A stretch of 64,000 nucleotides of DNA from an uncultured Verrucomicrobiota bacterium (GTDB lineage: Bacteria > Verrucomicrobiota > Kiritimatiellia > RZYC01 > CAZAYP01): NCBI GenBank assembly GCA_964489425.1, contig CAZAYP010000002.1, positions 82,725 through 146,724 on the forward strand. The letters run 5' to 3'. The position numbers and the translations under genes were made by a program. Below the pieces are notes generated by a model that saw nothing but the letters and a program-made list of their open reading frames with translations, did not search any database and was not told the DNA's origin. Shown in pieces: positions 1 through 64,000 of this stretch (within the stretch, counting starts at the first letter, position 1; each line of letters begins with the position of its first letter).

Positions 1-390
1 AGCTTTGCCGTGTGGTTGGCGTTGCGGCGGGTGCTGGCGGAAGCCGACTTGGCCATGTGGCTGGGACTGCGCCGGGTCAGCCGCGGTGCGCTCCTGACCC
101 TGTTGCTGGTGTTTGTCATATTGTTCGGGCACCTGGTGTTTGACTACTTCGGGTTCACCGTGCCGAAGTATCCGTCCGGGGTCCGGCCCCCGCTGATGGG
201 GATCCCGCTGTTCTGGCCTTTTTATGAGAATTGTTATTGTTCGTCATGGACGTTGTTCCCGCCCATGGCGAAGAACAGCCTGGCGGGCCTCTTCAGCTGG
301 CAGAACCTGCGCGTGATAGTGATTGAACTGGCGTTGAGCGCCCCGCTGGCCGTGGGGGTCCTGTGGTGGAAAAGCCGGCGCCGCGCTTGA
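1..390 (+). CDS. 3' fragment of a hypothetical membrane protein; the ORF is open at the window edge
   Basis: Frame-1 ORF runs from base 1 with no upstream start. It has hydrophobic stretches (LLTLLLVFVILFGHLVF, LALSAPLAVGVLWW) and a stop at 388-390. No family recognised. Confidence 0.35.
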   Translation, partial: SFAVWLALRRVLAEADLAMWLGLRRVSRGALLTLLLVFVILFGHLVFDYFGFTVPKYPSGVRPPLMGIPLFWPFYENCYCSSWTLFPPMAKNSLAGLFSWQNLRVIVIELALSAPLAVGVLWWKSRRRA

Positions 391-434
391 GGCCGGCCGC
401 CGGCTGGCGCTTCTGACCCGGCCCTGACGTACCC

Positions 435-833
435 TCAGCCGCGGAACGGGCGCGCGGCCGGAGGCTGTTCCTCGATCACTTTCCTCTGGATATGGTCCAG
501 GTATCGGTCCGCTTCCTCGACGCTGGTGAAGATGGCTTCCTTGGGCAGGATCTCGGCGATCTCAAGGACCTTGGCGATCTGGGGCTGCACGTTGGTCATG
601 AGGAACGACCCGTCGCGCTGCTGCATGGTTTTGCGGGCTTTGAGCAGGACGCGCAGCCCCATGCTGCTGATGTACTGGAGTTCCGCCAGGTCCAGGATCA
701 GGCCTTTGGCGCGGCCGAAGAGCGCCGCCATCTGCTCGTCGCACAAGCGGTGGGTGTCCGTGTCCAGACGGCCCTTGAGCTTGACAATGTAAATAAACCC
801 CGGCCGTTCCTGGATGTTGATGGCAAGTGGCAT
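435..833 (-). CDS. STAS-domain anti-sigma-factor antagonist (SpoIIAA/RsbV-like)
   Basis: 132-aa product MPLAINIQERPGFIYIVKLKGRLDTDT...LILDLAELQYISSMGLRVLL matches the STAS fold pattern (tandem beta-strand start, conserved S/T, GLxxL). ATG chosen at 833 inside the longer ORF 435..932 because its N-terminal extension is Pro/Arg-rich junk. Confidence 0.8.
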   Translation of the reverse strand: MPLAINIQERPGFIYIVKLKGRLDTDTHRLCDEQMAALFGRAKGLILDLAELQYISSMGLRVLLKARKTMQQRDGSFLMTNVQPQIAKVLEIAEILPKEAIFTSVEEADRYLDHIQRKVIEEQPPAARPFRG

Positions 834-858
834 GGGTGGTTCCTTTCCCCGGGCAGGG

Positions 859-1200
859 TCAGCTGCAGGCCTCGACGGCGGCCGGCACATCTTCGTAAAT
901 ATCGAACACCTTGAAGGCGCGGGTGATCTCAAAAACCATGCGTGGCTTTTTCTGCAGGCGCGCGATCTTCAGGTCGCCGCCCTGTTCGCTGATGCGCTTG
1001 AGCGCGGCCATTAAAACCCCCAGGCCCGCGCTATCCATCACTGTCACGCCGGCCAGATCCAAAACGTAGTTCTTGATGCCGGGTTCGGCCCGGACAATGT
1101 TGAGAAACTGCTCGCGAAAATCATCGGCCGTGGCCGCGGTCATCGGTTCCGCCACCGCCAGTATACCCACTTCGCCTTGTTTTGAAAACATCACCGCCAT
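859..1200 (-). CDS. STAS-domain anti-sigma-factor antagonist, second tandem copy
   Basis: 113-aa product ...GILAVAEPMTAATADDFREQF...YVLDLAGVTVMDSAGLGVLMAAL. GGAGGG ribosome-binding site 6-9 nt upstream of the ATG at 1200. Confidence 0.8.
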   Translation of the reverse strand: MAVMFSKQGEVGILAVAEPMTAATADDFREQFLNIVRAEPGIKNYVLDLAGVTVMDSAGLGVLMAALKRISEQGGDLKIARLQKKPRMVFEITRAFKVFDIYEDVPAAVEACS

Positions 1201-1408
1201 GGCCTGCCCTCCTTAAAAAGTGGATTCACTATGGCAGGTGCGCCTGGGCCTTGCAATCCTATATTTGCCGGTTGCAATACGCGCGCGGATGCTGGGCCGC
1301 GGCATCCCTTGGGTGAGCGCCAAGATATCCGGGGCTGAAAAAAGTTGCGCTATCCATAGTGCGCGGACATACTGCTGCCTGGCTTTACCCAATGGAGGAG
1401 GTTGTACC

Positions 1409-4400
1409 ATGAAAAAATATATTTCATCGATTTCTGCAAGCGGGTTGCTGCTGTGGCTGGCGCTGGCAGGGGCGGTGCAGGCGGAATCCTACCGCGGCGA
1501 TCTGAACGCCTGGGGCACCAGTTGGATGGCCCAGGACACGGCGTTTGGGAGCCTGTGGAAGGTGACCGTGACCGCGGCCGCCACGACGGCCACCTCCACC
1601 TATAAATTCGATCAGGATGGCGACTGGAACCCGCAGTGGGGCATGCGCACGGGCTACACGACCAATGCCGTGGCCAACAGTTCCATCGGCCGCACGCGGG
1701 CCAGCCTGGATCTCGGCGGGGATCCGGGCAACCACACCAACAGCGTGAGCGCCGGAAAACGCTACACTTTTGTCATGGAAGGGGCCCCGGATTGGTGGGA
1801 CCGGCGCTACGTGATCATGGAGACGGATGCGGACCCCATCAACATCCTCAACGTGTTTGATGACAGCGCCAACCGCTGGACCAACAGCGTCACGGTCAAC
1901 ATCCAGCTCAGCGCTAGCAAAAGCGCCCAGGAAACCATCTGGGTGCGGTTCAGCAAGGACAGTTGGGCGTCCAGCCAACTGGCGCCGCTGGCGGCCGGGT
2001 CGGGCACAAACTACGCGGCGACCATCTCCGGCACGCCGGCCGGGACGAACGTGTCCTACTACGTGTTCACCTCCACCATGCCTTCCAACATCCTGCCCAA
2101 CTCCTTTGACCTTTGCACCCTGCGCGGCAAGACGCTGGGCCTCGGCACCAACTATTCCTACAGCACCGCGTTCGGCAACTGCTGGCACTTTCCCGGCAAC
2201 GCCGAGCCCTCGGGCGCGTACATGCGCAATCCCACCAACCCGGCGGCCGACGAGGCCGTGTTCATCTACACCGGCAACTATGTTCCGGACGGCAACCAGA
2301 CTGGCGGCACGCTCTATTACCGCAAATCCGATGTGGCGGCCTGGACCGCGACCAACTTGAGCTACGATTCACTCAGCGGCGACAACAAGTATTGGAAAGC
2401 CGATATCCCGGCGGCGACGTACAGCGCCGGCGACACGGTCCAGTACTACCTGGCCGTCACCTATTCCGACCGCTGCCCAACCTACCTGGGCACGACCAAT
2501 GCGGGCGTGGGGCTGGTCAAGTACGGTTACGCCACCAACGCGCAGCTCCGCCCGTTTTCGTTCACCTACACGGCCCCGGTGGCCGACCTGGGCAACGCCT
2601 GGCACATGCCCGACAACTACGAGCCTGCCGGCGCCTACATGCGCAACCCGCGCACCCCCTACACCAACGACGATGTCTACGTGTATAACGGCAACCAGTT
2701 CCAGGGCGGCGGAAACCCCGGCGACCAGACGGGCGGCACCCTGTATTACCGCTTGCGGCCCGCCGGCGGCTGGCAGTCCACGAACCTGGCGTTTGACCTT
2801 GAAACCGGCAACAACAAGTACTGGAAAAGCATGATCCCCAAGGGGACGTTCCGGGCCACCAACGAGGTCGATTACTACCTGAAAATCACTTACAACGATC
2901 ATGACGATACCTATCTTGGCACCACGAATAGCGGGACATCCTGCCAGACGTATTCCCTGGCCGCGGACGCCCAGGCCCACCCGTTCATGTTCGCCTATGG
3001 CGGCGACCCGGGCACCGAGGCGGGGTTCATGTGGCACGCCAGCAACCGCGTCAGCCTCGGCAGCGGCAACGTTCAGGTCTGGGTCAAAATTGGCTACGCC
3101 CAGGGCAGTGGCTCCAACCGCTGGGTGGACAACGCCGTGATCTATTACACCACCAACGGCACGGACCCGGCCATCACCGGCAAGGGCGTGCCTGGCAATG
3201 CCAGCACCTTCGTCCAGGCCATGACGTTTGACCACATGGAAGAAGACTCGTTCGAGGACGGTGACGCCATGTGGTGGGTGGGCACGGCCACCAACCTGCC
3301 GCAGAGCGACGGCTCGGAAATCCGCTACAAGATCGGGTCATGGAACGGATCGGGCACGGAGCGGTTTGCGGAATACAACAGCGTGGGCGGCACGCCCAGC
3401 GCCATCTTCAACTTCTCGCTGTTCGTGGCCGGCGCCGCCAACCTGATGGTCAACGGCAAGAACGCGGACTACACCGCCACCAAGCTGTTCATCGATGAAA
3501 TCGCCGGCGAGACCCAGGCGGTTGTGGTCGTGTACACGCCCGGGGTCGGTGGCGCCTCCAACGTGCAGGTGTACTGCAACCTCAACCGGCGCGACCAGGT
3601 CAATGTGGACTACACCAACCAATACATCCGTGCCGACGGCTATGCCGACGGCATCAAGCCGCCCGATGGCAACCTGATCACGCCTGCGGATACCGGGGCA
3701 TACTACACGGCTTTTGCCATGACAGCGGGCGGGGGCGGCACGTACTACTGGACCGGGCGCGTCACCCGCTGCGGTGCCTACCGCATCACCGCCCGCTACC
3801 AGAAGGACGCGCCGGCGGCCACCAACTGGACCTGGTACTCCACGGGCAGCATCCGTGACCACGCCGTGGTGGTGTCGCCCCGCAAAATCCATGAGCTGAC
3901 CATGTACGAGCTGAACACGCTCACCATCAAGGCGGCGGGGGATTCCGAAGGCGGCCGCAGCACGTTCAAGGACCTGCTGGCCGGCGACCAGGACAGCTTT
4001 ACCAACTTCAACCTGGGTTACCTGAACAAGATCCAGGCCAACTGCCTGTGGTTCCAGCCCATCCATCCCAATGCCGAGACCACGCGCGGCAACCCCGGCG
4101 CCTGCGTGCCCGGCAGCCCGTATGCCACGCGCGATTACTTCGCGGTCTCGAAATGGTACGGCGACGCCACCACCGAGGACGACGCGCTCGCGGAGTTCAC
4201 CAACTTCGTGGCCGCCTGCGACGCCTATACCGGCACCGTCGGCACCATCAACATCATGCTCGACGGCGTGTTCAACCACACCGCGTGGGACGCCGAGTTC
4301 GGCAACGCCGGCGTGACCTTCGGGTTCGCCACCAACAAGGACGACAAGATCGGCTGGTTCAAGCCCTCCTGGTATTCGCTCTGGACCGATTACGGCGAGC

Positions 4401-6361
4401 CGGGCACGTACTTCCACACCGTGTACAGCAACGACTTTGCCACCGCGCCGGACCGCGGCGACTTCGGCAAGTGGGACGACGTGACCGAGTTGTACTACGG
4501 CAAGTATAGCGCCCTCGTGCGCCACAACCCGGACAACAACGGCGACTACCTGAACGAGGGCGACGTGTATGACTTCACCGGCATGGGCACCAACACCATG
4601 GACCTGTGGAAATATATCGGCTACTACCCCGAATACTGGCTCCGGCAGACCGGCCACTGCGGCACCAACAGCAGCCCGGTGGACGGCGCATATGCCGCGC
4701 GCCTAGCCCGCGACAACCGCGGCCTGGACGGGTTGCGTTGCGACTTCGGCCAGGGCCTGCCGCCCCAGGCCTGGGAGTACATCATCAATCGCACGCGGAG
4801 CATCAAGTGGAACTTTGTGTTCATGGCCGAGACGCTTGATGGCGGCGTGCCGGGCTATCGATCCAACCGCCACTTTGACGTGCTCAACGAGAACCTCGTG
4901 TTCAAGTTCACCCAGGAGCACATCAGCAACTCGTGGGAGTTCCGGCAGGCGCTGGAAGACCGGCGCACCTCGTACAGCGGCGGCGCCATCCTGCTCAACC
5001 TGACCGGCCACGACGAGGTCATGCCGTACAACGACTGCTGGATGACCGCGTCGCGCTACGGCGCCGTGTCCATGGTGGATGGCATCCCCATGATTTTCTA
5101 CGGCCAGGAACAGGGCATCCAGGCCTACGCGGGCAACGAGGGCTCCATCGCCAACACCGGGTTCAAGAAGTTCGAGCTGAACTTCGGCAAGTACATCCCG
5201 GACTTCAAACAGTGGAACCAGCTCACCGTCTGGCAGCAAACGCCGCCCAATAGCGTTGGGATGGCGCAGTGGTACGGCCGGGTCAACTGGGCGCGGCTCA
5301 ACAGCGCCGCGTTGCAGAGCCCCAACCGCTACTTCTTGAGTCGCACGGCCGGCGGCGATAACGCGCGCATCCTGGCCGTGGCCAAGTATGAGAGCTACGG
5401 CGCGTCACCCACAAACAGCGACGTGGTGCTGGCGTTTGCCCTGATTCTGAACGACACGCATGACGACGCCAGCGACACCTACGACCTCCAGGGCGCCTGG
5501 GCTTCGCTGGGCATGAGCACGTCCAAGTATTACAACGCGCGCAACCTGGCCGCCAGCGACGCATCCGCGTACCTGTGGCCTTCCAACAGGCTCGGCGCGG
5601 AGATCTATAACAACGGCATCTGGGTCAACCTCACCTCGGACAAGAACGGGCACACCATCACCGACGACGGATCCCTGGTCCAGTACCTCAAGGTGGAGGA
5701 GTTTGATCCGCCCTCGGAATACAAGATTGTGGCCACGGCCGGCGCTAACGGCACCATCACGCCGTCGGGCGACGTGCTGGTGCCCGCCGGCGGCAGCACC
5801 AGTTTCGTGGTCCGGGCGGCCACGTTCTACCGCATCGCCGCCGTGGCGACCAACGGCAACGCGATCAGCGCGGTGTTCAACAATACGTCCACCAACTACA
5901 CGTTTACGTGGACCAGCGTGAACGCCACCGGTGTCATCGCCGCCACCTTCACGGACCAACTGGCCTCCAGCAATACGCCCGTAGCCTGGCTGGCCGGCTA
6001 TTATCCCGGCGCCACGAACTACGATCAGTTGGCGCTGAGCGATACGGACAACGACTTGCTCGCGGCCTGGCAGGAGCGGATTGCCGGCACCGTGCCGACC
6101 AACCGCCTCTCCATGCTCGAGGCCACCGTGAACTACAACGCTGCGCCCGGCGTGCCCAACGTGGTGCGCTGGACCGGCTCGGACCAGGCGGGCCGCATGT
6201 ACCGCGTGTACTGGGGCGGTGACCTGTTCCGCGGCGTGACCAACCTGGCGCAGGACAACATTACCAACGCCTACCCGGCCTTGAATGTCTACACCGATGC
6301 GGTCCGCGGCGCCACGGCCACGGGCATCTTCTACCGGATCGGCGTGCGGATTGCGAATTAG
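1409..6361 (+). CDS. Giant secreted GH13-family alpha-amylase-like glycoside hydrolase with N-terminal triplicated beta-modules and a C-terminal FN3-like module
   Basis: ATG at 1409 preceded by GGAGGAG; signal peptide MKKYISSISASGLLLWLALAGAVQA. GH13 catalytic regions DGVFNHTAWD, GLRCDFGQGLP, FMAETLDG, LTGHDEV. Three ~140-aa repeats starting WHFPGN / WHMPDN / MWHASN (about 2170-3350). The ORF-track start at 1220 is an unsupported upstream extension. Confidence 0.9.
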   Translation: MKKYISSISASGLLLWLALAGAVQAESYRGDLNAWGTSWMAQDTAFGSLWKVTVTAAATTATSTYKFDQDGDWNPQWGMRTGYTTNAVANSSIGRTRASLDLGGDPGNHTNSVSAGKRYTFVMEGAPDWWDRRYVIMETDADPINILNVFDDSANRWTNSVTVNIQLSASKSAQETIWVRFSKDSWASSQLAPLAAGSGTNYAATISGTPAGTNVSYYVFTSTMPSNILPNSFDLCTLRGKTLGLGTNYSYSTAFGNCWHFPGNAEPSGAYMRNPTNPAADEAVFIYTGNYVPDGNQTGGTLYYRKSDVAAWTATNLSYDSLSGDNKYWKADIPAATYSAGDTVQYYLAVTYSDRCPTYLGTTNAGVGLVKYGYATNAQLRPFSFTYTAPVADLGNAWHMPDNYEPAGAYMRNPRTPYTNDDVYVYNGNQFQGGGNPGDQTGGTLYYRLRPAGGWQSTNLAFDLETGNNKYWKSMIPKGTFRATNEVDYYLKITYNDHDDTYLGTTNSGTSCQTYSLAADAQAHPFMFAYGGDPGTEAGFMWHASNRVSLGSGNVQVWVKIGYAQGSGSNRWVDNAVIYYTTNGTDPAITGKGVPGNASTFVQAMTFDHMEEDSFEDGDAMWWVGTATNLPQSDGSEIRYKIGSWNGSGTERFAEYNSVGGTPSAIFNFSLFVAGAANLMVNGKNADYTATKLFIDEIAGETQAVVVVYTPGVGGASNVQVYCNLNRRDQVNVDYTNQYIRADGYADGIKPPDGNLITPADTGAYYTAFAMTAGGGGTYYWTGRVTRCGAYRITARYQKDAPAATNWTWYSTGSIRDHAVVVSPRKIHELTMYELNTLTIKAAGDSEGGRSTFKDLLAGDQDSFTNFNLGYLNKIQANCLWFQPIHPNAETTRGNPGACVPGSPYATRDYFAVSKWYGDATTEDDALAEFTNFVAACDAYTGTVGTINIMLDGVFNHTAWDAEFGNAGVTFGFATNKDDKIGWFKPSWYSLWTDYGEPGTYFHTVYSNDFATAPDRGDFGKWDDVTELYYGKYSALVRHNPDNNGDYLNEGDVYDFTGMGTNTMDLWKYIGYYPEYWLRQTGHCGTNSSPVDGAYAARLARDNRGLDGLRCDFGQGLPPQAWEYIINRTRSIKWNFVFMAETLDGGVPGYRSNRHFDVLNENLVFKFTQEHISNSWEFRQALEDRRTSYSGGAILLNLTGHDEVMPYNDCWMTASRYGAVSMVDGIPMIFYGQEQGIQAYAGNEGSIANTGFKKFELNFGKYIPDFKQWNQLTVWQQTPPNSVGMAQWYGRVNWARLNSAALQSPNRYFLSRTAGGDNARILAVAKYESYGASPTNSDVVLAFALILNDTHDDASDTYDLQGAWASLGMSTSKYYNARNLAASDASAYLWPSNRLGAEIYNNGIWVNLTSDKNGHTITDDGSLVQYLKVEEFDPPSEYKIVATAGANGTITPSGDVLVPAGGSTSFVVRAATFYRIAAVATNGNAISAVFNNTSTNYTFTWTSVNATGVIAATFTDQLASSNTPVAWLAGYYPGATNYDQLALSDTDNDLLAAWQERIAGTVPTNRLSMLEATVNYNAAPGVPNVVRWTGSDQAGRMYRVYWGGDLFRGVTNLAQDNITNAYPALNVYTDAVRGATATGIFYRIGVRIAN

Positions 6362-6539
6362 CCGGACCTGGAACTTCGTCATGAAGCGCCAATGCGGCAC
6401 CGGGTGGCGCATGAGGACCCATGCCCTTGGTCCCCCGACATGGTGCGTGGTGGGTTGGGGCCGTATATATTGATTTGCAGAATAAATGTCCGAATTTCCA
6501 GAACCAGATTCTCTCGCAGGGTCGCTGAGCCGCAGAGAT

Positions 6540-6615
6540 CCAGATCCTGCCCTGCGTCTCCGCGGGAAGATATTCCGGTCCCGATTCCTGCATGGTGGGC
6601 TGGACTACCGCTGAA
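6540..6615 (+). repeat. Repeat family rep2, left part, interrupted by MITE copy A; the remainder lies at 6823-6850
   Basis: About 90% identical to 25612-25716 (ccagatcc..gatatt..ggtcccgattcctgcatggtgggctggactaccgctgaag.tctgaagccag.tgggg). Confidence 0.7.
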
Positions 6616-6822
6616 CCTAAATGCAGCATTTGAATTAACTACGAAACACGCGAATAACGCGAAACTCGTTGCCGCAGAAAGAAGAGCGGACACAAGTTGA
6701 GAATAACATCGTTCACCTGTTGGGTGAAGGAAGAATTCGATCCATTGCCGTACATATTTAGCAGAGAGTCAAAGGGATGCATTCGCGTGATTCGCGTGTT
6801 TCGTAGTTCATCTGCTCTTTCT
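6616..6822 (-). mobile_element. MITE-like non-autonomous element, copy A (about 207 bp, 27-bp subterminal inverted repeats)
   Basis: Reverse complement of 31488-31695. Subterminal inverted repeats aactacgaaacacgcgaat(a/t)acgcgaa / ttcgcgt(t/g)attcgcgtgtttcgtagtt. About 45% GC in a 65% GC background. Inserted inside rep2, possibly with a gctgaa target-site duplication. Confidence 0.75.
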
Positions 6823-7165
6823 AGGCTGAAGGTCTGAAGCCAGATGGGGCGAACGGTCCCCGTGAGCCGTCCGGTCTTTCCGGACAATTATTATGAAAAA
6901 CCCTACAACAGGCAGATTTCAATCGGGAACTCAGGAAAGCCGGAACGGAGCCTGCATGTCTTTGAAAACCAGCAGGGATCGGCCGTCTTTTCCAAGATTC
7001 TTGCGTTCCAGATTCGTCAACGCTGCCTTTCATCAAGAACGACTGTTACCCCTTGCCATTGCGGGTGTTGACAGGGGAGATGAAATGACCCTGCGAAAAG
7101 CCGTATCCAGCTTGCACGCACGGTGGCATCGGACGCGCGATGCCCATTTTCCCGTGCTTTATTTA

Positions 7166-7194
7166 TTGCGGTGGCGGTAGCTTGTGGCTATACA
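7166..7194 (+). promoter_or_regulatory. Candidate sigma70-like promoter (TTGCGG-17-TATACA) for the small gene at 7231
   Basis: Hexamers 7166-7171 and 7189-7194 with a 17-nt spacer, about 37 nt upstream of the ATG in a lower-GC tract. Sigma-factor consensus for this taxon is unknown. Confidence 0.25.
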
Positions 7195-7230
7195 TGCCAA
7201 GGAGAAGCGCCTGTGGATAAGGAGGAGAAT

Positions 7231-7599
7231 ATGGAAACCAAATTGACCGTGATCGTTGGACTGGTGGCGGCCGTGTTGGCTGGGTATGTCGTGGCGGCGG
7301 CTGAACCCAACGCTGAACCGGCCTTCAAGGGCATGGAACTCTATTCATGGAAACCCGTCGGTGAAGATTGGTACTTCAGCCTTCTCGTGGGCACGAACAG
7401 GGAAAAGTCGGAAGAAGAAATCAAGACGCCGGAAAACACCATCGTCGGCTGGGAAGCATTGAAGAAACGCCTTGAGCAACTCGCCGCGGGCGAACAAGTG
7501 TTTTGGCGGAATCTGGCGCAGGAAGCCGTGCCGGAGGCCCGGGTCCAGGAATTGAAGTCGTTTTGTGCCGGGATCAAGGTCAGCCTGGAACAGCTATGA
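7231..7599 (+). CDS. Small secreted hypothetical protein (122 aa)
   Basis: AAGGAGGAG ribosome-binding site at 7219-7227; signal peptide METKLTVIVGLVAAVLAGYVVAAA; good codon bias. No family recognised. Confidence 0.7.
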   Translation: METKLTVIVGLVAAVLAGYVVAAAEPNAEPAFKGMELYSWKPVGEDWYFSLLVGTNREKSEEEIKTPENTIVGWEALKKRLEQLAAGEQVFWRNLAQEAVPEARVQELKSFCAGIKVSLEQL

Positions 7600-7629
7600 G
7601 CACGGTAAAGAGCGGCCTTTATAGCCGGC

Positions 7630-7728
7630 AGGCGGCGTCGACGGAGCGCCGCTCTCCACCTGAGAATAATGATCGCGCCGATGGAGGGCGCCGCTCCGTC
7701 GGCGCCGATAACGGACCATCATTCTGCA
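7630..7728 (+). repeat. Repeat family rep3, copy 1; a ~100-bp structured element immediately 3' of a stop codon
   Basis: About 93% identical to 25351-25455. Internal complementarity cgacggagcg...cgctccgtcg and agaat(a)atgat...atcattct. Confidence 0.7.
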
Positions 7729-7858
7729 ACTCCCAATAAGCCGTTCTGACAACTGAACCCATGGTGGTTCCTGCTGGTCTTCCTCGATGCGGACAGATCC
7801 ATTCAACATGGATAGCCAGGATGTTCAGGATGCTTCGACTGCATTAGGTTCAACTGCG

Positions 7859-10800
7859 CTATTCCGTTTGAATCCGGTAAAATCCGCGCGGGGCGGCCGG
7901 ATCCATGACGTGGAAGATGTTCAGCGGCGGAGTGGCGGGCAGGTCGCCGGCCAGGGGCGCGAAGGCTTGTCGCAGGTCGGGCGTGTGCAGGATCCGGTAC
8001 CATTCGTTGCTGCGGCTGAGCCAGCGGATGACCAATGTTCCATCCGCCCAGACGCATTGGGCAACGTACAGCGCCTGCGCCTGGGCGGGGTAGGGGCCGT
8101 ACGGTTCCGAGGTTCCATCCGTGAGCAGGGCAACCACCCGGTATTGATACACGGTGTTCACGCCGGCATCCATGTCCTCCACGCAGTAGCTTGCGCCAAC
8201 GCCCCCCTGGGACAAGCCATCGGCGGGGATCGGGCCGGCGGAGACCGCGATCCATACCCCGCGATCCGGATCCCAACGATAGAGGTAGAACCCCGCCAGG
8301 TCCTGTTCCGCGCCGGTTTGCCAGCACACTTGGATGCGGCCGTTTTCCTCGTGCAGCGCGAACCCGTGGATGGCCATGGCCGTGGGCTGTGAGTAATAGG
8401 CGAACGCGTTCGTTTTTATCGTGATGCCAAAGCTGGTCGAACAGACCCGCACATCGCCCGTGGTCGCGCCCGGCGCCATGCCGGTCCGGACCACCACCTG
8501 CGTGGAGTCCTGGCTGACGATCTCCGTTGCGGCCACGTTGCACAAGATCACGTCCGTGATGTCCCCGCCGTTGCCCAAGTCCTGGCCGCCGATCACCACC
8601 GTGATGCCGCCCGTGATGCTGACCAGGTCCGGCTCGACGGTGGCAATGGAGCCCGTGGGATTGTACGTGTACGCCGCGTTCAGCCGGCACTCGCCGAGAC
8701 TGGCGGACTGGATGCGGATGTCCACCGCGCCGGTGACCGTGGCCGCGGGCATGATCCACTGCACCCACGCCGCGGCCTGCGTGACCGCCACCACGGCCTG
8801 CGCCCCAATCCAGAGGTTGGTGATGTCGTTGCCGTTGCCCAGCGCGCCGTTGTTGACCGTGACCTGGTTGCCGCCTGCGTACGGGCCGTTCTGGTCGCTG
8901 ATCTCGTACACCTTGACGAGGTTGGTCACGCCGGGCGCGGCGTTCCAGTTGGTGTCGCCGGACTGCTGCGCGGCCACGCGCACGTCGCCGGCGCCGGTGA
9001 ACGAGAGGTTGGTATAGTCGCTGATCATGCCCGGACCGGCCGTCACCTCGAAGCTGACCGGCAACCCGGCATCCGTCGTGGCCGCCAGACCGAGCTCGGT
9101 GCTGGACAAGGGCGGATCGGGCTGGGTAAACCCCGAGATCGCCTGCTGGGCCCGGGCCACGTCGAGGAGGCCGGCGGCATGGCCGGAGTGGTTGGCATTG
9201 GCGACCGTGCCGGTTACCGCGTACGACCCGGCGTTGACCGGCGCTCCAGCGCCTCCGTCGTAGGTAAAGCTCACGCTCAGCCCCGCGGGCATGGTCGTGG
9301 CGCTGGCGGCGCGAGCGGTGCCATCGTACACCTGCTGCAACGAGCCCAGGTACACCGCCGCCGCGGCCGGGCTGATCACCAGCTGGTCCACGGTCTGGCC
9401 GCTGTAGTTGGCTTCCACCACCAGCCCGGTCACCGTGTACGACCCGGCGTTGGTCGGCGCGGAGGCCTGGCCGTTATAGGTCAGCGCCACGGTCAGCCCG
9501 ACCGGGTCGGTGACGGCGCTGGCGTTCCTGGCTGTGCCGTCGTAGGTCTGCAGCAGGTCGCCCAGGCTCACTGTCGCGGCTTGCCGGCTTACCTGCAGTG
9601 CCGCCACAGCCTGGCCGGCGTAGTTCACCTCGGTCACCATGGCCGTGACGGCATAGGTCCCAGCATTGGTCGGCGGCCATCCGAGCCCGTTGTAAGTCAC
9701 CACCACGGTCAGGCCGGTCGGTGTGGTGCCCACGGTGACGGCGCGGGCGGTGCCGTCATACGCCTGGTCCAACCCGCTCAAGGTCACTGCGGCCACGGCT
9801 TGCGTAATCTGCAACCCGATGGTCACGTCCCATGGGCTGTTGGTGGCCTCGGCCGACCATACGGTGACCGTGCCCGCGTAACTGCCGGCGTCCAACCCGG
9901 CCACGCTTACTGTTCCGGATATGGTCATGCCGGCGTTCCCCGCCAGCCATCCCGCCGCCGGCGCCACGCCCAGCCACGCGCCCGCGCCCTGGCGCGCGAT
10001 GTTGGTGAACTGCAGCGCCGCCCCTCCCGCATTGGTCAGCACGAAGGCGGCCGCCGGCGGGTCGCTGCCATAGGCTGTCACGTAGTCCAGGCGGCCGGTG
10101 CTTGTTCCCAACGCCGCTGGTTCCACACCTTCGCCTTGCACGTTGATGAGGTAGGGTGCGTTGGTGGTCCCGTTGTGTACGATGTCCACCAGCGCCGTGT
10201 ACGTTCCCAGACCCGGCGGCCGGAACACGAGCGCGAAGTTCGTGGCTGCGCCCGGCGGCAGCTCGTCCTGGAAGCAAAGGAACTCGAATGCGCCGGCGCC
10301 GGTTCCGTTGGTCAAGGCGCCGCTCACCACCAGGTTGGTGGTGCCGTTGTTGCCGAACGTGAACCAGTTGGTTCGCGCCCGGGCTACGCCCACCCCGCCG
10401 AAGTCCGTGCCGGAAGCTGCGGCGGCCGGCGCGGCATTGGCCAGCAGCACGCCGTTGGTCCCGCGGATCCAGATCACCACGTTGTGCACGAAAAACCGGT
10501 TGGTCTTGGCCGGCGCCGCCTCCCGGTTGGCGTCCCCGGCTTGGCTCGCCACCACGCTCACAAACCCCGTGCTGCTGAAGGTCAGGTTGGTCAGGTCGGC
10601 GATGGCGCCCGGCCCCTCCACCACCGCAAAATCCACCGGCAGGCCCGACGCGGCGCTGGCGCCCAGCGCCACCAGGTTGGTCAGGTACTGGTCCGGGATG
10701 GCTGGGAACGCGATGGCCTGCGCCGCCGGGGTGACCACCATGTTGGTGACGCTTTCGCCGGCGTACAGCGCATCGACCACTGTGCCGGTCACGGCGTAGG

Positions 10801-13800
10801 TGCCGGCGTTGGTCGGGGCCCAGGCCAGGCTGTCGTAGGTGAAGCTGACAGACAACCCCGCGGGCATGGTGGTGGCGATCGCACTGCGCGCCGTGCCGTC
10901 GTAGACTTGGTTTAATCCGCCGCTGAAATATACGGTCGCGTCCGCCTTGGTCACGCTAATGGTGTTGGTAATATCCGGCGCGGCGTCCCAGTTGGCGTTG
11001 CCGGGCTGGCTGGCTTTCAGGCTCACCGTGCCCGCGCCGGTGAAGAGAAGGTTGGTGCCGGCGCTGAGGCTGGCGGGGCCGGCGTGGACCGCGAAACTCA
11101 CGGCCAGGCCCGATCCGGCGCTGGCGGCCAGGCCCAGGCGGTTGGTGGCCACCTGGGCGCCGGGAGAGGGGAACGTGATGGTCTGTGCGGCTTGCGCCAC
11201 GGCCAGGGTCCCGGTCATTGCTCCGGCGTACACGGCGTCCACCACGGTGCCCGTGACCGCGTAATTGCCGGCGCCCACGGGCGCTGAACCGCCGCCGTTG
11301 TAGGTGATGCTCACGGTCAGGCCGGCGGGCATGGTGGTGGCGGTGACGTTGCGGGCCGTCCCATCGTATGTCTGCGCCAGGCCCTGCAAGAAAACCTCGG
11401 CCGCGGCCTTGGCCACCACCAGGATGCCGGTGCTGCCGCCCGCGTACAGGTCTTCGATGATGGTCGCGGCCACCGCGTAGGAACCCGGGTTGGTTGGCGG
11501 CCATTCCAGGTCATCGTAGGTCAGGCTGACGGTCAACCCGGCGGGCATGGTGGTGGCGGTGACGGCGCGGGCGGTGCCGTCGTACACTTGGTTCAAATCC
11601 TCGAAATAAACCGCTGCGTCCGCCTTGGTCACGTTGAACGTGTTGGTGACCTCAGGCGCGGTTTCCCAGTTGCCGTCGCCAGCCTGGCCTGCGACCAAGG
11701 TCACCATGCCTGTGCCGGTAAACGTCAGGTTGGTGGCATCGGCCAGGAACCCCGGGCCCGCAGTCACGGAAAACGCCACTTCGAGGCCGCTGGTTGCGCT
11801 GGCGGCCAATCCCAGTTGGTTGGTGGCAAGTTGCGCGCCGGGGGAGGGGAAATCGATCGCCTGCGGCGCTTTGGCCACGGCCAACGTGCCGTTGGTCCAT
11901 CCTTCGTACAAGGCTTCGACCACCAGGCCGGTGACGGCATACACCCCGGCATTGGTTGGCGGCCATTCCAGGTCATCGTAGGTAAGGCTGACGGTCAACC
12001 CGGCGGGCATGGTGGTGGCGGTCGCGGCGCGAGCGGCGCCGTTGTACATCTGGGCCAGGTTCGCCAGGTAGACCGCGGCGCGGGCGCGGGAAACCGTGAA
12101 CGTGTGGCAGACATCCGCGGCTGGGTTCCAGTTGGAGGTGCCGGCCTGGCTGGCCGCCACTTCGACCTGGCCCGCGCCGGAAAACGAGAGGTTGGTTCCA
12201 TCCGTGATGGAAGCCGGCCCGTCATCCACCACGAAGCTCACTGCCAGGCCGGACGATGCCTGCGCCGCCAAGCGCAAGAGGTTGGTCGCGGATTGCGGGC
12301 CAGGGATGGAAAAGTTGGTGATGGCTTGATCCGCCCGGGCAAGGTCCAGGATGCCTAAGGCTTTGCCCGAATAATTGGCATCGGCAACCGTGCCGGTGAC
12401 CGCGTAGGCGCCGGCGTTGACCGGTGCGCTGGCGCTGCCATTGTAAGTGAAACTCACGGTCAAGCCGGCGGGCATGGTGGTGGCGGTCGCGGCGCGGGCG
12501 GTGCCGTCGTACACCTGCTGCAACGACTCCAGGTACACCGCCGCATCGGCCGGGCTGATGACCAGCGTGTCCACGGCCACCCCGCTGTAGTTGACCTCCA
12601 CCACCGTCCCGGTCACAACGTACGACCCGGCATTGGTTGGCGTGGCCGCGTGCCCGTTGTAGGTCAGCGCCACGGTCAGCCCGGCGGGGTCGGTGACGGC
12701 GCTGGCGCTCTTGGCTGAGCCGTCGTAGGTCTGCAGCAGATCTCCCAGGTTAACCTCCGCCGTCTGCTGGCGTACCAGGAGCGTATCCACGGCCTGGCCG
12801 GCGTAGTTCACCTCGGTCACCATCGCGGTGACGGCATAGGGTCCGGCATTGGTGGGCGCCCATCCGAGGCCGTTGTAAGTCACCACCACGGTCAGGCCGG
12901 TAGGCGTGGTGCCCACGGTGATGGCGCGGGCGGTGCCGTCGTAGGCCTGGTCCAGCGCGCCCAGCGTCACCGCGGCCACGGCCTGCGTCACCTGCAATCC
13001 CACGGTTATGTCCAGCGGGCTGTTGGTGGCCTCGGCCGACCACACGGTTACCGTGCCTGCGTAGCTGCCGGCGTCCAGGCCTGCCGCGGAAACCTGGCCG
13101 GTCACGGTCGTGGCCGTGTTCCCCGCCAGCCATCCCGCCGCCGGCGCCACGCTCAGCCACGTGCCCGCGCCCTGGCGCACGATGTTGGTGAACTGCAGCG
13201 CCGCTGCGCCCAGGTTGGTCAGCACCAAGGCCGCCGCTGGCGGAGCCACCCCGTAGGCGGTCGCGTAGTCCAGGCGGGCGGTGCTTGTCCCCAACGCCGC
13301 GGGTTCCACGCCTGTGCCCTGCACGTTGATGAGATACGGCACGTTGGTTGTTCCATTATGCGCGATTTCCACCAGCGCCGTGCAGGGCCCAAGCCCTGAC
13401 GGACGGAACGCCATGGCGAAGTTGGCGTAGGTGCCAGCCAACACGTTGTTGGTCAGGCCGACCATCTCGAATGATTCCGCTCCAGTTCCATTGGTGGTGC
13501 TGCCGCTCACCACCAAATTCGTTGTGCCATTGTTGCCCAACCGGAACCAGTTGGTTTGCGTGCGGCCGACGCCCACGGCGCCGAAATCCGTGCCCGCGGC
13601 CAGGGCCGCCGGCGCCTCGTTGACCAGCAAGGCCCCGTTGGTGCCCCGGATCCAGATCACCACGTTGTGCACGAAAAACCGGTTGGTCATGGCCGGCGCC
13701 GCGTCCCAGTTGGCATCCCCGGCCTGGCTCGCCGCCACGCTCACAAACCCGGTGCTGCTGAAGGTCAGGTTGGTCAGGTCGGCGATGGCGCCTGGCCCTT

Positions 13801-16648
13801 CGGTCACCGCAAAGCTTACCGCGAGCCCCGACCCGGCGCCGGCGCCCAGCGCCACCTGGTTGGTCAAGTATTGGTCCGCCACGGCCGGGAACGTAATGGT
13901 CTGCGTCCCCGGGGCCACCACCAGGTTGGTGACGCCTTCGCCGGCGTAGAGCGCCTCGGCCACGGTCCCGGTCACGGTGTAGGTCCCGGCATTGGTCGGC
14001 GGCCAGGCCAGGCTGTCGTAGGAGAGGCTCACGGTCAACCCGGCGGGCATGGTGGTGGCGGTGACCGCGCGGGCGGTGCCGTCATACGACTGGCTCAGTC
14101 CGCTGAAGAATACGGAAGCGCCCGCCTGGGTTACGCTGAAGGTGTTGGTGACGTCCGGCGCGGGTCCCCAGTTGGCGTTGCCGGGCTGGCTGGCTTTGAG
14201 GCTCACCGCGCCCGCGCCGGTGAAGAGGAGGTTGGTGCCAGCGCTGAGGCTGGCGGGGCCGGAAAGGACCGCGAAACTCACGGACAGGCCGCTGGACGCG
14301 CTGGCGGCCAGGCCCAGGCGGTTGGTGGCCACCTGGGCGCCGGGGGCGGGGAACGTGATGGTCTGCGCCGCCTGCGCCACGGCCAGGGTCCCGGTCATTG
14401 CTCCGGCGTACAGGGCGTCCACCACGGTGCCGGTGACCGCGTAATTGCCGGCGCTCACGGGCGCGGATCCGCCGCCGTTGTAAGTGATGCTGACGGTCAG
14501 TCCGGCCGGCATGGTGGTGGCCGTGACCGTGCGGGCGGTGCCGTCGTACGTCTGCGCCAGGCCCTGCAAATACACGCCCGCCGGGGCCCGGGTCACCGTG
14601 ACCAGGTTGGTGACATCGGCCGCGGCCAACCAGTTGCTGTTGCCGGCCTGGCTGGCGCGCAGGATCACGGTCCCGGCGCCGTAAAAGGAAAGATTCGTTG
14701 CGTCGGCCAAACTGCCCGGGCCCCCCAGCACCGCGAAACTGACCGCCAGGCCGGCGGACGACGTGGCCGCCAGCCCCAGCCGGTTGGTGGCCTCCTGGCC
14801 GGGGATGGCCGGGAAACTGATGGTTTGGCCGGCCTTGTTGACCGTGAGGGCAACGGTGATTTTCTGCGGGCTGTTGGTGGCGTCCGGGGCCGTGACCTGG
14901 TTGGTGGCCAGGTAGGTTCCGGCGTTCAAACCGGCCGTAGCAACGCCGGCGGTATGGATGCGCGAGGTCGCGCCTGCGACGACCCCGGTGGGATCCAGGA
15001 TGGACAGCCAGCCGCTGGCGTTGGCCCCGTACGCGATGCGGTTGGAATACCCGAATGCCGCCTGGCCGGCGTTGGTCATCGTTACCAACTGCGCGGCGGG
15101 ATCGGCGGCCAGGTACGTGGCGGTAAACGCCAGGCTGGTCGGGGCCGCACCGATAGCGCCCGCCGTGATGCCCGTGCCACAAAGATTGATCCGGTAGGGC
15201 GAGTTGGTCGTATTGTTGGCGATGACCAGGATGGCGGTATGCACGCCGGGAACCGCCGGGCTGAACACGATCGAAAAGTTGCTGCAGGTGCCGGGCGACA
15301 CCGTATCCGGCAGGCCGTGCACCACGAACCGTGCTGCGCTTGCGCCGTTCGTGGTCCAGGACGACAGGTTGAAACTCACCGCGCAGGTGTTGGTGATGAA
15401 GAGCGTGTTGGTCAGCGCCCGGCCGGCCACGAAAGCGCCGAAATCGGTGCCCACGGCGCTGCCGGCCGCCGCGTCGTTTTCAAGCACGGCATGGTTGACG
15501 CCCAGCACGGCCAGGGCATGATCCGCGGCGATTTCCAGCGGGCGGGCCGCATTGAACAGGTGATTGGACGCCACGTTCTGATAGCCGGCCCATACCCAGT
15601 TGGACGAGCGGGCCAAGCTGGAAATCCGGAGTTCGTCGAGGCCGCCCCGGAAAAAATAGGTGGTATGCTTGCCAAACTGCAGCTCCTGGGTGCTCATGGT
15701 GAAGGTGTACAGGTTGGAATTGATCTGGAGACCGTTGCGGTAGAGCCGCCACATGCCGCCGGCCGGGTTGGCCACGGTCAGATCATAGCGATGCCAGTTG
15801 CCGTTGTTCAGGAAGGGGTCGGTGGGGAACACCTTGCCGTTGGCATAAATGTAATTGCCGGCCGAGGCGTTGTCCTGGATGATGAAGCGATTGACCCCGC
15901 TGCCCAGATCGCTCGAAATCTGGGCGCCTTCCATGTGCCCGGTTTCCGACATCCACCACGATATGGAAAACGCCGTGCGGCCCTGCAGCGGGTTGATGCC
16001 GGCGCCCAATCCCACGTAGGCCGAGGTGCCGTTGAATCCCTGGCCGCCCGCGATCATTCCGGGCGCATTGGTGTTGTTGGAGGCGGCCCCGTGATAGCGG
16101 TTGGAGGTTGAGTCCATGACTGCGGGGGCGGATAAGTGCCACACGCCAAGGTACGCTTGAGACCATGTGGCGCCGCTGGTGCGGCAGGGGGGCGCGGTTT
16201 GTCCGCTTTGGCCCCAGTAAGCCCAGATGTGCGCGTTGGTGTTGGGCACGGACGGGACCTGCACCCAGGCGCAGGAGGCGCCATTGGTGTTCCAGGATTC
16301 GATCTCGTGGTTCAGTTGCAGCACGCCGTTGCTGTTCATGAACAGGAGGTCCGCATTCGTGCCCGAGAGCATCTGGCTGTAATGGAACCCGCCACCCATA
16401 CCGTTGGAGAAAACCACGAGGACCGGAAAATTGGTCAGGTTCTCCGTGCGTTGGTAGCCGGGCAACGCGATTTTCATGCGGTAGTTCCACGCCTCGGCAA
16501 TGCCCGGCACGAACAGGCTGGCGGCCAGGGCCATGGAAATCATCAACGACAGCGAGACCCGGGTACCAAAACACCGGTATGAGCATGACAGAGAGCGCAA
16601 GCACGACGCCATGGTCCGGAGAACGATGACCCACCGTATTTTCATCAC
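7859..16648 (-). CDS. Giant (2929 aa) secreted surface protein: N-terminal LamG/ConA-like region followed by a long array of MBG (YDG) / Ig-like repeats and a C-terminal FN3-like module
   Basis: Continuous ORF. Recurring ...YDGTARAVTATTMPAGLTVS.TY......PTNAGTYAVTGTV... units typical of MBG domains. DELRISSLARSSNWVWAGY motif typical of LamG-like jelly-rolls. A hydrophobic signal (MISMALAASLFVPGIAEA) follows a 35-aa basic extension, so the true start may be at about 16543. Contains a ~3.18-kb internal tandem duplication. Confidence 0.9.
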   Translation of the reverse strand: MMKIRWVIVLRTMASCLRSLSCSYRCFGTRVSLSLMISMALAASLFVPGIAEAWNYRMKIALPGYQRTENLTNFPVLVVFSNGMGGGFHYSQMLSGTNADLLFMNSNGVLQLNHEIESWNTNGASCAWVQVPSVPNTNAHIWAYWGQSGQTAPPCRTSGATWSQAYLGVWHLSAPAVMDSTSNRYHGAASNNTNAPGMIAGGQGFNGTSAYVGLGAGINPLQGRTAFSISWWMSETGHMEGAQISSDLGSGVNRFIIQDNASAGNYIYANGKVFPTDPFLNNGNWHRYDLTVANPAGGMWRLYRNGLQINSNLYTFTMSTQELQFGKHTTYFFRGGLDELRISSLARSSNWVWAGYQNVASNHLFNAARPLEIAADHALAVLGVNHAVLENDAAAGSAVGTDFGAFVAGRALTNTLFITNTCAVSFNLSSWTTNGASAARFVVHGLPDTVSPGTCSNFSIVFSPAVPGVHTAILVIANNTTNSPYRINLCGTGITAGAIGAAPTSLAFTATYLAADPAAQLVTMTNAGQAAFGYSNRIAYGANASGWLSILDPTGVVAGATSRIHTAGVATAGLNAGTYLATNQVTAPDATNSPQKITVALTVNKAGQTISFPAIPGQEATNRLGLAATSSAGLAVSFAVLGGPGSLADATNLSFYGAGTVILRASQAGNSNWLAAADVTNLVTVTRAPAGVYLQGLAQTYDGTARTVTATTMPAGLTVSITYNGGGSAPVSAGNYAVTGTVVDALYAGAMTGTLAVAQAAQTITFPAPGAQVATNRLGLAASASSGLSVSFAVLSGPASLSAGTNLLFTGAGAVSLKASQPGNANWGPAPDVTNTFSVTQAGASVFFSGLSQSYDGTARAVTATTMPAGLTVSLSYDSLAWPPTNAGTYTVTGTVAEALYAGEGVTNLVVAPGTQTITFPAVADQYLTNQVALGAGAGSGLAVSFAVTEGPGAIADLTNLTFSSTGFVSVAASQAGDANWDAAPAMTNRFFVHNVVIWIRGTNGALLVNEAPAALAAGTDFGAVGVGRTQTNWFRLGNNGTTNLVVSGSTTNGTGAESFEMVGLTNNVLAGTYANFAMAFRPSGLGPCTALVEIAHNGTTNVPYLINVQGTGVEPAALGTSTARLDYATAYGVAPPAAALVLTNLGAAALQFTNIVRQGAGTWLSVAPAAGWLAGNTATTVTGQVSAAGLDAGSYAGTVTVWSAEATNSPLDITVGLQVTQAVAAVTLGALDQAYDGTARAITVGTTPTGLTVVVTYNGLGWAPTNAGPYAVTAMVTEVNYAGQAVDTLLVRQQTAEVNLGDLLQTYDGSAKSASAVTDPAGLTVALTYNGHAATPTNAGSYVVTGTVVEVNYSGVAVDTLVISPADAAVYLESLQQVYDGTARAATATTMPAGLTVSFTYNGSASAPVNAGAYAVTGTVADANYSGKALGILDLARADQAITNFSIPGPQSATNLLRLAAQASSGLAVSFVVDDGPASITDGTNLSFSGAGQVEVAASQAGTSNWNPAADVCHTFTVSRARAAVYLANLAQMYNGAARAATATTMPAGLTVSLTYDDLEWPPTNAGVYAVTGLVVEALYEGWTNGTLAVAKAPQAIDFPSPGAQLATNQLGLAASATSGLEVAFSVTAGPGFLADATNLTFTGTGMVTLVAGQAGDGNWETAPEVTNTFNVTKADAAVYFEDLNQVYDGTARAVTATTMPAGLTVSLTYDDLEWPPTNPGSYAVAATIIEDLYAGGSTGILVVAKAAAEVFLQGLAQTYDGTARNVTATTMPAGLTVSITYNGGGSAPVGAGNYAVTGTVVDAVYAGAMTGTLAVAQAAQTITFPSPGAQVATNRLGLAASAGSGLAVSFAVHAGPASLSAGTNLLFTGAGTVSLKASQPGNANWDAAPDITNTISVTKADATVYFSGGLNQVYDGTARSAIATTMPAGLSVSFTYDSLAWAPTNAGTYAVTGTVVDALYAGESVTNMVVTPAAQAIAFPAIPDQYLTNLVALGASAASGLPVDFAVVEGPGAIADLTNLTFSSTGFVSVVASQAGDANREAAPAKTNRFFVHNVVIWIRGTNGVLLANAAPAAAASGTDFGGVGVARARTNWFTFGNNGTTNLVVSGALTNGTGAGAFEFLCFQDELPPGAATNFALVFRPPGLGTYTALVDIVHNGTTNAPYLINVQGEGVEPAALGTSTGRLDYVTAYGSDPPAAAFVLTNAGGAALQFTNIARQGAGAWLGVAPAAGWLAGNAGMTISGTVSVAGLDAGSYAGTVTVWSAEATNSPWDVTIGLQITQAVAAVTLSGLDQAYDGTARAVTVGTTPTGLTVVVTYNGLGWPPTNAGTYAVTAMVTEVNYAGQAVAALQVSRQAATVSLGDLLQTYDGTARNASAVTDPVGLTVALTYNGQASAPTNAGSYTVTGLVVEANYSGQTVDQLVISPAAAAVYLGSLQQVYDGTARAASATTMPAGLSVSFTYDGGAGAPVNAGSYAVTGTVANANHSGHAAGLLDVARAQQAISGFTQPDPPLSSTELGLAATTDAGLPVSFEVTAGPGMISDYTNLSFTGAGDVRVAAQQSGDTNWNAAPGVTNLVKVYEISDQNGPYAGGNQVTVNNGALGNGNDITNLWIGAQAVVAVTQAAAWVQWIMPAATVTGAVDIRIQSASLGECRLNAAYTYNPTGSIATVEPDLVSITGGITVVIGGQDLGNGGDITDVILCNVAATEIVSQDSTQVVVRTGMAPGATTGDVRVCSTSFGITIKTNAFAYYSQPTAMAIHGFALHEENGRIQVCWQTGAEQDLAGFYLYRWDPDRGVWIAVSAGPIPADGLSQGGVGASYCVEDMDAGVNTVYQYRVVALLTDGTSEPYGPYPAQAQALYVAQCVWADGTLVIRWLSRSNEWYRILHTPDLRQAFAPLAGDLPATPPLNIFHVMDPAAPRGFYRIQTE

Positions 16649-16740
16649 AGCATCCAGTCATCAATGTACCCCGTTGCTATATATCTGTACATTTTAGTGA
16701 TAAACTTCCCCGCTCCTTCGGCAATAGTTTAGTAAAACGC

Positions 16741-16769
16741 TTAACAAGCTCGGGCCGCTTATGTATGAT
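16741..16769 (+). promoter_or_regulatory. Candidate sigma70-like promoter (TTAACA-17-TATGAT) in the AT-rich divergent intergenic region, driving the gene at 16852
   Basis: Hexamers at 16741-16746 and 16764-16769. The 200-bp intergenic region is about 42% GC against a 65% background. Confidence 0.3.
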
Positions 16770-16851
16770 ATATTTAACGAAGAGTCCCTGAGGGTGTACT
16801 GATATGCAAAATGGGCACAACAGGCAGACTGGCATCCTGACGGTGGAGAAC

Positions 16852-19800
16852 ATGGCCATGACGAGACGCACGATTGTTTTTTTGGCGGTGGTGGCGGCGG
16901 TCATCAGTGCCGCGGGATGGTTTCCCCAGGAAGCCCGCGCCGAGGCTATGCTGCAGTATTTCAACACCAGCTACGCCGAAATTACGGACAAGATGCCGGA
17001 ACTGGCCGAGGCCGGATACTCCTCGATCTGGCTGCCGCCACCCACCAAGGGCAGCGGCGGGTTGTCCGTGGGGTATGACCTGTGGGATCCGCTCGACATC
17101 GGCGGCAAGGACCAGCGCGGCAGCATCCGCACCCGCTACGGCACCGAGGCCGAGTTGATGATCCTGCTCGAAACCGCGCACCGGTTCGGCATTCGCATTT
17201 ACTTCGACAACATCATGAATCACCGTGCGTTCGACATCCCGGGGTACAACGAGGGCACGGACATTTACATCTATCCGGGCATGGTGCCGGAGGATTTCCA
17301 CCTGCGCGTGACCGAGGAAGGCTACTATCGCAAGTGGGACAACTGCCGCGACTGGAACAGCACCTGGCAGGTGCAGAACCTGGGCCTGGCCGACCTGATC
17401 GACATCGCCCACGAAACCCCCAACGACAACTTTGGCGCCAACGAGGGCGATGACCACCCGAAAATCAGCTTCATTCGCCATCCCAACAATCCCGAGTATT
17501 ACCTGGACACGGATTTGCCCATCAGCGTCGGATATGGAATCTACAGTTGGTCCGAGTACACCTTTGCCAACAAGGAACCCTATGACGACGTGGGCTATAC
17601 CAACGCCTCCGCCGTGTTTGTGTCGGCGGCCGTGGGCAACGGCAAGTTCGACTGGGAAGACCTTAACGCCAACGGCCAGCACGATGTGGGCGAGACGGGC
17701 GAGTCGTTCGACGATACCGGCCTGGATCCCTCCCGCTGGACCAGTGCGGATCGCGGCTACGGCGACGGCAAGTACAACATGGGCAACCCCGGCTACGAGG
17801 ATGTGGGCGCCTACCTGATCCGCGCCGGGCGCTGGCTCATGGATTACACCCGGGCGGACGGCCTGCGGCTCGACGCGGTCAAGCATGTGCCGGCCTACTT
17901 CTTCGGCGATTACGGCAGCGATACCAGCGGCAATGGCTACTGCGGCGGCGCCCAGGTCCAGTTCAACGTCAGCCGCGGTTTTTCCGACTGGGACAACCAT
18001 CGCGACACGGTCTTCAACACCGAGGGCAACCGCGACGATGCCATGATGTTCGGCGAGCATCTGGGCGAGCCGCCGGGCTATGGCGACTATCTCGGCCGCG
18101 GCATGCGGCTGGTCGACAACCCCCTGCGCAACGAGTTCAACAGCCGCCTGGGCAGCCCGTGGAACGGCCTGAGCGGTTATGACCAGTCCGGCTACGGCGG
18201 CTTTTCCGCCGCCTGCGGCGTGATGCACGCCCAGAGCCACGACAACGACTACGCCTCGCGCCGCGAGCTGCAGCATGCGTTCTATTTCACCCGCGATGGA
18301 CTCGGCCTGCTCTACACCGACGGCAACCACCATGCCGAAACCCTGGGCGAGAGCGGCGGCGCGTTCCCGCGCCATGCCAACACCGCGTTCCTCGGCCAGT
18401 GGGGCGACCTGCGCATCCCCAACCTGCTCTACATCCACGAGCAATTCGGCCGCGGCTACCAGAAAGGCGTGTGGTCGGACGGCGACTACGTGGCCTACCA
18501 GCGCATGGACTGGCGCCAGGGCGGCAGCACCGACGGCGACAAGGTTGTCATGCTGATCATGATCAACGACGACTATTCCGGCGGCCAGGCGCGCGACATC
18601 CGCGGCAGCATCAGCTTCGGCCATACCCCGTTCGTGGACGATGCCTATCTCTACAACTACTCCACCTACGGCGGCGGCTTTTACACCTATGCCTCGGCGC
18701 TCAACACCGTGATCGTGCCGGCCGGCGGCTACTTCGTGTTTTCGTGGCGCACGCCCGAGGAATCGGCGCTGTGGTCGGGCTTCGGCGGCGACCCGGTCAC
18801 ATTTTATGAGAACGGCCGGCAGGCGGGCACGATGTCCTACACCCGCACGGATGGCCCGGACGGCGACGCCAACTACAATCCTTACGGCGTGGCCGACACC
18901 AACGCGGCGGATTACTCTTACACCTACACCATCCCGCGCGTGACCTCGTCCACCAACCTGCGGATCGTGGCGCGCGCGGACGGGTCGGCGGCCAACGTGC
19001 TGCTGCGCCTGGACGGCGGCGTGGACCTGGACGGCGACGGCCGCGACAACCCGCCGGCCTTGTCCTCGGACGTGTACCTCGGCTTCGAACAACCGAGCTT
19101 CGTGAAGCGCATTTACAAGGAAAAGTTCGCCGCCGCCGACTCGGCCCGCAACCGGATCGGGTCCGCCGGCGCCGAGACCTACCACATGACCATTGGCTCG
19201 ACCGGCTACCGCACCAACTACAGCAACGGTGCCAACGACTGGGACAACAGCGAAACCGCCATGTGGATCTGGCACAACCCGCAATCCACCACTGATCTTG
19301 GCCCCAATCATTTTACCCCCGCGCCGGATAGCGCCGCCGGCACCTCGATCACCGTGTGGGTCAAGTCCGGAAACCAGTTCAACATGAACAACGTGGCCCT
19401 GTACTACACCACCAACGGCACCACCTGGCCCGAGGGCGCCGGCGGCGAGGGGTACGAGCAGACGCGCGTGGTGCCGTTCGCCTGGGACCACAACCAGTAC
19501 GAGTCCACCACCAACGACTGGTGGAAGGCCACCATCCCCGCCTTGCCCGCCGGCACCGTGCTGCGCTACAAGATCGGCTGCTACAAGCAGCAGGGCGAGG
19601 GGACCTGGTCCGTCACCTGGCCGGCCGATGCCGGCGCCGTGGCCACCAAGCTGAACCGCATGGGCGTGTGGGAAGTCACCAACATCAACGCCGCCGCCTT
19701 GACCGTGTACCCGCACAACGATTACGGCAACAAGTACACCGGGCTCCGGGAAGGGTTCCACCTGCTGACCGCGCGCGCGTTCCTCGAGCGCGATGCCCGC

Positions 19801-22800
19801 GCCGCACTCTACAACACGTTCAAGCAGACGTTCTACTACGACGCGGCTCGGCCCGGCGGCTACATCCAGTACCCGGCCGCGGACGGCGACGCGGTGGGCG
19901 GCCAGCAGTACGGCGCCGTGGTGCGGTCGGACCATTCCGTGCGCGAAGCGTGGTTCCACATCGATGATGCTGATCCGAGCAACGACGACACGGCCACCGG
20001 CGTGGCCAACGGCAACGGCAACGGGTTCGAGCCATACACGGACGGCAACAACGACGGCGGCTACGACCTCGGCGAAGCCTTTGAGGACCTGAACCAGAAC
20101 GGCTCGTGGGACAGCAACATCGGCCAGTCCTGGGTGCACGCGTACCAGACCACGCCCGGCGACATGGCCACCGACTATCCCAAGGAGTGGCGGTTCACTT
20201 ATAACAACATTCCCGCCGGCGGCAGCAACGCGACCATCGCCGTGCGCCTGCGCGAGTGGTCCAGCGCCGAACGCGCCGTGTTCACCAACTACACCGACAC
20301 CACCGGCCACTTCACCACGCTCACGCGCACGGTCAAGACCTGGGGCCCGGACGTGCGCATGTTCATCGCCTGGCCCCAGCAGGACGGCGACACCGTGGGC
20401 GAAGGCTACGTGATGAAAACCTACTTCACCAAGTCGCTGGCCGACGGCCTGAGCGAGCAGGACCTCATCAACCGGTTCCTCATCAAGATCCAGAGTTCCG
20501 AGTCCGGCCGCACCACCGGCGGCGTGGCCCAGAGCCGCAGCGCGTACTCCATCGACTGGGACGAGGGCGATTACTATGCGCTGCTCTTCACCCTGCCGAA
20601 CCTGTACAACGGCGATCCCAACTGGCTGCATGGCCTCGAAGTCACGCATGAACGGCCCAGCATGGCTGACTTGGTGGCCACGCGCCTGGTCAAGGCGGCC
20701 CAGGCCGAAGAAGCCCCGTATGTCGCCATTATCGAGCCGCCCGAGTACGGCTCGGACGGCAGCCCACACGAGATCATCATCCCGGACGAAGCTGCGCCCA
20801 GCCCGGAAGAGTTGCGGACCACGGTCCGCGTCGAAACCGCCACCAACGTGGCCACGTTGAACATCTCGTTCGGGTCGTGGCCGGCGGACTATTTCCCCGG
20901 CGGCGGCATGAGCTTCGTCAGCAACAGCATTGTCGGCAGCACCAAGTATTGGGACTACGATTGGTCCAACCTCGTAGCCGGCACGTACCGGTTCACCGCC
21001 TGGGTGTTCACGCCGTCGGGCGCTTCCAACTCAGCCTCGCGCAACGCCACGGTCGTGCAGCGCGAGTGGGTCAGCGCCAATACCAATGATTTGGACGACG
21101 ATGATGACGGGTTGCTGGACGATAACGAGACCACCGCCGAGCCCCTGCCAAGCTTGCGTGAAATCAATCCGGAACCCAACCCGGAGAACTGGGACAACGG
21201 CGAAGTCCATATCCATTACGCCTATGGCAAGTCCCTGCCGCAAAGCCCGGACAGCGACGCCGACGGCCTGTCCGACGGCCTCGAGGTCGGCTGGCGCAAC
21301 CCGGCCTCGGCCACCGACACCAACGCCGACACCAACGGCGACGGCTGGCCGAATTTCCGCGCGGACTATGATCCGCCCTTTTACAACACGCTGGACAACG
21401 AGGGCAAGGTGCCGGGCGTCAACAGCCGCAGCCAGGGCGGCGACCGCGCGCTGCAGCTCTACGGCTCGACCACGGATCCCTCCAACCCGGACACGGATTA
21501 CGACGGCCTGCCCGACGGCATCGAGGACGCCAACCGCAACGGCTGGGTGGAGGGCGACGGCGCCGTGATCGATCCCACGTGGGACCCGTGGCTTGCGCGC
21601 TCGTGGCCCAACGACCGCCTGGATGTCGGCGAGACCTGGACGGAAACAGATCCCAACGATTCAGATACGGACAACGACAACTTGAGCGACGGCAACGGCG
21701 AAGACAAGGATTTTGACGGCCGGATCGCCGGCGACGCCAACACCAACCGCGTGTACAACGCAGGCGAAGAGTGGAGCGAGACCGATCCGCTCAATGCCGA
21801 CACGGACGACGACGGCCTGACGGATGGCTGGGAGGTCCAGTATAACTTCGATCCATTGGACGACGGCAGCAACAGCCTGCGCACCGCCGTGGCCGCGGAC
21901 GGCAACGTGACGAACGGTGCGGCCGGCGACCCGGACGCCGACACGTTCGACAACGCCACCGAGCTCGCCAACGGCACCAACCCGCGCTATGCCGATACCG
22001 GCGTGCCGCCGCCCGAAGGTACCATCACCATCGGCCGCGGGCCGGCGCTCGGCATCACCGGCGGCGTCACCAACTACCAGGAATTCACCGACTGGACCGC
22101 CGCGGATCTGATCGCGCTGGACGATTACAACAACGGCGGCAGCCAGGCCGTGGACATTTACCGCGCCTGGGACGGGTTTGACAGTTCGCGCGACCTGGTC
22201 GCGTTTTATGCCCACGACGGCGGCGATCTGGCCCTGGGCGGCGATGGCATGTTCTATTTCCGCGTCGATTTGCAGGATCTCCAGGCCCTGGCCGAAGACG
22301 CCTACGTGGATATTTACGTGATCGTGGACATGAACAGCCCGACCATCGGCGAGTACAGCCTGCCCGATTCCGCCGACCTGGTCACGGAAATGAAGTGGGA
22401 GGCCGCCGTGGCCGTTTACGGCGGCAACAACGGCCGCGTGTACGTGGATACCGAGCGCGGCAACAACTCGCTGTCGGCCGTCGATGACCTGGCGCCCTTC
22501 GGGGTGGTGGCACGCAACCAGGCCACAGCCAGCGGCTTTGGCCAGGCCTATTTCAACTCCGATCTCGACGCCGTGGAGTTCTCCATCAGCCGCCAGGCGC
22601 TGCGTGACGCCGGCTGGAACGGGCTCAACCCGAACCAGCTCAACTACCAGGTCTACACCACCAAGGACGGCACCCAGAACAGCCCCTTGGGCCCGGGCGA
22701 CATCGGCGGCCGCAACGACCTGCGCGACTCGATCACCGACGACTGGGTCTGCTCCGATTACTGGCGCGACCAGAACAACATCATCGCCAACGGCCGCCTC

Positions 22801-25329
22801 TACGGCCACCTCGGCCGGTCCGCGGACAACGATTTCGGCAAGAGCGCCAAGATCGCCATGGTGATGCACGGCAACCAGGCCATCCAACCCGGCAGCGAGA
22901 TCCAGGACTTGGTAAACAACGGCGTGGGCGCCGGCTATCACCGCGCGCTGGACGTGCACGAGGTGTTTAGCCAGCCGATGAACCTGCACATCACGCCCAC
23001 CCTGGCCGCGGCCCTGGAGTGGGCCCGGGTGGACACGAATGCCAGCGCCACCTGGCGCGACGGTCCCACGTTCAACGACCGGCTCCGCACGCTGGTGGCC
23101 ACCAACGTGGTGTGGCTGCTCGGCAGCACGTTTTCGGATCACATCCTGCCGTACTTCACGTCCGCATTCAACGCGGACAACGCCAGCCTGGCCGGCGAGT
23201 TTCTGCACACGATTTACGGCGCCCAGTTCACCGGCAGCACCCCGTTCTGGCCCGCGGAGCGCGTGCTCGATGACGATGTGTTCGCCAAGATCCAGGCCAT
23301 GGGATTCGGCTTTACCATCATGGATGCCGACACCCACATGTGGGAATGGTTCGGCCGCTACGCCGCGCTCGGCGACGACGGGTACCGCGTCAACCGCGTG
23401 CATGGCGTGTACTGTTTTGTGATCAACAACGCCGCGTGTGAATACCGGTTCGCCAACACCGACAGCGGGCTGGGCACGGCCCTGCGCGAGCTGCTCAACC
23501 GGCGCGCCCGCAGCAGCACCCAGGACCAGTTGGTCACCATCCTGAGCAATTGGGAGGATTTCGGCAGCAGCTCCCAGGCCGACGCTTATGACCGCAACCT
23601 GCGCTGGCTGGCCAACCACCCCTGGACCCAGCTGGTCAGCCTCGAGGAAGTCGCGGCCGGCGAAGTGGACACCGACGGCGACGGCAACGGCAACTACTTC
23701 GGCAACATCGATCGTGGCTCACCCACGCTCTCCAAGCAGGGCCACAACTGGGTCAACCATTCCACCCAGGGCGATTACGACAGCTGGTATTGCGGGTCCG
23801 GGCAGGAGGAAAGCCTGCAGAACAAGCAGTTCGATATCCGGCCGGGTACGCAAGTGCCCACGGCGTACGGCATGTTGTACTTCACCGGCATCATCAGCCA
23901 GGCCTGGGAGCGCGTCAACGCCATCGCCAACTCCAACGTCGCGCAACTGGCGCGCGCCGTGCTGCACGCCTCGCTGTTCGAGACCGCGTTCCACGACGAG
24001 GACAACAACAACCTGAGCCGCTTCAGCACCGGCGACTACATCTACCCCGACTCCTCCTCCAACAGCCTTGCCGCGTTCGCTGCCAACGCGCAATCCCAGA
24101 CCCGCCTGGCCGCCATGTACGCCCGCGTGGACACCTGGGCCGCGTCGGCTGCGGGCGTGACCACGCCGCAGGCTTCCGCGGAGGACGTGGACCTGGACGG
24201 CGAGAGCGAGTACCTGCTCTACAACAACCGCGTGTGCGCCGTGTTCGAGCGTATCGGCGGCCGCTTGGTCGCGGCCTGGTACCGCGACGTGGTGGACAGC
24301 CAGGTGTACCAAGTGGTGGGCAACGCCGCCGGCTACAGCGGCGCGGCCACGGAAGAGGAGGGGACCTACAACGTCGAGACCAACCGCGACGTGGTGGCCT
24401 ACCGCACCTCCTGCCTCAAGGACTGGTGGCTGGCGCCCGCTGGCACCGCCCAGTACGTCAACGATCTGTACGCCGCGGCCGGCGTGGCCGGCGGCTGGCG
24501 GTTCACCTCCAGCGACGGCAAGATTCAGAAAACCATCACGCTGGCCACCAACACGCCCAAGCTCGAAGTGGCCTACGTGCTGTCCGGCGTCGGCGCCACC
24601 AGCCTGTATGTCCGCAACGGGCTGTCGCCGAACCTGTACAATCTGCTGCTGCGCGGCCAGCGCACCCTGGCCCCGGCGCGCGCCAGCGGCGGCGTGGTGA
24701 GCGTGGCCGAGACCAACTACGCGACCACGGTGACCGCGTGGCTCGGGTATGGCGATGCGGGCCACGCCGCGGGCTACATCGATTCCGCGGTGGACGACAA
24801 CCCCGGCTCGGGCGTCAGCTTTTACACGCTCAACATGCGCAACCAGGCCCAGACCCACCAGGTCGAGCTGGTGGGCACCAACACGTTTACCTTTGCGCTG
24901 GGGTTCAGCGCCGGCGCGTCCGACTGGGACAGCGACGGCATGCCGAACACGTACTCCGACCGCTACGACCTGGAGGCTCATCCGCAGGGCGGCGCTGACC
25001 AGGACGCCGACGGGGATCGCATTTCCAACAAGGACGAGTACGTGGCCGGCACCAGCCCGCTGGACGGCACCGATTATCTCTACGTGAACGATCCGACGCT
25101 CCAGGGCAGCAATATCCGCCTGCTGTTCCCTACGGAACTGAACCGGCGGTACTTCGTCTGGTATAAAAACAACCTGTTGCGCGATGCCACATGGAGCTTG
25201 GCCACGCCGGCCGGCCTCAGCGGCACTGGCGCCGGTTACCAGTGGACGGATGATGGCGCGCATACCGCGCCCCCGCCCGGCGTGGCCACCAGCCGCTATT
25301 ACCGGATCGAAGTGGCTCTGCCGGACTAG
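16852..25329 (+). CDS. Giant (2825 aa) secreted multi-enzyme: GH13_5-like alpha-amylase, putative CBM module, TSP3-type calcium-binding repeats, GH57-like domain, C-terminal FN3-like module
   Basis: GGAGAA then ATG at 16852; signal MAMTRRTIVFLAVVAAVISAAGW. N-terminus LQYFNTSYAEITDKMPELAEAGYSSIWLPPPTK...GYDLWDPLDIG...RTRYGTEAELM...IYFDNIMNHRA...GLRLDAVKHV is characteristic of liquefying alpha-amylases. Dx(D/N)xDGxxD repeats at about 21090-21990. Segment 22840-23500 carries GH57-like motifs (HGNQAIQP, FWPAERVL, IMDADTHMWEWFG). Confidence 0.9.
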   Translation: MAMTRRTIVFLAVVAAVISAAGWFPQEARAEAMLQYFNTSYAEITDKMPELAEAGYSSIWLPPPTKGSGGLSVGYDLWDPLDIGGKDQRGSIRTRYGTEAELMILLETAHRFGIRIYFDNIMNHRAFDIPGYNEGTDIYIYPGMVPEDFHLRVTEEGYYRKWDNCRDWNSTWQVQNLGLADLIDIAHETPNDNFGANEGDDHPKISFIRHPNNPEYYLDTDLPISVGYGIYSWSEYTFANKEPYDDVGYTNASAVFVSAAVGNGKFDWEDLNANGQHDVGETGESFDDTGLDPSRWTSADRGYGDGKYNMGNPGYEDVGAYLIRAGRWLMDYTRADGLRLDAVKHVPAYFFGDYGSDTSGNGYCGGAQVQFNVSRGFSDWDNHRDTVFNTEGNRDDAMMFGEHLGEPPGYGDYLGRGMRLVDNPLRNEFNSRLGSPWNGLSGYDQSGYGGFSAACGVMHAQSHDNDYASRRELQHAFYFTRDGLGLLYTDGNHHAETLGESGGAFPRHANTAFLGQWGDLRIPNLLYIHEQFGRGYQKGVWSDGDYVAYQRMDWRQGGSTDGDKVVMLIMINDDYSGGQARDIRGSISFGHTPFVDDAYLYNYSTYGGGFYTYASALNTVIVPAGGYFVFSWRTPEESALWSGFGGDPVTFYENGRQAGTMSYTRTDGPDGDANYNPYGVADTNAADYSYTYTIPRVTSSTNLRIVARADGSAANVLLRLDGGVDLDGDGRDNPPALSSDVYLGFEQPSFVKRIYKEKFAAADSARNRIGSAGAETYHMTIGSTGYRTNYSNGANDWDNSETAMWIWHNPQSTTDLGPNHFTPAPDSAAGTSITVWVKSGNQFNMNNVALYYTTNGTTWPEGAGGEGYEQTRVVPFAWDHNQYESTTNDWWKATIPALPAGTVLRYKIGCYKQQGEGTWSVTWPADAGAVATKLNRMGVWEVTNINAAALTVYPHNDYGNKYTGLREGFHLLTARAFLERDARAALYNTFKQTFYYDAARPGGYIQYPAADGDAVGGQQYGAVVRSDHSVREAWFHIDDADPSNDDTATGVANGNGNGFEPYTDGNNDGGYDLGEAFEDLNQNGSWDSNIGQSWVHAYQTTPGDMATDYPKEWRFTYNNIPAGGSNATIAVRLREWSSAERAVFTNYTDTTGHFTTLTRTVKTWGPDVRMFIAWPQQDGDTVGEGYVMKTYFTKSLADGLSEQDLINRFLIKIQSSESGRTTGGVAQSRSAYSIDWDEGDYYALLFTLPNLYNGDPNWLHGLEVTHERPSMADLVATRLVKAAQAEEAPYVAIIEPPEYGSDGSPHEIIIPDEAAPSPEELRTTVRVETATNVATLNISFGSWPADYFPGGGMSFVSNSIVGSTKYWDYDWSNLVAGTYRFTAWVFTPSGASNSASRNATVVQREWVSANTNDLDDDDDGLLDDNETTAEPLPSLREINPEPNPENWDNGEVHIHYAYGKSLPQSPDSDADGLSDGLEVGWRNPASATDTNADTNGDGWPNFRADYDPPFYNTLDNEGKVPGVNSRSQGGDRALQLYGSTTDPSNPDTDYDGLPDGIEDANRNGWVEGDGAVIDPTWDPWLARSWPNDRLDVGETWTETDPNDSDTDNDNLSDGNGEDKDFDGRIAGDANTNRVYNAGEEWSETDPLNADTDDDGLTDGWEVQYNFDPLDDGSNSLRTAVAADGNVTNGAAGDPDADTFDNATELANGTNPRYADTGVPPPEGTITIGRGPALGITGGVTNYQEFTDWTAADLIALDDYNNGGSQAVDIYRAWDGFDSSRDLVAFYAHDGGDLALGGDGMFYFRVDLQDLQALAEDAYVDIYVIVDMNSPTIGEYSLPDSADLVTEMKWEAAVAVYGGNNGRVYVDTERGNNSLSAVDDLAPFGVVARNQATASGFGQAYFNSDLDAVEFSISRQALRDAGWNGLNPNQLNYQVYTTKDGTQNSPLGPGDIGGRNDLRDSITDDWVCSDYWRDQNNIIANGRLYGHLGRSADNDFGKSAKIAMVMHGNQAIQPGSEIQDLVNNGVGAGYHRALDVHEVFSQPMNLHITPTLAAALEWARVDTNASATWRDGPTFNDRLRTLVATNVVWLLGSTFSDHILPYFTSAFNADNASLAGEFLHTIYGAQFTGSTPFWPAERVLDDDVFAKIQAMGFGFTIMDADTHMWEWFGRYAALGDDGYRVNRVHGVYCFVINNAACEYRFANTDSGLGTALRELLNRRARSSTQDQLVTILSNWEDFGSSSQADAYDRNLRWLANHPWTQLVSLEEVAAGEVDTDGDGNGNYFGNIDRGSPTLSKQGHNWVNHSTQGDYDSWYCGSGQEESLQNKQFDIRPGTQVPTAYGMLYFTGIISQAWERVNAIANSNVAQLARAVLHASLFETAFHDEDNNNLSRFSTGDYIYPDSSSNSLAAFAANAQSQTRLAAMYARVDTWAASAAGVTTPQASAEDVDLDGESEYLLYNNRVCAVFERIGGRLVAAWYRDVVDSQVYQVVGNAAGYSGAATEEEGTYNVETNRDVVAYRTSCLKDWWLAPAGTAQYVNDLYAAAGVAGGWRFTSSDGKIQKTITLATNTPKLEVAYVLSGVGATSLYVRNGLSPNLYNLLLRGQRTLAPARASGGVVSVAETNYATTVTAWLGYGDAGHAAGYIDSAVDDNPGSGVSFYTLNMRNQAQTHQVELVGTNTFTFALGFSAGASDWDSDGMPNTYSDRYDLEAHPQGGADQDADGDRISNKDEYVAGTSPLDGTDYLYVNDPTLQGSNIRLLFPTELNRRYFVWYKNNLLRDATWSLATPAGLSGTGAGYQWTDDGAHTAPPPGVATSRYYRIEVALPD

Positions 25330-25350
25330 AACATAGGAATAGGTCGCGCC

Positions 25351-25455
25351 AGACCCTGACGGCGGCGACGGAGCGCCGTCCTCCACCTGAGAATCATGAT
25401 CGCGCCGATGGAGGGCGCCGCTTCGTCGGCGCCGATAACGGACAATCATTCTGAA
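25351..25455 (+). repeat. Repeat family rep3, copy 2, immediately 3' of the stop at 25329
   Basis: About 93% identical to 7630-7728. Confidence 0.7.
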
Positions 25456-25466
25456 AAACCAAACCT

Positions 25467-25572
25467 AGAAAGAGCAGATAAACTACGAAACACGCGAATT
25501 ACACGAATTTCTGCGGCAACGAGTTTCGCGTTATTCGCGTGTTTCGTAGTTAATTCAAATGCTGAATTTAGG
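25467..25572 (+). mobile_element. MITE-like element, copy B; an internally deleted (~106 bp) derivative
   Basis: Retains both 27-bp subterminal inverted repeats and both termini (agaaagagcagat..., ...caaatgctgaatttagg) but lacks the ~105-bp central segment present in copies A and C. Confidence 0.7.
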
Positions 25573-25611
25573 ATAAATATTCTCGCGCAAAGACGCCAAG
25601 CCGCCAAGAAG

Positions 25612-25716
25612 CCAGATCCGGCTTTGCGTCGCCGTGTCTTGGCGAGATATTATTCTGGTCCCGATTCCTGCATGGTGGGCTGGACTACCGCTGAAGATCT
25701 GAAGCCAGGTGGGGTG
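25612..25716 (+). repeat. Repeat family rep2, intact copy; it overlaps and encodes the last ~19 codons and the TAA stop of the histidine-kinase gene
   Basis: Aligns with the split copy at 6540-6615 and 6823-6850. On the minus strand it reads ...PGFRSSAVVQPTMQESGPE*. Confidence 0.7.
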
Positions 25717-28700
25717 GCGGCGGCCTTGGCAGCGCCTGCTTCCGGCAGAACGCGTTGCAGCACGGCGATCAGTTGATCCGGTTTAATCGGTTTCGCGATG
25801 TAGTCGTCCATGCCCGCCGCCAGAAACCGCTCGCGGTCGCCCGGCATGACATGTGCGGTCATGGCCACTATCGGCAGGCGGAGAACGGATGAAGGATGAG
25901 GGATGAAGGATGAATCCTCCGCCTTCCGATCTCTGACTTCATCCGTCATCCTTCCGCCTTCATCCTTTTCTTTGGCGCGAATGCGCCGCGTCGCTTCCAG
26001 GCCATCCATGACCGGCATTTGGATGTCCATGAAGACGAGATCGTAGTCGTTCTTTTCCAGCGCGGCGAGCGCCTGCGCGCCATGTTCCGCCACCTCCACA
26101 CGCGCGCCCAGCTTGCGGAGCAGAAACCGGGCCGCAAGCTGATTGGTCGCGTCGTCCTCGACCAGTAAAATCCGGGCGTTGAATTGCAGGTCAGCGCTGG
26201 TTCTCGCGCCCTGCGGCTGGCGCTCGATGTCTGTTGGCGCGCAAACGGTCAGCGGGAGGGTCAGCACGAACGTCGAGCCCTGGCCCAACGCGCTTTGCGC
26301 CGTGATGTCGCCGCCCATGAGCCGGGCCAGATCCCGCGCAATGGCCAGCCCCAACCCCGTGCCGCCAAAACGCCGGATATTGGAATCGTCCACCTGCATG
26401 AAGGGGGAAAACAGTGCGTCGAGCTTCTCCGCCGGGATGCCGATGCCCGTATCAACCACCGAAAAGCGCAGCCAGATTGTTGGTTTTTCGTTCTTCGTTC
26501 TTTGTTCTACGTTTATCCTTAATCCGTTATCCTTCATCCTTTCAACGCGCACCGCCACCGTGACGCGCCCTTGTTCCGTGAACTTGATCGCGTTGCCAAT
26601 CAGATTGAACAGAATCTGGCGCAGGTGTTCACCGTCGCCACGCACGGCTTGGGGCGCATCCTCCGCTACGTCGCACCCGAATTCCAGGCGCTTGTCGCGG
26701 GCCTGAAGTTCCATGACGGCGGCGATATCCCCCAGCAAGGTTCGCACGTTGAAATCGGATTCGCGAATCTCCATTCTTCCGGCTTCGATCCGGGAAAGGT
26801 CCAGAATCTCATTGATCACATGGAGCAGCGCCTGGCCGCTTTTTTCGATGGTCTGCACAAATAGCCGCTGTTCGTCGTCAAGCTGCGTAGCGCCCAGCAG
26901 GTGGGCAAACCCAAGCACCCCGTTCATGGGCGTGCGGATCTCATGGCTCATGTTGGCCAGAAAACGGCTCTTCGCCACCGTCGCCGCCTCCGCCGCCTCC
27001 TTGGCCTCGCGCAGCGCATCCTCTGCCCGTTTGCGCTCGGTGATGTCCTGGAGGGACCCCGACAGGCGGACGACGCGTCCGTCTTTCTTCTCGGCTTGTC
27101 CGTGGGCCAGGCACGTCCGGGTGGCGCCGTCCATGCAGAGGGCGTGCAGCTCGAGCTCGTAGGGGGTGCCTTCGCGGAGGGCGGCTGCCACGGCTTCGTT
27201 CAGCTGGCGGAAATCCTCCGGCGTATAGAGGGAGGAATGCTCCGCGAAGGAGGGGGCGCCCAGGTCCGGGGCGCGCCGGAAGATGCGGAAGAGTTCGTCC
27301 GACCAGATGACGGTGTCGCTGGCCACCTCCCATTCCCAACTGCCGACGTGGGCGAGGGCTTCTGTTTGCTCGAATATGGCCTGCTTGCGTTGCAGATCTT
27401 CCTCGACCCGCTTGCGCTCGGTGATGTCAGCGAAGACACAGGCGAACTGGTTGGGCGTGGGCCGGAAGGCCGACACCATGAAGATTTTTCCCAGTGCGCC
27501 GGAGTGGTTCTCGAAGGAGGCTGGTTCACCGGTCAGGGCCACCTTCCCGTAGGTTTCGATCCAGTGGCGCTCGGTGCCCGGCAGGACTTCCAAGACGGTC
27601 TTGCCGACAACATCCTGCGCCTTCAAGCCAGTCATGCGCTCGAAGGCCGGGTTGACGGCCAGAAAACGATAGTCCACCGGTTTTCCCGCCGCATCACAAA
27701 CGATCTCATGCAGGGCGAAGCCATCCAGCATCTCGCGGAACAGCGTCTGGTATTGCTGCTCGGCCCGGTGGTAGGCCGTCATGTCAACCGCCGAAGCTGC
27801 CACATACTGGGGCGCGCCCCGTTCATCCTTGAGGAGTACCCCGTTCATCAGCATGGGAAATTCCGTCCCGTCCCGATGGAGATGCCAGACCTCCGTGGGC
27901 TTGAAATGACCCTCCCGCAGCATGGTGGCAATAAGATGTTCCACCAGATCCATTCGTTCCGGGCTGTGAAACACGGAAAGAGGACGGCCCATCAGTTCCT
28001 CGGGAGTGTATCCGTGGATACTGGCAAAGAACCGGTTTACATACAGCAAATGGCCTTGAAGATCGGCAATCGCCTTGCCATAAACCGCATGGTCTGAAAT
28101 CGTCTTGAATCGCCTGTTCTCCTCCTCGGCACGTTTTCGCTCTGTGATGTCGCGCAGGAAACAGAAGAACAAGCCCAACTTGAACGTCGTGCTGACTTCA
28201 ACCTCGATGATCTTGCCATCCTTGCGGCGGTGCTTGGTCTCAAAGCGGTCTATGCCATCCTTGCGATTCGCTTCAATATGCTTGGCCGTCTCATCCGGGG
28301 TTTCTGCGGCGTCCAGATCGGAAATGCACATGGCGAGCAGTTCCTCCCTGCTGTAGCCGCTCATCCGGCAAGCAGCCTCGTTGACATCCAGAAACCGCCC
28401 CTGAACGTCCATCAGCCAGAAGCCATCCATGGCTGCGTGAAGGATGTTTCGGTGCCGCCACTCGCTTTCCCGCAACGCCTCATCGGAGCGTTTTTGCTCC
28501 GTGATGTCGCGCACCGTTCCGGCCATCCGGATCGGTTGTCCGGCATCGTCGAAGAAGGTCTCCGCGACTTCATGAACCATCCGTTCTGATCCATCTGGCC
28601 AAACGATGCGATGTTCCACATTAAAGGGTTTTCGTTCACACCATGCAGCCTGCGTCACTGTATTCATCATGGATCGGTCATCGGGATGAACACATTCGAA

Positions 28701-29300
28701 GAAGGCTTCCATCGTCGGATCGAAAGTGTCTTTCTGAACGCCAAATATACGGAATGTCTCATCCGACCAAATAAGAGCATGGGTCCGTACATCCAATTCC
28801 CAGCCCCCGACATGCGCGATGCGCTGCGCTTCCTCAAGCCTTGACTCGCTCTCCCGCAGCGCCTCGTTGTTTTTGCGGATGTGTTCCGCTTGGAGGAGGT
28901 TTTCTATCGAGATCGAAAGCATCAGCAGTAAGTTGCTGAGCAGTTCGTTGTGGGCGGGGGAAAGCGGAGGGGATGTGTGGGGCAGGATGAGTACGCCCAG
29001 GGTGGCGTTCCCGGCGGCCAGGGGGATCACGCGAAAGTGGTCGTCACGGGTTAAGAGGCACGCCTCTTGCGGAGGAACGGCTTCTTTCCGAATTGTGCAC
29101 GATTCACATGCGCTGTGTCTGCCCGCCGGGCCCCCGCATTCTTTCAGACACAAGATCGCGTCATGCAATCCCATAACGGTTTTAATCGCATGTTCCGCAA
29201 AATCGGCCTTCTGCTGAATGGATGGCAACGCGCTCAGAAAGCTGGCAGCGGCCAGGAGTTGGGTGGCGATTTTTTCGGCGGGTTGCGGCTCCTGGCTCAT
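25650..29300 (-). CDS. Hybrid sensor histidine kinase (multi-PAS, HisKA, HATPase_c, receiver domain)
   Basis: Repeated PAS-like blocks separated by ...DITERKRAEE... linkers. H-box FLANMSHEIRTPMNGVLGF; G-boxes DTGIGIP and GTGLGLAIARDL; receiver ARILLVEDDATNQ...DLVFMDIQMPVMDG...PIVAMTAH...YIAKPI. Start ATG overlaps the upstream MEDS gene stop (ATGA). Confidence 0.9.
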   Translation of the reverse strand: MSQEPQPAEKIATQLLAAASFLSALPSIQQKADFAEHAIKTVMGLHDAILCLKECGGPAGRHSACESCTIRKEAVPPQEACLLTRDDHFRVIPLAAGNATLGVLILPHTSPPLSPAHNELLSNLLLMLSISIENLLQAEHIRKNNEALRESESRLEEAQRIAHVGGWELDVRTHALIWSDETFRIFGVQKDTFDPTMEAFFECVHPDDRSMMNTVTQAAWCERKPFNVEHRIVWPDGSERMVHEVAETFFDDAGQPIRMAGTVRDITEQKRSDEALRESEWRHRNILHAAMDGFWLMDVQGRFLDVNEAACRMSGYSREELLAMCISDLDAAETPDETAKHIEANRKDGIDRFETKHRRKDGKIIEVEVSTTFKLGLFFCFLRDITERKRAEEENRRFKTISDHAVYGKAIADLQGHLLYVNRFFASIHGYTPEELMGRPLSVFHSPERMDLVEHLIATMLREGHFKPTEVWHLHRDGTEFPMLMNGVLLKDERGAPQYVAASAVDMTAYHRAEQQYQTLFREMLDGFALHEIVCDAAGKPVDYRFLAVNPAFERMTGLKAQDVVGKTVLEVLPGTERHWIETYGKVALTGEPASFENHSGALGKIFMVSAFRPTPNQFACVFADITERKRVEEDLQRKQAIFEQTEALAHVGSWEWEVASDTVIWSDELFRIFRRAPDLGAPSFAEHSSLYTPEDFRQLNEAVAAALREGTPYELELHALCMDGATRTCLAHGQAEKKDGRVVRLSGSLQDITERKRAEDALREAKEAAEAATVAKSRFLANMSHEIRTPMNGVLGFAHLLGATQLDDEQRLFVQTIEKSGQALLHVINEILDLSRIEAGRMEIRESDFNVRTLLGDIAAVMELQARDKRLEFGCDVAEDAPQAVRGDGEHLRQILFNLIGNAIKFTEQGRVTVAVRVERMKDNGLRINVEQRTKNEKPTIWLRFSVVDTGIGIPAEKLDALFSPFMQVDDSNIRRFGGTGLGLAIARDLARLMGGDITAQSALGQGSTFVLTLPLTVCAPTDIERQPQGARTSADLQFNARILLVEDDATNQLAARFLLRKLGARVEVAEHGAQALAALEKNDYDLVFMDIQMPVMDGLEATRRIRAKEKDEGGRMTDEVRDRKAEDSSFIPHPSSVLRLPIVAMTAHVMPGDRERFLAAGMDDYIAKPIKPDQLIAVLQRVLPEAGAAKAAATPPGFRSSAVVQPTMQESGPE
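25884..25970 (+). repeat. In-frame heptamer tract 1 inside the kinase receiver domain: an imperfect palindrome built of GGATGA(A/G) units
   Basis: Plus strand reads ggatgaa ggatgag ggatgaa ggatgaa tcctccgccttccgatctctga cttcatcc gtcatcc ttccgcc ttcatcc. It encodes a 29-aa insertion (DEGGRMTDEVRDRKAEDSSFIPHPSSVLR) in the alpha3-beta4 loop. Confidence 0.6.
26483..26545 (-). repeat. In-frame heptamer tract 2 inside the kinase HATPase domain: nine degenerate NGANNAA heptamers, low GC
   Basis: Minus strand reads ggatgaa ggataac ggattaa ggataaa cgtagaa caaagaa cgaagaa cgaaaaa ccaacaa (63 bp = 21 codons). It encodes the extra MKDNGLRINVEQRTKNEKP between the VTVAVRV and IWLRFSVVDTGIG strands. First 28 bp are 23/28 identical to tract 1. 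Confidence 0.6.
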
Positions 29301-29953
29301 GGCATGGGGCTCCGAACGGCGCTGGGGATGCGGCGCGCAAACTCCTGGAGGAACTCCTGCGGGGGGAGGTAGTAGGGATTATGAACGATCTGGCCGCGCA
29401 CGATCATCATCGGATGCACCCGCAGGGCATCCATGATCAAGGCGCCGCTGAAGCGATTGGCATCATACTGGCAAATGGCGCTGAGCGGATGCGTTTGCAA
29501 CACGATATTGACCCAGGCCTCATATTCCATGAGTCGTTCGGAGCCGGGAATGCCCTTCAAGGCCCAGCTCATCTCGCCACTGACGCGGGCCTGGCGATAA
29601 CCCTGCGCCACCGCGCCCGTGTAGAACGCCTTGAGCCGTTCCAGCATGTCCTCCACCACGAAAGCGCCGCCCGGACAATACGCGCTCAGGGTATCTTGTA
29701 CGGCAAGATTCCTGGCGGACGTTTCGGCGGCGACGTCAATCTGCATGTCATTCAGCCATGCGACCACCTCGTCTTTGGTCATCACATCCGCAAAATAGGC
29801 CACCTGCTCGCCGCTGAGCAAGCCGGCACCGAGGAACTTTCCGATGATGCGCCGCCGTTCGGCGTCATCTTGAAAGATCATGCACAGGTGGGCTCCAGCC
29901 GCGAATTTTCTCTCCGTAAAGCCCAGCGATATTTCCTGATGATTATCACACAT
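29297..29953 (-). CDS. MEDS-domain (DcmR-like sensory) protein, co-transcribed with the hybrid kinase
   Basis: Product MCDNHQEISLGFTERKF...VSGEMSW...QYDANRFSGALIMDALRVHPMMIVRGQIVHNPYY fits the MEDS pattern. AAGGAAA precedes the ATG at 29953; an alternative ATG at 29995 adds 14 aa. Stop overlaps the kinase start. Confidence 0.55.
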   Translation of the reverse strand: MCDNHQEISLGFTERKFAAGAHLCMIFQDDAERRRIIGKFLGAGLLSGEQVAYFADVMTKDEVVAWLNDMQIDVAAETSARNLAVQDTLSAYCPGGAFVVEDMLERLKAFYTGAVAQGYRQARVSGEMSWALKGIPGSERLMEYEAWVNIVLQTHPLSAICQYDANRFSGALIMDALRVHPMMIVRGQIVHNPYYLPPQEFLQEFARRIPSAVRSPMP

Positions 29954-30160
29954 CGCATTTTCCTTGGGACCACGTTCCATCCCATATTGATACACGCATC
30001 ACCCATCCGTAGCGCGTTCCTGGACGACCGGCGGCATGATGGCACCGCCGGTTGTTGTTGTCGAGTTCGCGCACGAGAAAAACCACCCCTCGGCCTGCGG
30101 CCAGGTCAGCTGCCGAGGTGCGAGGTCGGATGAACCAACTTGTTGGCTTCCGTCTTCTTC

Positions 30161-30284
30161 CTCGTTGTCGTTGTCGTTGTCGTGATCGTCGTCGTGATCG
30201 ATCGTCTTCGCCATCCGGATTTTCCGGTCTCGATTACGATTACGACAACCGTCTGGCTATCGCCTCACTGACAACGACAACGAA
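30161..30284 (+). repeat. (GTTGTC)n hexamer tract plus inverted repeat in the divergent intergenic region between the MEDS/kinase operon and the LamG gene
   Basis: tcgttgtcgttgtcgttgtcg (30161-30181) pairs with tgacaacgacaacgaac (30268-30284). It also contains gatcgtcgtcgtgatcgatcg and cgattacgattacgac. Confidence 0.55.
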
Positions 30285-30389
30285 CCCCATCGATCAGGTA
30301 AATATTATGGGCTTTGAGGTTCCCTTGGACAATTCTGCTTGTTTTGGCCATATCTCCTGACATGCTGGGCACTTAAAGGAGGTGCACGC

Positions 30390-31268
30390 ATGCAATTCAG
30401 ACCATTGCGGACCGGGTTGCTGGCCAGCCTGAGCCTGGCGCTGGCGGGCGCAGCACAACCGGTCCTTGACAGTTTCGACTCCAACGGACGCCTCGCCTGG
30501 TCCAACCAGCAGATTGGCGCGCAGTACGTGGTGCAATGGGCGGCCGCCCTGACCGGGACCTGGCACGGGTCCTGGCAGACTCTGGACGACCTTGCGGCCA
30601 CCAGCGCCAGCCGGTCGGTCGATGTTCCCATGTTCTACCGCGTTGGTCAGTTGCCGACCACAGGCTTGGTCGCGCACTACCCGCTGACCCTGGACGCCGC
30701 GGACATTTCCACCAATGGGCTGAACGGCAGCCTGTACGCCATGACCACCGGGGTCGGCCGGACGTCCCAGGAAGCCGCCCTGTATTTCCTGCAGACCAAT
30801 TCCTGCGTCCAGTGCAGCGCGGATGCGCGCCTGGACCTCGTTCCCGCCATGACCATCAGTTTCTGGTTCCGGACCCTTTCCACCAATCTCCAGAACCTGC
30901 TGGGCCGTTTTGACGGTGATTCAAAGGGTTACAACTTGAGGATCGACAATGGCGCCTTGAACATGTTGCTCAACAATTCCACCCGGGTCACGGCGCCCAA
31001 CGCCATCCTCACGGGCGTCTGGTACCACGTGTCCGCCACCTACGCCGACCCGGTCCACATCCTGTACTTAAATGGCGAACAGCAGGCCCGCGCCGACAAC
31101 TGGCAGGGCTACGTCCCGGCCACCAACGCGCTGGTCCTGGGTCGGAAATACAACAACCTCTTTGGCCTGTTTGACCCAGTCGGCTTCCAGGGCGCCATGA
31201 AAGACCTGCGCCTGTACAACCGCGCGCTGGCGCCGGACGAAATCCGCATGTTGTACGAGTGGCGGTGA
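30390..31268 (+). CDS. Secreted LamG (concanavalin-A-like) domain protein with an N-terminal FN3-like module
   Basis: AAAGGAGGTG ribosome-binding site, then ATG at 30390; signal MQFRPLRTGLLASLSLALAGAA. LamG signature ...MKDLRLYNRALAPDEIRMLYEWR. N-terminal 60 aa (...YVVQWAAAL..W..W..L....FYRVGQL) resemble the terminal module of the giant proteins. Confidence 0.85.
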   Translation: MQFRPLRTGLLASLSLALAGAAQPVLDSFDSNGRLAWSNQQIGAQYVVQWAAALTGTWHGSWQTLDDLAATSASRSVDVPMFYRVGQLPTTGLVAHYPLTLDAADISTNGLNGSLYAMTTGVGRTSQEAALYFLQTNSCVQCSADARLDLVPAMTISFWFRTLSTNLQNLLGRFDGDSKGYNLRIDNGALNMLLNNSTRVTAPNAILTGVWYHVSATYADPVHILYLNGEQQARADNWQGYVPATNALVLGRKYNNLFGLFDPVGFQGAMKDLRLYNRALAPDEIRMLYEWR

Positions 31269-31415
31269 AAGAAAGAAAATGAAAAGGGGTCCGTACGCAA
31301 GGCCTCAGTGAAACGGGGTGATCAGGCGCCGGGCTTGGGATGGGCGCCCATCATCAGTCGTCGTTTCCGAACCGGCTACAGGGGAAGCCTACGATGCAGC
31401 ACCTTGTTCATTTTT

Positions 31416-31442
31416 CCTCACGGAGCCACGGAGGTCACGGAG
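31416..31442 (+). repeat. Outer 27-bp inverted repeat (left arm) flanking MITE copy C; its partner is at 31791-31817
   Basis: cctcacggagccacggaggtcacggag against the reverse complement of ccccgtgtctccgtgcctccgtgagag (22 of 26 positions match). Confidence 0.5.
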
Positions 31443-31487
31443 AACAGCGCCGCTCAGGTCATGGATGGCGCGAGTCATGCTTCATCC

Positions 31488-31695
31488 AAGAAAGAGCAGA
31501 TGAACTACGAAACACGCGAATTACGCGAATGCATCCCGTTGACTCTCTGCTAAATATGTACGGTAATGGCCCGAATTCTTCCTGCACCCAACAGGTGAAC
31601 GATGTTATTCTCAGCTTGTTCGCCCGTTCCTCTTTCTGCGGCAACGAGTTTCGCGTTATTCGCGTGTTTCGTAGTTAATTCAAATGCTGAATTTA
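31488..31695 (+). mobile_element. MITE-like element, copy C (full length, 208 bp)
   Basis: Same element as 6616-6822 (reverse complement) and 25467-25572 (deleted derivative). About 44% GC. Confidence 0.75.
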
Positions 31696-31935
31696 GGTTC
31701 ATGGATTCCAGCAGCAAATCAAAAGGCAAGTGGGGTTCCTTTCCTCGCATGACGCAGAACCACGATCGCTCCGATTCTTTTTGCGTTCATCCCCGTGTCT
31801 CCGTGCCTCCGTGAGAGTCTCCCCGCCTGGCTGAGGCCTTACTTCTGCCGTGGAAATTTCTTTGACAACGGCGCGTGCGTTGGGCACAATCGCGCATCAA
31901 TCGAATCATAGCAATCATGTAACAGGAGCAAGGTA

Positions 31936-32088
31936 ATGTCCCGACATCCGAGTCTGAAATCGTCCGGCAAGATCCGGACCCGGCGCAATGTTCTGAAGCG
32001 GTTTGAGCGCATTGACATCCTGCGCGCCACGGGCAAGTGGAAAGAGGGCGACAAGCCCGTGGGACTGCCGAAGACCAAGTCGGTTTGA
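31936..32088 (+). CDS. Small basic protein (50 aa), sbp-like; absent from the ORF track because it is under 60 aa
   Basis: AGGAGCAAGG ribosome-binding site at 31924-31933; product MSRHPSLKSSGKIRTRRNVLKRFERIDILRATGKWKEGDKPVGLPKTKSV, strongly basic. It resembles a conserved small basic protein family that begins MSxHPSLK and contains NVLKRFER. Confidence 0.6.
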   Translation: MSRHPSLKSSGKIRTRRNVLKRFERIDILRATGKWKEGDKPVGLPKTKSV

Positions 32089-32119
32089 TCGCGCCCGAGG
32101 GGCGCGGAATTCGGGGACG

Positions 32120-32150
32120 GGGCCGGCCATGCCGGCCCTGAACCATTTTA
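32120..32150 (+). terminator. Candidate intrinsic terminator after the small basic protein gene
   Basis: Perfect 8-bp GC stem gggccggc / gccggccc with a 3-nt loop, followed by tgaaccatttta. It lies between convergent genes. Confidence 0.35.
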
Positions 32151-32660
32151 AAGGTCGTAGAGCTTGTCGTCCCGTGCCGGGGCGCGCCGGGGCCCGGCCG
32201 CGTTGCCCCCGGTGGCGGCGCCGGGGAGGATAAAGGGCTCTTCTTCGGTTTCCATCAAGTCGCCCATTTCCTGCTCGATTTTATCGGGGTCTTCGCCGGC
32301 TTCCATGCGCTGCACCGCCTGCTCCATGCTGGCGCCAAAGCGCATGCCGGTCATGTCGGAAAGGCGGCGCATGAGCCGGGCGGCCTGGCGCGGGTCTTCC
32401 TCGTTCATGGACTCGGCTTCGCGTGCCAGGGTCTCCATGGCGCCTTCCATGCGCCGCTCATCGATAGGTAGGTCGTCCCCGCCGTCCTCACCATTTACGC
32501 CATCCGCCGCCCGGCCGGTGGCGGCGAACCGCGACACCTGGCGCTCCATGCGGGCGCCTTGGCAGCGGGGGCAGGCGGGCGTCTTGCGGGTGTTGACGCG
32601 CTTGGAGAAGAAGCTGAACACCGTGTTGCAGTGCGGGCAGAAGAATTCATACACCGGCAT
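32148..32660 (-). CDS. FmdB-family zinc-ribbon regulatory protein
   Basis: N-terminus MPVYEFFCPHCNTVF...CPRCQG is the FmdB CxxC...CPxC ribbon. The acidic tail is typical of the family. Confidence 0.8.
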   Translation of the reverse strand: MPVYEFFCPHCNTVFSFFSKRVNTRKTPACPRCQGARMERQVSRFAATGRAADGVNGEDGGDDLPIDERRMEGAMETLAREAESMNEEDPRQAARLMRRLSDMTGMRFGASMEQAVQRMEAGEDPDKIEQEMGDLMETEEEPFILPGAATGGNAAGPRRAPARDDKLYDL

Positions 32661-32775
32661 GGCGGACCTCCATGGATGGGTCCCGGGCAGGTTGCGCGTC
32701 CCAGGTGGAATGGGGGCTTGGGCGCCGGCCGGGCATCATACCATTTCCGCATGAGGATCGGTACTTATCTGGGCT

Positions 32776-32796
32776 CCCCGCCTTTTCAAGGCGGGG
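32776..32796 (+). repeat. GC hairpin CCCCGCC-ttttcaa-GGCGGGG; a similar hairpin CCCCTCC-ttgcaaa-GGAGGGG lies at 32887-32907
   Basis: Two similar 7-bp-stem, 7-nt-loop hairpins 110 bp apart, in the 280-bp gap between the nuclease and FmdB genes. No U-tract follows either. Confidence 0.4.
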
Positions 32797-32940
32797 GGGG
32801 ACCCGAAGGGTGGGGCGGTTGTTCCGGGTTCCACCCACCGTGATATCGGGGCGCGGACCATCCATAACCACCCCGGCCTGCGGCCACCCCTCCTTGCAAA
32901 GGAGGGGAGCTTGTATGCTTGTTCTCATGCGGAAATGGTA

Positions 32941-33894
32941 TCAGTCGCCCGCCTCCAGCTCCGGGCGGCAAAGCTCCAGGAAATTGCAATGTTGGCAGAG
33001 GGTGCGGTCGCAGGCCAGCTCCCACTCTTCCCGGGGCCGGGGCGCATTGCGCCGTGTATCGCCATCCACCAGGTACTCGGCCATGTCCAGCACCGAGGCG
33101 CGGACATGGTCGCGCATCTGCTCGAGGCGCGCCGCGTTCATCTGGCCCACGGCCACCTGGCCCGGCTGGAGATACTCGATATAGATAAAAATATCGTCCG
33201 GCGCGACGTGCTGCTTTTCGTGGGCCCACAGGCCGTACAGCGCGAGCTGGTTTTCGTGCTCCGGTTTGACCTGCCCGGCTTTCCAGTCGTGGATATGGAT
33301 CTGGGCGTCGCGGCGGTAGACGTAATCCGGGATGGCATAGATCTTGATGTTGTCCAGGGTAAAGGATTCCGGGTCGCCGCCGCCGGGGATGGCAATGGGC
33401 ACCTCGTGCTCCGGCCGCACCTCGCGCAGGCGCGGCCACACGCGCTCGACAAAGTGGCCGAGGCATTTTTTCACCGCGGCGGTCAAGGCGGCGGTTTTTT
33501 CCGTTTCCGCGGCCTTGTCCCACTCCCCGTAATAGTGCTCGCGCAGGCAGCAGTACTGCTTGGGATTCGCCTGCCAGTCGCGGCGCTTGGATTCGCTCCA
33601 CGCCTGGTTGAGGTAGGGCCGCGCGGCCTGCTCGTAGGCATCGTCCGCGGTCACGATTTTTCCAGACTGCAACTGGCGCAAGGCCCAGAGCACGGCGCGT
33701 TCAGCGCCCAACCCCTGCAGGGAAAAGATGTTGTTCATTTTTCCCAGCTGGTACGCCTTGCGCTGGGTGGGCGTGGCCTGCTTGTCCCACCCGCCCCACG
33801 CGCCATACTTGGACCAGTAGCGCTTGCGCCGGCAGGCGTCGAAATCTTCGGCAGCCGAGTGGGACCATGAAAAAGAGTTCGCCAGGGGGGCCAC
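32941..33894 (-). CDS. PD-(D/E)XK-superfamily nuclease with a C-terminal 4Fe-4S cysteine cluster (Cas4/RecB-nuclease-like), stand-alone
   Basis: Motifs IPDYVYRRDAQIHIHDWKAG (D...D/ExK), QLALYGLW (QhxxY) and a C-terminal CDRTLCQHCNFLELC (C-x4-C-x2-C-x5-C). GTG at 33894 sits 2 nt after the upstream lipoprotein stop; the alternative ATG is at 33738. The track ORF 32941..34356 extends into and overlaps the upstream gene and is rejected. Confidence 0.65.
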   Translation of the reverse strand: MAPLANSFSWSHSAAEDFDACRRKRYWSKYGAWGGWDKQATPTQRKAYQLGKMNNIFSLQGLGAERAVLWALRQLQSGKIVTADDAYEQAARPYLNQAWSESKRRDWQANPKQYCCLREHYYGEWDKAAETEKTAALTAAVKKCLGHFVERVWPRLREVRPEHEVPIAIPGGGDPESFTLDNIKIYAIPDYVYRRDAQIHIHDWKAGQVKPEHENQLALYGLWAHEKQHVAPDDIFIYIEYLQPGQVAVGQMNAARLEQMRDHVRASVLDMAEYLVDGDTRRNAPRPREEWELACDRTLCQHCNFLELCRPELEAGD

Positions 33895-33896
33895 GC

Positions 33897-34382
33897 TCAG
33901 GGCTCCTGCGGCACGCCGGCAATCAGCCCATTGAGCGTGTCCATCAGATGCTCCATGGTGCCCGCGGAGGTGGAATTGGCCGGATATTTTTTGACATCCA
34001 CGCGGTACACGTAGCGGTGGGCATAAAGCACGTTGAGCACCGGCTGATCCGCCCCGGCGCGGGGGCTGCTCTCGATTGCGAAGCGGCCCCGGACCAGCGG
34101 GCTGTCGAAAGCGACCTCGGTGGCGTTGGATGCCACGCTGTCGATCCGGGTCACGCAGCCTTCGCGCTTGAGCAGCACGATGACGTTGGAGATCACCGTG
34201 GGCTGGGCTTCGGGCGATGAGATCATCCCGGACGAGAGCCGGCTTTCGCGCAGCATGTGGCCCTTGCCATTGCCGGTTTGCCGGATGGGTTGGCGTGCGA
34301 CAAAGGATGGCGAGCTGCATCCCAAGAGAAGCGCGATCATCGCCGTAACCGCCCATCCGGCGGCGTGTTTCAAGCTGCCCAT
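33897..34382 (-). CDS. Hypothetical lipoprotein
   Basis: Signal plus lipobox MGSLKHAAGWAVTAMIALLLGC|SS. No family recognised. Translationally coupled to the nuclease gene. Confidence 0.6.
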   Translation of the reverse strand: MGSLKHAAGWAVTAMIALLLGCSSPSFVARQPIRQTGNGKGHMLRESRLSSGMISSPEAQPTVISNVIVLLKREGCVTRIDSVASNATEVAFDSPLVRGRFAIESSPRAGADQPVLNVLYAHRYVYRVDVKKYPANSTSAGTMEHLMDTLNGLIAGVPQEP

Positions 34383-34643
34383 TCCACCAGTCCCAAGGTC
34401 ATTAATACTTTCTGTCAACATTACTCAACCGCGCGCGTGTGGCAAGCGGAATTTATGGCTATTTGGCGGCGCCCGCCGCGCGGCCCGCACCCGACTCCGA
34501 AACGCGCTTTCCAGCTTTCCGGACATGGGCCAGTTGTCCCTTGACTTACTTGCCCCCGACGTTCAAAGTCCTGTGAAATTTGACCGTGGCAGGTGCTGCC
34601 CGGATGGCGTGGCGATGGCCGCCAGGCGCCCAACGAGGTGATT

Positions 34644-36368
34644 ATGAAAAGCAGACGGTCTGGATTGGGATGGTGTGGTGCCTTGGCGTGCCTGGCGTGG
34701 GGGGTGGCCTGCCAGTCGCCCGGCCAGTGGATGACCGAGACCTATCAGTTGTCCAACGGATGGAACGCGATTTACCTGCGCTTGACCCCCTGGCCGGACG
34801 ACCTGGACACGCAACTGGGCGCATTGCCCGTTCGCGCCGTGCACTGCTTCTCGCGCTTGCAGGACACCCGCCAGTTCTCCGCTGACTCCGGCGGTGGCGT
34901 GGAGCGCGGGGCCGAGTGGTCGACGTGGTTCCCGGAGTCGTCGCCGTTCAGGCAGTTGACGTCGCTGTGGTCGCTGAACGGCAACGTCGCCTACATCGTG
35001 GAGTGCACCAACAGTTGCACCTGGCAGGTCACCGGCATTCCGGTGCGGCCATTGAAGCTGTGGCTGGCCAACGACTGGAACCTGGCCGGGCTGCCGGTGA
35101 ACCGCACGCGGCAGGTCCTGTTCACGGAGTTTTTCCGCCACGCGCCGAACCTTGATCTAACGCCCAGCATGGCCGGCGGCAAGGTCAGCCGCACGCTGCC
35201 AGACGGGCGGCAACAGGACATTTCCTCGCAGACCCACCGGATGGGCATCCATCCACAGGAAGCCTACTGGATCAAGTCCGGGGGGCTGTCGGCCTACATG
35301 GGAACGGTGATGGCTGAATGCCCGCGAGGCAAGCTGTGGTTCCCGCCGCGCGTCAACATCAACACGCTGGTGCTCAAGAACCATTGGGGATCCAACCAGG
35401 CGGTCACCGTGCGCCTGCTGTCCGGCGGCGCCCCGCCGGCCGGCGCGCCGCCCCGGGTCGGGGATGTGCCGCTGATGTATTTCGACGCCGCGGTCACCAA
35501 CGGGGACAGCGCGTGGCGGCCGTTCACGACATCGGCCAGCCTGGTCCAGAACGTGGCCAGCGGCGGCCAGTGGCAAATCGACTGGGCCGTGGATCGCTCG
35601 GCCATGCCGCTGCCGCCCGACACCAACGCGACCTGGCAAAGCGTCATGGAAATAGCGGATGAAGGCGGCACCTTGATCTGGTTGCCGGTGACCGCGGAAG
35701 CCGGCGCGGAGGATTCGCCGGATGCGCTGTGGCCCAGCGGGCTGTGGGTGGGGGAGGTGGATCTTTCCCGCGTCAACGAGATTGCGGCCGACGGCGTCAT
35801 CAGCCCCCAGCCCACGCTGGGCCCCTTGACGATGCGGCTGATCCTGCACGTCACCCGCATGGGCCAGGTGCGTCTGCTGCAGCAGGCCGTGATGGTCTGG
35901 ACCTACACCGTGGACGACGGGGTCACCAGCGCGTATTACCGGGTCTTTTCCGGCGCGTCGACCCTGCCGGTGGGATCCAAGGCCACGCGGGTCAGCAGCG
36001 TGGCGTTTCCCTATGGCCTGAACACCATGCTGAGCGGCAGCTTCCCGGGCACGCTGACCGGATCGTATGTCATCGGTTACGACGATGCGGCCAATCCCTT
36101 CAAGCACGTTTATAATCCCAACCATGACAATGTCGACCCCGATGGGGAGCCGCTGGCCGAGGGCATGGAATGCTATTCCATCACCAACACCATCACCCTG
36201 GTCCTGAACAGCGCGGCGGCATCCACCAACCATGCGTCCTTGTGGAATCCGGAAGAAGAAATCAGCGGGCAATACACCCATATCATCACGGGGTTGCGAC
36301 CCGACCCGGTGCAGGCGGAAGGGCGCTGCACGTTGCGGCGGGTGAACCAGACCGGTACGATCGAATAG
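34644..36368 (+). CDS. Hypothetical secreted protein (574 aa), first gene of the fibre-like locus
   Basis: GAGGTG ribosome-binding site, then ATG at 34644; signal or lipoprotein-like N-terminus MKSRRSGLGWCGALACLAWGVAC. No recognised domains. Confidence 0.75.
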   Translation: MKSRRSGLGWCGALACLAWGVACQSPGQWMTETYQLSNGWNAIYLRLTPWPDDLDTQLGALPVRAVHCFSRLQDTRQFSADSGGGVERGAEWSTWFPESSPFRQLTSLWSLNGNVAYIVECTNSCTWQVTGIPVRPLKLWLANDWNLAGLPVNRTRQVLFTEFFRHAPNLDLTPSMAGGKVSRTLPDGRQQDISSQTHRMGIHPQEAYWIKSGGLSAYMGTVMAECPRGKLWFPPRVNINTLVLKNHWGSNQAVTVRLLSGGAPPAGAPPRVGDVPLMYFDAAVTNGDSAWRPFTTSASLVQNVASGGQWQIDWAVDRSAMPLPPDTNATWQSVMEIADEGGTLIWLPVTAEAGAEDSPDALWPSGLWVGEVDLSRVNEIAADGVISPQPTLGPLTMRLILHVTRMGQVRLLQQAVMVWTYTVDDGVTSAYYRVFSGASTLPVGSKATRVSSVAFPYGLNTMLSGSFPGTLTGSYVIGYDDAANPFKHVYNPNHDNVDPDGEPLAEGMECYSITNTITLVLNSAAASTNHASLWNPEEEISGQYTHIITGLRPDPVQAEGRCTLRRVNQTGTIE

Positions 36369-36412
36369 CGCGGCGCGCCCGGTTGGCGCGCCAGAACGGA
36401 GCGGGAGCGAAC

Positions 36413-37486
36413 ATGAAAAAAACGTGGCGGCAGGGCAGCGGCTGGGCGGCGGGCCTGGTCTTGGGACTGGGGTTGGCGGGGCTGGCGCAGGCCGGCGGCG
36501 TACCCCTGCTGATGAACTACCAGGGCACGCTGGCCGATGCCGCGGGCAAAGCCCTCGCCAACCAGAACCTGACCGCAAATTTCAGGATCTACGATGCGGC
36601 CAAGGGGGGCGTCATGCTCTGGGGGACGCGCCAGTTGGTGACCACGGATACCAACGGGATCTTCAACGTCACGTTGGGTGGCGGCGGAGCCAACGTGCCC
36701 GGGGCCAGCAACCAGGTGCAGTCGCTGCAGGGCGTGTTTGCGGGCGATGGTTCGGACAGCCGGTGGTTCGAGGTGGAAGTGGAGTACAGCCGGACCGCGG
36801 CCATGGCGCCGCGCCAGCGGTTCCTGGCGTCGCCGTACGCGTACCAGGCCGGCAACGCGACCGGGTCGCAAGGTGATTTCAACGTGGGCGACGTGTTGAT
36901 GGTGAAATCCAACGCCACGTTCCAGCGCACGCTGCTGATCACCAACAGCACCCGGGAATCGCTCGTGTTCCATGGCAGCCTGGCCAGCAGCAGCAGCCTG
37001 AGCGTGAGCCAGAAGATGGACGTGGCGGCCAGCCAGATGGACGTGAACGGCAACCTGGGCGTGGCCGGCAACGCGGTGTTCACCAATCCCGTGGCGCTGA
37101 TGAACGGCGTCACGTTCAACGGGCCGGCGGCGTTTCACAACGGCGTGTCGCTGCGCGGCAACACCCAGGTGTTCGGCCCGTGGCGCCTGCTGTCCACCTG
37201 GGGCACCGGCAGCGGATCGCATTCGGACCACGGCACGATCACGACCAACAGCCTGCTCGTGCTGCAATACCATACGGAGGCCGCCCACGACGGCGACATG
37301 ACGATCACGTTCACCGTGGACGGCAAGACCAACTTCTATTTCAAGGCCGACTGGAACACGGGATACACGGATGACTTGCGGTACCGTGACCAGACCATGT
37401 TCACCGTGCCCGCCAACTCATCCTGGGCCATTTCCACCGGCGACGGCAACATCGGGTATTCCGTGTATGTCCGCTCGCTGCCCTAA
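36413..37486 (+). CDS. Secreted protein, paralog 1 of a tandem triplet with a tail-fibre-like N-terminal motif
   Basis: Signal MKKTWRQGSGWAAGLVLGLGLAGLAQA. Motif LLMNYQGTLADAAGKALANQNLTANFRIYDAAKGGVMLWGTRQLVTTDTNGIFNVTLGGG...PRQRFLASPYAYQAGNA, shared with the next two genes. Confidence 0.8.
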   Translation: MKKTWRQGSGWAAGLVLGLGLAGLAQAGGVPLLMNYQGTLADAAGKALANQNLTANFRIYDAAKGGVMLWGTRQLVTTDTNGIFNVTLGGGGANVPGASNQVQSLQGVFAGDGSDSRWFEVEVEYSRTAAMAPRQRFLASPYAYQAGNATGSQGDFNVGDVLMVKSNATFQRTLLITNSTRESLVFHGSLASSSSLSVSQKMDVAASQMDVNGNLGVAGNAVFTNPVALMNGVTFNGPAAFHNGVSLRGNTQVFGPWRLLSTWGTGSGSHSDHGTITTNSLLVLQYHTEAAHDGDMTITFTVDGKTNFYFKADWNTGYTDDLRYRDQTMFTVPANSSWAISTGDGNIGYSVYVRSLP

Positions 37487-37510
37487 CGATCAAGATCCGA
37501 GGAGCGCAAC

Positions 37511-38482
37511 ATGACAAGACAGCAAATGGCGACGTGGTTGGCGGTGGTGGCCCTGCCGTGGGCGGCGGGGTGGGGCGCGGCGCAGGTGCCGGCCGAGATG
37601 TACATGCAGGGGCAGTTCCTCAAGACCAACGGAACCACCCCGGATACGGGCGCGCATGCGCTCACGGCAACGATCTACAAGAACGGCGCGTCGGCGCTGG
37701 CCAAGACCTTCACCGTGACCGCGGGCGTGGACGGTGTGGCCGGGTTCAGCATTGCGGATGGCGCGCTGCCGGCGATATTCCAGGGCAGCACCAACACGGC
37801 GTTCCAGCTGACCGGGGGGACGCGCCAGCCGTATGTCACCACGCCGTATGCCTTCGCGGCCGCCAACCTGCCCAAGGCGTCCGGCAACTTCACGGTATGG
37901 GGCAACCTCACGGTGAGCAGCAACGCCGAACTGAACGCGCTGACCGCGGAGAACGGGGGAACGGTCAGCGGGCCGCTGATGGTTCGCGGGTCCGCCCTGT
38001 TCACCAACATGGCCCAGGTCACCTTCAACAACAACATGAATGTGTCCGGCGGCATGGTGGCCCAGGGCCCGGTACAATCTTTATACAATGCGCAGTTCAC
38101 CAGTGCGGCCACCTCCCATTTTTATGCGGCCACCAACGATATCTGCCTCAGCAATACCACGATCCACACGACGTTCGGGGTCATCACGCAGGCGGTGCAG
38201 GGCGTGGGCAACAGCGGCACGGCCACCGAGGATGGGTTCCTCATGGTCTGGCTGAAAGTTACCACCCACGGCGCGGACGGAGTTTACGTGACCATCGATG
38301 GGCTCCAGTTCAAGATCCGGCACTACCTCAACTCCAATGCCGGCACCCAGGATCTTTCGATATACAACGGGTACACCTACCCGGTTGCGGCTGGGTCTAC
38401 CTGGAGCGTGGCGCTGGTCTCCCAGGGAGATTCGGGAATCAACATAACATGTTACTGGATGCCGCTGCGGGGTGGCGGATGA
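37511..38482 (+). CDS. Secreted protein, paralog 2 of the triplet
   Basis: CCGAGGAGCG ribosome-binding site; signal MTRQQMATWLAVVALPWAAGWGAAQ; motif EMYMQGQFLKTNGTTPDTGAHALTATIYKNG...RQPYVTTPYAFAAANL. Confidence 0.8.
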   Translation: MTRQQMATWLAVVALPWAAGWGAAQVPAEMYMQGQFLKTNGTTPDTGAHALTATIYKNGASALAKTFTVTAGVDGVAGFSIADGALPAIFQGSTNTAFQLTGGTRQPYVTTPYAFAAANLPKASGNFTVWGNLTVSSNAELNALTAENGGTVSGPLMVRGSALFTNMAQVTFNNNMNVSGGMVAQGPVQSLYNAQFTSAATSHFYAATNDICLSNTTIHTTFGVITQAVQGVGNSGTATEDGFLMVWLKVTTHGADGVYVTIDGLQFKIRHYLNSNAGTQDLSIYNGYTYPVAAGSTWSVALVSQGDSGINITCYWMPLRGGG

Positions 38483-38505
38483 AAACCCGGAAACGAGGTG
38501 CGAAG

Positions 38506-39582
38506 ATGAACCGAATACTTTGGGCCGCGGCCTTGGGATGCCTGGGGCTTGCCGCGCATGGCCAGTACGTTCCAGACCAGATGAATTACCAGGCGATCCT
38601 GACGGACTACCGGGGCCAGGCGGTGACGAGCGTCATTTGCCAGGTCAAGTTCCGGTTGTACGATGAGGCCCAGGGCGGCAACCTGATATGGGGCGAGACC
38701 CTGGCGGTCACGACGACGGTGCGCGGCCTGTTCAGCGTGGTCCTGGGCACGGGCGCCGGCTTGGGCGAACCGACCGAGGCTACCAACCTGCGCGCCGCCT
38801 TCGCCTCCGGAACGCTGGTCGAGCAGCGGTATCTGGAGTTGCAGCCGTACACCCCGGAAGGCACCTTGCAGTCGCCCATCGCGCCCCGGCAACGGTTCCT
38901 GACCGCGCCGTACGTGTTCCAGGCCAACGATGCCCAGGAGGCGCTGGGCAGTTTCCAGGTGCGCGGGGCGCTCTACTCGCGCAATGCCGGCACGGACGTG
39001 AGCCGGCTGATCATGACCAACGCGGGTAGCTCCATCACGACGTTCGGCGACATGGTGATGGATGGGTCGCAGAAGACCGGCACGGCCGTTAACGCGAGTT
39101 TCAGCAGCACCACGGCGGTGCACTCGGCGGATGTGGATGCGTTGCGGGTGCATGGCAACCTGGCCGTGAGCCAGACCATGACCGTGGGCGGCACGGCGCT
39201 GTTTTACCAGGCGGTGTCCGCGGCGGACCCGGTTTTCCAAAAGGGCATGCGGGTGCAAGGGGTGCGCGCCCTGGGCAAGTACCAGAAGATCGCCAGCAGC
39301 ACGAACCGCCTGCCCTCGCGCGTGGCGCCGGGCGATGGGTTTGCGTTGATCTATTATAAAACGGATGGTTGGGATAGCTGCGAGTTGTCCGTTTCCAATC
39401 GCAGCATCGGATTTTCCTTGAAACACAAAGTGGATTGCGGCGCCTGCACCACGCACACGCTGCAATTCTATACGACTGGCCTTTACCCGATCGCCAAGGG
39501 CGACACCTGGTCCGTGCAGTTGCAGGACGGCGGGTCCAGCCATTCGTTGTTCGACGTCTATTGGATCCCGTACGGGTATTGA
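38506..39582 (+). CDS. Secreted protein, paralog 3 of the triplet
   Basis: GAGGTG ribosome-binding site, then ATG at 38506; signal MNRILWAAALGCLGLAAHG; motif QMNYQAILTDYRGQAVTSVICQVKFRLYDEAQGGNLIWGETLAVTTTVRGLFSVVLGTGAG...PRQRFLTAPYVFQANDA. The track shows it only as part of a 682-aa mis-framed ORF. Confidence 0.8.
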   Translation: MNRILWAAALGCLGLAAHGQYVPDQMNYQAILTDYRGQAVTSVICQVKFRLYDEAQGGNLIWGETLAVTTTVRGLFSVVLGTGAGLGEPTEATNLRAAFASGTLVEQRYLELQPYTPEGTLQSPIAPRQRFLTAPYVFQANDAQEALGSFQVRGALYSRNAGTDVSRLIMTNAGSSITTFGDMVMDGSQKTGTAVNASFSSTTAVHSADVDALRVHGNLAVSQTMTVGGTALFYQAVSAADPVFQKGMRVQGVRALGKYQKIASSTNRLPSRVAPGDGFALIYYKTDGWDSCELSVSNRSIGFSLKHKVDCGACTTHTLQFYTTGLYPIAKGDTWSVQLQDGGSSHSLFDVYWIPYGY

Positions 39583-39593
39583 AGGGAGCGTAT

Positions 39594-42500
39594 ATGAACA
39601 GCCTCTATGCCAGGAGGATGCGGTGGAGCCGGGCCTTGGCCCTGGCCGTGACCGGGGTGCTGGCCACCTCTGCGTTGCAGGCCCAGACCGTGGCTGGCAG
39701 TTACTCGGTCCGCCTGCCCACGGTGCTGCCGTTTACCAACGGCAACCCGAACATGACTTCCGTGCCCATTCTCAGCGGCGGCAACACCGGCGGGGTGAAA
39801 GCGACCAATAACCTGGGCGCAGTCAGCCTGCAGTTGCCGCAATCCGCGTTTGGCCAGAACCTGGAGCACCTCGAGCCGGACGCATACCTTGGCCAGATCC
39901 TGCAGCCGCCCGTGTCCTCCAATGGCGTGGGCGTGAACTGGGCGCTCATGACCAACAGTGCATTTATCAATCCGACCGGCAACGCGTTCTTCGAGCCCTC
40001 CATGGGCGTGATGTATGCGGCGGTCGGCGGCGAGGTGGAAATCCAGTGGCGATTCCTTGACGGGTCCACCCAGGCCACGACCTACGTGGTGGAATCGGCG
40101 CCGGCCGGCCGGCCCTATCGCGTGTACTGGACCGATCCGCCCTACAATGCCCCCAAGGTGACCTTCAGCGATACCGTGTTCATCAAGTTCCATTACAACA
40201 CCCAGGTCTCCGCACCGGTCTACGTGCAGACCACGAATAACGGCGTGGTGAACAGCAACGTGGTGAAAGGCCTCTACATCGACTCGGCCAACAGCGTCAA
40301 TGCCGTGGGCGGCATGCAGGGCATGATTGTCGCGCAATACTTCAAGACCGGGATGTACGATGAGCAGGTCAGCCCGGAGGCGGTGATTGTCATCGAGGTC
40401 ATGCCCCCGGACATCCAGACGCTGGACGCCCACCTGGGCACGCGCATCCTCCCGCAGGGCGGCTGGGCTGAGGTCGATGAGCTGACGCCCCTGGTCACCG
40501 CCGGCCTGGATCCCGAAGCGCCTTACCTGTACCAGCATTCGTCCGCGGACGGGTCGGCGATTCCCAAGCTGGACTGGCTGTTCCCCGTCCATGGGTCCCG
40601 GGCCGATCCCTGGAACATCGAAATCTATTGGGAAGTGCCGGACCTGATGGGCACCCCCTGGTTTTACGAGGTGGATTGGTATGCGGCCGACTGGCCGCGC
40701 TATTGTTTCCCCTTTGTGCGCGGCGAACCCGATAATCCCGGCGTGCCGTTGTATTTCCCCACAAACCTGACGCCCTCCCTGGAGGCTTACCAGGACCCGG
40801 CCAGCGGCTGCGCCCAAATGCAGGACGCCCAGACCCTCGTGACCATCACCAACGCGGGTCGCTGCCTGGTCCAACTCACCTCGGCGGACGACAACATCTG
40901 GTACCTGCCGTTGCAACTCGTGGGGCGGGCGTCCAAAGGCAGCGACCTCCTGCCGCTGGATTGGTCCATAGGCCGCGAGATTCAGCCGGTGCCTACGGCG
41001 CGTTCGATCCTGTTCGAGGGGGACAGCACGGCCCGCACCACGCTGGAGGCCATGACCCTGGGCAGCAATTTCACGCTTGAATGCTGGGTCTATGCCGCCA
41101 ACCTGGACATCCAGAGCAACGCCCAGTTGTGCGTGTTTGACAAAAACCGGCAGGGCGCCGTTGCGTGGAGCAACGAGGTTACCCTGGCCATCCAGACCGG
41201 CGCCAGTGCGGCGCCGGGCACCGTGGTGGCCACCATGGGTTCCGGCAAGGCCAACCCGGCCACCCTGGCCACGCTGACCAGCACCAACCGCCTGAGCTCG
41301 ATGGAGTGGACCCACCTGGCCCTGACGCTGCAGGGGCAGAAGCTGACCATTTACCTTAATGGCGCCAGCGGCGGCCAGGTGCTGCTGGGGACCAACGGGG
41401 TGCGGCAGACCGCGCGGGAGCCCATCTACATCGGGGCCCCGGCCACCACCAACACGGCGCCGTTTGTCGGCATGGTGGACAATATCCGGGTGTGGAATGC
41501 CGCGTTGACCGCGGAGGACATCAATAACTCGATGCTGGGTAATTACCTGGGGATCCCGGTCAGCACCCTGACCAACATGGGCTTGATCGCCTATCTGCCG
41601 GTGGACGATGACGACACGTTGTTGCGGCTGTATGACCTGACCGGCCGGCATACGGCCACGGTCCAGAATTGCATGATGCCGTATGTCGGCGCCGTGGGCA
41701 AGACGTTCGAGCGGAACTATTCGGCCATGCATGGCTACGTGTACCCGCCCTACGGCGTAGACTACAACACCAACTTCTACACCGAACCATCGGAAGCCGA
41801 TCCCAATGCGGTCAACGCGATTTTTGCCGTCAACACCAATAATGGCCTGGAAATTTGGTGGTACCAGGCGTTCCAGGAGCCGGCCATGCCGTCCCCGGTG
41901 TACCTCCCCAACTGGGTGCAGCGGTTCGCGAACCATTGGCCCGGGGCCACGGCCAGCCCCCAGATCATTCTCGCCAGCGGCGCCGGTAGCGCGGCGGGCG
42001 GCATCTATGACCAGGGGTTCTACATGGCCATGGATACCAATGACTCGGCCGGCGTGGCCATTCTGCACAAGGGCGAATATTTCACCGGCCCGTTCTCGGT
42101 GGGCGTCTGGGTTTACGCGCGTTACCTGCCGCCGGCCGGGAAGAAGGAAGTGATCTGCTCGTTCGGCAACCCGCTCACGGCCACGTCGGAAGTTGACCGG
42201 GTGGCCTTGAGCATCCGTTCCGACGCCCAGTTGGAACTGGCTACGGATACCGGGGGTGCCGTCACGACGCTGGCCGGCGGTATCTTCGCGACGGGCCGCT
42301 GGGTCTACGTCATGGCCATGGTGGATCCGGGCAATGCCCAGTTGTTCCTGGACAACCAACTCCAGGCAACCAGTGCCAGCCTGCTGATGCCGGAGAACGT
42401 GACGCGCACCAACTGCCTGATCGCCTGGTCGGAAACATTGGGCGTGGCGAAGTTCTGGGGCGGCATCGATGAACTGCGCATCTGGTCCACAACCTTGGAC

Positions 42501-45500
42501 GATCAGGAGCGGCAGGCCGCCATGTACAACGTGGCGAACGGGATGAACACGCTGGAACTGACGACCTATATCCCGTTCACCCCGATCAAGGGTCATCTGG
42601 TCCAGGATCTGGTAACCGGGTACAAAGGCCTCATGTTGTATGCCACGTTTGCCGAACCCGGCGCGCCGGCCCTGGGCTCGCGCAAGTACACGCCGCAGGA
42701 GCATGCCGGGATCTATTATCAGAACGATAACACGCTTCCGGGCTTCAACCCCAACGAGGAACACGCCCTGCTGAATCGCGAGGGCGGTTACGACGTGGCC
42801 TATGCATTCCGCAACGACCTCAACCCCGTGTTCGGCGAGTCAGAGCCGTTTGTGCTTGTAAACTACATCGACCAGCTCACCGGGTTGCCGGCCATGGACG
42901 TGCTGCACGTCGCGCGGACCAACGAGATGTACCCGACGTTCGTGGATGCCACCCTCGCCGCGCAGCAGCTCGCCGGCCCGCATCCGCTGGACCTGGTGCC
43001 GTCGCACTGGACCGGCGCCGACATCCACGAGACCGGCCCGGCCTGGCAGTCCAAGCGGACGAAGGCGTGGTACGCCGTGGCTGGCGGCTCCTCGGCCACG
43101 GCCACCGCCAAGGTCGTCATGCGCAACTACTACCCGCAACAACCCGGGTACTGGTTCCCGGGGCTGTCCGCCGGCCTGCAGCCGGCACTTAACACCCCCA
43201 TCCCGTGGCTGCCCACCCTGTCGGCCTCCGATTACACCAAGTCCGACTACCCGACCAGCGGCCTGCCGCAGCAGGTGAGTTGGACCATCTCCTGGCCGGA
43301 TAACATTCCGACCCTGGCCGTGGGTGATACCCTGACCGTGGCGCGCGACGGGCTGCCTGACATCTGGGACCAGTTGAGCGTCGACATCGCGTACCAGCAG
43401 TCGACAACCAATCCCGCCATGCAGGATCGCATCAGCGTGTTCCTGTTCGATCCGTTGTGCCCGCGCGGCGCCACCTTGCCGCGGGAACTGGCCGAGTACG
43501 GGTTCGTGGTCGGCGGCCCCAACCCCACGATCTACATGCGCCAGGGCCGGTACTATTTCAACAACCTGCCGCCGGATTTGAGCGGCCGGTTTTTCTTTGA
43601 TCCCATGCTCAACCAGAGCAACCTGGTGCTGGTGGGCGAATACAACCAGCCCGTGGCCGGCCAGGGTTACTTGCTGGTCAACGAACTCACCGATGACCAG
43701 CGGGCCATCCTGATCGGCCTGGCGCCCTCCAACAACGAATACATCGCCGAATGGACCCAGGCCGTCGGGTTGCTGGCCAATGATGCGGTGGAAGTGCTGC
43801 CCAACCAGCCGTTCACCGGTATTGCCCTGAACGCGCCGGGCATGGGCGCAGGTTACGTGACGCTGGCCTTCAACGCCGCCACCAACCCGTTGCTGGGCGT
43901 GGGCCCGGGCAGCCCGGTCAACATGACGACCCTGCTGGTAGTCACCAACCTGGCCACGGGCGCGGTGATTCCGCTGGAAGATGAATACAACCTGCTGTCG
44001 GAGCAGATGAACATGCTGTTCAACCTCGATTTCGCCGGCGAGCCCGGCAACTTCGAGTTTGAGTGGCGCTGGAGCGAGCCTAACGCCAACGGCACCACGC
44101 CCACGGATCCCCTGACCTGCGATGTGTTCACCAATGGCCTGGGCATCAACAACCTGGTGCTCAACGGCCAGTCGCCCGAGGACCTGCTCAACCGGTTCTT
44201 TGCCGTGCGGTACCGGGCCGTGACCGGGGTGGTGGCCAGCGTGACCGGCACCAACTGGAGCGACTTCACCAGTTTTGCCCTGGCGGAAGGTTGGGTGCAG
44301 CGGATTCTGAACGCGTTGACGCCGTTCGAACAGCGCATGCGCGATCTATACAACAACGCCGTGGAAACGCAGGTCAGCATGATCATCGCCGCCGGCGCGC
44401 CGTACGAGGGGCCGATTGCCTTGAACCAGGACAATGTCAACAATGTCGGGCTGATCCAGATGTACCAGACGGTACTAAACCGGGCGCGCGCGGTCATGGA
44501 TGAGGCCGAACTGCACGATGCCAACGCCAACCAGCAACTGCTGCTGGCCGCCTCGCGCCTCAACGATCTGTACATGCTGCTGGGCAACGAGGCCTATGCC
44601 GATGCCATGGATCCCACCATCGGGTTCGGGTCGACCCTGACGCTGAACAACTCGGCGCCCATGCCGCTGGATTACGGCGCCTTGGCGTCCAGCCTGTTCT
44701 GCTTCGACAACCAGGTGGCGTCGCTGCTCGAGGAAGAATTGGCCCTGCTGCGGGGGCGTGGCAACGCCATCCTGGCTCCGGGCATGGGGCTGACGCCGGT
44801 CTACAACCGCCTGTTCTGGAACTACACCAAGGGCATCACCGCCGGCGAGGTGGCGTATTCCGTTAACTATGACATCAACGGCCACACCAACGTGATCATC
44901 GATGCCGAGACCGCGGCCGTGCGGTTCCCCCAGGGCCATGGGGACGCCTGGGGTTACTACCTCGACGCCCTCACGGTGTACTATAACCTGCTGAAGCTGC
45001 CGTGGTTTGATTGGGGGCTGCCCTCCATTTCCCCGATGCTGATGAACAATGTCACCATCGACGCGGATTACTTCGACGAGAAGAAGTTTGCCGAGGCTGG
45101 CGCGGCGTTGGCGCGTACCGGCGCTGAACTGATCGACCGCACCTATCGGCAGGGCTACACCGAGTCCCAGCAAAGCCTGTTCCCCGCGTACGAGGACGCC
45201 GACACCAACCGCGCCTGGGGCGTGGGCGAGTGGGGCACCCGGGTCGGGGTGGGCGCCTTGTGCAACTGGATGGTCGGCAACTCGCTGCTGCCGCTGCCGT
45301 CGTCGTGGCTCACCAATAGCACCTCGCTGGGCATGGCGGGCGCCGGGTACGCCCAGTGCGCCGCGGGCAACTATTTTGCCGGGGATTTCACCGTTGAAAT
45401 GTGGCTCTGGCTGCGCGGCCAGAACTTGGATCGGTCCATGGCCCTGCTGGACTTTAACGGGGCGGATGCGGCCAGCCGCGTGGCGTTGTACCTGGCGCCC

Positions 45501-48470
45501 ACCAATCGCGCGCCGGTGCTGGCCGTGTCCACCGGCGGCCCGGCCACGACCGTGACGGCGGGCGACGGCCTCGCTACCGGGGAGTGGGTGCATGTGGCCG
45601 CGGTGCTGAGCGGCGCCCAGGCCAGCCTGTATGTGAATGGCGGCCTGGTCGGCCAGGACACCGGCATGCGGAGTCCCGGCCATGTCCGCTGGACCAGCAA
45701 CTATGTGGGCGCGGCCGTGGCGCAGAACATGGCCGCGTTTGCGGGTCGCCTGGCGGAGATGCGCATCTGGAACACCGCGCGCACCGCGTCCGAATTGTCG
45801 GAAACCATGAACCAGCGCCTTAACGGCGACGAGGCCGGCCTGGTGTCGTACTGGCCCGCCAACGAAGGCGGCGGGACCTTGCTCCTGGACCGCACGTACA
45901 ATGGATGCAGTGCCGTGGCCATGGGTATGGTTGACTGGACCAACAGCATGCCCGACTTGGCCAACAACTATGCTTACGACGATCCCAACATCCTGAAAAT
46001 CGACCGGACCACCGTCCAGGCCCTGCCGGAGATTGCGACGCACCTGGCCGCGGTGCAACAGGCGGTGGACAATGCCGATCACGGCCTCAACCCGCTCGGA
46101 TTGGCCCATTCCGCCGTGCCGTTCGATATCAACCCGGCGGAGATCGACAGCGGCCGGACGCACTTCGAGCAGATTCTCAGCCGCGCCGAAGTCGCGCTGA
46201 ACAACGCCCGGCAGGCGTTTGATGCCGCCGAAGACGCCGGCCGCATGTTGCGGCACCAGCAGCAGAACGCCAATAATTTTCAGGCCGCGGTCATCAGCCA
46301 GGAGGCGGATTACACGCGCCGGTTGGTCGAACTGTATGGCTATCCCTACTCCGACGATATCGGCGCGGGCAAGACGTATCCCTCCGGGTATGATGGCCCT
46401 GACTTCTACCACTACATGTACGTGGATATGAGCGCGCTGGGCTGGAGCGGGACCGACATTGAGCCTATCGAGGCGCGAACCTACAAGTTTTCGGGCGACG
46501 GCAAGGATTCCACCCTCAATCCCTATGGCTATGCCACCAACCTGCCGGCGGGCGAACTCACCAAGGGCTGGACCAACATCATCGAGTTCCACTATTCGGC
46601 GCTTGGGTTGCCGTGCAAGCCGGCCACCTTCGCCGGCAGCCGCCGCGCCGAGGGGCGGCTCCAGAAAGCCTACAACGAGTTTCTCAAGGCATTACTCGTC
46701 TATCGCCACGCCCTGGTGGAATACGACAACAAGACCGAGTTTCTCGTCGATACGGTGAAGTGGTACACTTCCCAGTTTGCCCCCTGGAAGTTGCGCGACT
46801 ACCAGAACGAGGCCGGTTACCTGTATCTTAAGGAAGCCCAGTCAACGCTGGACCTGTTCTACAAGATTCGCAAAGCGTTCATTGAAAATAAGGAGAAGCA
46901 CGCCCAGGCCAACGCCGCCAATGTTCAGAACGCGGCGCCCAACAGCACGATTTTCGGCATGGATAGCGGCGGCGACTTGACGTGGATCGTCCGTCAGGCG
47001 TTACGCGCCTGTATCCAGGTCCGTGAAGCCCTCTACGCGATAAAAACCATCAAGATGGATACCGTCCATTTCGCCAGCAAATGGTTTCTGGAAACCGTGG
47101 CCGCCGGCAAAGACCTGGCCAAGCTGAACCATGATTACGATCTGGAAAAAATTAACGAGGAAACCAAGATCGATGAACTGGTCAACCTTCAGGCGGAGTT
47201 GCTGGCCACCGTGAAGGTGGCGTACCAGGGCATGATCCAGGCTTACGAAGAAGCGCTGGCCGTTGAACAGGAAGCCGAACGCCTGCTGGGCAGCCGCGAG
47301 CGCGATCGCGAAGAAGGCGCCAACCGCGTGGCCAGCATGCGCTATAATGACATGGCCTTCCGCATCTTCCGCAACGATGCCCTGGGCCGCTACTCGTCGA
47401 CCTTCAATCTCGCCGCCATGTACACGTACCTGGCTGCCAAGGCCTATGACTATGAAACCGCCCTGCTGCCGGCCGAGTCCGTCACGGATCCCGGCAGCCG
47501 GTTCCTCGGCGATGTCGTGCGCGCCCGGACCTTGGGGCTGGTGGTCAATGGCGAGCCGCAGGTGGGTGGCCCCGTGGGCGATCCGGGGTTGGCCGATATT
47601 CTGGCGCGGATGAAAGCCAACTGGGCCGTGCTCGAAGGCCGGTTCGGGTTCAACAACCCCGAGCGCGAGACCAGCCGGTTCTCGCTGCGCACCGAGCTCT
47701 TCCGCATCCTGCCCGGGCCCACGGGCGATAAAAACTGGCGTACGGCGCTGGAGGGCTGCCGGGTGGATGACTTGTTCGTGCTGCCGGTGTTCCGCCGCTA
47801 TTGTATTCCGTTTGCCGCTCAGGATGGCCTGCAGAGCAAGGAACCCGGCTTGGTCATCCCGTTCAGCACTACCGTGGACTTCGGCTACAACTTCTTCGGC
47901 AAGGAACTGGCCAGCGGCGACAATTCCTACGATCCGTCGCACTTCGCCACCAAGATCCGCAGCGTGGGGGTCTGGTTCAGCAACTACAACAACAACGCGT
48001 CCAGTTCGGGAGCCGGCCTGGCCACCGCGCCGCGAATCTACATCGTGCCGGCCGGTTTGGACTTCATGCGGTCGCCCACGGACCTGACCGGCCAGACCCT
48101 GCGCTCGTGGCAGGTTCAGGACCAGGCCATCCCGCTGCCGTACATCATCGGGGCCTCCGACCTGGATGAACCCGACTGGATCCCGCTGTATGACTCCCTG
48201 CCGGATTCGCTGGCCGCCATGCGCCGCTATCCCTCCATGCGCGCCTACCATGACGGCGGCGCATGGGACAGCTCGCAGTTGACCTACAACAGCCGGCTGG
48301 TCGGCCGGTCGGTCTGGAACACGGAGTGGTACTTGATCATTCCCGCGGGCACGCTGAACAGCGACCGCACCCTGGCGCTGGAATACTTCATTTACGGCGT
48401 CGATGGCGATGGCAACGGGATCAAGGACGTCCTCCTGTTCTTCGAGACGTATTCATACGCGGGAAACTGA
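39594..48470 (+). CDS. Giant (2958 aa) secreted protein with three LamG/ConA-like domains and an alpha-helical C-terminal third
   Basis: GAAGGGAG ribosome-binding site; signal MNSLYARRMRWSRALALAVTGVLATSALQA. Three LamG signatures (MVDNIRVWNAALTAEDINNSM, GIDELRIWSTTLDDQERQAAM, LAEMRIWNTARTASELSETMNQ). Residues about 2150-2800 are predicted helical. Confidence 0.9.
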   Translation: MNSLYARRMRWSRALALAVTGVLATSALQAQTVAGSYSVRLPTVLPFTNGNPNMTSVPILSGGNTGGVKATNNLGAVSLQLPQSAFGQNLEHLEPDAYLGQILQPPVSSNGVGVNWALMTNSAFINPTGNAFFEPSMGVMYAAVGGEVEIQWRFLDGSTQATTYVVESAPAGRPYRVYWTDPPYNAPKVTFSDTVFIKFHYNTQVSAPVYVQTTNNGVVNSNVVKGLYIDSANSVNAVGGMQGMIVAQYFKTGMYDEQVSPEAVIVIEVMPPDIQTLDAHLGTRILPQGGWAEVDELTPLVTAGLDPEAPYLYQHSSADGSAIPKLDWLFPVHGSRADPWNIEIYWEVPDLMGTPWFYEVDWYAADWPRYCFPFVRGEPDNPGVPLYFPTNLTPSLEAYQDPASGCAQMQDAQTLVTITNAGRCLVQLTSADDNIWYLPLQLVGRASKGSDLLPLDWSIGREIQPVPTARSILFEGDSTARTTLEAMTLGSNFTLECWVYAANLDIQSNAQLCVFDKNRQGAVAWSNEVTLAIQTGASAAPGTVVATMGSGKANPATLATLTSTNRLSSMEWTHLALTLQGQKLTIYLNGASGGQVLLGTNGVRQTAREPIYIGAPATTNTAPFVGMVDNIRVWNAALTAEDINNSMLGNYLGIPVSTLTNMGLIAYLPVDDDDTLLRLYDLTGRHTATVQNCMMPYVGAVGKTFERNYSAMHGYVYPPYGVDYNTNFYTEPSEADPNAVNAIFAVNTNNGLEIWWYQAFQEPAMPSPVYLPNWVQRFANHWPGATASPQIILASGAGSAAGGIYDQGFYMAMDTNDSAGVAILHKGEYFTGPFSVGVWVYARYLPPAGKKEVICSFGNPLTATSEVDRVALSIRSDAQLELATDTGGAVTTLAGGIFATGRWVYVMAMVDPGNAQLFLDNQLQATSASLLMPENVTRTNCLIAWSETLGVAKFWGGIDELRIWSTTLDDQERQAAMYNVANGMNTLELTTYIPFTPIKGHLVQDLVTGYKGLMLYATFAEPGAPALGSRKYTPQEHAGIYYQNDNTLPGFNPNEEHALLNREGGYDVAYAFRNDLNPVFGESEPFVLVNYIDQLTGLPAMDVLHVARTNEMYPTFVDATLAAQQLAGPHPLDLVPSHWTGADIHETGPAWQSKRTKAWYAVAGGSSATATAKVVMRNYYPQQPGYWFPGLSAGLQPALNTPIPWLPTLSASDYTKSDYPTSGLPQQVSWTISWPDNIPTLAVGDTLTVARDGLPDIWDQLSVDIAYQQSTTNPAMQDRISVFLFDPLCPRGATLPRELAEYGFVVGGPNPTIYMRQGRYYFNNLPPDLSGRFFFDPMLNQSNLVLVGEYNQPVAGQGYLLVNELTDDQRAILIGLAPSNNEYIAEWTQAVGLLANDAVEVLPNQPFTGIALNAPGMGAGYVTLAFNAATNPLLGVGPGSPVNMTTLLVVTNLATGAVIPLEDEYNLLSEQMNMLFNLDFAGEPGNFEFEWRWSEPNANGTTPTDPLTCDVFTNGLGINNLVLNGQSPEDLLNRFFAVRYRAVTGVVASVTGTNWSDFTSFALAEGWVQRILNALTPFEQRMRDLYNNAVETQVSMIIAAGAPYEGPIALNQDNVNNVGLIQMYQTVLNRARAVMDEAELHDANANQQLLLAASRLNDLYMLLGNEAYADAMDPTIGFGSTLTLNNSAPMPLDYGALASSLFCFDNQVASLLEEELALLRGRGNAILAPGMGLTPVYNRLFWNYTKGITAGEVAYSVNYDINGHTNVIIDAETAAVRFPQGHGDAWGYYLDALTVYYNLLKLPWFDWGLPSISPMLMNNVTIDADYFDEKKFAEAGAALARTGAELIDRTYRQGYTESQQSLFPAYEDADTNRAWGVGEWGTRVGVGALCNWMVGNSLLPLPSSWLTNSTSLGMAGAGYAQCAAGNYFAGDFTVEMWLWLRGQNLDRSMALLDFNGADAASRVALYLAPTNRAPVLAVSTGGPATTVTAGDGLATGEWVHVAAVLSGAQASLYVNGGLVGQDTGMRSPGHVRWTSNYVGAAVAQNMAAFAGRLAEMRIWNTARTASELSETMNQRLNGDEAGLVSYWPANEGGGTLLLDRTYNGCSAVAMGMVDWTNSMPDLANNYAYDDPNILKIDRTTVQALPEIATHLAAVQQAVDNADHGLNPLGLAHSAVPFDINPAEIDSGRTHFEQILSRAEVALNNARQAFDAAEDAGRMLRHQQQNANNFQAAVISQEADYTRRLVELYGYPYSDDIGAGKTYPSGYDGPDFYHYMYVDMSALGWSGTDIEPIEARTYKFSGDGKDSTLNPYGYATNLPAGELTKGWTNIIEFHYSALGLPCKPATFAGSRRAEGRLQKAYNEFLKALLVYRHALVEYDNKTEFLVDTVKWYTSQFAPWKLRDYQNEAGYLYLKEAQSTLDLFYKIRKAFIENKEKHAQANAANVQNAAPNSTIFGMDSGGDLTWIVRQALRACIQVREALYAIKTIKMDTVHFASKWFLETVAAGKDLAKLNHDYDLEKINEETKIDELVNLQAELLATVKVAYQGMIQAYEEALAVEQEAERLLGSRERDREEGANRVASMRYNDMAFRIFRNDALGRYSSTFNLAAMYTYLAAKAYDYETALLPAESVTDPGSRFLGDVVRARTLGLVVNGEPQVGGPVGDPGLADILARMKANWAVLEGRFGFNNPERETSRFSLRTELFRILPGPTGDKNWRTALEGCRVDDLFVLPVFRRYCIPFAAQDGLQSKEPGLVIPFSTTVDFGYNFFGKELASGDNSYDPSHFATKIRSVGVWFSNYNNNASSSGAGLATAPRIYIVPAGLDFMRSPTDLTGQTLRSWQVQDQAIPLPYIIGASDLDEPDWIPLYDSLPDSLAAMRRYPSMRAYHDGGAWDSSQLTYNSRLVGRSVWNTEWYLIIPAGTLNSDRTLALEYFIYGVDGDGNGIKDVLLFFETYSYAGN

Positions 48471-48556
48471 AGAAAACGAGGAATGAGGAATGATGAACGA
48501 TGACCATCGGACGATAGGTTTCATAAGCATTGGCAGATTTTCCAGCGAGGCCCAAT

Positions 48557-49417
48557 ATGAAGAATAACCTGGTGGCTGGGGTGATCGCATGTGTTGTGGT
48601 TTCATCATTCATCGTTCAGTATTCATCGTTCTCTTCCCCCCCCATGCCATCCTTCCGCTACTTCGGCATGCTGGTGGATGAATACGGCTGGCCGTGCCGG
48701 GCGGACAGCGACACCGCGCTGGTGCTTTCCGTGCGCACCAACGAGTGCAGCCAGGCGGAGACCGACGAGCAGTTGGGCTACGGCATCAACTACGTCATCG
48801 AGGCGCCCATGGATTATCCCAACGCCAGCGCCTATGCTCCCTATGCGGCGCGGCCGGGCGATCCCGCGAGCCTGGCCGTGTGGGTGGGCGACGTGCAGCA
48901 GCCCCTGATGTCCACATCCGCCCTGCCGGCCATTGGCCAGCCCGGCCAGGCCGTGCGCGTGAATCTCAACCTGGGCACGGATACGGACCACGACGGCCTG
49001 TCCGACGAATGGGAGACCGACCTGATCATCAATAATTCCGGTGGCCTCTTCACCAACATCACCCAGGTGCTGGCCGGCGATGACTTTGACGGCGACGGCG
49101 CGACCAATGGGGATGAGTTTCGTGCCGGCACCGCGCCGGAGTGGGCGGGCGACGTCTTCGCCGTGTACGATTGGATGGCAGTGGAAAGCAACGGACTGGC
49201 GCTTTGTTTTTACACCGTCCAGGGCATGACCTATGAGCTGTTTTCCGTACCCTCCACGTTGGCCAACCGGGAGTTGGCCTGGCAGCGGACTGCGTTTCGC
49301 ACCAGCCCCGGGGGCGGGAACGCCTATACCTTCACGGCCCCCGCCTCGGAGCGCGCGTTCTTCTACGCGTATCCCACCAACACGGTCAAGCTGTTCCGGC
49401 TGCAGATCATGAAGTGA
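48557..49417 (+). CDS. Secreted protein with TSP3-type calcium-binding repeats and a C-terminal FN3-like module
   Basis: Signal MKNNLVAGVIACVVVSSFIV; repeats DTDHDGLSDEWETD and DDFDGDGATNGDE; C-terminus ...VKLFRLQIMK. Confidence 0.75.
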   Translation: MKNNLVAGVIACVVVSSFIVQYSSFSSPPMPSFRYFGMLVDEYGWPCRADSDTALVLSVRTNECSQAETDEQLGYGINYVIEAPMDYPNASAYAPYAARPGDPASLAVWVGDVQQPLMSTSALPAIGQPGQAVRVNLNLGTDTDHDGLSDEWETDLIINNSGGLFTNITQVLAGDDFDGDGATNGDEFRAGTAPEWAGDVFAVYDWMAVESNGLALCFYTVQGMTYELFSVPSTLANRELAWQRTAFRTSPGGGNAYTFTAPASERAFFYAYPTNTVKLFRLQIMK

Positions 49418-49482
49418 TCCATCCGGCGCGGCCGGATTGATGCCTTGTGCGATCAGCTGGCACGGACTAGACTGCAAAAACC

Positions 49483-51093
49483 ATGGATCGCACGTTACAA
49501 AAAGAAATTAATCGCCGCCGGACGTTTGCAATTGTTTCGCACCCGGACGCGGGCAAGACCACGTTGACCGAAAAGCTGCTGCTTTACGGGGGCGCGGTCC
49601 AGCTTGCCGGATCCGTGACGGCCCGCAAAAACCAGCGGGCCACCACGTCCGACTGGATGGAACTGGAGAAACAGCGCGGCATTTCGATCAGCTCGACGGT
49701 GTTGCAGTTCGAGTACCGGAACTTCCGCATCAACCTGCTGGACACCCCCGGCCACAAGGACTTCTCAGAAGATACGTACCGCGTGCTGACGGCCGTGGAT
49801 GCGGCGATCATGGTCATCGACGCCGGCAAGGGCATCGAGAGCCAGACCCGCAAGCTGTTCGAGGTGTGCCGGCACCGCGGCGTCCCGATCTTCACGTTCA
49901 TGAACAAGCTGGACCGGCCGACCATGGAACCCCTGGCGCTCCTCGACGACCTGGAGAGCGTCCTCGGCATCAACGCCTATCCGATGAATTGGCCGCTGGG
50001 AACCGGCCTGGACTTCCGGGGCGTGTGGGACCGCCGCACGCGCATGGCGTATCTCTACGAGCGCACGCCCGGCGGCGTGTACCGGGCGCCCGTGTCCACG
50101 GCCGGATTGTCCGATCCCGTGGTGCGGGAACGGTTGGACGAACAAACCTATCGGCAAGTGTGTAGCGAGGTGGAGATGCTGGACGGCGCGGGCGCTGAAT
50201 TCCAGCCCGCCGAAGTATTGGCCGGGGAAACCACGCCCGTCTACTTTGGTAGCGCCTTGAACAATTTTGGCGTTCAGCTTCTGCTTGACGGGTTTCTTGA
50301 CTGTTCCTCCGCGCCCACGGGCCGCCGCAGCCGCGCGGGGGTGATCACGCCCGGCCACGCGGCCTTCTCCGGTTTCGTGTTTAAGATCCAGGCCAACATG
50401 GACCCGCGCCATCGCGACCGGATCGCTTTTGTGCGCGTGGTGTCGGGCAAGTTCCAGCGGAACATGTCCGTCATCCATAGCCGCACCGGCAAGGCGATCC
50501 GGCTGACCCGGGCCACGAAGCTGCTGGGGCAGGAGCGGGAAACCATCGAGAACGCGTATCCCGGCGATGTCGTCGGGATTGTCGGGACCGCCGCGTTCGG
50601 CATCGGCGACACGCTCACCGAAGACCCGGGCATCGTGTATGACGAGATCCCGCATTTCGCGCCCGAGTGTTTTGCGTTCATCGAAAACCCGGTGCCCGCG
50701 AACTTCAAGCGGTTCCGCAGCGGCATGACCCAACTGCTGCAGGAGGGCGTGGTCCAGTGTTTTGAGCTGGCCGACTCCACGCGGAAGGTACCCCTGCTGG
50801 GCGCGGTGGGACTCCTGCAGTTCGAGGTGGTTCAGTACCGGCTTGAGAACGAATACGGCGCCGTGTCCCGCATCGAAAGCGCCCCCTGGAAGGTGGCGCG
50901 CTGGCTGCATTCCGAGGTGCCGGACGCCGAACTGGTCCTGCCACTGGAAGCCCGCCTGGCGCTTGATCGAGAGGGTCACCGCGTGTTGTTGCTGGGCGAC
51001 GAATGGCAGTTGCGCTACGTCCAGGAGCACAATCCCCGTGTGCGGTTGAGCGACCTGCCGCTGGCCACGGCGCCGGTTGCCGCGACCCCTTGA
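49483..51093 (+). CDS. prfC: Peptide chain release factor 3 (RF3 GTPase)
   Basis: RRTFAIVSHPDAGKTTLTEKLL, DWMELEKQRGISI, LLDTPGH, FMNKLDR, GFVFKIQANMDPRHRDRIAF: RF3 signature throughout the full length. Confidence 0.95.
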   Translation: MDRTLQKEINRRRTFAIVSHPDAGKTTLTEKLLLYGGAVQLAGSVTARKNQRATTSDWMELEKQRGISISSTVLQFEYRNFRINLLDTPGHKDFSEDTYRVLTAVDAAIMVIDAGKGIESQTRKLFEVCRHRGVPIFTFMNKLDRPTMEPLALLDDLESVLGINAYPMNWPLGTGLDFRGVWDRRTRMAYLYERTPGGVYRAPVSTAGLSDPVVRERLDEQTYRQVCSEVEMLDGAGAEFQPAEVLAGETTPVYFGSALNNFGVQLLLDGFLDCSSAPTGRRSRAGVITPGHAAFSGFVFKIQANMDPRHRDRIAFVRVVSGKFQRNMSVIHSRTGKAIRLTRATKLLGQERETIENAYPGDVVGIVGTAAFGIGDTLTEDPGIVYDEIPHFAPECFAFIENPVPANFKRFRSGMTQLLQEGVVQCFELADSTRKVPLLGAVGLLQFEVVQYRLENEYGAVSRIESAPWKVARWLHSEVPDAELVLPLEARLALDREGHRVLLLGDEWQLRYVQEHNPRVRLSDLPLATAPVAATP

Positions 51094-51096
51094 GCC

Positions 51097-51762
51097 ATGG
51101 CCCCATTGCCACCGCCAGAGGCTTGCCCGGTTTGTTCTTCGGGCCGGACCGCGCGATTCCAAAGCATCGCTGACCGCGAGTACTGGCGCTGCACGACGTG
51201 CCTGGCGATCTTCCTCCACCCTGCGCAGCATCCGGATCCCGGGGCGGAAGAAGCCCGCTATCGTCTTCACCAAAATGATCCGGGCGACCCGGCCTATCGC
51301 CGCTTCCTCGCCAGGCTGGCCCAGCCGCTCCTGGCCCGGCTCGCGCCGGGCCGCGAAGGTTTGGATTACGGCTGTGGGCTGGCCCCGGCGTTGGCCGAGA
51401 TGCTGCGCGAGGCTGGGCACCGCGTGCGCTTGTACGACCCGTTCTTTCAGCCCGACGCGGCGGCCTTGGAGCAGACCTACGATTTCATCACCTGCACCGA
51501 AGTCGTGGAACACTTTCATCACCCGGCCTGCGAGTTCGCCCGGTTGGACGCCCTGCTGCGGCCCGGCGCCTGGCTTGCCATCATGACCCGTTTCCAAACC
51601 GATGATGAGCGCTTCGAGAACTGGCATTACCGGCGGGACCTGACGCATGTGGTGTTCTATCGCGGCGAAACATTTCAACTCTTGGCCGCGCGTTTCGGCT
51701 GGGATTGCGAGATCCCGGTCAGGGACGTGGTGCTGATGCGCCAACGCCGCGGGTGTGCTTGA
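51097..51762 (+). CDS. Zn-ribbon / class I SAM-dependent methyltransferase-like protein
   Basis: CPVCSS...CTTC ribbon, then DYGCGLAPALAEML, the glycine-rich SAM-binding motif. Start overlaps the prfC stop by 4 bp. Confidence 0.65.
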   Translation: MAPLPPPEACPVCSSGRTARFQSIADREYWRCTTCLAIFLHPAQHPDPGAEEARYRLHQNDPGDPAYRRFLARLAQPLLARLAPGREGLDYGCGLAPALAEMLREAGHRVRLYDPFFQPDAAALEQTYDFITCTEVVEHFHHPACEFARLDALLRPGAWLAIMTRFQTDDERFENWHYRRDLTHVVFYRGETFQLLAARFGWDCEIPVRDVVLMRQRRGCA

Positions 51763-51836
51763 CAACGATGGCCGCCCGTGGCAGTAAAACGCGAACAATG
51801 ACGCGGGCCCGGCCCGCAAGAGGGAGTGCCAGCAAA

Positions 51837-54800
51837 ATGACAATGCGCGCGATTCCTGCTTGGTGGTTCCATGGCGTGGCGATGATCGGCTTGGCCGCGG
51901 TAACCTGCCAGGCCCAGTTTGTGGAAAACGGGCAGTCCTACCAAAACCGATCCAAGGGCACGAGCCTCAAGGCCGGCGACCCGATTTCCGCGGCGAATGG
52001 CGCGTTTTCCGACGAGTGGCTGCTGTTCGACCTGGGTGGGCCCATGGACTTGTATTTCAAGCTGATGTACCGGTCCGATCCGAACTACACGTGGAAGCGG
52101 AACCCGCAGGATTTTCCCCGGAATGATTTTGGCGACTATCAGCGGGTGCCGTTTTCGTGGGCGCCGGCGCCCATCATGGCCGTGGATGTGTGGGGAGGGC
52201 TGGCCGAGGTGGTGTTGCCCGAGGGCGATGTCATCAATTTCACCGGGTCCTTGGCCTCGGCCTGGGGCCTTGTGGATACATCCACCTTGGGCGATCCGCT
52301 CACCCGGGACAATGGCGTGCCGGTGGCCTACCAACTCCAGCAGAGCGGCGACTGGTTCTATTTCCTGGATCCCGAAACCGGGCGCTGCCTGATGTTCCAG
52401 TACTTTTCCAACACCCAGACGCGCGTGCGCTACGTTGTGGACCGTAACGGCAACCGGCTGGATTACACCTATGCCACTTGGACGAACACGAACCCGACGC
52501 GGATTTCGGATGGCCTGGGGCGTTCCCTTGACTTCATGTATTATTCGGGCAGCGGCGGCGAGAGCAACGGGTTGATGCGCGTGACGGACCACACGGGCCG
52601 GCACGTGGACTTTTGTTATACCGGGTTGGCGCCGGACAACCGCAATCTGTACACCCTGCGGGCTTTCAGCAATGCAGCCGGCCAGGTCACCACGTTTCTG
52701 TACCAGCCCAACCCGGTGGTGGGGCGCAAGTGCGAATTGCTCAGCCGGATCGTGACGCCGCTGGGCACAAGCCTTGTGTCCAACGAGTATGGCGCGGTGG
52801 CCCTGGCCGGGTACATGCCGGAAACGCGCGTGGTCCGCCAGGAGGATGCCTTGGGCCATGGCACCACGTTCGCCTATGAAAATGGGGCGGGCAGCTCGTA
52901 CGTGGCGCGCGTAGCATATCCTGACGGCACGTCGGAAATCTATGAGCATTTTTACCACCACGCTCCGCCCAAGGCGCTGACCGATGGCGCGGGCGCAACC
53001 ATGCGGTTTGCCAAAAACGACCACGAGCAGATAACGGCGGTGACCGATCGCCTGGGCGGCGTCACCGCGCTTGTTTATGACCCGGCGCGCCGGTGCCTGG
53101 CAGGCATGACCAATGCGTCCGGCCAGGCGCTGTCATTCCAGTATGGCTCGGTGACCCAAGGCTTCTTCAATCCTTACACGCTGCAAACCGTGTATTTTGG
53201 CATGGACCAGCTGGACCGGATGCTCCTGCCGGACGGTACACAAGAAACTTACTATTACGATAGCCGCGGCAATGTGACCTCAACCGTGGATCAGGCCGGC
53301 CAGGCGTGGGCCATTGCCTACAACAGCCTGGGCCTGCCCACGGCGATCCGCAACCCGGCCGGCGGCATGATCGTGAGCACATGGACAACCAACGGCACGC
53401 TCGCGGCGCAGGCTGATGCGGACGGTGTTCGGGAAAGCTACGGCTACGATGGCGCGTTCCGGTTAGTCGCCGTCACCAACGGTCTGGGCGGTGTGCGCCG
53501 GATGCAATATGATGCCCTGGACCGCGTGACCAACGCCGTCGATGAACTGGGGCATGCGTACAGTTTCTCTTTCGACGCCAACGGCAACGGGATCCGCGTG
53601 ACGGATCCGCTGGGATACTCGACCTTGTACTTTTACGATCGGATGGACCGGTTGACCAACATCACGGATCGCAGCGGCCATGCCTCTGTATATTCCTATG
53701 ACGTCATGGGCCGCTTGCAATCGTTTTGCGCACCAGACGGTGTAACCCGGCAATATGGGTATGACGCGCGCGGCTGGCAGGTCCGCGCCGCGATCGGCCC
53801 GGCCACGTGGAGCAACACCTATGATGCCGAGGGGCTCCTTCGTCAGGCATACACCCCGGCCGGCCGCACCTGGTTTCAAGATGTGAACGCGTTGGGCGAT
53901 GCAACCAACATCGTGGGCGCCGCAGGGCAACGGGTGACCATGACCTACGACTCCCTGCGTCGTCCGCTGGCCGCAACCGACGCCCGCGGTCAGTCGGTTA
54001 CGTTCCAATACGACCCGCGCGGCATGCTGACCCGCGCCGCTGTCGCCGGGCTGGGCGCCACCTCCAATAGTTTCAATGCCTTGGGCTTGTTGAGTGGCTT
54101 GCATGACCTGAACGGGCAGGTTTGGGCTTTCGGATACAGTGCCGCGGGCCGGCTGACTTCGCAAACCGACCCATTGGCCAACGCGATCAGCCTGACCTAT
54201 GATGCGGCCGGCCGGATGACCGCCCGATGCTCTCCAGGCCCCGGCGGCAGCAGCGTTACAAACCGGTACCAGTTCGATGCAGCCGGCAATCTCGTGAACA
54301 TCGTTTACAGCGATGGCACGGCGGTCCCCTTTGCCTATGATGCGCGCGGCGACCTGGTCTCTGCCGCCGGCATCGCGCTTGCACGCGATGCCGAGGGCCG
54401 CGTGACCAACACGGTCAGCGGCGGCGCGGCGTTCGGCGCATCGTACAACGCGGCCGGCCGGCTATCGGCGCTTACCTATTACAACGGCGGCCTCACCGTG
54501 TGGTATGAGTACGACGCCAACAACGGCCTGTTGCGTCGGGTGTCCAACAGCCTGACCGCGGCCTCGGTCTCGTTCCAGCACGATGCCGATGGTTTGGTCA
54601 CCAACCTGGTGCGTGGCAACGGCGTCCAAGCCTCGTTTGCTTATGACGCAGCCGGGCAGATGGTGCGGTTGCGCGATGGCAGTTTTCTGGATATCCGGAC
54701 AGCCTGCGACGCGGCCGGCCAGGCTACGCAGCAGGTGGCCACCTTGCCGCTGGACCCCGTGGCCTTGGTGGCCCCGGGGTTGCGCTCCAATCGCTACGAT

Positions 54801-56033
54801 GCCGCCTCCGGTATCGCCGGTGGCTATGCTTGCGATGCCTTGGGCCGCGTCACCCATACGCCTCACGGCGCCGTGGCCTGGGACGCGGCCGACCGGGTCA
54901 CGGGTTTGGGCCCGTCCACGTTCGCGTACGATGGCGTCGGGGCGTTGGCCATGCGCATCCAGCAAGGGCAGACCAACGTGTTTTGCTATAATTACGCTCT
55001 GCCGAACACCGCGGTTATGACCGAGCGTAATGGCGCCGGGGCCGTGCAACGCTATTACGTTTGGACCCCGGACGGCGACCTGCTGTTCATGATCGAAGCT
55101 GGGGCCACGAATGCCACGCGCTATGCCCATTTTGATCTTTCCGGCAACCTGGTGGCCTTAAGCGATGCGGCGGGCCAAATCACCGACACCTATGCGTACG
55201 ACCCGTTCGGCAAGTTGCTGGGCCATATCGGAGCCTCCATGCAACCCTGCACGTTTAACGGGAAAGCTGGCGCCCGCCGCGAAGGCGACCACGATTACTA
55301 TCGGATCGGCGCGCGCTGGTACGACGCCAATACCGGCCGGTTCCTGAGTCGCGAACCGCTCTGGCCCCAGTGGCGAGATCCGCGCCAGGCCAATCCCTAT
55401 CCCTACGCGCAGTTGGCGCCCATCCTGCGCGTGGACCGCAACGGCCTGAACGTTACCGATGCCCTGCTGCAGGGATACCAGGACCGGAATGAGGCGTTGA
55501 GAGAGGCTGCCGCCACTTACGGTGAATACACCCGGGACATGAGCTTTATGCTGGGCGCCTGGCAAGCCAGCGATCCTCAAACTCGACTGAACGCGCTGGA
55601 CGATCCCAAGCGCCGCGCCGCCACGTGGAAGACGCTGTTCCGGTGGGTGCAGCTTGAACAAGAGGTCAAGCTGCGTAGACTGCGGTTGCTCAAGTGGATC
55701 GCCGGCAACCGCCGCGCCATCCAGAAGGCGCTCGTCAATGTCCGCGCCCTGAAACCTGTAGTGCAACTACGCCTCGATAAATTCAAGCGGGAGGAACAGG
55801 CGCGCCTCCGCGACCTGCGGAATCGCTTGCCTTATGTTTGGGACGAAGCCCAGGCCGCCACAGCGCGCGGCGACTTCGAGGCCGCCCGGAAGTTGGCTGC
55901 TTCCATCAGTACCGGGAAGTGGATCGAGCGCAATGACGAGGCCGCCCAGGCGCAACTTCACTACGTAAATGGATTGGAGGATGCCCTGGAAGGCATCCTC
56001 CAGCAGGAGCAGAAGCTGAACCAGCAACCCTGA
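51837..56033 (+). CDS. Secreted RHS/YD-repeat protein with an uncharacterised ~225-aa C-terminal (putative toxin) domain
   Basis: AGGGAG ribosome-binding site; signal MTMRAIPAWWFHGVAMIGLAAVTCQA. Many YD repeats (YxYDxxGRL). RHS core terminus YYRIGARWYDANTGRFLSREPL at about 55300-55365, followed by a Lys/Arg-rich helical domain with no recognised family. Confidence 0.85.
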   Translation: MTMRAIPAWWFHGVAMIGLAAVTCQAQFVENGQSYQNRSKGTSLKAGDPISAANGAFSDEWLLFDLGGPMDLYFKLMYRSDPNYTWKRNPQDFPRNDFGDYQRVPFSWAPAPIMAVDVWGGLAEVVLPEGDVINFTGSLASAWGLVDTSTLGDPLTRDNGVPVAYQLQQSGDWFYFLDPETGRCLMFQYFSNTQTRVRYVVDRNGNRLDYTYATWTNTNPTRISDGLGRSLDFMYYSGSGGESNGLMRVTDHTGRHVDFCYTGLAPDNRNLYTLRAFSNAAGQVTTFLYQPNPVVGRKCELLSRIVTPLGTSLVSNEYGAVALAGYMPETRVVRQEDALGHGTTFAYENGAGSSYVARVAYPDGTSEIYEHFYHHAPPKALTDGAGATMRFAKNDHEQITAVTDRLGGVTALVYDPARRCLAGMTNASGQALSFQYGSVTQGFFNPYTLQTVYFGMDQLDRMLLPDGTQETYYYDSRGNVTSTVDQAGQAWAIAYNSLGLPTAIRNPAGGMIVSTWTTNGTLAAQADADGVRESYGYDGAFRLVAVTNGLGGVRRMQYDALDRVTNAVDELGHAYSFSFDANGNGIRVTDPLGYSTLYFYDRMDRLTNITDRSGHASVYSYDVMGRLQSFCAPDGVTRQYGYDARGWQVRAAIGPATWSNTYDAEGLLRQAYTPAGRTWFQDVNALGDATNIVGAAGQRVTMTYDSLRRPLAATDARGQSVTFQYDPRGMLTRAAVAGLGATSNSFNALGLLSGLHDLNGQVWAFGYSAAGRLTSQTDPLANAISLTYDAAGRMTARCSPGPGGSSVTNRYQFDAAGNLVNIVYSDGTAVPFAYDARGDLVSAAGIALARDAEGRVTNTVSGGAAFGASYNAAGRLSALTYYNGGLTVWYEYDANNGLLRRVSNSLTAASVSFQHDADGLVTNLVRGNGVQASFAYDAAGQMVRLRDGSFLDIRTACDAAGQATQQVATLPLDPVALVAPGLRSNRYDAASGIAGGYACDALGRVTHTPHGAVAWDAADRVTGLGPSTFAYDGVGALAMRIQQGQTNVFCYNYALPNTAVMTERNGAGAVQRYYVWTPDGDLLFMIEAGATNATRYAHFDLSGNLVALSDAAGQITDTYAYDPFGKLLGHIGASMQPCTFNGKAGARREGDHDYYRIGARWYDANTGRFLSREPLWPQWRDPRQANPYPYAQLAPILRVDRNGLNVTDALLQGYQDRNEALREAAATYGEYTRDMSFMLGAWQASDPQTRLNALDDPKRRAATWKTLFRWVQLEQEVKLRRLRLLKWIAGNRRAIQKALVNVRALKPVVQLRLDKFKREEQARLRDLRNRLPYVWDEAQAATARGDFEAARKLAASISTGKWIERNDEAAQAQLHYVNGLEDALEGILQQEQKLNQQP

Positions 56034-56082
56034 TCGCTGCGTGCGGTGCGGCGGATCGCGATGGAGCCGGCGCGAGCCGATC

Positions 56083-58626
56083 CTATCGGGCCGGGATCAG
56101 CGTGAGGTGCAGGGGGGCGGAAACGTCCGGCTGGCAGAAGGCGAATTCCAACGTGCGCCCCGGCTTGATATCCGCCGATAACGGGCCAAACGGCAGCAAC
56201 CCATGGGACTGGGTCCAGCGCGCAGCGGTCATTTCCTGGCCATTGAGCAGCACGCGGACGGCGCCGGCCGGGAGCCCATGGAACCGGAACGTCCAGTGGC
56301 GTTCCGCCGCCGCTTCCAGCCGGCCTTCAGTGGCTGCAACGGAAAGCGAGCGCTGCGGACCGCTGCTGATGAACTCGAGGCGCGTGCTGCGGAATCCGCC
56401 GTCCAGGTAGGCGTTTGAGTTGCCGTCATCCTCATACAGTTCGCGGGTTGTGACATGATCCTGATCGGTGCAAAACAAGTCCACCGCCACCTCCGGCCAT
56501 TGGGCCTGCCCGGCGTTTTGACGCAGCGGGATGGAGAAGACCATGCCGCCACCGCGCGCCAGCATGGGAACCTGGGTGAGCGGGGCCGCCTGTTCGTGGT
56601 GTCGGGGCCCGGAAAACGCTTGTCCGGTCCAGGCATCAAACCAGGTGCCAGGCGGGATCCACAGGGAGCGGGTGGTGGCGGGTTGCTCCGGCCGGCCCCA
56701 GAGGAATTCAAACATGGTGTGCCAGGTGCCATAGCTTCGATATTCCAGTTCCACGGCATACGAGCGCCCGGCCACCAGGTCCAGGTCAGCCCATTTGTAG
56801 ACTGGGCCAGGATTTTCAAAGTCATCGATCAAGACTCGGTCATCAAGGCGCAGGCGGGCTCCATCATCGGTGCGCACGCCCAGGCGGTAGCTGCCGCTGG
56901 CGGGGATGGGGCCCAGCGTGCCGGTCCAGCGCGCCGAAAACCCGTGCTGGGGCAATCCTTCCGCCGGCGGGCGGCCGAACCATCCGTGGTTTACCTCGGG
57001 CTCTACGCTGCGGAAGGCGGGATCGCCTTGCAAGCGGTCGTTGCCGTAATACGCGGCGTCCAGTCCCGGTGCCCCGCTGGCGGCGCGCAGCATGGCGGTG
57101 GGCACGGGGGTCAAGGGCACGGCCGCCTGCACCACGGGCGCTACCAGCAGGTCCGGCCCAAGCAAATACTGCGAGGCATCGGCGGCTTCGGGATGTTGTG
57201 GCCATTCCAGGTCACACCGCCGCAGCATGGGCGTGCCCGTGGTGAACGCCGCGCGCGCCGCCGCATAGATGGTGGGCAACAGGCGGTACCGCAGGCGGAC
57301 GTATTCTACCACGATCCGCTCGGCTTCCTCTCCAAACTTCCACGGGAAGCGGTGCAGCTTGTAGGAGCAATGCGGCCGGCAGACCGGGGACAACGCGCCA
57401 TATTGCATGAAACGGATGTACAGTTCGGCCGGGGGCGTGTCGTGATGACCACCCAGATCGTCGCTGACATACGGCAGCAGGGAAAGCACGCCGCTATTGA
57501 CGGCATTGCTCACCGCCCGCTGCAGGTGATCCCACGCGGCGCGGGTGTCGCCTGTCCACCAGATGGGATAGCGGTGGGCGGCCGGGTGGCTCGGGGCGTT
57601 GAAATAGCCGCTGTCAATGCCGTCCACGTTGGACATGATCAGGGGCCGCAGGCCTGGCCGGTGATGCTGGGTTACATCGTGATAGACGCGCATGCCCCAG
57701 GTTTCCTTGCCCAGCTCAGGGGCTGGAGACAGCAGCGCGGTGTGCCAGTTGCGGTCAAACCACCAATAATCCACGCCCATGGCGAGCAGCTTGGAGAGCC
57801 CCTCGGCGCGGTAGCGGAGCTCCGCGGGATCAAGGGCGGCCGGCGCAACCGGTTCCGGGTGGTCGTTCAGCATGACGCGCACGCCGCGTTCGTGAACGGC
57901 CTTGATAAACCCCGGCAGGTCCGGGAACAACTCGGTATTAATTTCGTAGCCGTGCGACGCGCCCACGCGCCAGTCCGTATCGAGCACGAAGATGTCCAGG
58001 GGGATGCCGCGGCGCTGGTACTCGTCGATCGTGGCCAGCGCTTCGTCCTGGCGGTAGGGGTAGTACCGGCTGTCGATCAGCCCGAAGGCGCACAGCGGCG
58101 GGATCGGGATGGGGCCGGTCAGCCGCAAAAAATCGGCGGCCAGTTGCCGGTACCCGCCGGCCCCGGGCAGGAACACGTAAATGTCGCGCGCCGGATTGGT
58201 TAGGTCCCAGCCGGCGGATGGTCCGTCCGGCGGCGGCAGCGCGCCCCACGGCGGCGGGACCATGCGCGGCAGGTCCGCGAACGCCCAGCCATCCGCGGCC
58301 GCAGAGGGCACGGGCAGGAGCCGCTTGGCCGGCACGGGGATGGCCCCATCGAACACCAGCGTTCCGGCTTGGTTCCGAATGCGGACATCCGCGATCCGGG
58401 GCTGGAGCCTTTCCACCGTGATGGTAAACTCGCCCAGGCGCAGGCAGGTGCCTCCCGATGAAGGGCATGGTTCCAAGGCGGCGCCCGGCCAATCGCGGTT
58501 GACCACGCAGAAGGTGGGCCGATCCTCGAAACCCTTGGGGCCGGCTTCTTCGATTCGTATCAAGGTGGGGGCCAGCGCCTGAACCCTTAGCTGGGAAGCA
58601 ACCAGAACGGACGCAATGGTGTTCAT
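56083..58626 (-). CDS. GH31-family alpha-glucosidase/alpha-xylosidase-like hydrolase with an inserted PA14 domain
   Basis: VDYWWFDRNW and IWWTGDTRAAW catalytic-region motifs; PA14-like FSARWTGTL...YRLGVRTDDGARLRLDDRVLIDDF. Start is either 58626 or 58644; neither has a clear ribosome-binding site. Confidence 0.8.
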   Translation of the reverse strand: MNTIASVLVASQLRVQALAPTLIRIEEAGPKGFEDRPTFCVVNRDWPGAALEPCPSSGGTCLRLGEFTITVERLQPRIADVRIRNQAGTLVFDGAIPVPAKRLLPVPSAAADGWAFADLPRMVPPPWGALPPPDGPSAGWDLTNPARDIYVFLPGAGGYRQLAADFLRLTGPIPIPPLCAFGLIDSRYYPYRQDEALATIDEYQRRGIPLDIFVLDTDWRVGASHGYEINTELFPDLPGFIKAVHERGVRVMLNDHPEPVAPAALDPAELRYRAEGLSKLLAMGVDYWWFDRNWHTALLSPAPELGKETWGMRVYHDVTQHHRPGLRPLIMSNVDGIDSGYFNAPSHPAAHRYPIWWTGDTRAAWDHLQRAVSNAVNSGVLSLLPYVSDDLGGHHDTPPAELYIRFMQYGALSPVCRPHCSYKLHRFPWKFGEEAERIVVEYVRLRYRLLPTIYAAARAAFTTGTPMLRRCDLEWPQHPEAADASQYLLGPDLLVAPVVQAAVPLTPVPTAMLRAASGAPGLDAAYYGNDRLQGDPAFRSVEPEVNHGWFGRPPAEGLPQHGFSARWTGTLGPIPASGSYRLGVRTDDGARLRLDDRVLIDDFENPGPVYKWADLDLVAGRSYAVELEYRSYGTWHTMFEFLWGRPEQPATTRSLWIPPGTWFDAWTGQAFSGPRHHEQAAPLTQVPMLARGGGMVFSIPLRQNAGQAQWPEVAVDLFCTDQDHVTTRELYEDDGNSNAYLDGGFRSTRLEFISSGPQRSLSVAATEGRLEAAAERHWTFRFHGLPAGAVRVLLNGQEMTAARWTQSHGLLPFGPLSADIKPGRTLEFAFCQPDVSAPLHLTLIPAR

Positions 58627-58788
58627 GCGGCCACTATAAAACATGACGCCCGGGGCCGCAATGCCGGCGTGTTGGTTCCCGGTCGCGCGTGGTTCAGCGC
58701 TTTCTTTTCCACGATCACTTGGCTATAACTTCTCGTGTCCGGTGGATGGAATCCGGCGACTATAACCGATGAAGATGGGAGCTGAATT

Positions 58789-60441
58789 ATGATCAGGAAA
58801 AAAGTGGCTTGCCTCGTGGCGTTGGGTTTTGCGATGGCTTGGGGCATGGTGGCCGGCGCCGGGGAGGCCAAGGTGACCGTCCGCGTCGTGGCCGATTCTT
58901 TGCCGGATCCGCAACAGGTGTTCCTGAGCGGGCAGGGGGCTCTGCTTGGGGATTGGAAGGCCGATGGCGTGCCCCTCGAACAGCAACCGGATCAAAGCTG
59001 GGTCGTCACCTTGCCTGTGCCTGCTCCCGCCACGTTGGAGTTCAAGGTCACGCGCGGCTCATGGGCTACGGAGGCGCTGGACAAGGAATTGAAGGTGCCC
59101 GGCAACACGGTCCTGGAAGTTACGGGTGACCAGACCCTGCAGATCGCGGTGCCCAAGTGGAAAGACGAACTGCCGTCGTCGGCCTCCGGCCAGGTCACGG
59201 GTACGCTCAAGTACCACCGCAATATGGAAGGCGATGGCCTGTTGCCCCGCGACGTGCTGGTCTGGCTGCCGCCGAGCTATGACCAGGACCCTGAGCGTCG
59301 GTACCCGGTGCTGTATATGCACGATGCCCAGCAGGTTTTTGATCCGGCTACATCCACGCACGGTGTGGATTGGGGCGTGGACGAAGCCGTGACCCGCCTG
59401 GCGGCCGACGGCCTGATGCAGGAGATCATCGTGGTCGCCACGACCTGCACGTCGGAACGCTTTGCGGATTACGCCGACGGCGAAAAGGGGAAAGCGTACC
59501 AGCGATTCATGGTTCAAAAGCTAAAGCCATTTATTGACCAGAACTATCGTACCCGGCCGGAGCGCGAGCACACCGCAGTCATGGGCGCGTCCATGGGCGG
59601 CCTGGCTTCCTTCCTGCTGGCCTGGCGTCACCCGGACGTGTTCAGCATGGCCGGGTGCCTGTCTTCAGCGTTCTGGCCGCCGCTCCTGCGCGAGGTGGCC
59701 GCCTATGACGGGCCGGCCAAAGACGTCCAGCTTTACATGGATAACGGGGGCGTGGGCCTGGAGCGGATCCTCCAGTCCGGCAACGACTGGATGCTGGAAG
59801 CCTTGCAGAAAAAGGGATTTGTTCTGGGGCAGAACCTGGTGTGGGTGCAGGATGCTGCAGCGGAGCACAACGAGGCGGCCTGGGCGCAGCGCGTGTGGAT
59901 GCCGCTGCGCTGGTTCTTCGGAACCGGTCCGCAGGATTGGGTGGCGGCGCTGCCGCTGCCGGCGGCCCCTTTGTTCGCTGAGCGGGACAAGGAGGACGTG
60001 CCGGTCACCGACCTGCCGGACATGAAGATCACCGGATGCCAGGCATCCTTGGGGCACCGGGGCCGTGCAGAAGCCAGCCAGAGTTGGGAGTGCCTCAGGG
60101 GAGCATCGGTTGCGGCGCCGGACCAACCCTTGGAATGGGTCGGCCTGGCCTGGGTGTTTGATGGCGATATCACGAACTATGTGGCTGGCAGCGGAGTTGC
60201 TCCCGATTCCGGGTCGTCGGCGCTGGTCACCGTGGATGTCCCGGCTGGCCGTTACCTTGAGTTTCAACACCCAGGTGACTGGTCGGACATGGAGGAAACC
60301 TATCACTTCATTTTCGGGTGGTGGCTGCCGCGCCATCAATATGAAGCTGCGGGGCCGGTGGTTGAGCGATATTCCGCCTGGCCGTTGGAATCCACGGACA
60401 AGGCGGTCCGCGTATTCGTGCCCTTCGAACAGATACCGTAA
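58789..60441 (+). CDS. Secreted esterase (alpha/beta-hydrolase, putative-esterase family) with an N-terminal beta-sandwich (CBM/Ig-like) module and a C-terminal unknown domain
   Basis: Signal MIRKKVACLVALGFAMAWGMVAGA; YPVLYMHDAQQVFD...TAVMGASMGGLASF (GxSxGG nucleophile elbow). Confidence 0.8.
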   Translation: MIRKKVACLVALGFAMAWGMVAGAGEAKVTVRVVADSLPDPQQVFLSGQGALLGDWKADGVPLEQQPDQSWVVTLPVPAPATLEFKVTRGSWATEALDKELKVPGNTVLEVTGDQTLQIAVPKWKDELPSSASGQVTGTLKYHRNMEGDGLLPRDVLVWLPPSYDQDPERRYPVLYMHDAQQVFDPATSTHGVDWGVDEAVTRLAADGLMQEIIVVATTCTSERFADYADGEKGKAYQRFMVQKLKPFIDQNYRTRPEREHTAVMGASMGGLASFLLAWRHPDVFSMAGCLSSAFWPPLLREVAAYDGPAKDVQLYMDNGGVGLERILQSGNDWMLEALQKKGFVLGQNLVWVQDAAAEHNEAAWAQRVWMPLRWFFGTGPQDWVAALPLPAAPLFAERDKEDVPVTDLPDMKITGCQASLGHRGRAEASQSWECLRGASVAAPDQPLEWVGLAWVFDGDITNYVAGSGVAPDSGSSALVTVDVPAGRYLEFQHPGDWSDMEETYHFIFGWWLPRHQYEAAGPVVERYSAWPLESTDKAVRVFVPFEQIP

Positions 60442-60468
60442 CGCGCTGGGCGGGCGCCTATCTAACGC

Positions 60469-60708
60469 TTATTCTCGATGGGGCAGGTCGCGGCCATGGT
60501 GGCCACGCTTGCGTCCGTTCAGGCCATCGGCATCGTCGCGCGCGCTGCCTTTCCAATTGCGCCGGCCCTTGCCGGGTTTGGCCCATCCGTCAAGACGATC
60601 CTCCTCCTGGATCCACTCGGCAAACTTTTCATCGATCACGTCCGGCAAGGGCTGGATGTGGAGCTTGGGCGGCTCTGTTTCCTGGGGCTGGGGCTGAGGC
60701 TCCGGCAT
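60469..60708 (-). CDS. Small hypothetical protein (79 aa), Pro/Glu-rich N-terminus
   Basis: GGAAAGGAAG ribosome-binding site 6 nt upstream of the ATG; otherwise unsupported. Confidence 0.35.
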   Translation of the reverse strand: MPEPQPQPQETEPPKLHIQPLPDVIDEKFAEWIQEEDRLDGWAKPGKGRRNWKGSARDDADGLNGRKRGHHGRDLPHRE

Positions 60709-61153
60709 ATATCTTCCTTTCCTGCTGGTTGCCGATGGTGGAGGAGTGGGTCACAATGAATTGGGAAAAAGCCTTGAGTATTGGAAAACCATGCCCGGCG
60801 GGCGCCCCGTCAAGCCACGCACCAGTTTAGTTTGTTTTCATGGTTGCACTTCAAGCACCTGGTCTTACGACCCGGCTGGCATCCAAGCACCACGGACACC
60901 ATAACTACCCATCTGCCTAATAACGTAAGGTCAATGCGCATTTTTGTAAATAGCAAATATGCAGTTTGTGCTGGCCGCGCGACCCGGCAACGTCCCGTGG
61001 GCCGGCCCCGGAACGTTTGGCCATGGGACAATATTGTGGCTGGATCTGCTTCCCTTTTGGTTGGGTATGGCTACCATACCAGTGCATGAGGATGGACCTG
61101 TGAAAAACCCGGCGCCGGTGGTTTCACCACCGCAGAACGTCGTGGCGCGGTGG

Positions 61154-61786
61154 ATGGCCCTGGATAAAACCCAGGCCGCCATCATCCTGGGCGGCGGGTA
61201 CCTGTTCTTTTCCCTGGTCGGCAACATGGCCGCCACCAAGGTCACCTACCTGGGCCCGCTGGTGGCCGATGCCGGGTTTATCTATGCGCTGACCTTTACG
61301 TGGCGCGACCTGATCCACAAGCAGCTGGGCAAGAAAGCGGCGGTCACCAGCATCCTGCTGGCCGGCGTGGTCAACCTGCTGGCCGCGCTGTATTACCAGC
61401 TCGTGGTGGTGCTGCCCGCGGAGACCGACTGGGCGGCAGCCGGCGGCCAGGCGGCCTGGGCTTTCCTCTTCGGCATCCAGGGGCGCGTGGTGCTGGCCTC
61501 GCTGCTGGCGCAGGTCGTGGCCGAACTGGCCGACACTTGGACCTACCACGTCTGGACGGCAGGCATCGGCCGCAACCGGCCCCAGTGGCTGCGCGTGGTG
61601 GTGTCCAACACCATGTCCATTCCGATCGACAGCCTGCTGTTCCCGATCATTGCGTTCGGCGGGGTGCTCGGCGCCGGCGTGATTCTCCAGATGGTGTGGA
61701 CCAACATCGCGATCAAGGTCATGATCACCGCCGTGGTGTTCTGGACCATTTACCTGGTGCCGGAAAAGCCCATCTACCACGAATGA
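61154..61786 (+). CDS. YhhQ/VUT-family queuosine-precursor transporter
   Basis: NMAATKVTYLGPLVADAGFIYALTFTWRDLIHKQLGKKAA matches the YhhQ signature; multiple TM helices. Start could instead be 61067 or 60959. Confidence 0.7.
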   Translation: MALDKTQAAIILGGGYLFFSLVGNMAATKVTYLGPLVADAGFIYALTFTWRDLIHKQLGKKAAVTSILLAGVVNLLAALYYQLVVVLPAETDWAAAGGQAAWAFLFGIQGRVVLASLLAQVVAELADTWTYHVWTAGIGRNRPQWLRVVVSNTMSIPIDSLLFPIIAFGGVLGAGVILQMVWTNIAIKVMITAVVFWTIYLVPEKPIYHE

Positions 61787-61807
61787 TCCCAACGGGCAGG
61801 CCGCCCC

Positions 61808-64000
61808 TCAATTGGGCGGCGGGACAAAATAGAAGCCGTTGTTCACCCAGATCGTGTAATAGCACGCCTGGCCCGAGGGAACCGGGCCGTGCCGGTACAC
61901 CTGGTTGGTATCCTCGTAGATAATCGCGCCGTCAGCGGCATTGGAGGGGTAATGCTCGGGATGGTACATGACCCGCACCAGTTGGTTGGAAAGCCCGCAG
62001 ATGAGCGGGTTGGTCCATCGCAGGACCACGTTGCTCTCGAACGCAAAAGCCTGGAACCAGAACGCCGGGTAGCCGGTGGTGATGGTGTAGAGGCTGGTGG
62101 CCTGGTTGTTCAGCTCGTTGTTTTCCGCCAGCGTGTTCTGGCTGTCCACGAACGCGCGGAAGGTTTTCTGGCCGTTGACCGATCCGGTCTCCAGCCGGTT
62201 GAAGCTGATGATCTTGGTCTGGTTGGTCGCCAGCAGGCCGACCACGGACGATAAATCGCCCAGTTCTCCGGCGGCCGCCGTGGTGGTCTTGTTCACCCAC
62301 ACGGACAGCACGCCGGCGTTGACCGGTTCCGTGCTTTTGTTTTGTACCAGCACGTGGGCATCCAGCGTGCGGTCGTAATCGTCGTAATAAATGCTCATGG
62401 CCAGGATGGCCACGTCCACGTGCCGGTATACTTCGAACCGGCCCGTGACGGCGCGGGTTTGATCCAGGGCCATGGTCAGCGGGTTCTGGTTGGTCTGCGC
62501 GTTCGGAACCCCGAGCCAGCCGCCGAACATGTAGCCGGCGGACGGCGCCGCGGTGATCGTGATGCTGCCGCCCAGCGCGTACCAGCCGGCATTGGAACCA
62601 CGGACCACGCCGGGTCCGGCTGCGGCGCGCGAAAAATAGACGTTGGTCTTCCACAACCAGGAGAGGACTGCATCGTTGGTGACCAGCATGACGCAGTTCG
62701 AGCCGGTGCCGCTGGCGGGCGCGTGGTCGCTCAGGCTCCAGCCGTGGCCCACGTACTGGGTGCCGTCGCCGGTCAGCACCGCGCCGGTCAGGCGGTTCGT
62801 GATGCTGGTTCCGTAGCGGTTGGTCCACCAACCGGCCTCCGGGCTGCAGCCCCCATGTTCGCTCAGGATCCACAGGGTGTGGTGGTCGCGCCTAAAATGG
62901 GCGGCAATGGACCGGGCGCGGTTCATGACCAGGGTGATGGCCAGATCGTTCGTGTTGGCCGCGGGCACGTCGCCGCGCCAGCCATGGAAGGAAACCAGGG
63001 CCGCGGGTTCGGCGGTGACGGTCACGCTGCTGCCCATGGCGTACCAGCCGGTGACTGCGCCGGTGACCTGCCCCGTGCCCACGGCCTGCGCCTGGAACAG
63101 CACGTTGGTGGCGCCCCAGAGCCAGGTGAGGGTGGCGTCGTTGGTCAGCGCCAGCCGCAGGTTGGTGGCCGTGCCCGAAATGGCGTCCACGCCGGCCAGC
63201 GACCATCCGGCCGCCACGTACTGCGTGCCGGCCGCATCCACGGCCGGCGTCCAAATCCAGTTGGTGAGCAGGGCCCCATGGCCCACGGTGTGCACGCCGG
63301 CCGGTGGGCAGGCCGTGCCGTGCTCGCTCAGCACCGTGAATTGCCGCGTTTCGCTCCAGAACCGCGAGGTGACGCAGTGCCGGCTGTCGAGGGTCAGCGT
63401 GAGCGGGTTGTTGTTGGTCAGCACGGCGGGGAGGTCGCCGGCCCAGCCGGCAAAATGGGCGCCGGCGGATGGCACGGCGGTGACCGTCACGGAGCCCCCC
63501 AGGGGATACCAGCCGCTGGCGTGGCCGTGGTTGAGGCCGCCGGCCTGTGCCGCGGCATCGAAGCGCACCAGGGTTCCGCCTTCCCACAGCCAGGTCAGCG
63601 TGGCGTTGTTGGTGATGGTCATGGCCATGATGTTGGTGGTCCCGGAGGCCGGGCTGTGCCCCGCCAGGATCCAGCCGGAGCAGACCCTTTGCGTCCCCTG
63701 GCCGGCGGCGGCCGGCGACACCACCTGGTTGATGAGGGTGCAATGATCGTCGTAGGAATACATGCCTGGCGCCGGAGTGGCCGGGCCATACGCCGAGTCC
63801 ACCGTCAGGGCGTACTGGTCAATGTGAAAGCGGGCCGTGACCGACCGCGCGCAGTCCATGGCCAGGGTGATGGCCGGATTGTTGGTCAACAGGTCGGGCA
63901 GGTCGCCGGCCCAGCCCTTGAACACCGCGTAGGCATTGGGGGTCGCCGTAACCGTCACGCTGGAGCCCCAGGCTTTCCAGCCGCCGGTTGACCCGTCCAC
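61808..64000 (-). CDS. Partial (N-terminus beyond the window) giant surface protein with InlB-B-repeat-like domains, a CARDB-like domain and a C-terminal FN3-like segment
   Basis: Recurrent ...F.GWAGDLP..LTNNP(L/I)TL.MD..R.VTA.F units; CARDB-like NAGVLSVWVNK...FVDSQNTLAENNELNNQAT. The ORF is open at 64000. Confidence 0.8.
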   Translation of the reverse strand: MDGSTGGWKAWGSSVTVTATPNAYAVFKGWAGDLPDLLTNNPAITLAMDCARSVTARFHIDQYALTVDSAYGPATPAPGMYSYDDHCTLINQVVSPAAAGQGTQRVCSGWILAGHSPASGTTNIMAMTITNNATLTWLWEGGTLVRFDAAAQAGGLNHGHASGWYPLGGSVTVTAVPSAGAHFAGWAGDLPAVLTNNNPLTLTLDSRHCVTSRFWSETRQFTVLSEHGTACPPAGVHTVGHGALLTNWIWTPAVDAAGTQYVAAGWSLAGVDAISGTATNLRLALTNDATLTWLWGATNVLFQAQAVGTGQVTGAVTGWYAMGSSVTVTAEPAALVSFHGWRGDVPAANTNDLAITLVMNRARSIAAHFRRDHHTLWILSEHGGCSPEAGWWTNRYGTSITNRLTGAVLTGDGTQYVGHGWSLSDHAPASGTGSNCVMLVTNDAVLSWLWKTNVYFSRAAAGPGVVRGSNAGWYALGGSITITAAPSAGYMFGGWLGVPNAQTNQNPLTMALDQTRAVTGRFEVYRHVDVAILAMSIYYDDYDRTLDAHVLVQNKSTEPVNAGVLSVWVNKTTTAAAGELGDLSSVVGLLATNQTKIISFNRLETGSVNGQKTFRAFVDSQNTLAENNELNNQATSLYTITTGYPAFWFQAFAFESNVVLRWTNPLICGLSNQLVRVMYHPEHYPSNAADGAIIYEDTNQVYRHGPVPSGQACYYTIWVNNGFYFVPPPN

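Follow-up and report, generated by a model that had tools for sequence, protein, structure and literature searches.

Analysis of the 64-kb window (the whole stretch of DNA that was analysed) revealed an intact open reading frame at 51837-56033 on the plus strand, which encodes an RHS/YD-repeat protein of 1398 aa plus stop. The public gene call for this protein, P0001, is identical. A Shine-Dalgarno-like motif, AGAGGGAG, is located about 10 nt 5' of the ATG. Domain searches matched RHS_repeat (PF05593, Pfam) in 14 stretches with an E-value of 5.4e-71 and YD_repeat_2x (TIGR01643, NCBIfam) in 11 stretches with an E-value of 1.8e-40. RHS_core (NF041261) was matched partially, and the precomputed annotation of P0001 carries the TEN_YD-shell signature (PF25023). 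Based on these four signatures, the YD/RHS-repeat shell was placed approximately at 52086-55196 (+). The repeat matches, together with the Rhs_assc_core match given below, confirmed the identification as an RHS protein made in an earlier note on this DNA.

A putative Sec signal peptide was read from the sequence at aa 1-26 (MTMRAIPAWWFHGVAMIGLAAVTCQA, followed by QF; 51837-51914, +), where a basic n-region, a hydrophobic h-region and a C-Q-A cleavage-type motif were recognized by eye. Further downstream, aa 47-83 (51975-52085, +) form a putative N-terminal plug region that resembles DUF6531; the match to PF20148 (E 3e-4, 21.5 bits) lies just below the cut-off of 24.1, and the region contains the motif PISAANGA at aa 49-56. 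This motif would be the counterpart of PVxxxxGE, at which T6SS Rhs proteins are cleaved near the N-terminus (preprint 10.1101/2024.02.26.582050), with Ala in the place of Glu. The Ala variant was present in 40 of the 75 motif-bearing homologues, and P[IV]xxxxG[A/E] is conserved in the RHS clade. Searches of Pfam and NCBIfam showed no match to PAAR, prePAAR, VgrG or any other N-terminal domain, in accordance with the earlier view that its N-terminus is a Sec signal peptide and not of the PAAR or T6SS type. In addition, no SpvB, TcB or TcA domains were detected by domain search in the RHS protein or its neighbours.

The RHS repeat-associated core, which contains the C-terminal plug/autoprotease region, comprises aa 1121-1204 (55197-55448, +) and covers positions 1-76 of the 76 positions of the TIGR03696 profile (Rhs_assc_core), with 41.1 bits against a cut-off of 32.5. 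Since this full-length match ends at aa 1204, where the protein reads ...APILRVDRNGL, the C-terminal domain (hereafter the tail) was assigned to aa 1205-1398 (55449-56030, +). The earlier note had ended the core at ...GRFLSREPL and begun a C-terminal domain of about 225 aa at 55365; this boundary is 28 residues too early, and the domain starts 84 nt later and has 194 aa. The canonical Rhs aspartyl autoprotease motif is DPxG-x18/19-DPxG[LWF], cut after its last residue (PMC10684867). The corresponding motif of the RHS protein consists of E1173-P-L-W, 23 residues and D1200-R-N-G-L1204, and thus departs from the canonical form in the first Asp (Glu), the first Gly (Trp) and the second Pro (Arg), with both carboxylates kept. 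Among the clade homologues, the Asp of the terminal DxxG[L] was retained in every terminal-motif variant tallied, and Glu and Asp were equally frequent as the first carboxylate in the homologues that were matched. Both halves of the motif (EPLW and DRNG) are degenerate, and the predicted cleavage is thus not assured. The GC content ranged from 0.62 to 0.64 across the junction between core and tail, with no break there.

Genomic context analyses showed that the RHS gene is followed by a 49-bp intergenic gap (56034-56082) and a convergent gene on the minus strand (56083-58644), which encodes a GH31 glycoside hydrolase of 853 aa with a PA14 domain (PF01055, PF07691, PF21365, PF17137) and is taken here as context only. 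The convergence and the length of the gap agree with what had been reported before; the far end of the GH31 gene, given then as 58626, was corrected to 58644. An intergenic terminator hairpin was considered and rejected, as the predicted folding of the 49-bp gap was no stronger than that of shuffled sequence (z = 0.15) and no terminator-like site was found in it. Also as context only, a class I SAM methyltransferase of 221 aa (PF13489, E 6.8e-26) is encoded 74 bp upstream (51097-51762, +). This gene was rejected as an immunity or partner gene, as related RHS genes do not have it as a conserved neighbour and its product has no similarity to that of the gene upstream of the related RHS gene in locus L003. 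No credible plus-strand open reading frame overlaps or follows the tail: those of 40-46 aa are rich in Arg, Gly and Pro and look spurious, and the 46-aa frame at 56041-56181 was rejected as an immunity gene, being Arg/Gly-rich and partly antisense to the GH31 gene, at the 3' end of the latter. These results uphold the earlier claim that no immunity gene is adjacent to the RHS gene, including a small overlapping one on the plus strand, which had been named as the finding that would speak against it.

Within the 64-kb window, neither a second RHS copy nor a tail-like sequence nor an orphan tail cassette was detected, and no T6SS components were found among its large open reading frames. The neighbours encode housekeeping, carbohydrate-active and giant surface proteins, with no secretion or conflict gene among them, and the neighbourhood is rich in giant secreted or adhesin-like proteins with MBG, Laminin_G_3, Ig-like and InlB B-repeat domains. 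A synteny between prfC and the RHS gene was rejected because it is absent in L007, the closest genome by RF3 identity.

The tail has a molecular mass of 22 kDa, a pI of 9.8 and a net charge of +7, and Lys/Arg account for 33 of its 194 residues. Comparison with Pfam, NCBIfam, PADLOC, PHROGs and PDB sequences revealed no match to any family, even at E-values up to 10, and the PDB sequence search, done both with the single sequence and with a profile, returned nothing below an E-value of 0.8. The earlier description of a Lys/Arg-rich helical tail of no known similarity was thus borne out by composition, by these empty searches and by the helices of the AF2 model presented below, and no known non-toxic domain, which would have argued against that description, was matched in the sequence databases. 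The maximum hydropathy of the tail over 19 residues was 0.59 on the Kyte-Doolittle scale (range quoted, 0.59-0.74), in comparison with a benchmark of about 1.6 for a transmembrane helix, and the scan revealed neither a transmembrane segment nor a hydrophobic hairpin. A colicin-like or Tse5-like membrane-inserting pore former was rejected for want of such a hairpin. The tail contains a single His and no Cys, and no His or Cys is conserved in its homologue P0002, which argues against the nuclease, deaminase and peptidase chemistries that need those residues. On these sequence grounds, an enzymatic activity of one of the usual kinds is unlikely for the tail. A HEPN or HNH nuclease was rejected because P0002 does not retain the single His. 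A Fic/Doc toxin, suggested by the conserved AGNR(R/Q)AI(Q/R)KAL, was also rejected, as the stretch lacks one Gly and the catalytic His of HxFx[DE]GNGRxxR, and neither sequence nor fold searches gave a Fic match.

When 1.84 billion representatives were searched exhaustively with the tail by phmmer, only the tail itself and that of P0002 were retrieved. The two tails are alike in length and share 35% identity (E 5.6e-16) over residues 5-189, with 66 invariant columns. A word-indexed search with the tail, or with the two-sequence tail alignment, was empty and missed even P0001, which is resident in the database; it was considered uninformative, and phmmer was relied on. Pattern scans of GTDB genomes and JGI metagenome contigs found no further relatives of the tail. 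Between P0001 and P0002, the identity was 47% for the shell, 58% for the last 200 core residues and 34% for the tail. The tail, having diverged roughly in step with the shell and showing no GC break at its junction, was not recently swapped in.

The tails of P0011 and P0027 are probably remote relatives of the P0001 tail. They were the two best among the tails compared with it, with shuffle z-scores of 3.5-5.4, and hhalign gave an E-value of 0.008 over 38 columns for their inclusion, yet a probability of 5%. The motifs DP...R, RLL.F/W.A and A[IVM][QR]KAL are common to the tails of P0001, P0002, P0011 and P0027, and the four proteins share the unusual core terminus D[AR][ND]GL. In addition, a Trp at the tip of the first helical hairpin is conserved in all four candidate members. 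The tail is a real, conserved domain, as indicated by P0002, with the same length and about 35% identity, and by confident AF2 models (pLDDT 84.5 and 85.1). Based on the sequence comparisons, it is an unclassified, nearly orphan and lineage-restricted domain, and P0001 and P0002, possibly with P0011 and P0027, would define a new C-terminal domain family.

Tertiary structure prediction of the P0001 tail by AF2 yielded an elongated all-helical bundle of six helices with a pLDDT of 84.5; both this model and the second tail model (85.1) were built on two-sequence alignments only. The helix patterns in residues, 39-9-(34+52)-12-31 and 39-9-91-22-27, were judged similar in the comparison that concerned P0011 and P0027. 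Foldseek searches of PDB and BFVD showed no significant fold match for the tail, only generic helical bundles. The top PDB match of the P0001 model was AhlC (E 0.083, probability 0.91, TM 0.30), with ClyA at ranks 5-6, and XaxB, YaxA, AhlC, AhlB, SmhB and MakA recurred below threshold for the independently modelled P0011 tail. All fold matches had E-values of at least 0.08, those to the ClyA family had TM-scores of 0.2-0.35 and an rmsd above 12 A, and F-BAR domains were also among the best sub-threshold matches of both models. The resemblance of the models to the ClyA family and F-BAR domains gives a weak hint of a membrane role, and these sub-threshold matches may reflect just the shape of a long helical bundle.

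Analysis of the closest relatives revealed a hydrophobic N-terminal stretch in 101 of the 120 closest RHS homologues by a crude Kyte-Doolittle test, and none of the 120 has a Pfam toxin domain. Proteins that combine a signal peptide and RHS repeats with a variable C-terminus have been catalogued among the polymorphic toxins (Zhang et al. 2012, PMC3482391, Table 1, T2SS/Sec-dependent row), and this architecture is also the norm among the relatives of P0001. No classical or obvious immunity gene was seen in the eight related RHS loci inspected, and the lack of one is thus a feature of the clade and not of this gene. The earlier note had implied that an unclassified tail, no adjacent immunity gene and a Sec N-terminus make this gene an oddity; the combination itself was found as described, but it is clade-wide.

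Each of the eight related loci encodes a small secreted protein of two YD repeats, usually with TSP3 repeats, which are of a calcium-binding, adhesive type; such a partner is absent beside the RHS gene of the window. The gene downstream of P0002 encodes this generic YD/TSP3 partner, and P0001 and P0002 share no small neighbour suited to be an immunity gene. The partner is about 80% identical beside RHS genes with different tails (L003 and L006), which indicates that it is not tail-specific. Downstream genes of 203-218 aa in L088 and L089 were rejected as immunity genes, being further copies of the secreted two-YD-repeat partner. In L087, a related RHS gene lies directly beside T2SS pseudopilin genes. 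Closely related shells carry unrelated tails, as in P0011 and P0009, which are encoded in tandem (45% core identity), and in P0001 and P0013 (41% core identity). Tails that differ between related shells, as seen in these sequence comparisons, represent the diversification pattern of polymorphic effectors. The tails of P0013, P0009 and P0015 begin with a charged helical stretch that is followed by a further module.

Several known systems share parts of this architecture. Bacillus subtilis WapA, which has WapI, is a studied example of a signal-peptide RHS toxin. The RHS polymorphic toxins of the Sec/T2SS type (PMC3482391) resemble P0001 in the signal peptide, the YD/RHS repeats, the core and the variable C-terminal domain, whereas P0001 lacks a toxin domain that can be recognised, has neither an immunity gene downstream nor orphan cassettes in the window, its protease motif is degenerate, and its tail co-diverged with the shell instead of being swapped. 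The T6SS Rhs effectors (Tse5 of P. aeruginosa, RhsA, Rhs1, RhsP and Tse15) have a similar YD-shell, a DUF6531-type N-plug, a C-plug ending in DxxGL and a payload of about 16-38 kDa. In contrast to them, P0001 has a Sec signal peptide in the place of an N-terminus of the PAAR, prePAAR or VgrG-binding kind, and the window has neither an Eag chaperone nor T6SS genes. When compared to Tse5, which has Tsi5, it lacks an immunity gene and a hydrophobic segment, and its tail has no sequence similarity to PDB chains.

The TcB-TcC (BC) cocoon of Tc/ABC insecticidal toxins is an RHS shell that encapsulates a C-terminal payload and frees it autoproteolytically, as proposed here for P0001. Tc toxins are directed against eukaryotes and lack immunity genes. 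P0001 differs from TcB-TcC in its own signal peptide, in the absence of a TcB/SpvB beta-propeller and of a nearby TcA gene, and in a tail that is neither an ADP-ribosyltransferase nor another known enzyme. The ClyA family (ClyA, AhlC, XaxB, YaxA, SmhB and MakA) has a comparable elongated antiparallel helical bundle and was the best sub-threshold match for two tails; unlike its members, the P0001 tail has no head or beta-tongue, is about 100 residues shorter, reaches a TM-score of at most 0.35, shows no sequence similarity and would be delivered by an RHS shell instead of acting as a free subunit. Teneurin YD-shell proteins are similar in the PF25023 signature, in the extracellular location predicted for P0001 and in having no paired immunity protein. 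P0001, in contrast, is bacterial, has no transmembrane anchor and no EGF or NHL domains, and its C-terminus is not ABD/Tox-GHH.

Taken together, the explanation that we prefer, with a probability of about 0.45, is that P0001 may be a non-enzymatic effector that is encapsulated, exported via Sec and directed against non-kin. The export, encapsulation, cleavage, effector activity and kind of target that we infer would take the following course. The RHS protein of this uncultured PVC-superphylum bacterium would leave the cell via Sec, and its YD shell would close round the C-terminal domain; the carboxylate pair of the plug, E1173 and D1200, would cut after L1204, and the helical domain, once freed, could serve as an effector with no enzymatic activity, binding to a target or to a membrane surface beyond the cytoplasm of the producer. 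This target would not be exposed by the producer itself and could be, for example, a eukaryote or an unrelated microbe, which would explain the missing cognate immunity gene. Zhang et al. (2012, PMC3482391) interpret such toxins with no immunity genes as directed against distant targets, for instance eukaryotes. The interior of the one Rhs container examined is negatively charged (preprint 10.1101/2024.02.26.582050), and the tail has a pI of 9.8; by this analogy, its basic charge and its size of 22 kDa appear to fit an encapsulated payload, given Rhs payloads of up to about 38 kDa. The toxicity of the tail is putative, and its co-divergence with the shell and the lack of a GC break are the behaviour of an integral part inherited vertically, and not of a mobile toxin cassette.

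The effector reading has a serious rival in a structural role with no toxicity, although we regard such a role as somewhat unlikely. P0001 would then be a structural protein of the cell surface or the extracellular space, similar to teneurins, and the tail would be a stalk, an oligomerisation, anchoring or binding module, either attached to the shell or buried in it as a permanent plug. The co-divergence of tail and shell with no composition break, the degenerate protease motifs, the abundance of giant secreted or adhesin-like proteins nearby and fold matches to generic coiled-coil and bundle proteins are all in line with such a role, and so are the lack of an immunity gene here and in the eight related loci and the pairing of related RHS genes with small secreted YD and TSP3 proteins instead of immunity proteins. 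A fixed role is, however, hard to reconcile with unrelated tails on closely related shells and with tandem RHS genes that differ in their tails, and the full RHS-associated core, the retained terminal Asp and a tail whose size and charge suit a payload also count against it. The architecture would also suit a classical antibacterial polymorphic toxin, whose immunity gene could lie in another part of the genome or escape recognition because of a small size or an atypical sequence, and the 64 kb examined belong to a contig of at least 222 kb. This explanation is improbable, as no plausible open reading frame overlaps or follows the tail, the window has no orphan tail cassette or second RHS gene, P0002, the one true homologue, shares no small neighbour fit for an immunity gene, and the YD/TSP3 partner is not specific to a given tail (L003 and L006). 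Immunity genes unlinked from their toxin are, moreover, unusual in polymorphic toxin systems (PMC3482391).

As a sub-case of the effector reading, the RHS shell could deliver the tail as a true alpha-helical pore-forming toxin of the ClyA-family type. AhlC as top fold match, ClyA at ranks 5-6, the recurrence of the same family for the P0011 tail and the hairpin-tip Trp of the four candidate members would speak for this sub-case. The Tse5 payload is largely helical. It is a pore-forming toxin (PMC10684867, PMC9637101) and thereby a precedent among Rhs payloads. Such a pore is nevertheless very doubtful given the E-values, TM-scores and rmsd of these matches, the lack of any sequence signal in PDB or Pfam, a tail about 100 residues shorter than ClyA-family subunits, and the absence of a hydrophobic head, a beta-tongue or a segment of transmembrane character (0.59-0.74 against about 1.6). 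The further modules that follow the charged helical stretch in P0013, P0009 and P0015 might suggest that the P0001 tail is a decaying, functionless remnant, e.g., a pre-toxin linker left after the loss of the true toxin module. The P0002 tail, however, stops at the corresponding point and shares 35% identity with it along all 190 residues, the AF2 bundle is confident and closed, and the open reading frame is intact with no frameshift, which makes a remnant extremely improbable.

RHS shells are a general device to encapsulate and deliver proteins, and their mechanism is known nearly entirely from Proteobacterial T6SS and Tc systems. As this locus and its clade show, environmental bacteria hold many signal-peptide RHS proteins with payloads unlike any known toxin and no immunity genes. 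If active as an effector, the tail would represent a new payload family and support the idea of RHS systems that target non-kin; on the present evidence, it adds one to the thousands of RHS tails that are unclassified, nothing points to an unusual mechanism, and its practical value is that of a candidate for expression or toxicity screens. A bolder proposal, which is rather unlikely, is that P0001 belongs to an undescribed class of immunity-less, Sec/T2SS-exported RHS cocoons with novel non-enzymatic effectors against eukaryotic grazers or other non-kin, or with non-toxic cargo, in which the two-YD-repeat partner would perhaps be a tether or a shell-docking subunit and the tail would found a new effector fold family. 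RHS cocoons of this putative class would occur mainly in uncultured PVC bacteria, Chloroflexi and other environmental bacteria.

The RHS gene spans positions 51837-56033 (+) of the window as an uninterrupted open reading frame of 1398 codons, and the protein of the public gene call (P0001) is identical to its product. Domain-profile searches revealed 14 stretches of RHS_repeat (PF05593; E 5.4e-71), 11 stretches of TIGR01643 and a score above the cut-off for the RHS repeat-associated core (TIGR03696), and detected no PAAR, VgrG, SpvB/TcB or other trafficking domain. The N-terminus (MTMRAIPAWWFHGVAMIGLAAVTCQA followed by QF) is organised like a Sec signal peptide, in agreement with an earlier note that had claimed such a peptide instead of a PAAR or T6SS-type N-terminus. 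Next comes a DUF6531-like plug region (21.5 bits, slightly below the cut-off) containing the motif PISAANGA, which occurs clade-wide.

Positions 1-76 of the 76-position TIGR03696 profile aligned to residues 1121-1204, the last of which read ...APILRVDRNGL. Since this match runs full-length to residue 1204, the C-terminal domain (CT) starts at 1205 and comprises residues 1205-1398 (194 aa; window 55449-56030), so that the core end at ...GRFLSREPL and the tail of ~225 aa proposed in the earlier note had to be corrected. The position of DRNGL is that of the canonical cleavage motif PxxxxDPxGL (preprint 10.1101/2024.02.26.582050; PMC10684867). Compared with the canonical aspartyl-protease motif DPxG-x18/19-DPxG-L (PMC10684867), the putative motif of this protein, E1173-PLW, 23 residues and D1200-RNG-L, is degenerate in both halves and retains both carboxylates; among relatives matched by pattern, Glu and Asp are equally common at the first position.

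The CT is basic, with 33 Lys+Arg against 26 Asp+Glu and a pI of 9.8. Ala, Leu, Arg and Gln are abundant in it, His occurs once and Cys not at all, and it shows no membrane-spanning hydrophobic segment (19-residue Kyte-Doolittle maximum 0.59). No match was found among Pfam, NCBIfam, PADLOC and PHROGs models, permissive thresholds included, or among PDB sequences with a single-sequence or profile query, and the claim of a Lys/Arg-rich helical tail with no recognisable similarity was thus borne out, AlphaFold2 also giving an all-alpha model. The models of this CT and of the CT of P0011, a related RHS protein, are elongated all-alpha bundles that are confident given alignments of two sequences (pLDDT 84.5 and 85.1, pTM 0.61 and 0.66, respectively). 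The predicted fold may be described as a long helical bundle, which at most hints at activity on a membrane surface.

When 1.84 billion cluster representatives, which cover ~15 billion proteins, were searched exhaustively with phmmer, the only hits were P0001 itself and one homologue, P0002 (35% identity over residues 5-189, E 5.6e-16); neither GTDB genomes nor JGI contigs yielded further relatives in pattern scans. Word-indexed searches with the 194-aa CT alone or with the CT alignment were empty and missed even the parent P0001, present in the database; because the query's own protein was not returned, these negatives were discounted, as word-indexed negatives are untrustworthy for short, compositionally biased sub-sequences. 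The CTs of P0001 and P0002 are equal in length and stop position and share 66 invariant columns, including DPK.RA..WK..F, AGNR.AI.KAL and ARGD..AA.K. The CTs of P0011 and P0027 are probable remote relatives: they scored best among the CTs compared in shuffle-controlled Smith-Waterman alignments with P0001 as query (z-scores 3.5-5.4 across both queries), hhalign aligned the block RLL.F.A....A[IVM][QR]KAL (E 0.008, at a low probability of 5%), and all four proteins have the unusual core terminus D[AR][ND]GL. The separate AlphaFold2 models agree in the order of their helices, with 39-9-(34+52)-12-31 residues in the CT of P0001 and 39-9-91-22-27 in that of P0011. The CT belongs to a very small new family with two certain members, P0001 and P0002, and four if the probable P0011 and P0027 are counted.

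Tail identity tracks that of the core in both pairs. P0001 and P0002 are 47% identical in the core, 58% in its final 200 residues and 34% in the tail, and for P0011 and P0027 the corresponding values are 66, 74, and 48%. As GC content is also flat over the core/tail junction of the window's gene, the tail within each pair is, by these comparisons, old, vertically inherited and faster-evolving rather than a recently displaced cassette. In the wider clade, shells that are 41-45% identical bear unrelated tails; over longer time scales, tails do get replaced.

The RHS stop codon ends at 56033 and the next gene, which encodes a PA14-containing GH31 enzyme of 853 aa, at 56083, in agreement with the convergent orientation and the 49-bp gap given in the earlier note; the gap has no significant hairpin. 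The plus-strand open reading frames overlapping or following the CT encode only 28-46 aa, are Arg/Gly/Pro-rich and include one of 46 aa antisense into GH31, which upholds the claimed absence of an adjacent immunity gene; an orphan cassette was likewise missing, with neither a second RHS copy nor a tail-like cassette within the 64-kb window. Upstream lie prfC and a SAM methyltransferase gene, the latter rejected as an immunity or partner gene since related RHS genes do not share it as a neighbour. The prfC product (RF3) shares 74% identity with its counterpart in a Lentisphaerae MAG and 60-68% with those of Verrucomicrobiota, and the closest RHS relatives that bear a name come from Kiritimatiellae; the source is an uncultured member of the PVC superphylum, lacking a close representative at species level. 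The window contains neither secretion-system nor conflict genes, and its remaining products are CAZymes, a PAS histidine kinase, giant secreted proteins and the like. It is crowded with giant proteins predicted to be secreted or surface-located, among them one of 2929 aa with 12 MBG domains and with Ig-like domains (7859-16648, -), one of 3011 aa with three Laminin_G_3 domains (39435-48470, +), two proteins of 1713 aa (1220-6361, +) and 2841 aa (16804-25329, +) with only a short match to the alpha-amylase catalytic domain, and a protein of >730 aa with InlB B-repeat and CARDB domains (61808-64000, -). An unusual 550-aa fusion of a CBM20 starch-binding domain, an esterase and a GyrI-like/Cass2 small-molecule-binding domain is encoded at 58789-60441 (+).

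Of the 120 RHS proteins most similar to P0001 (30-46% identity), 101 show a hydrophobic stretch at the N-terminus, and precomputed Pfam annotation gives no toxin domain for any of them; their tails are very diverse and mostly of ~105-400 aa. None of eight related loci inspected carries a classical immunity gene, and all eight encode, directly up- or downstream of the RHS gene, a small secreted partner of ~200-300 aa with exactly two YD repeats, usually ending in TSP3 repeats and a beta-sandwich with the terminus ..F[FY]RL..; we know of no description of this protein. The partner (its own coordinates in parentheses) lies downstream of P0002 (L002:5890-6798), P0058 (L088:9213-9869) and P0005 (L089:9310-9921), and upstream of P0027 (L004:667-1266), P0013 (L006:321-1004, with a convergent gene after the RHS gene), P0023 (L087:4167-4943) and two tandem pairs, namely P0011 followed by P0009 after a 44-bp spacer (L003:4113-4811) and two abutting genes, the second being P0015 (L005:1173-1871). 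The tandem genes (L003:4826-13280 and L005:1879-10284) are full-length, 0-44 bp apart, and bear unrelated CTs with no immunity gene between them. Because the partners of L003 and L006 are ~80% identical although the adjoining tails differ, the partner cannot be an immunity protein specific to one tail. Four of its copies retain 79-91% identity beside RHS genes with different CTs. At L087:339-3568, a cluster of GspG-, H-, I-, J-, and K-like T2SS pseudopilin genes follows PilM/GspL directly upstream of the partner and P0023, which fits T2SS-dependent export of the clade. The window has no two-YD-repeat partner, beside the RHS gene or elsewhere; all that recurs of it there is the C-terminal TSP3-plus-sandwich module, in a 295-aa secreted protein (48530-49417, +) and at 24913-25323 (+), the C-terminus of the 2841-aa protein. 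This module may serve for sorting or anchoring and be specific to the lineage, and the partner could tether or dock onto the RHS shell.

The gene encodes an RHS protein of the Sec type whose CT is unclassified, a genuine observation once its boundary is corrected. The analysis shows the architecture and the boundary, the orphan status of the CT, its helical and basic character and the lack of an immunity gene, while export, encapsulation, cleavage, activity and target are inferred. With a probability of roughly 45%, we infer that the shell would be exported via Sec with the basic helical bundle encapsulated as payload, that the plug protease would free it, and that it would then act non-enzymatically, through binding or membrane-surface activity, on targets that the producer itself does not expose, which would explain the missing immunity gene. 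Polymorphic-type toxins lacking immunity genes have been read in the same way (PMC3482391), and Tse5 is a pore-forming Rhs payload (PMC10684867, PMC9637101). That the CT is a true ClyA-type pore toxin, a sub-case of this payload reading, seems improbable.

The main rival is that the protein is not toxic and serves, like teneurins, in structure or adhesion. In its favour, tail and shell have diverged together, the protease motifs are degenerate, the neighbourhood is rich in adhesins and the partners are YD/TSP3 proteins; the varied tails of the clade and its RHS genes in tandem speak against it, and we consider it rather doubtful. The other explanations are less likely still: an immunity gene that exists elsewhere, unlinked to the RHS gene, is hardly probable, and decay of the CT to a remnant is very improbable. 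Signal peptide, unknown tail and missing immunity gene, flagged as odd in the earlier note, are real features, yet typical of this environmental RHS clade rather than odd. The more intriguing lead lies mostly beyond the window, in the clade-wide pairing with the two-YD-repeat partner and the general lack of immunity genes.

Other tails of the clade also contain recurrent sequences. The motif NDLW.[YF]....[DG].W..V begins or repeats in many of them (P0018, P0019, P0028, P0030, P0042, P0045, P0047, P0059, P0067, P0068, P0110, and P0112) and looks like another unclassified tail module; the end of the P0013 tail has a stretch resembling it, with a weak Kelch_4 match. The second halves of the P0013, P0009, and P0015 tails, otherwise dissimilar, have H[TV]GPREA[PA]AKA in common.
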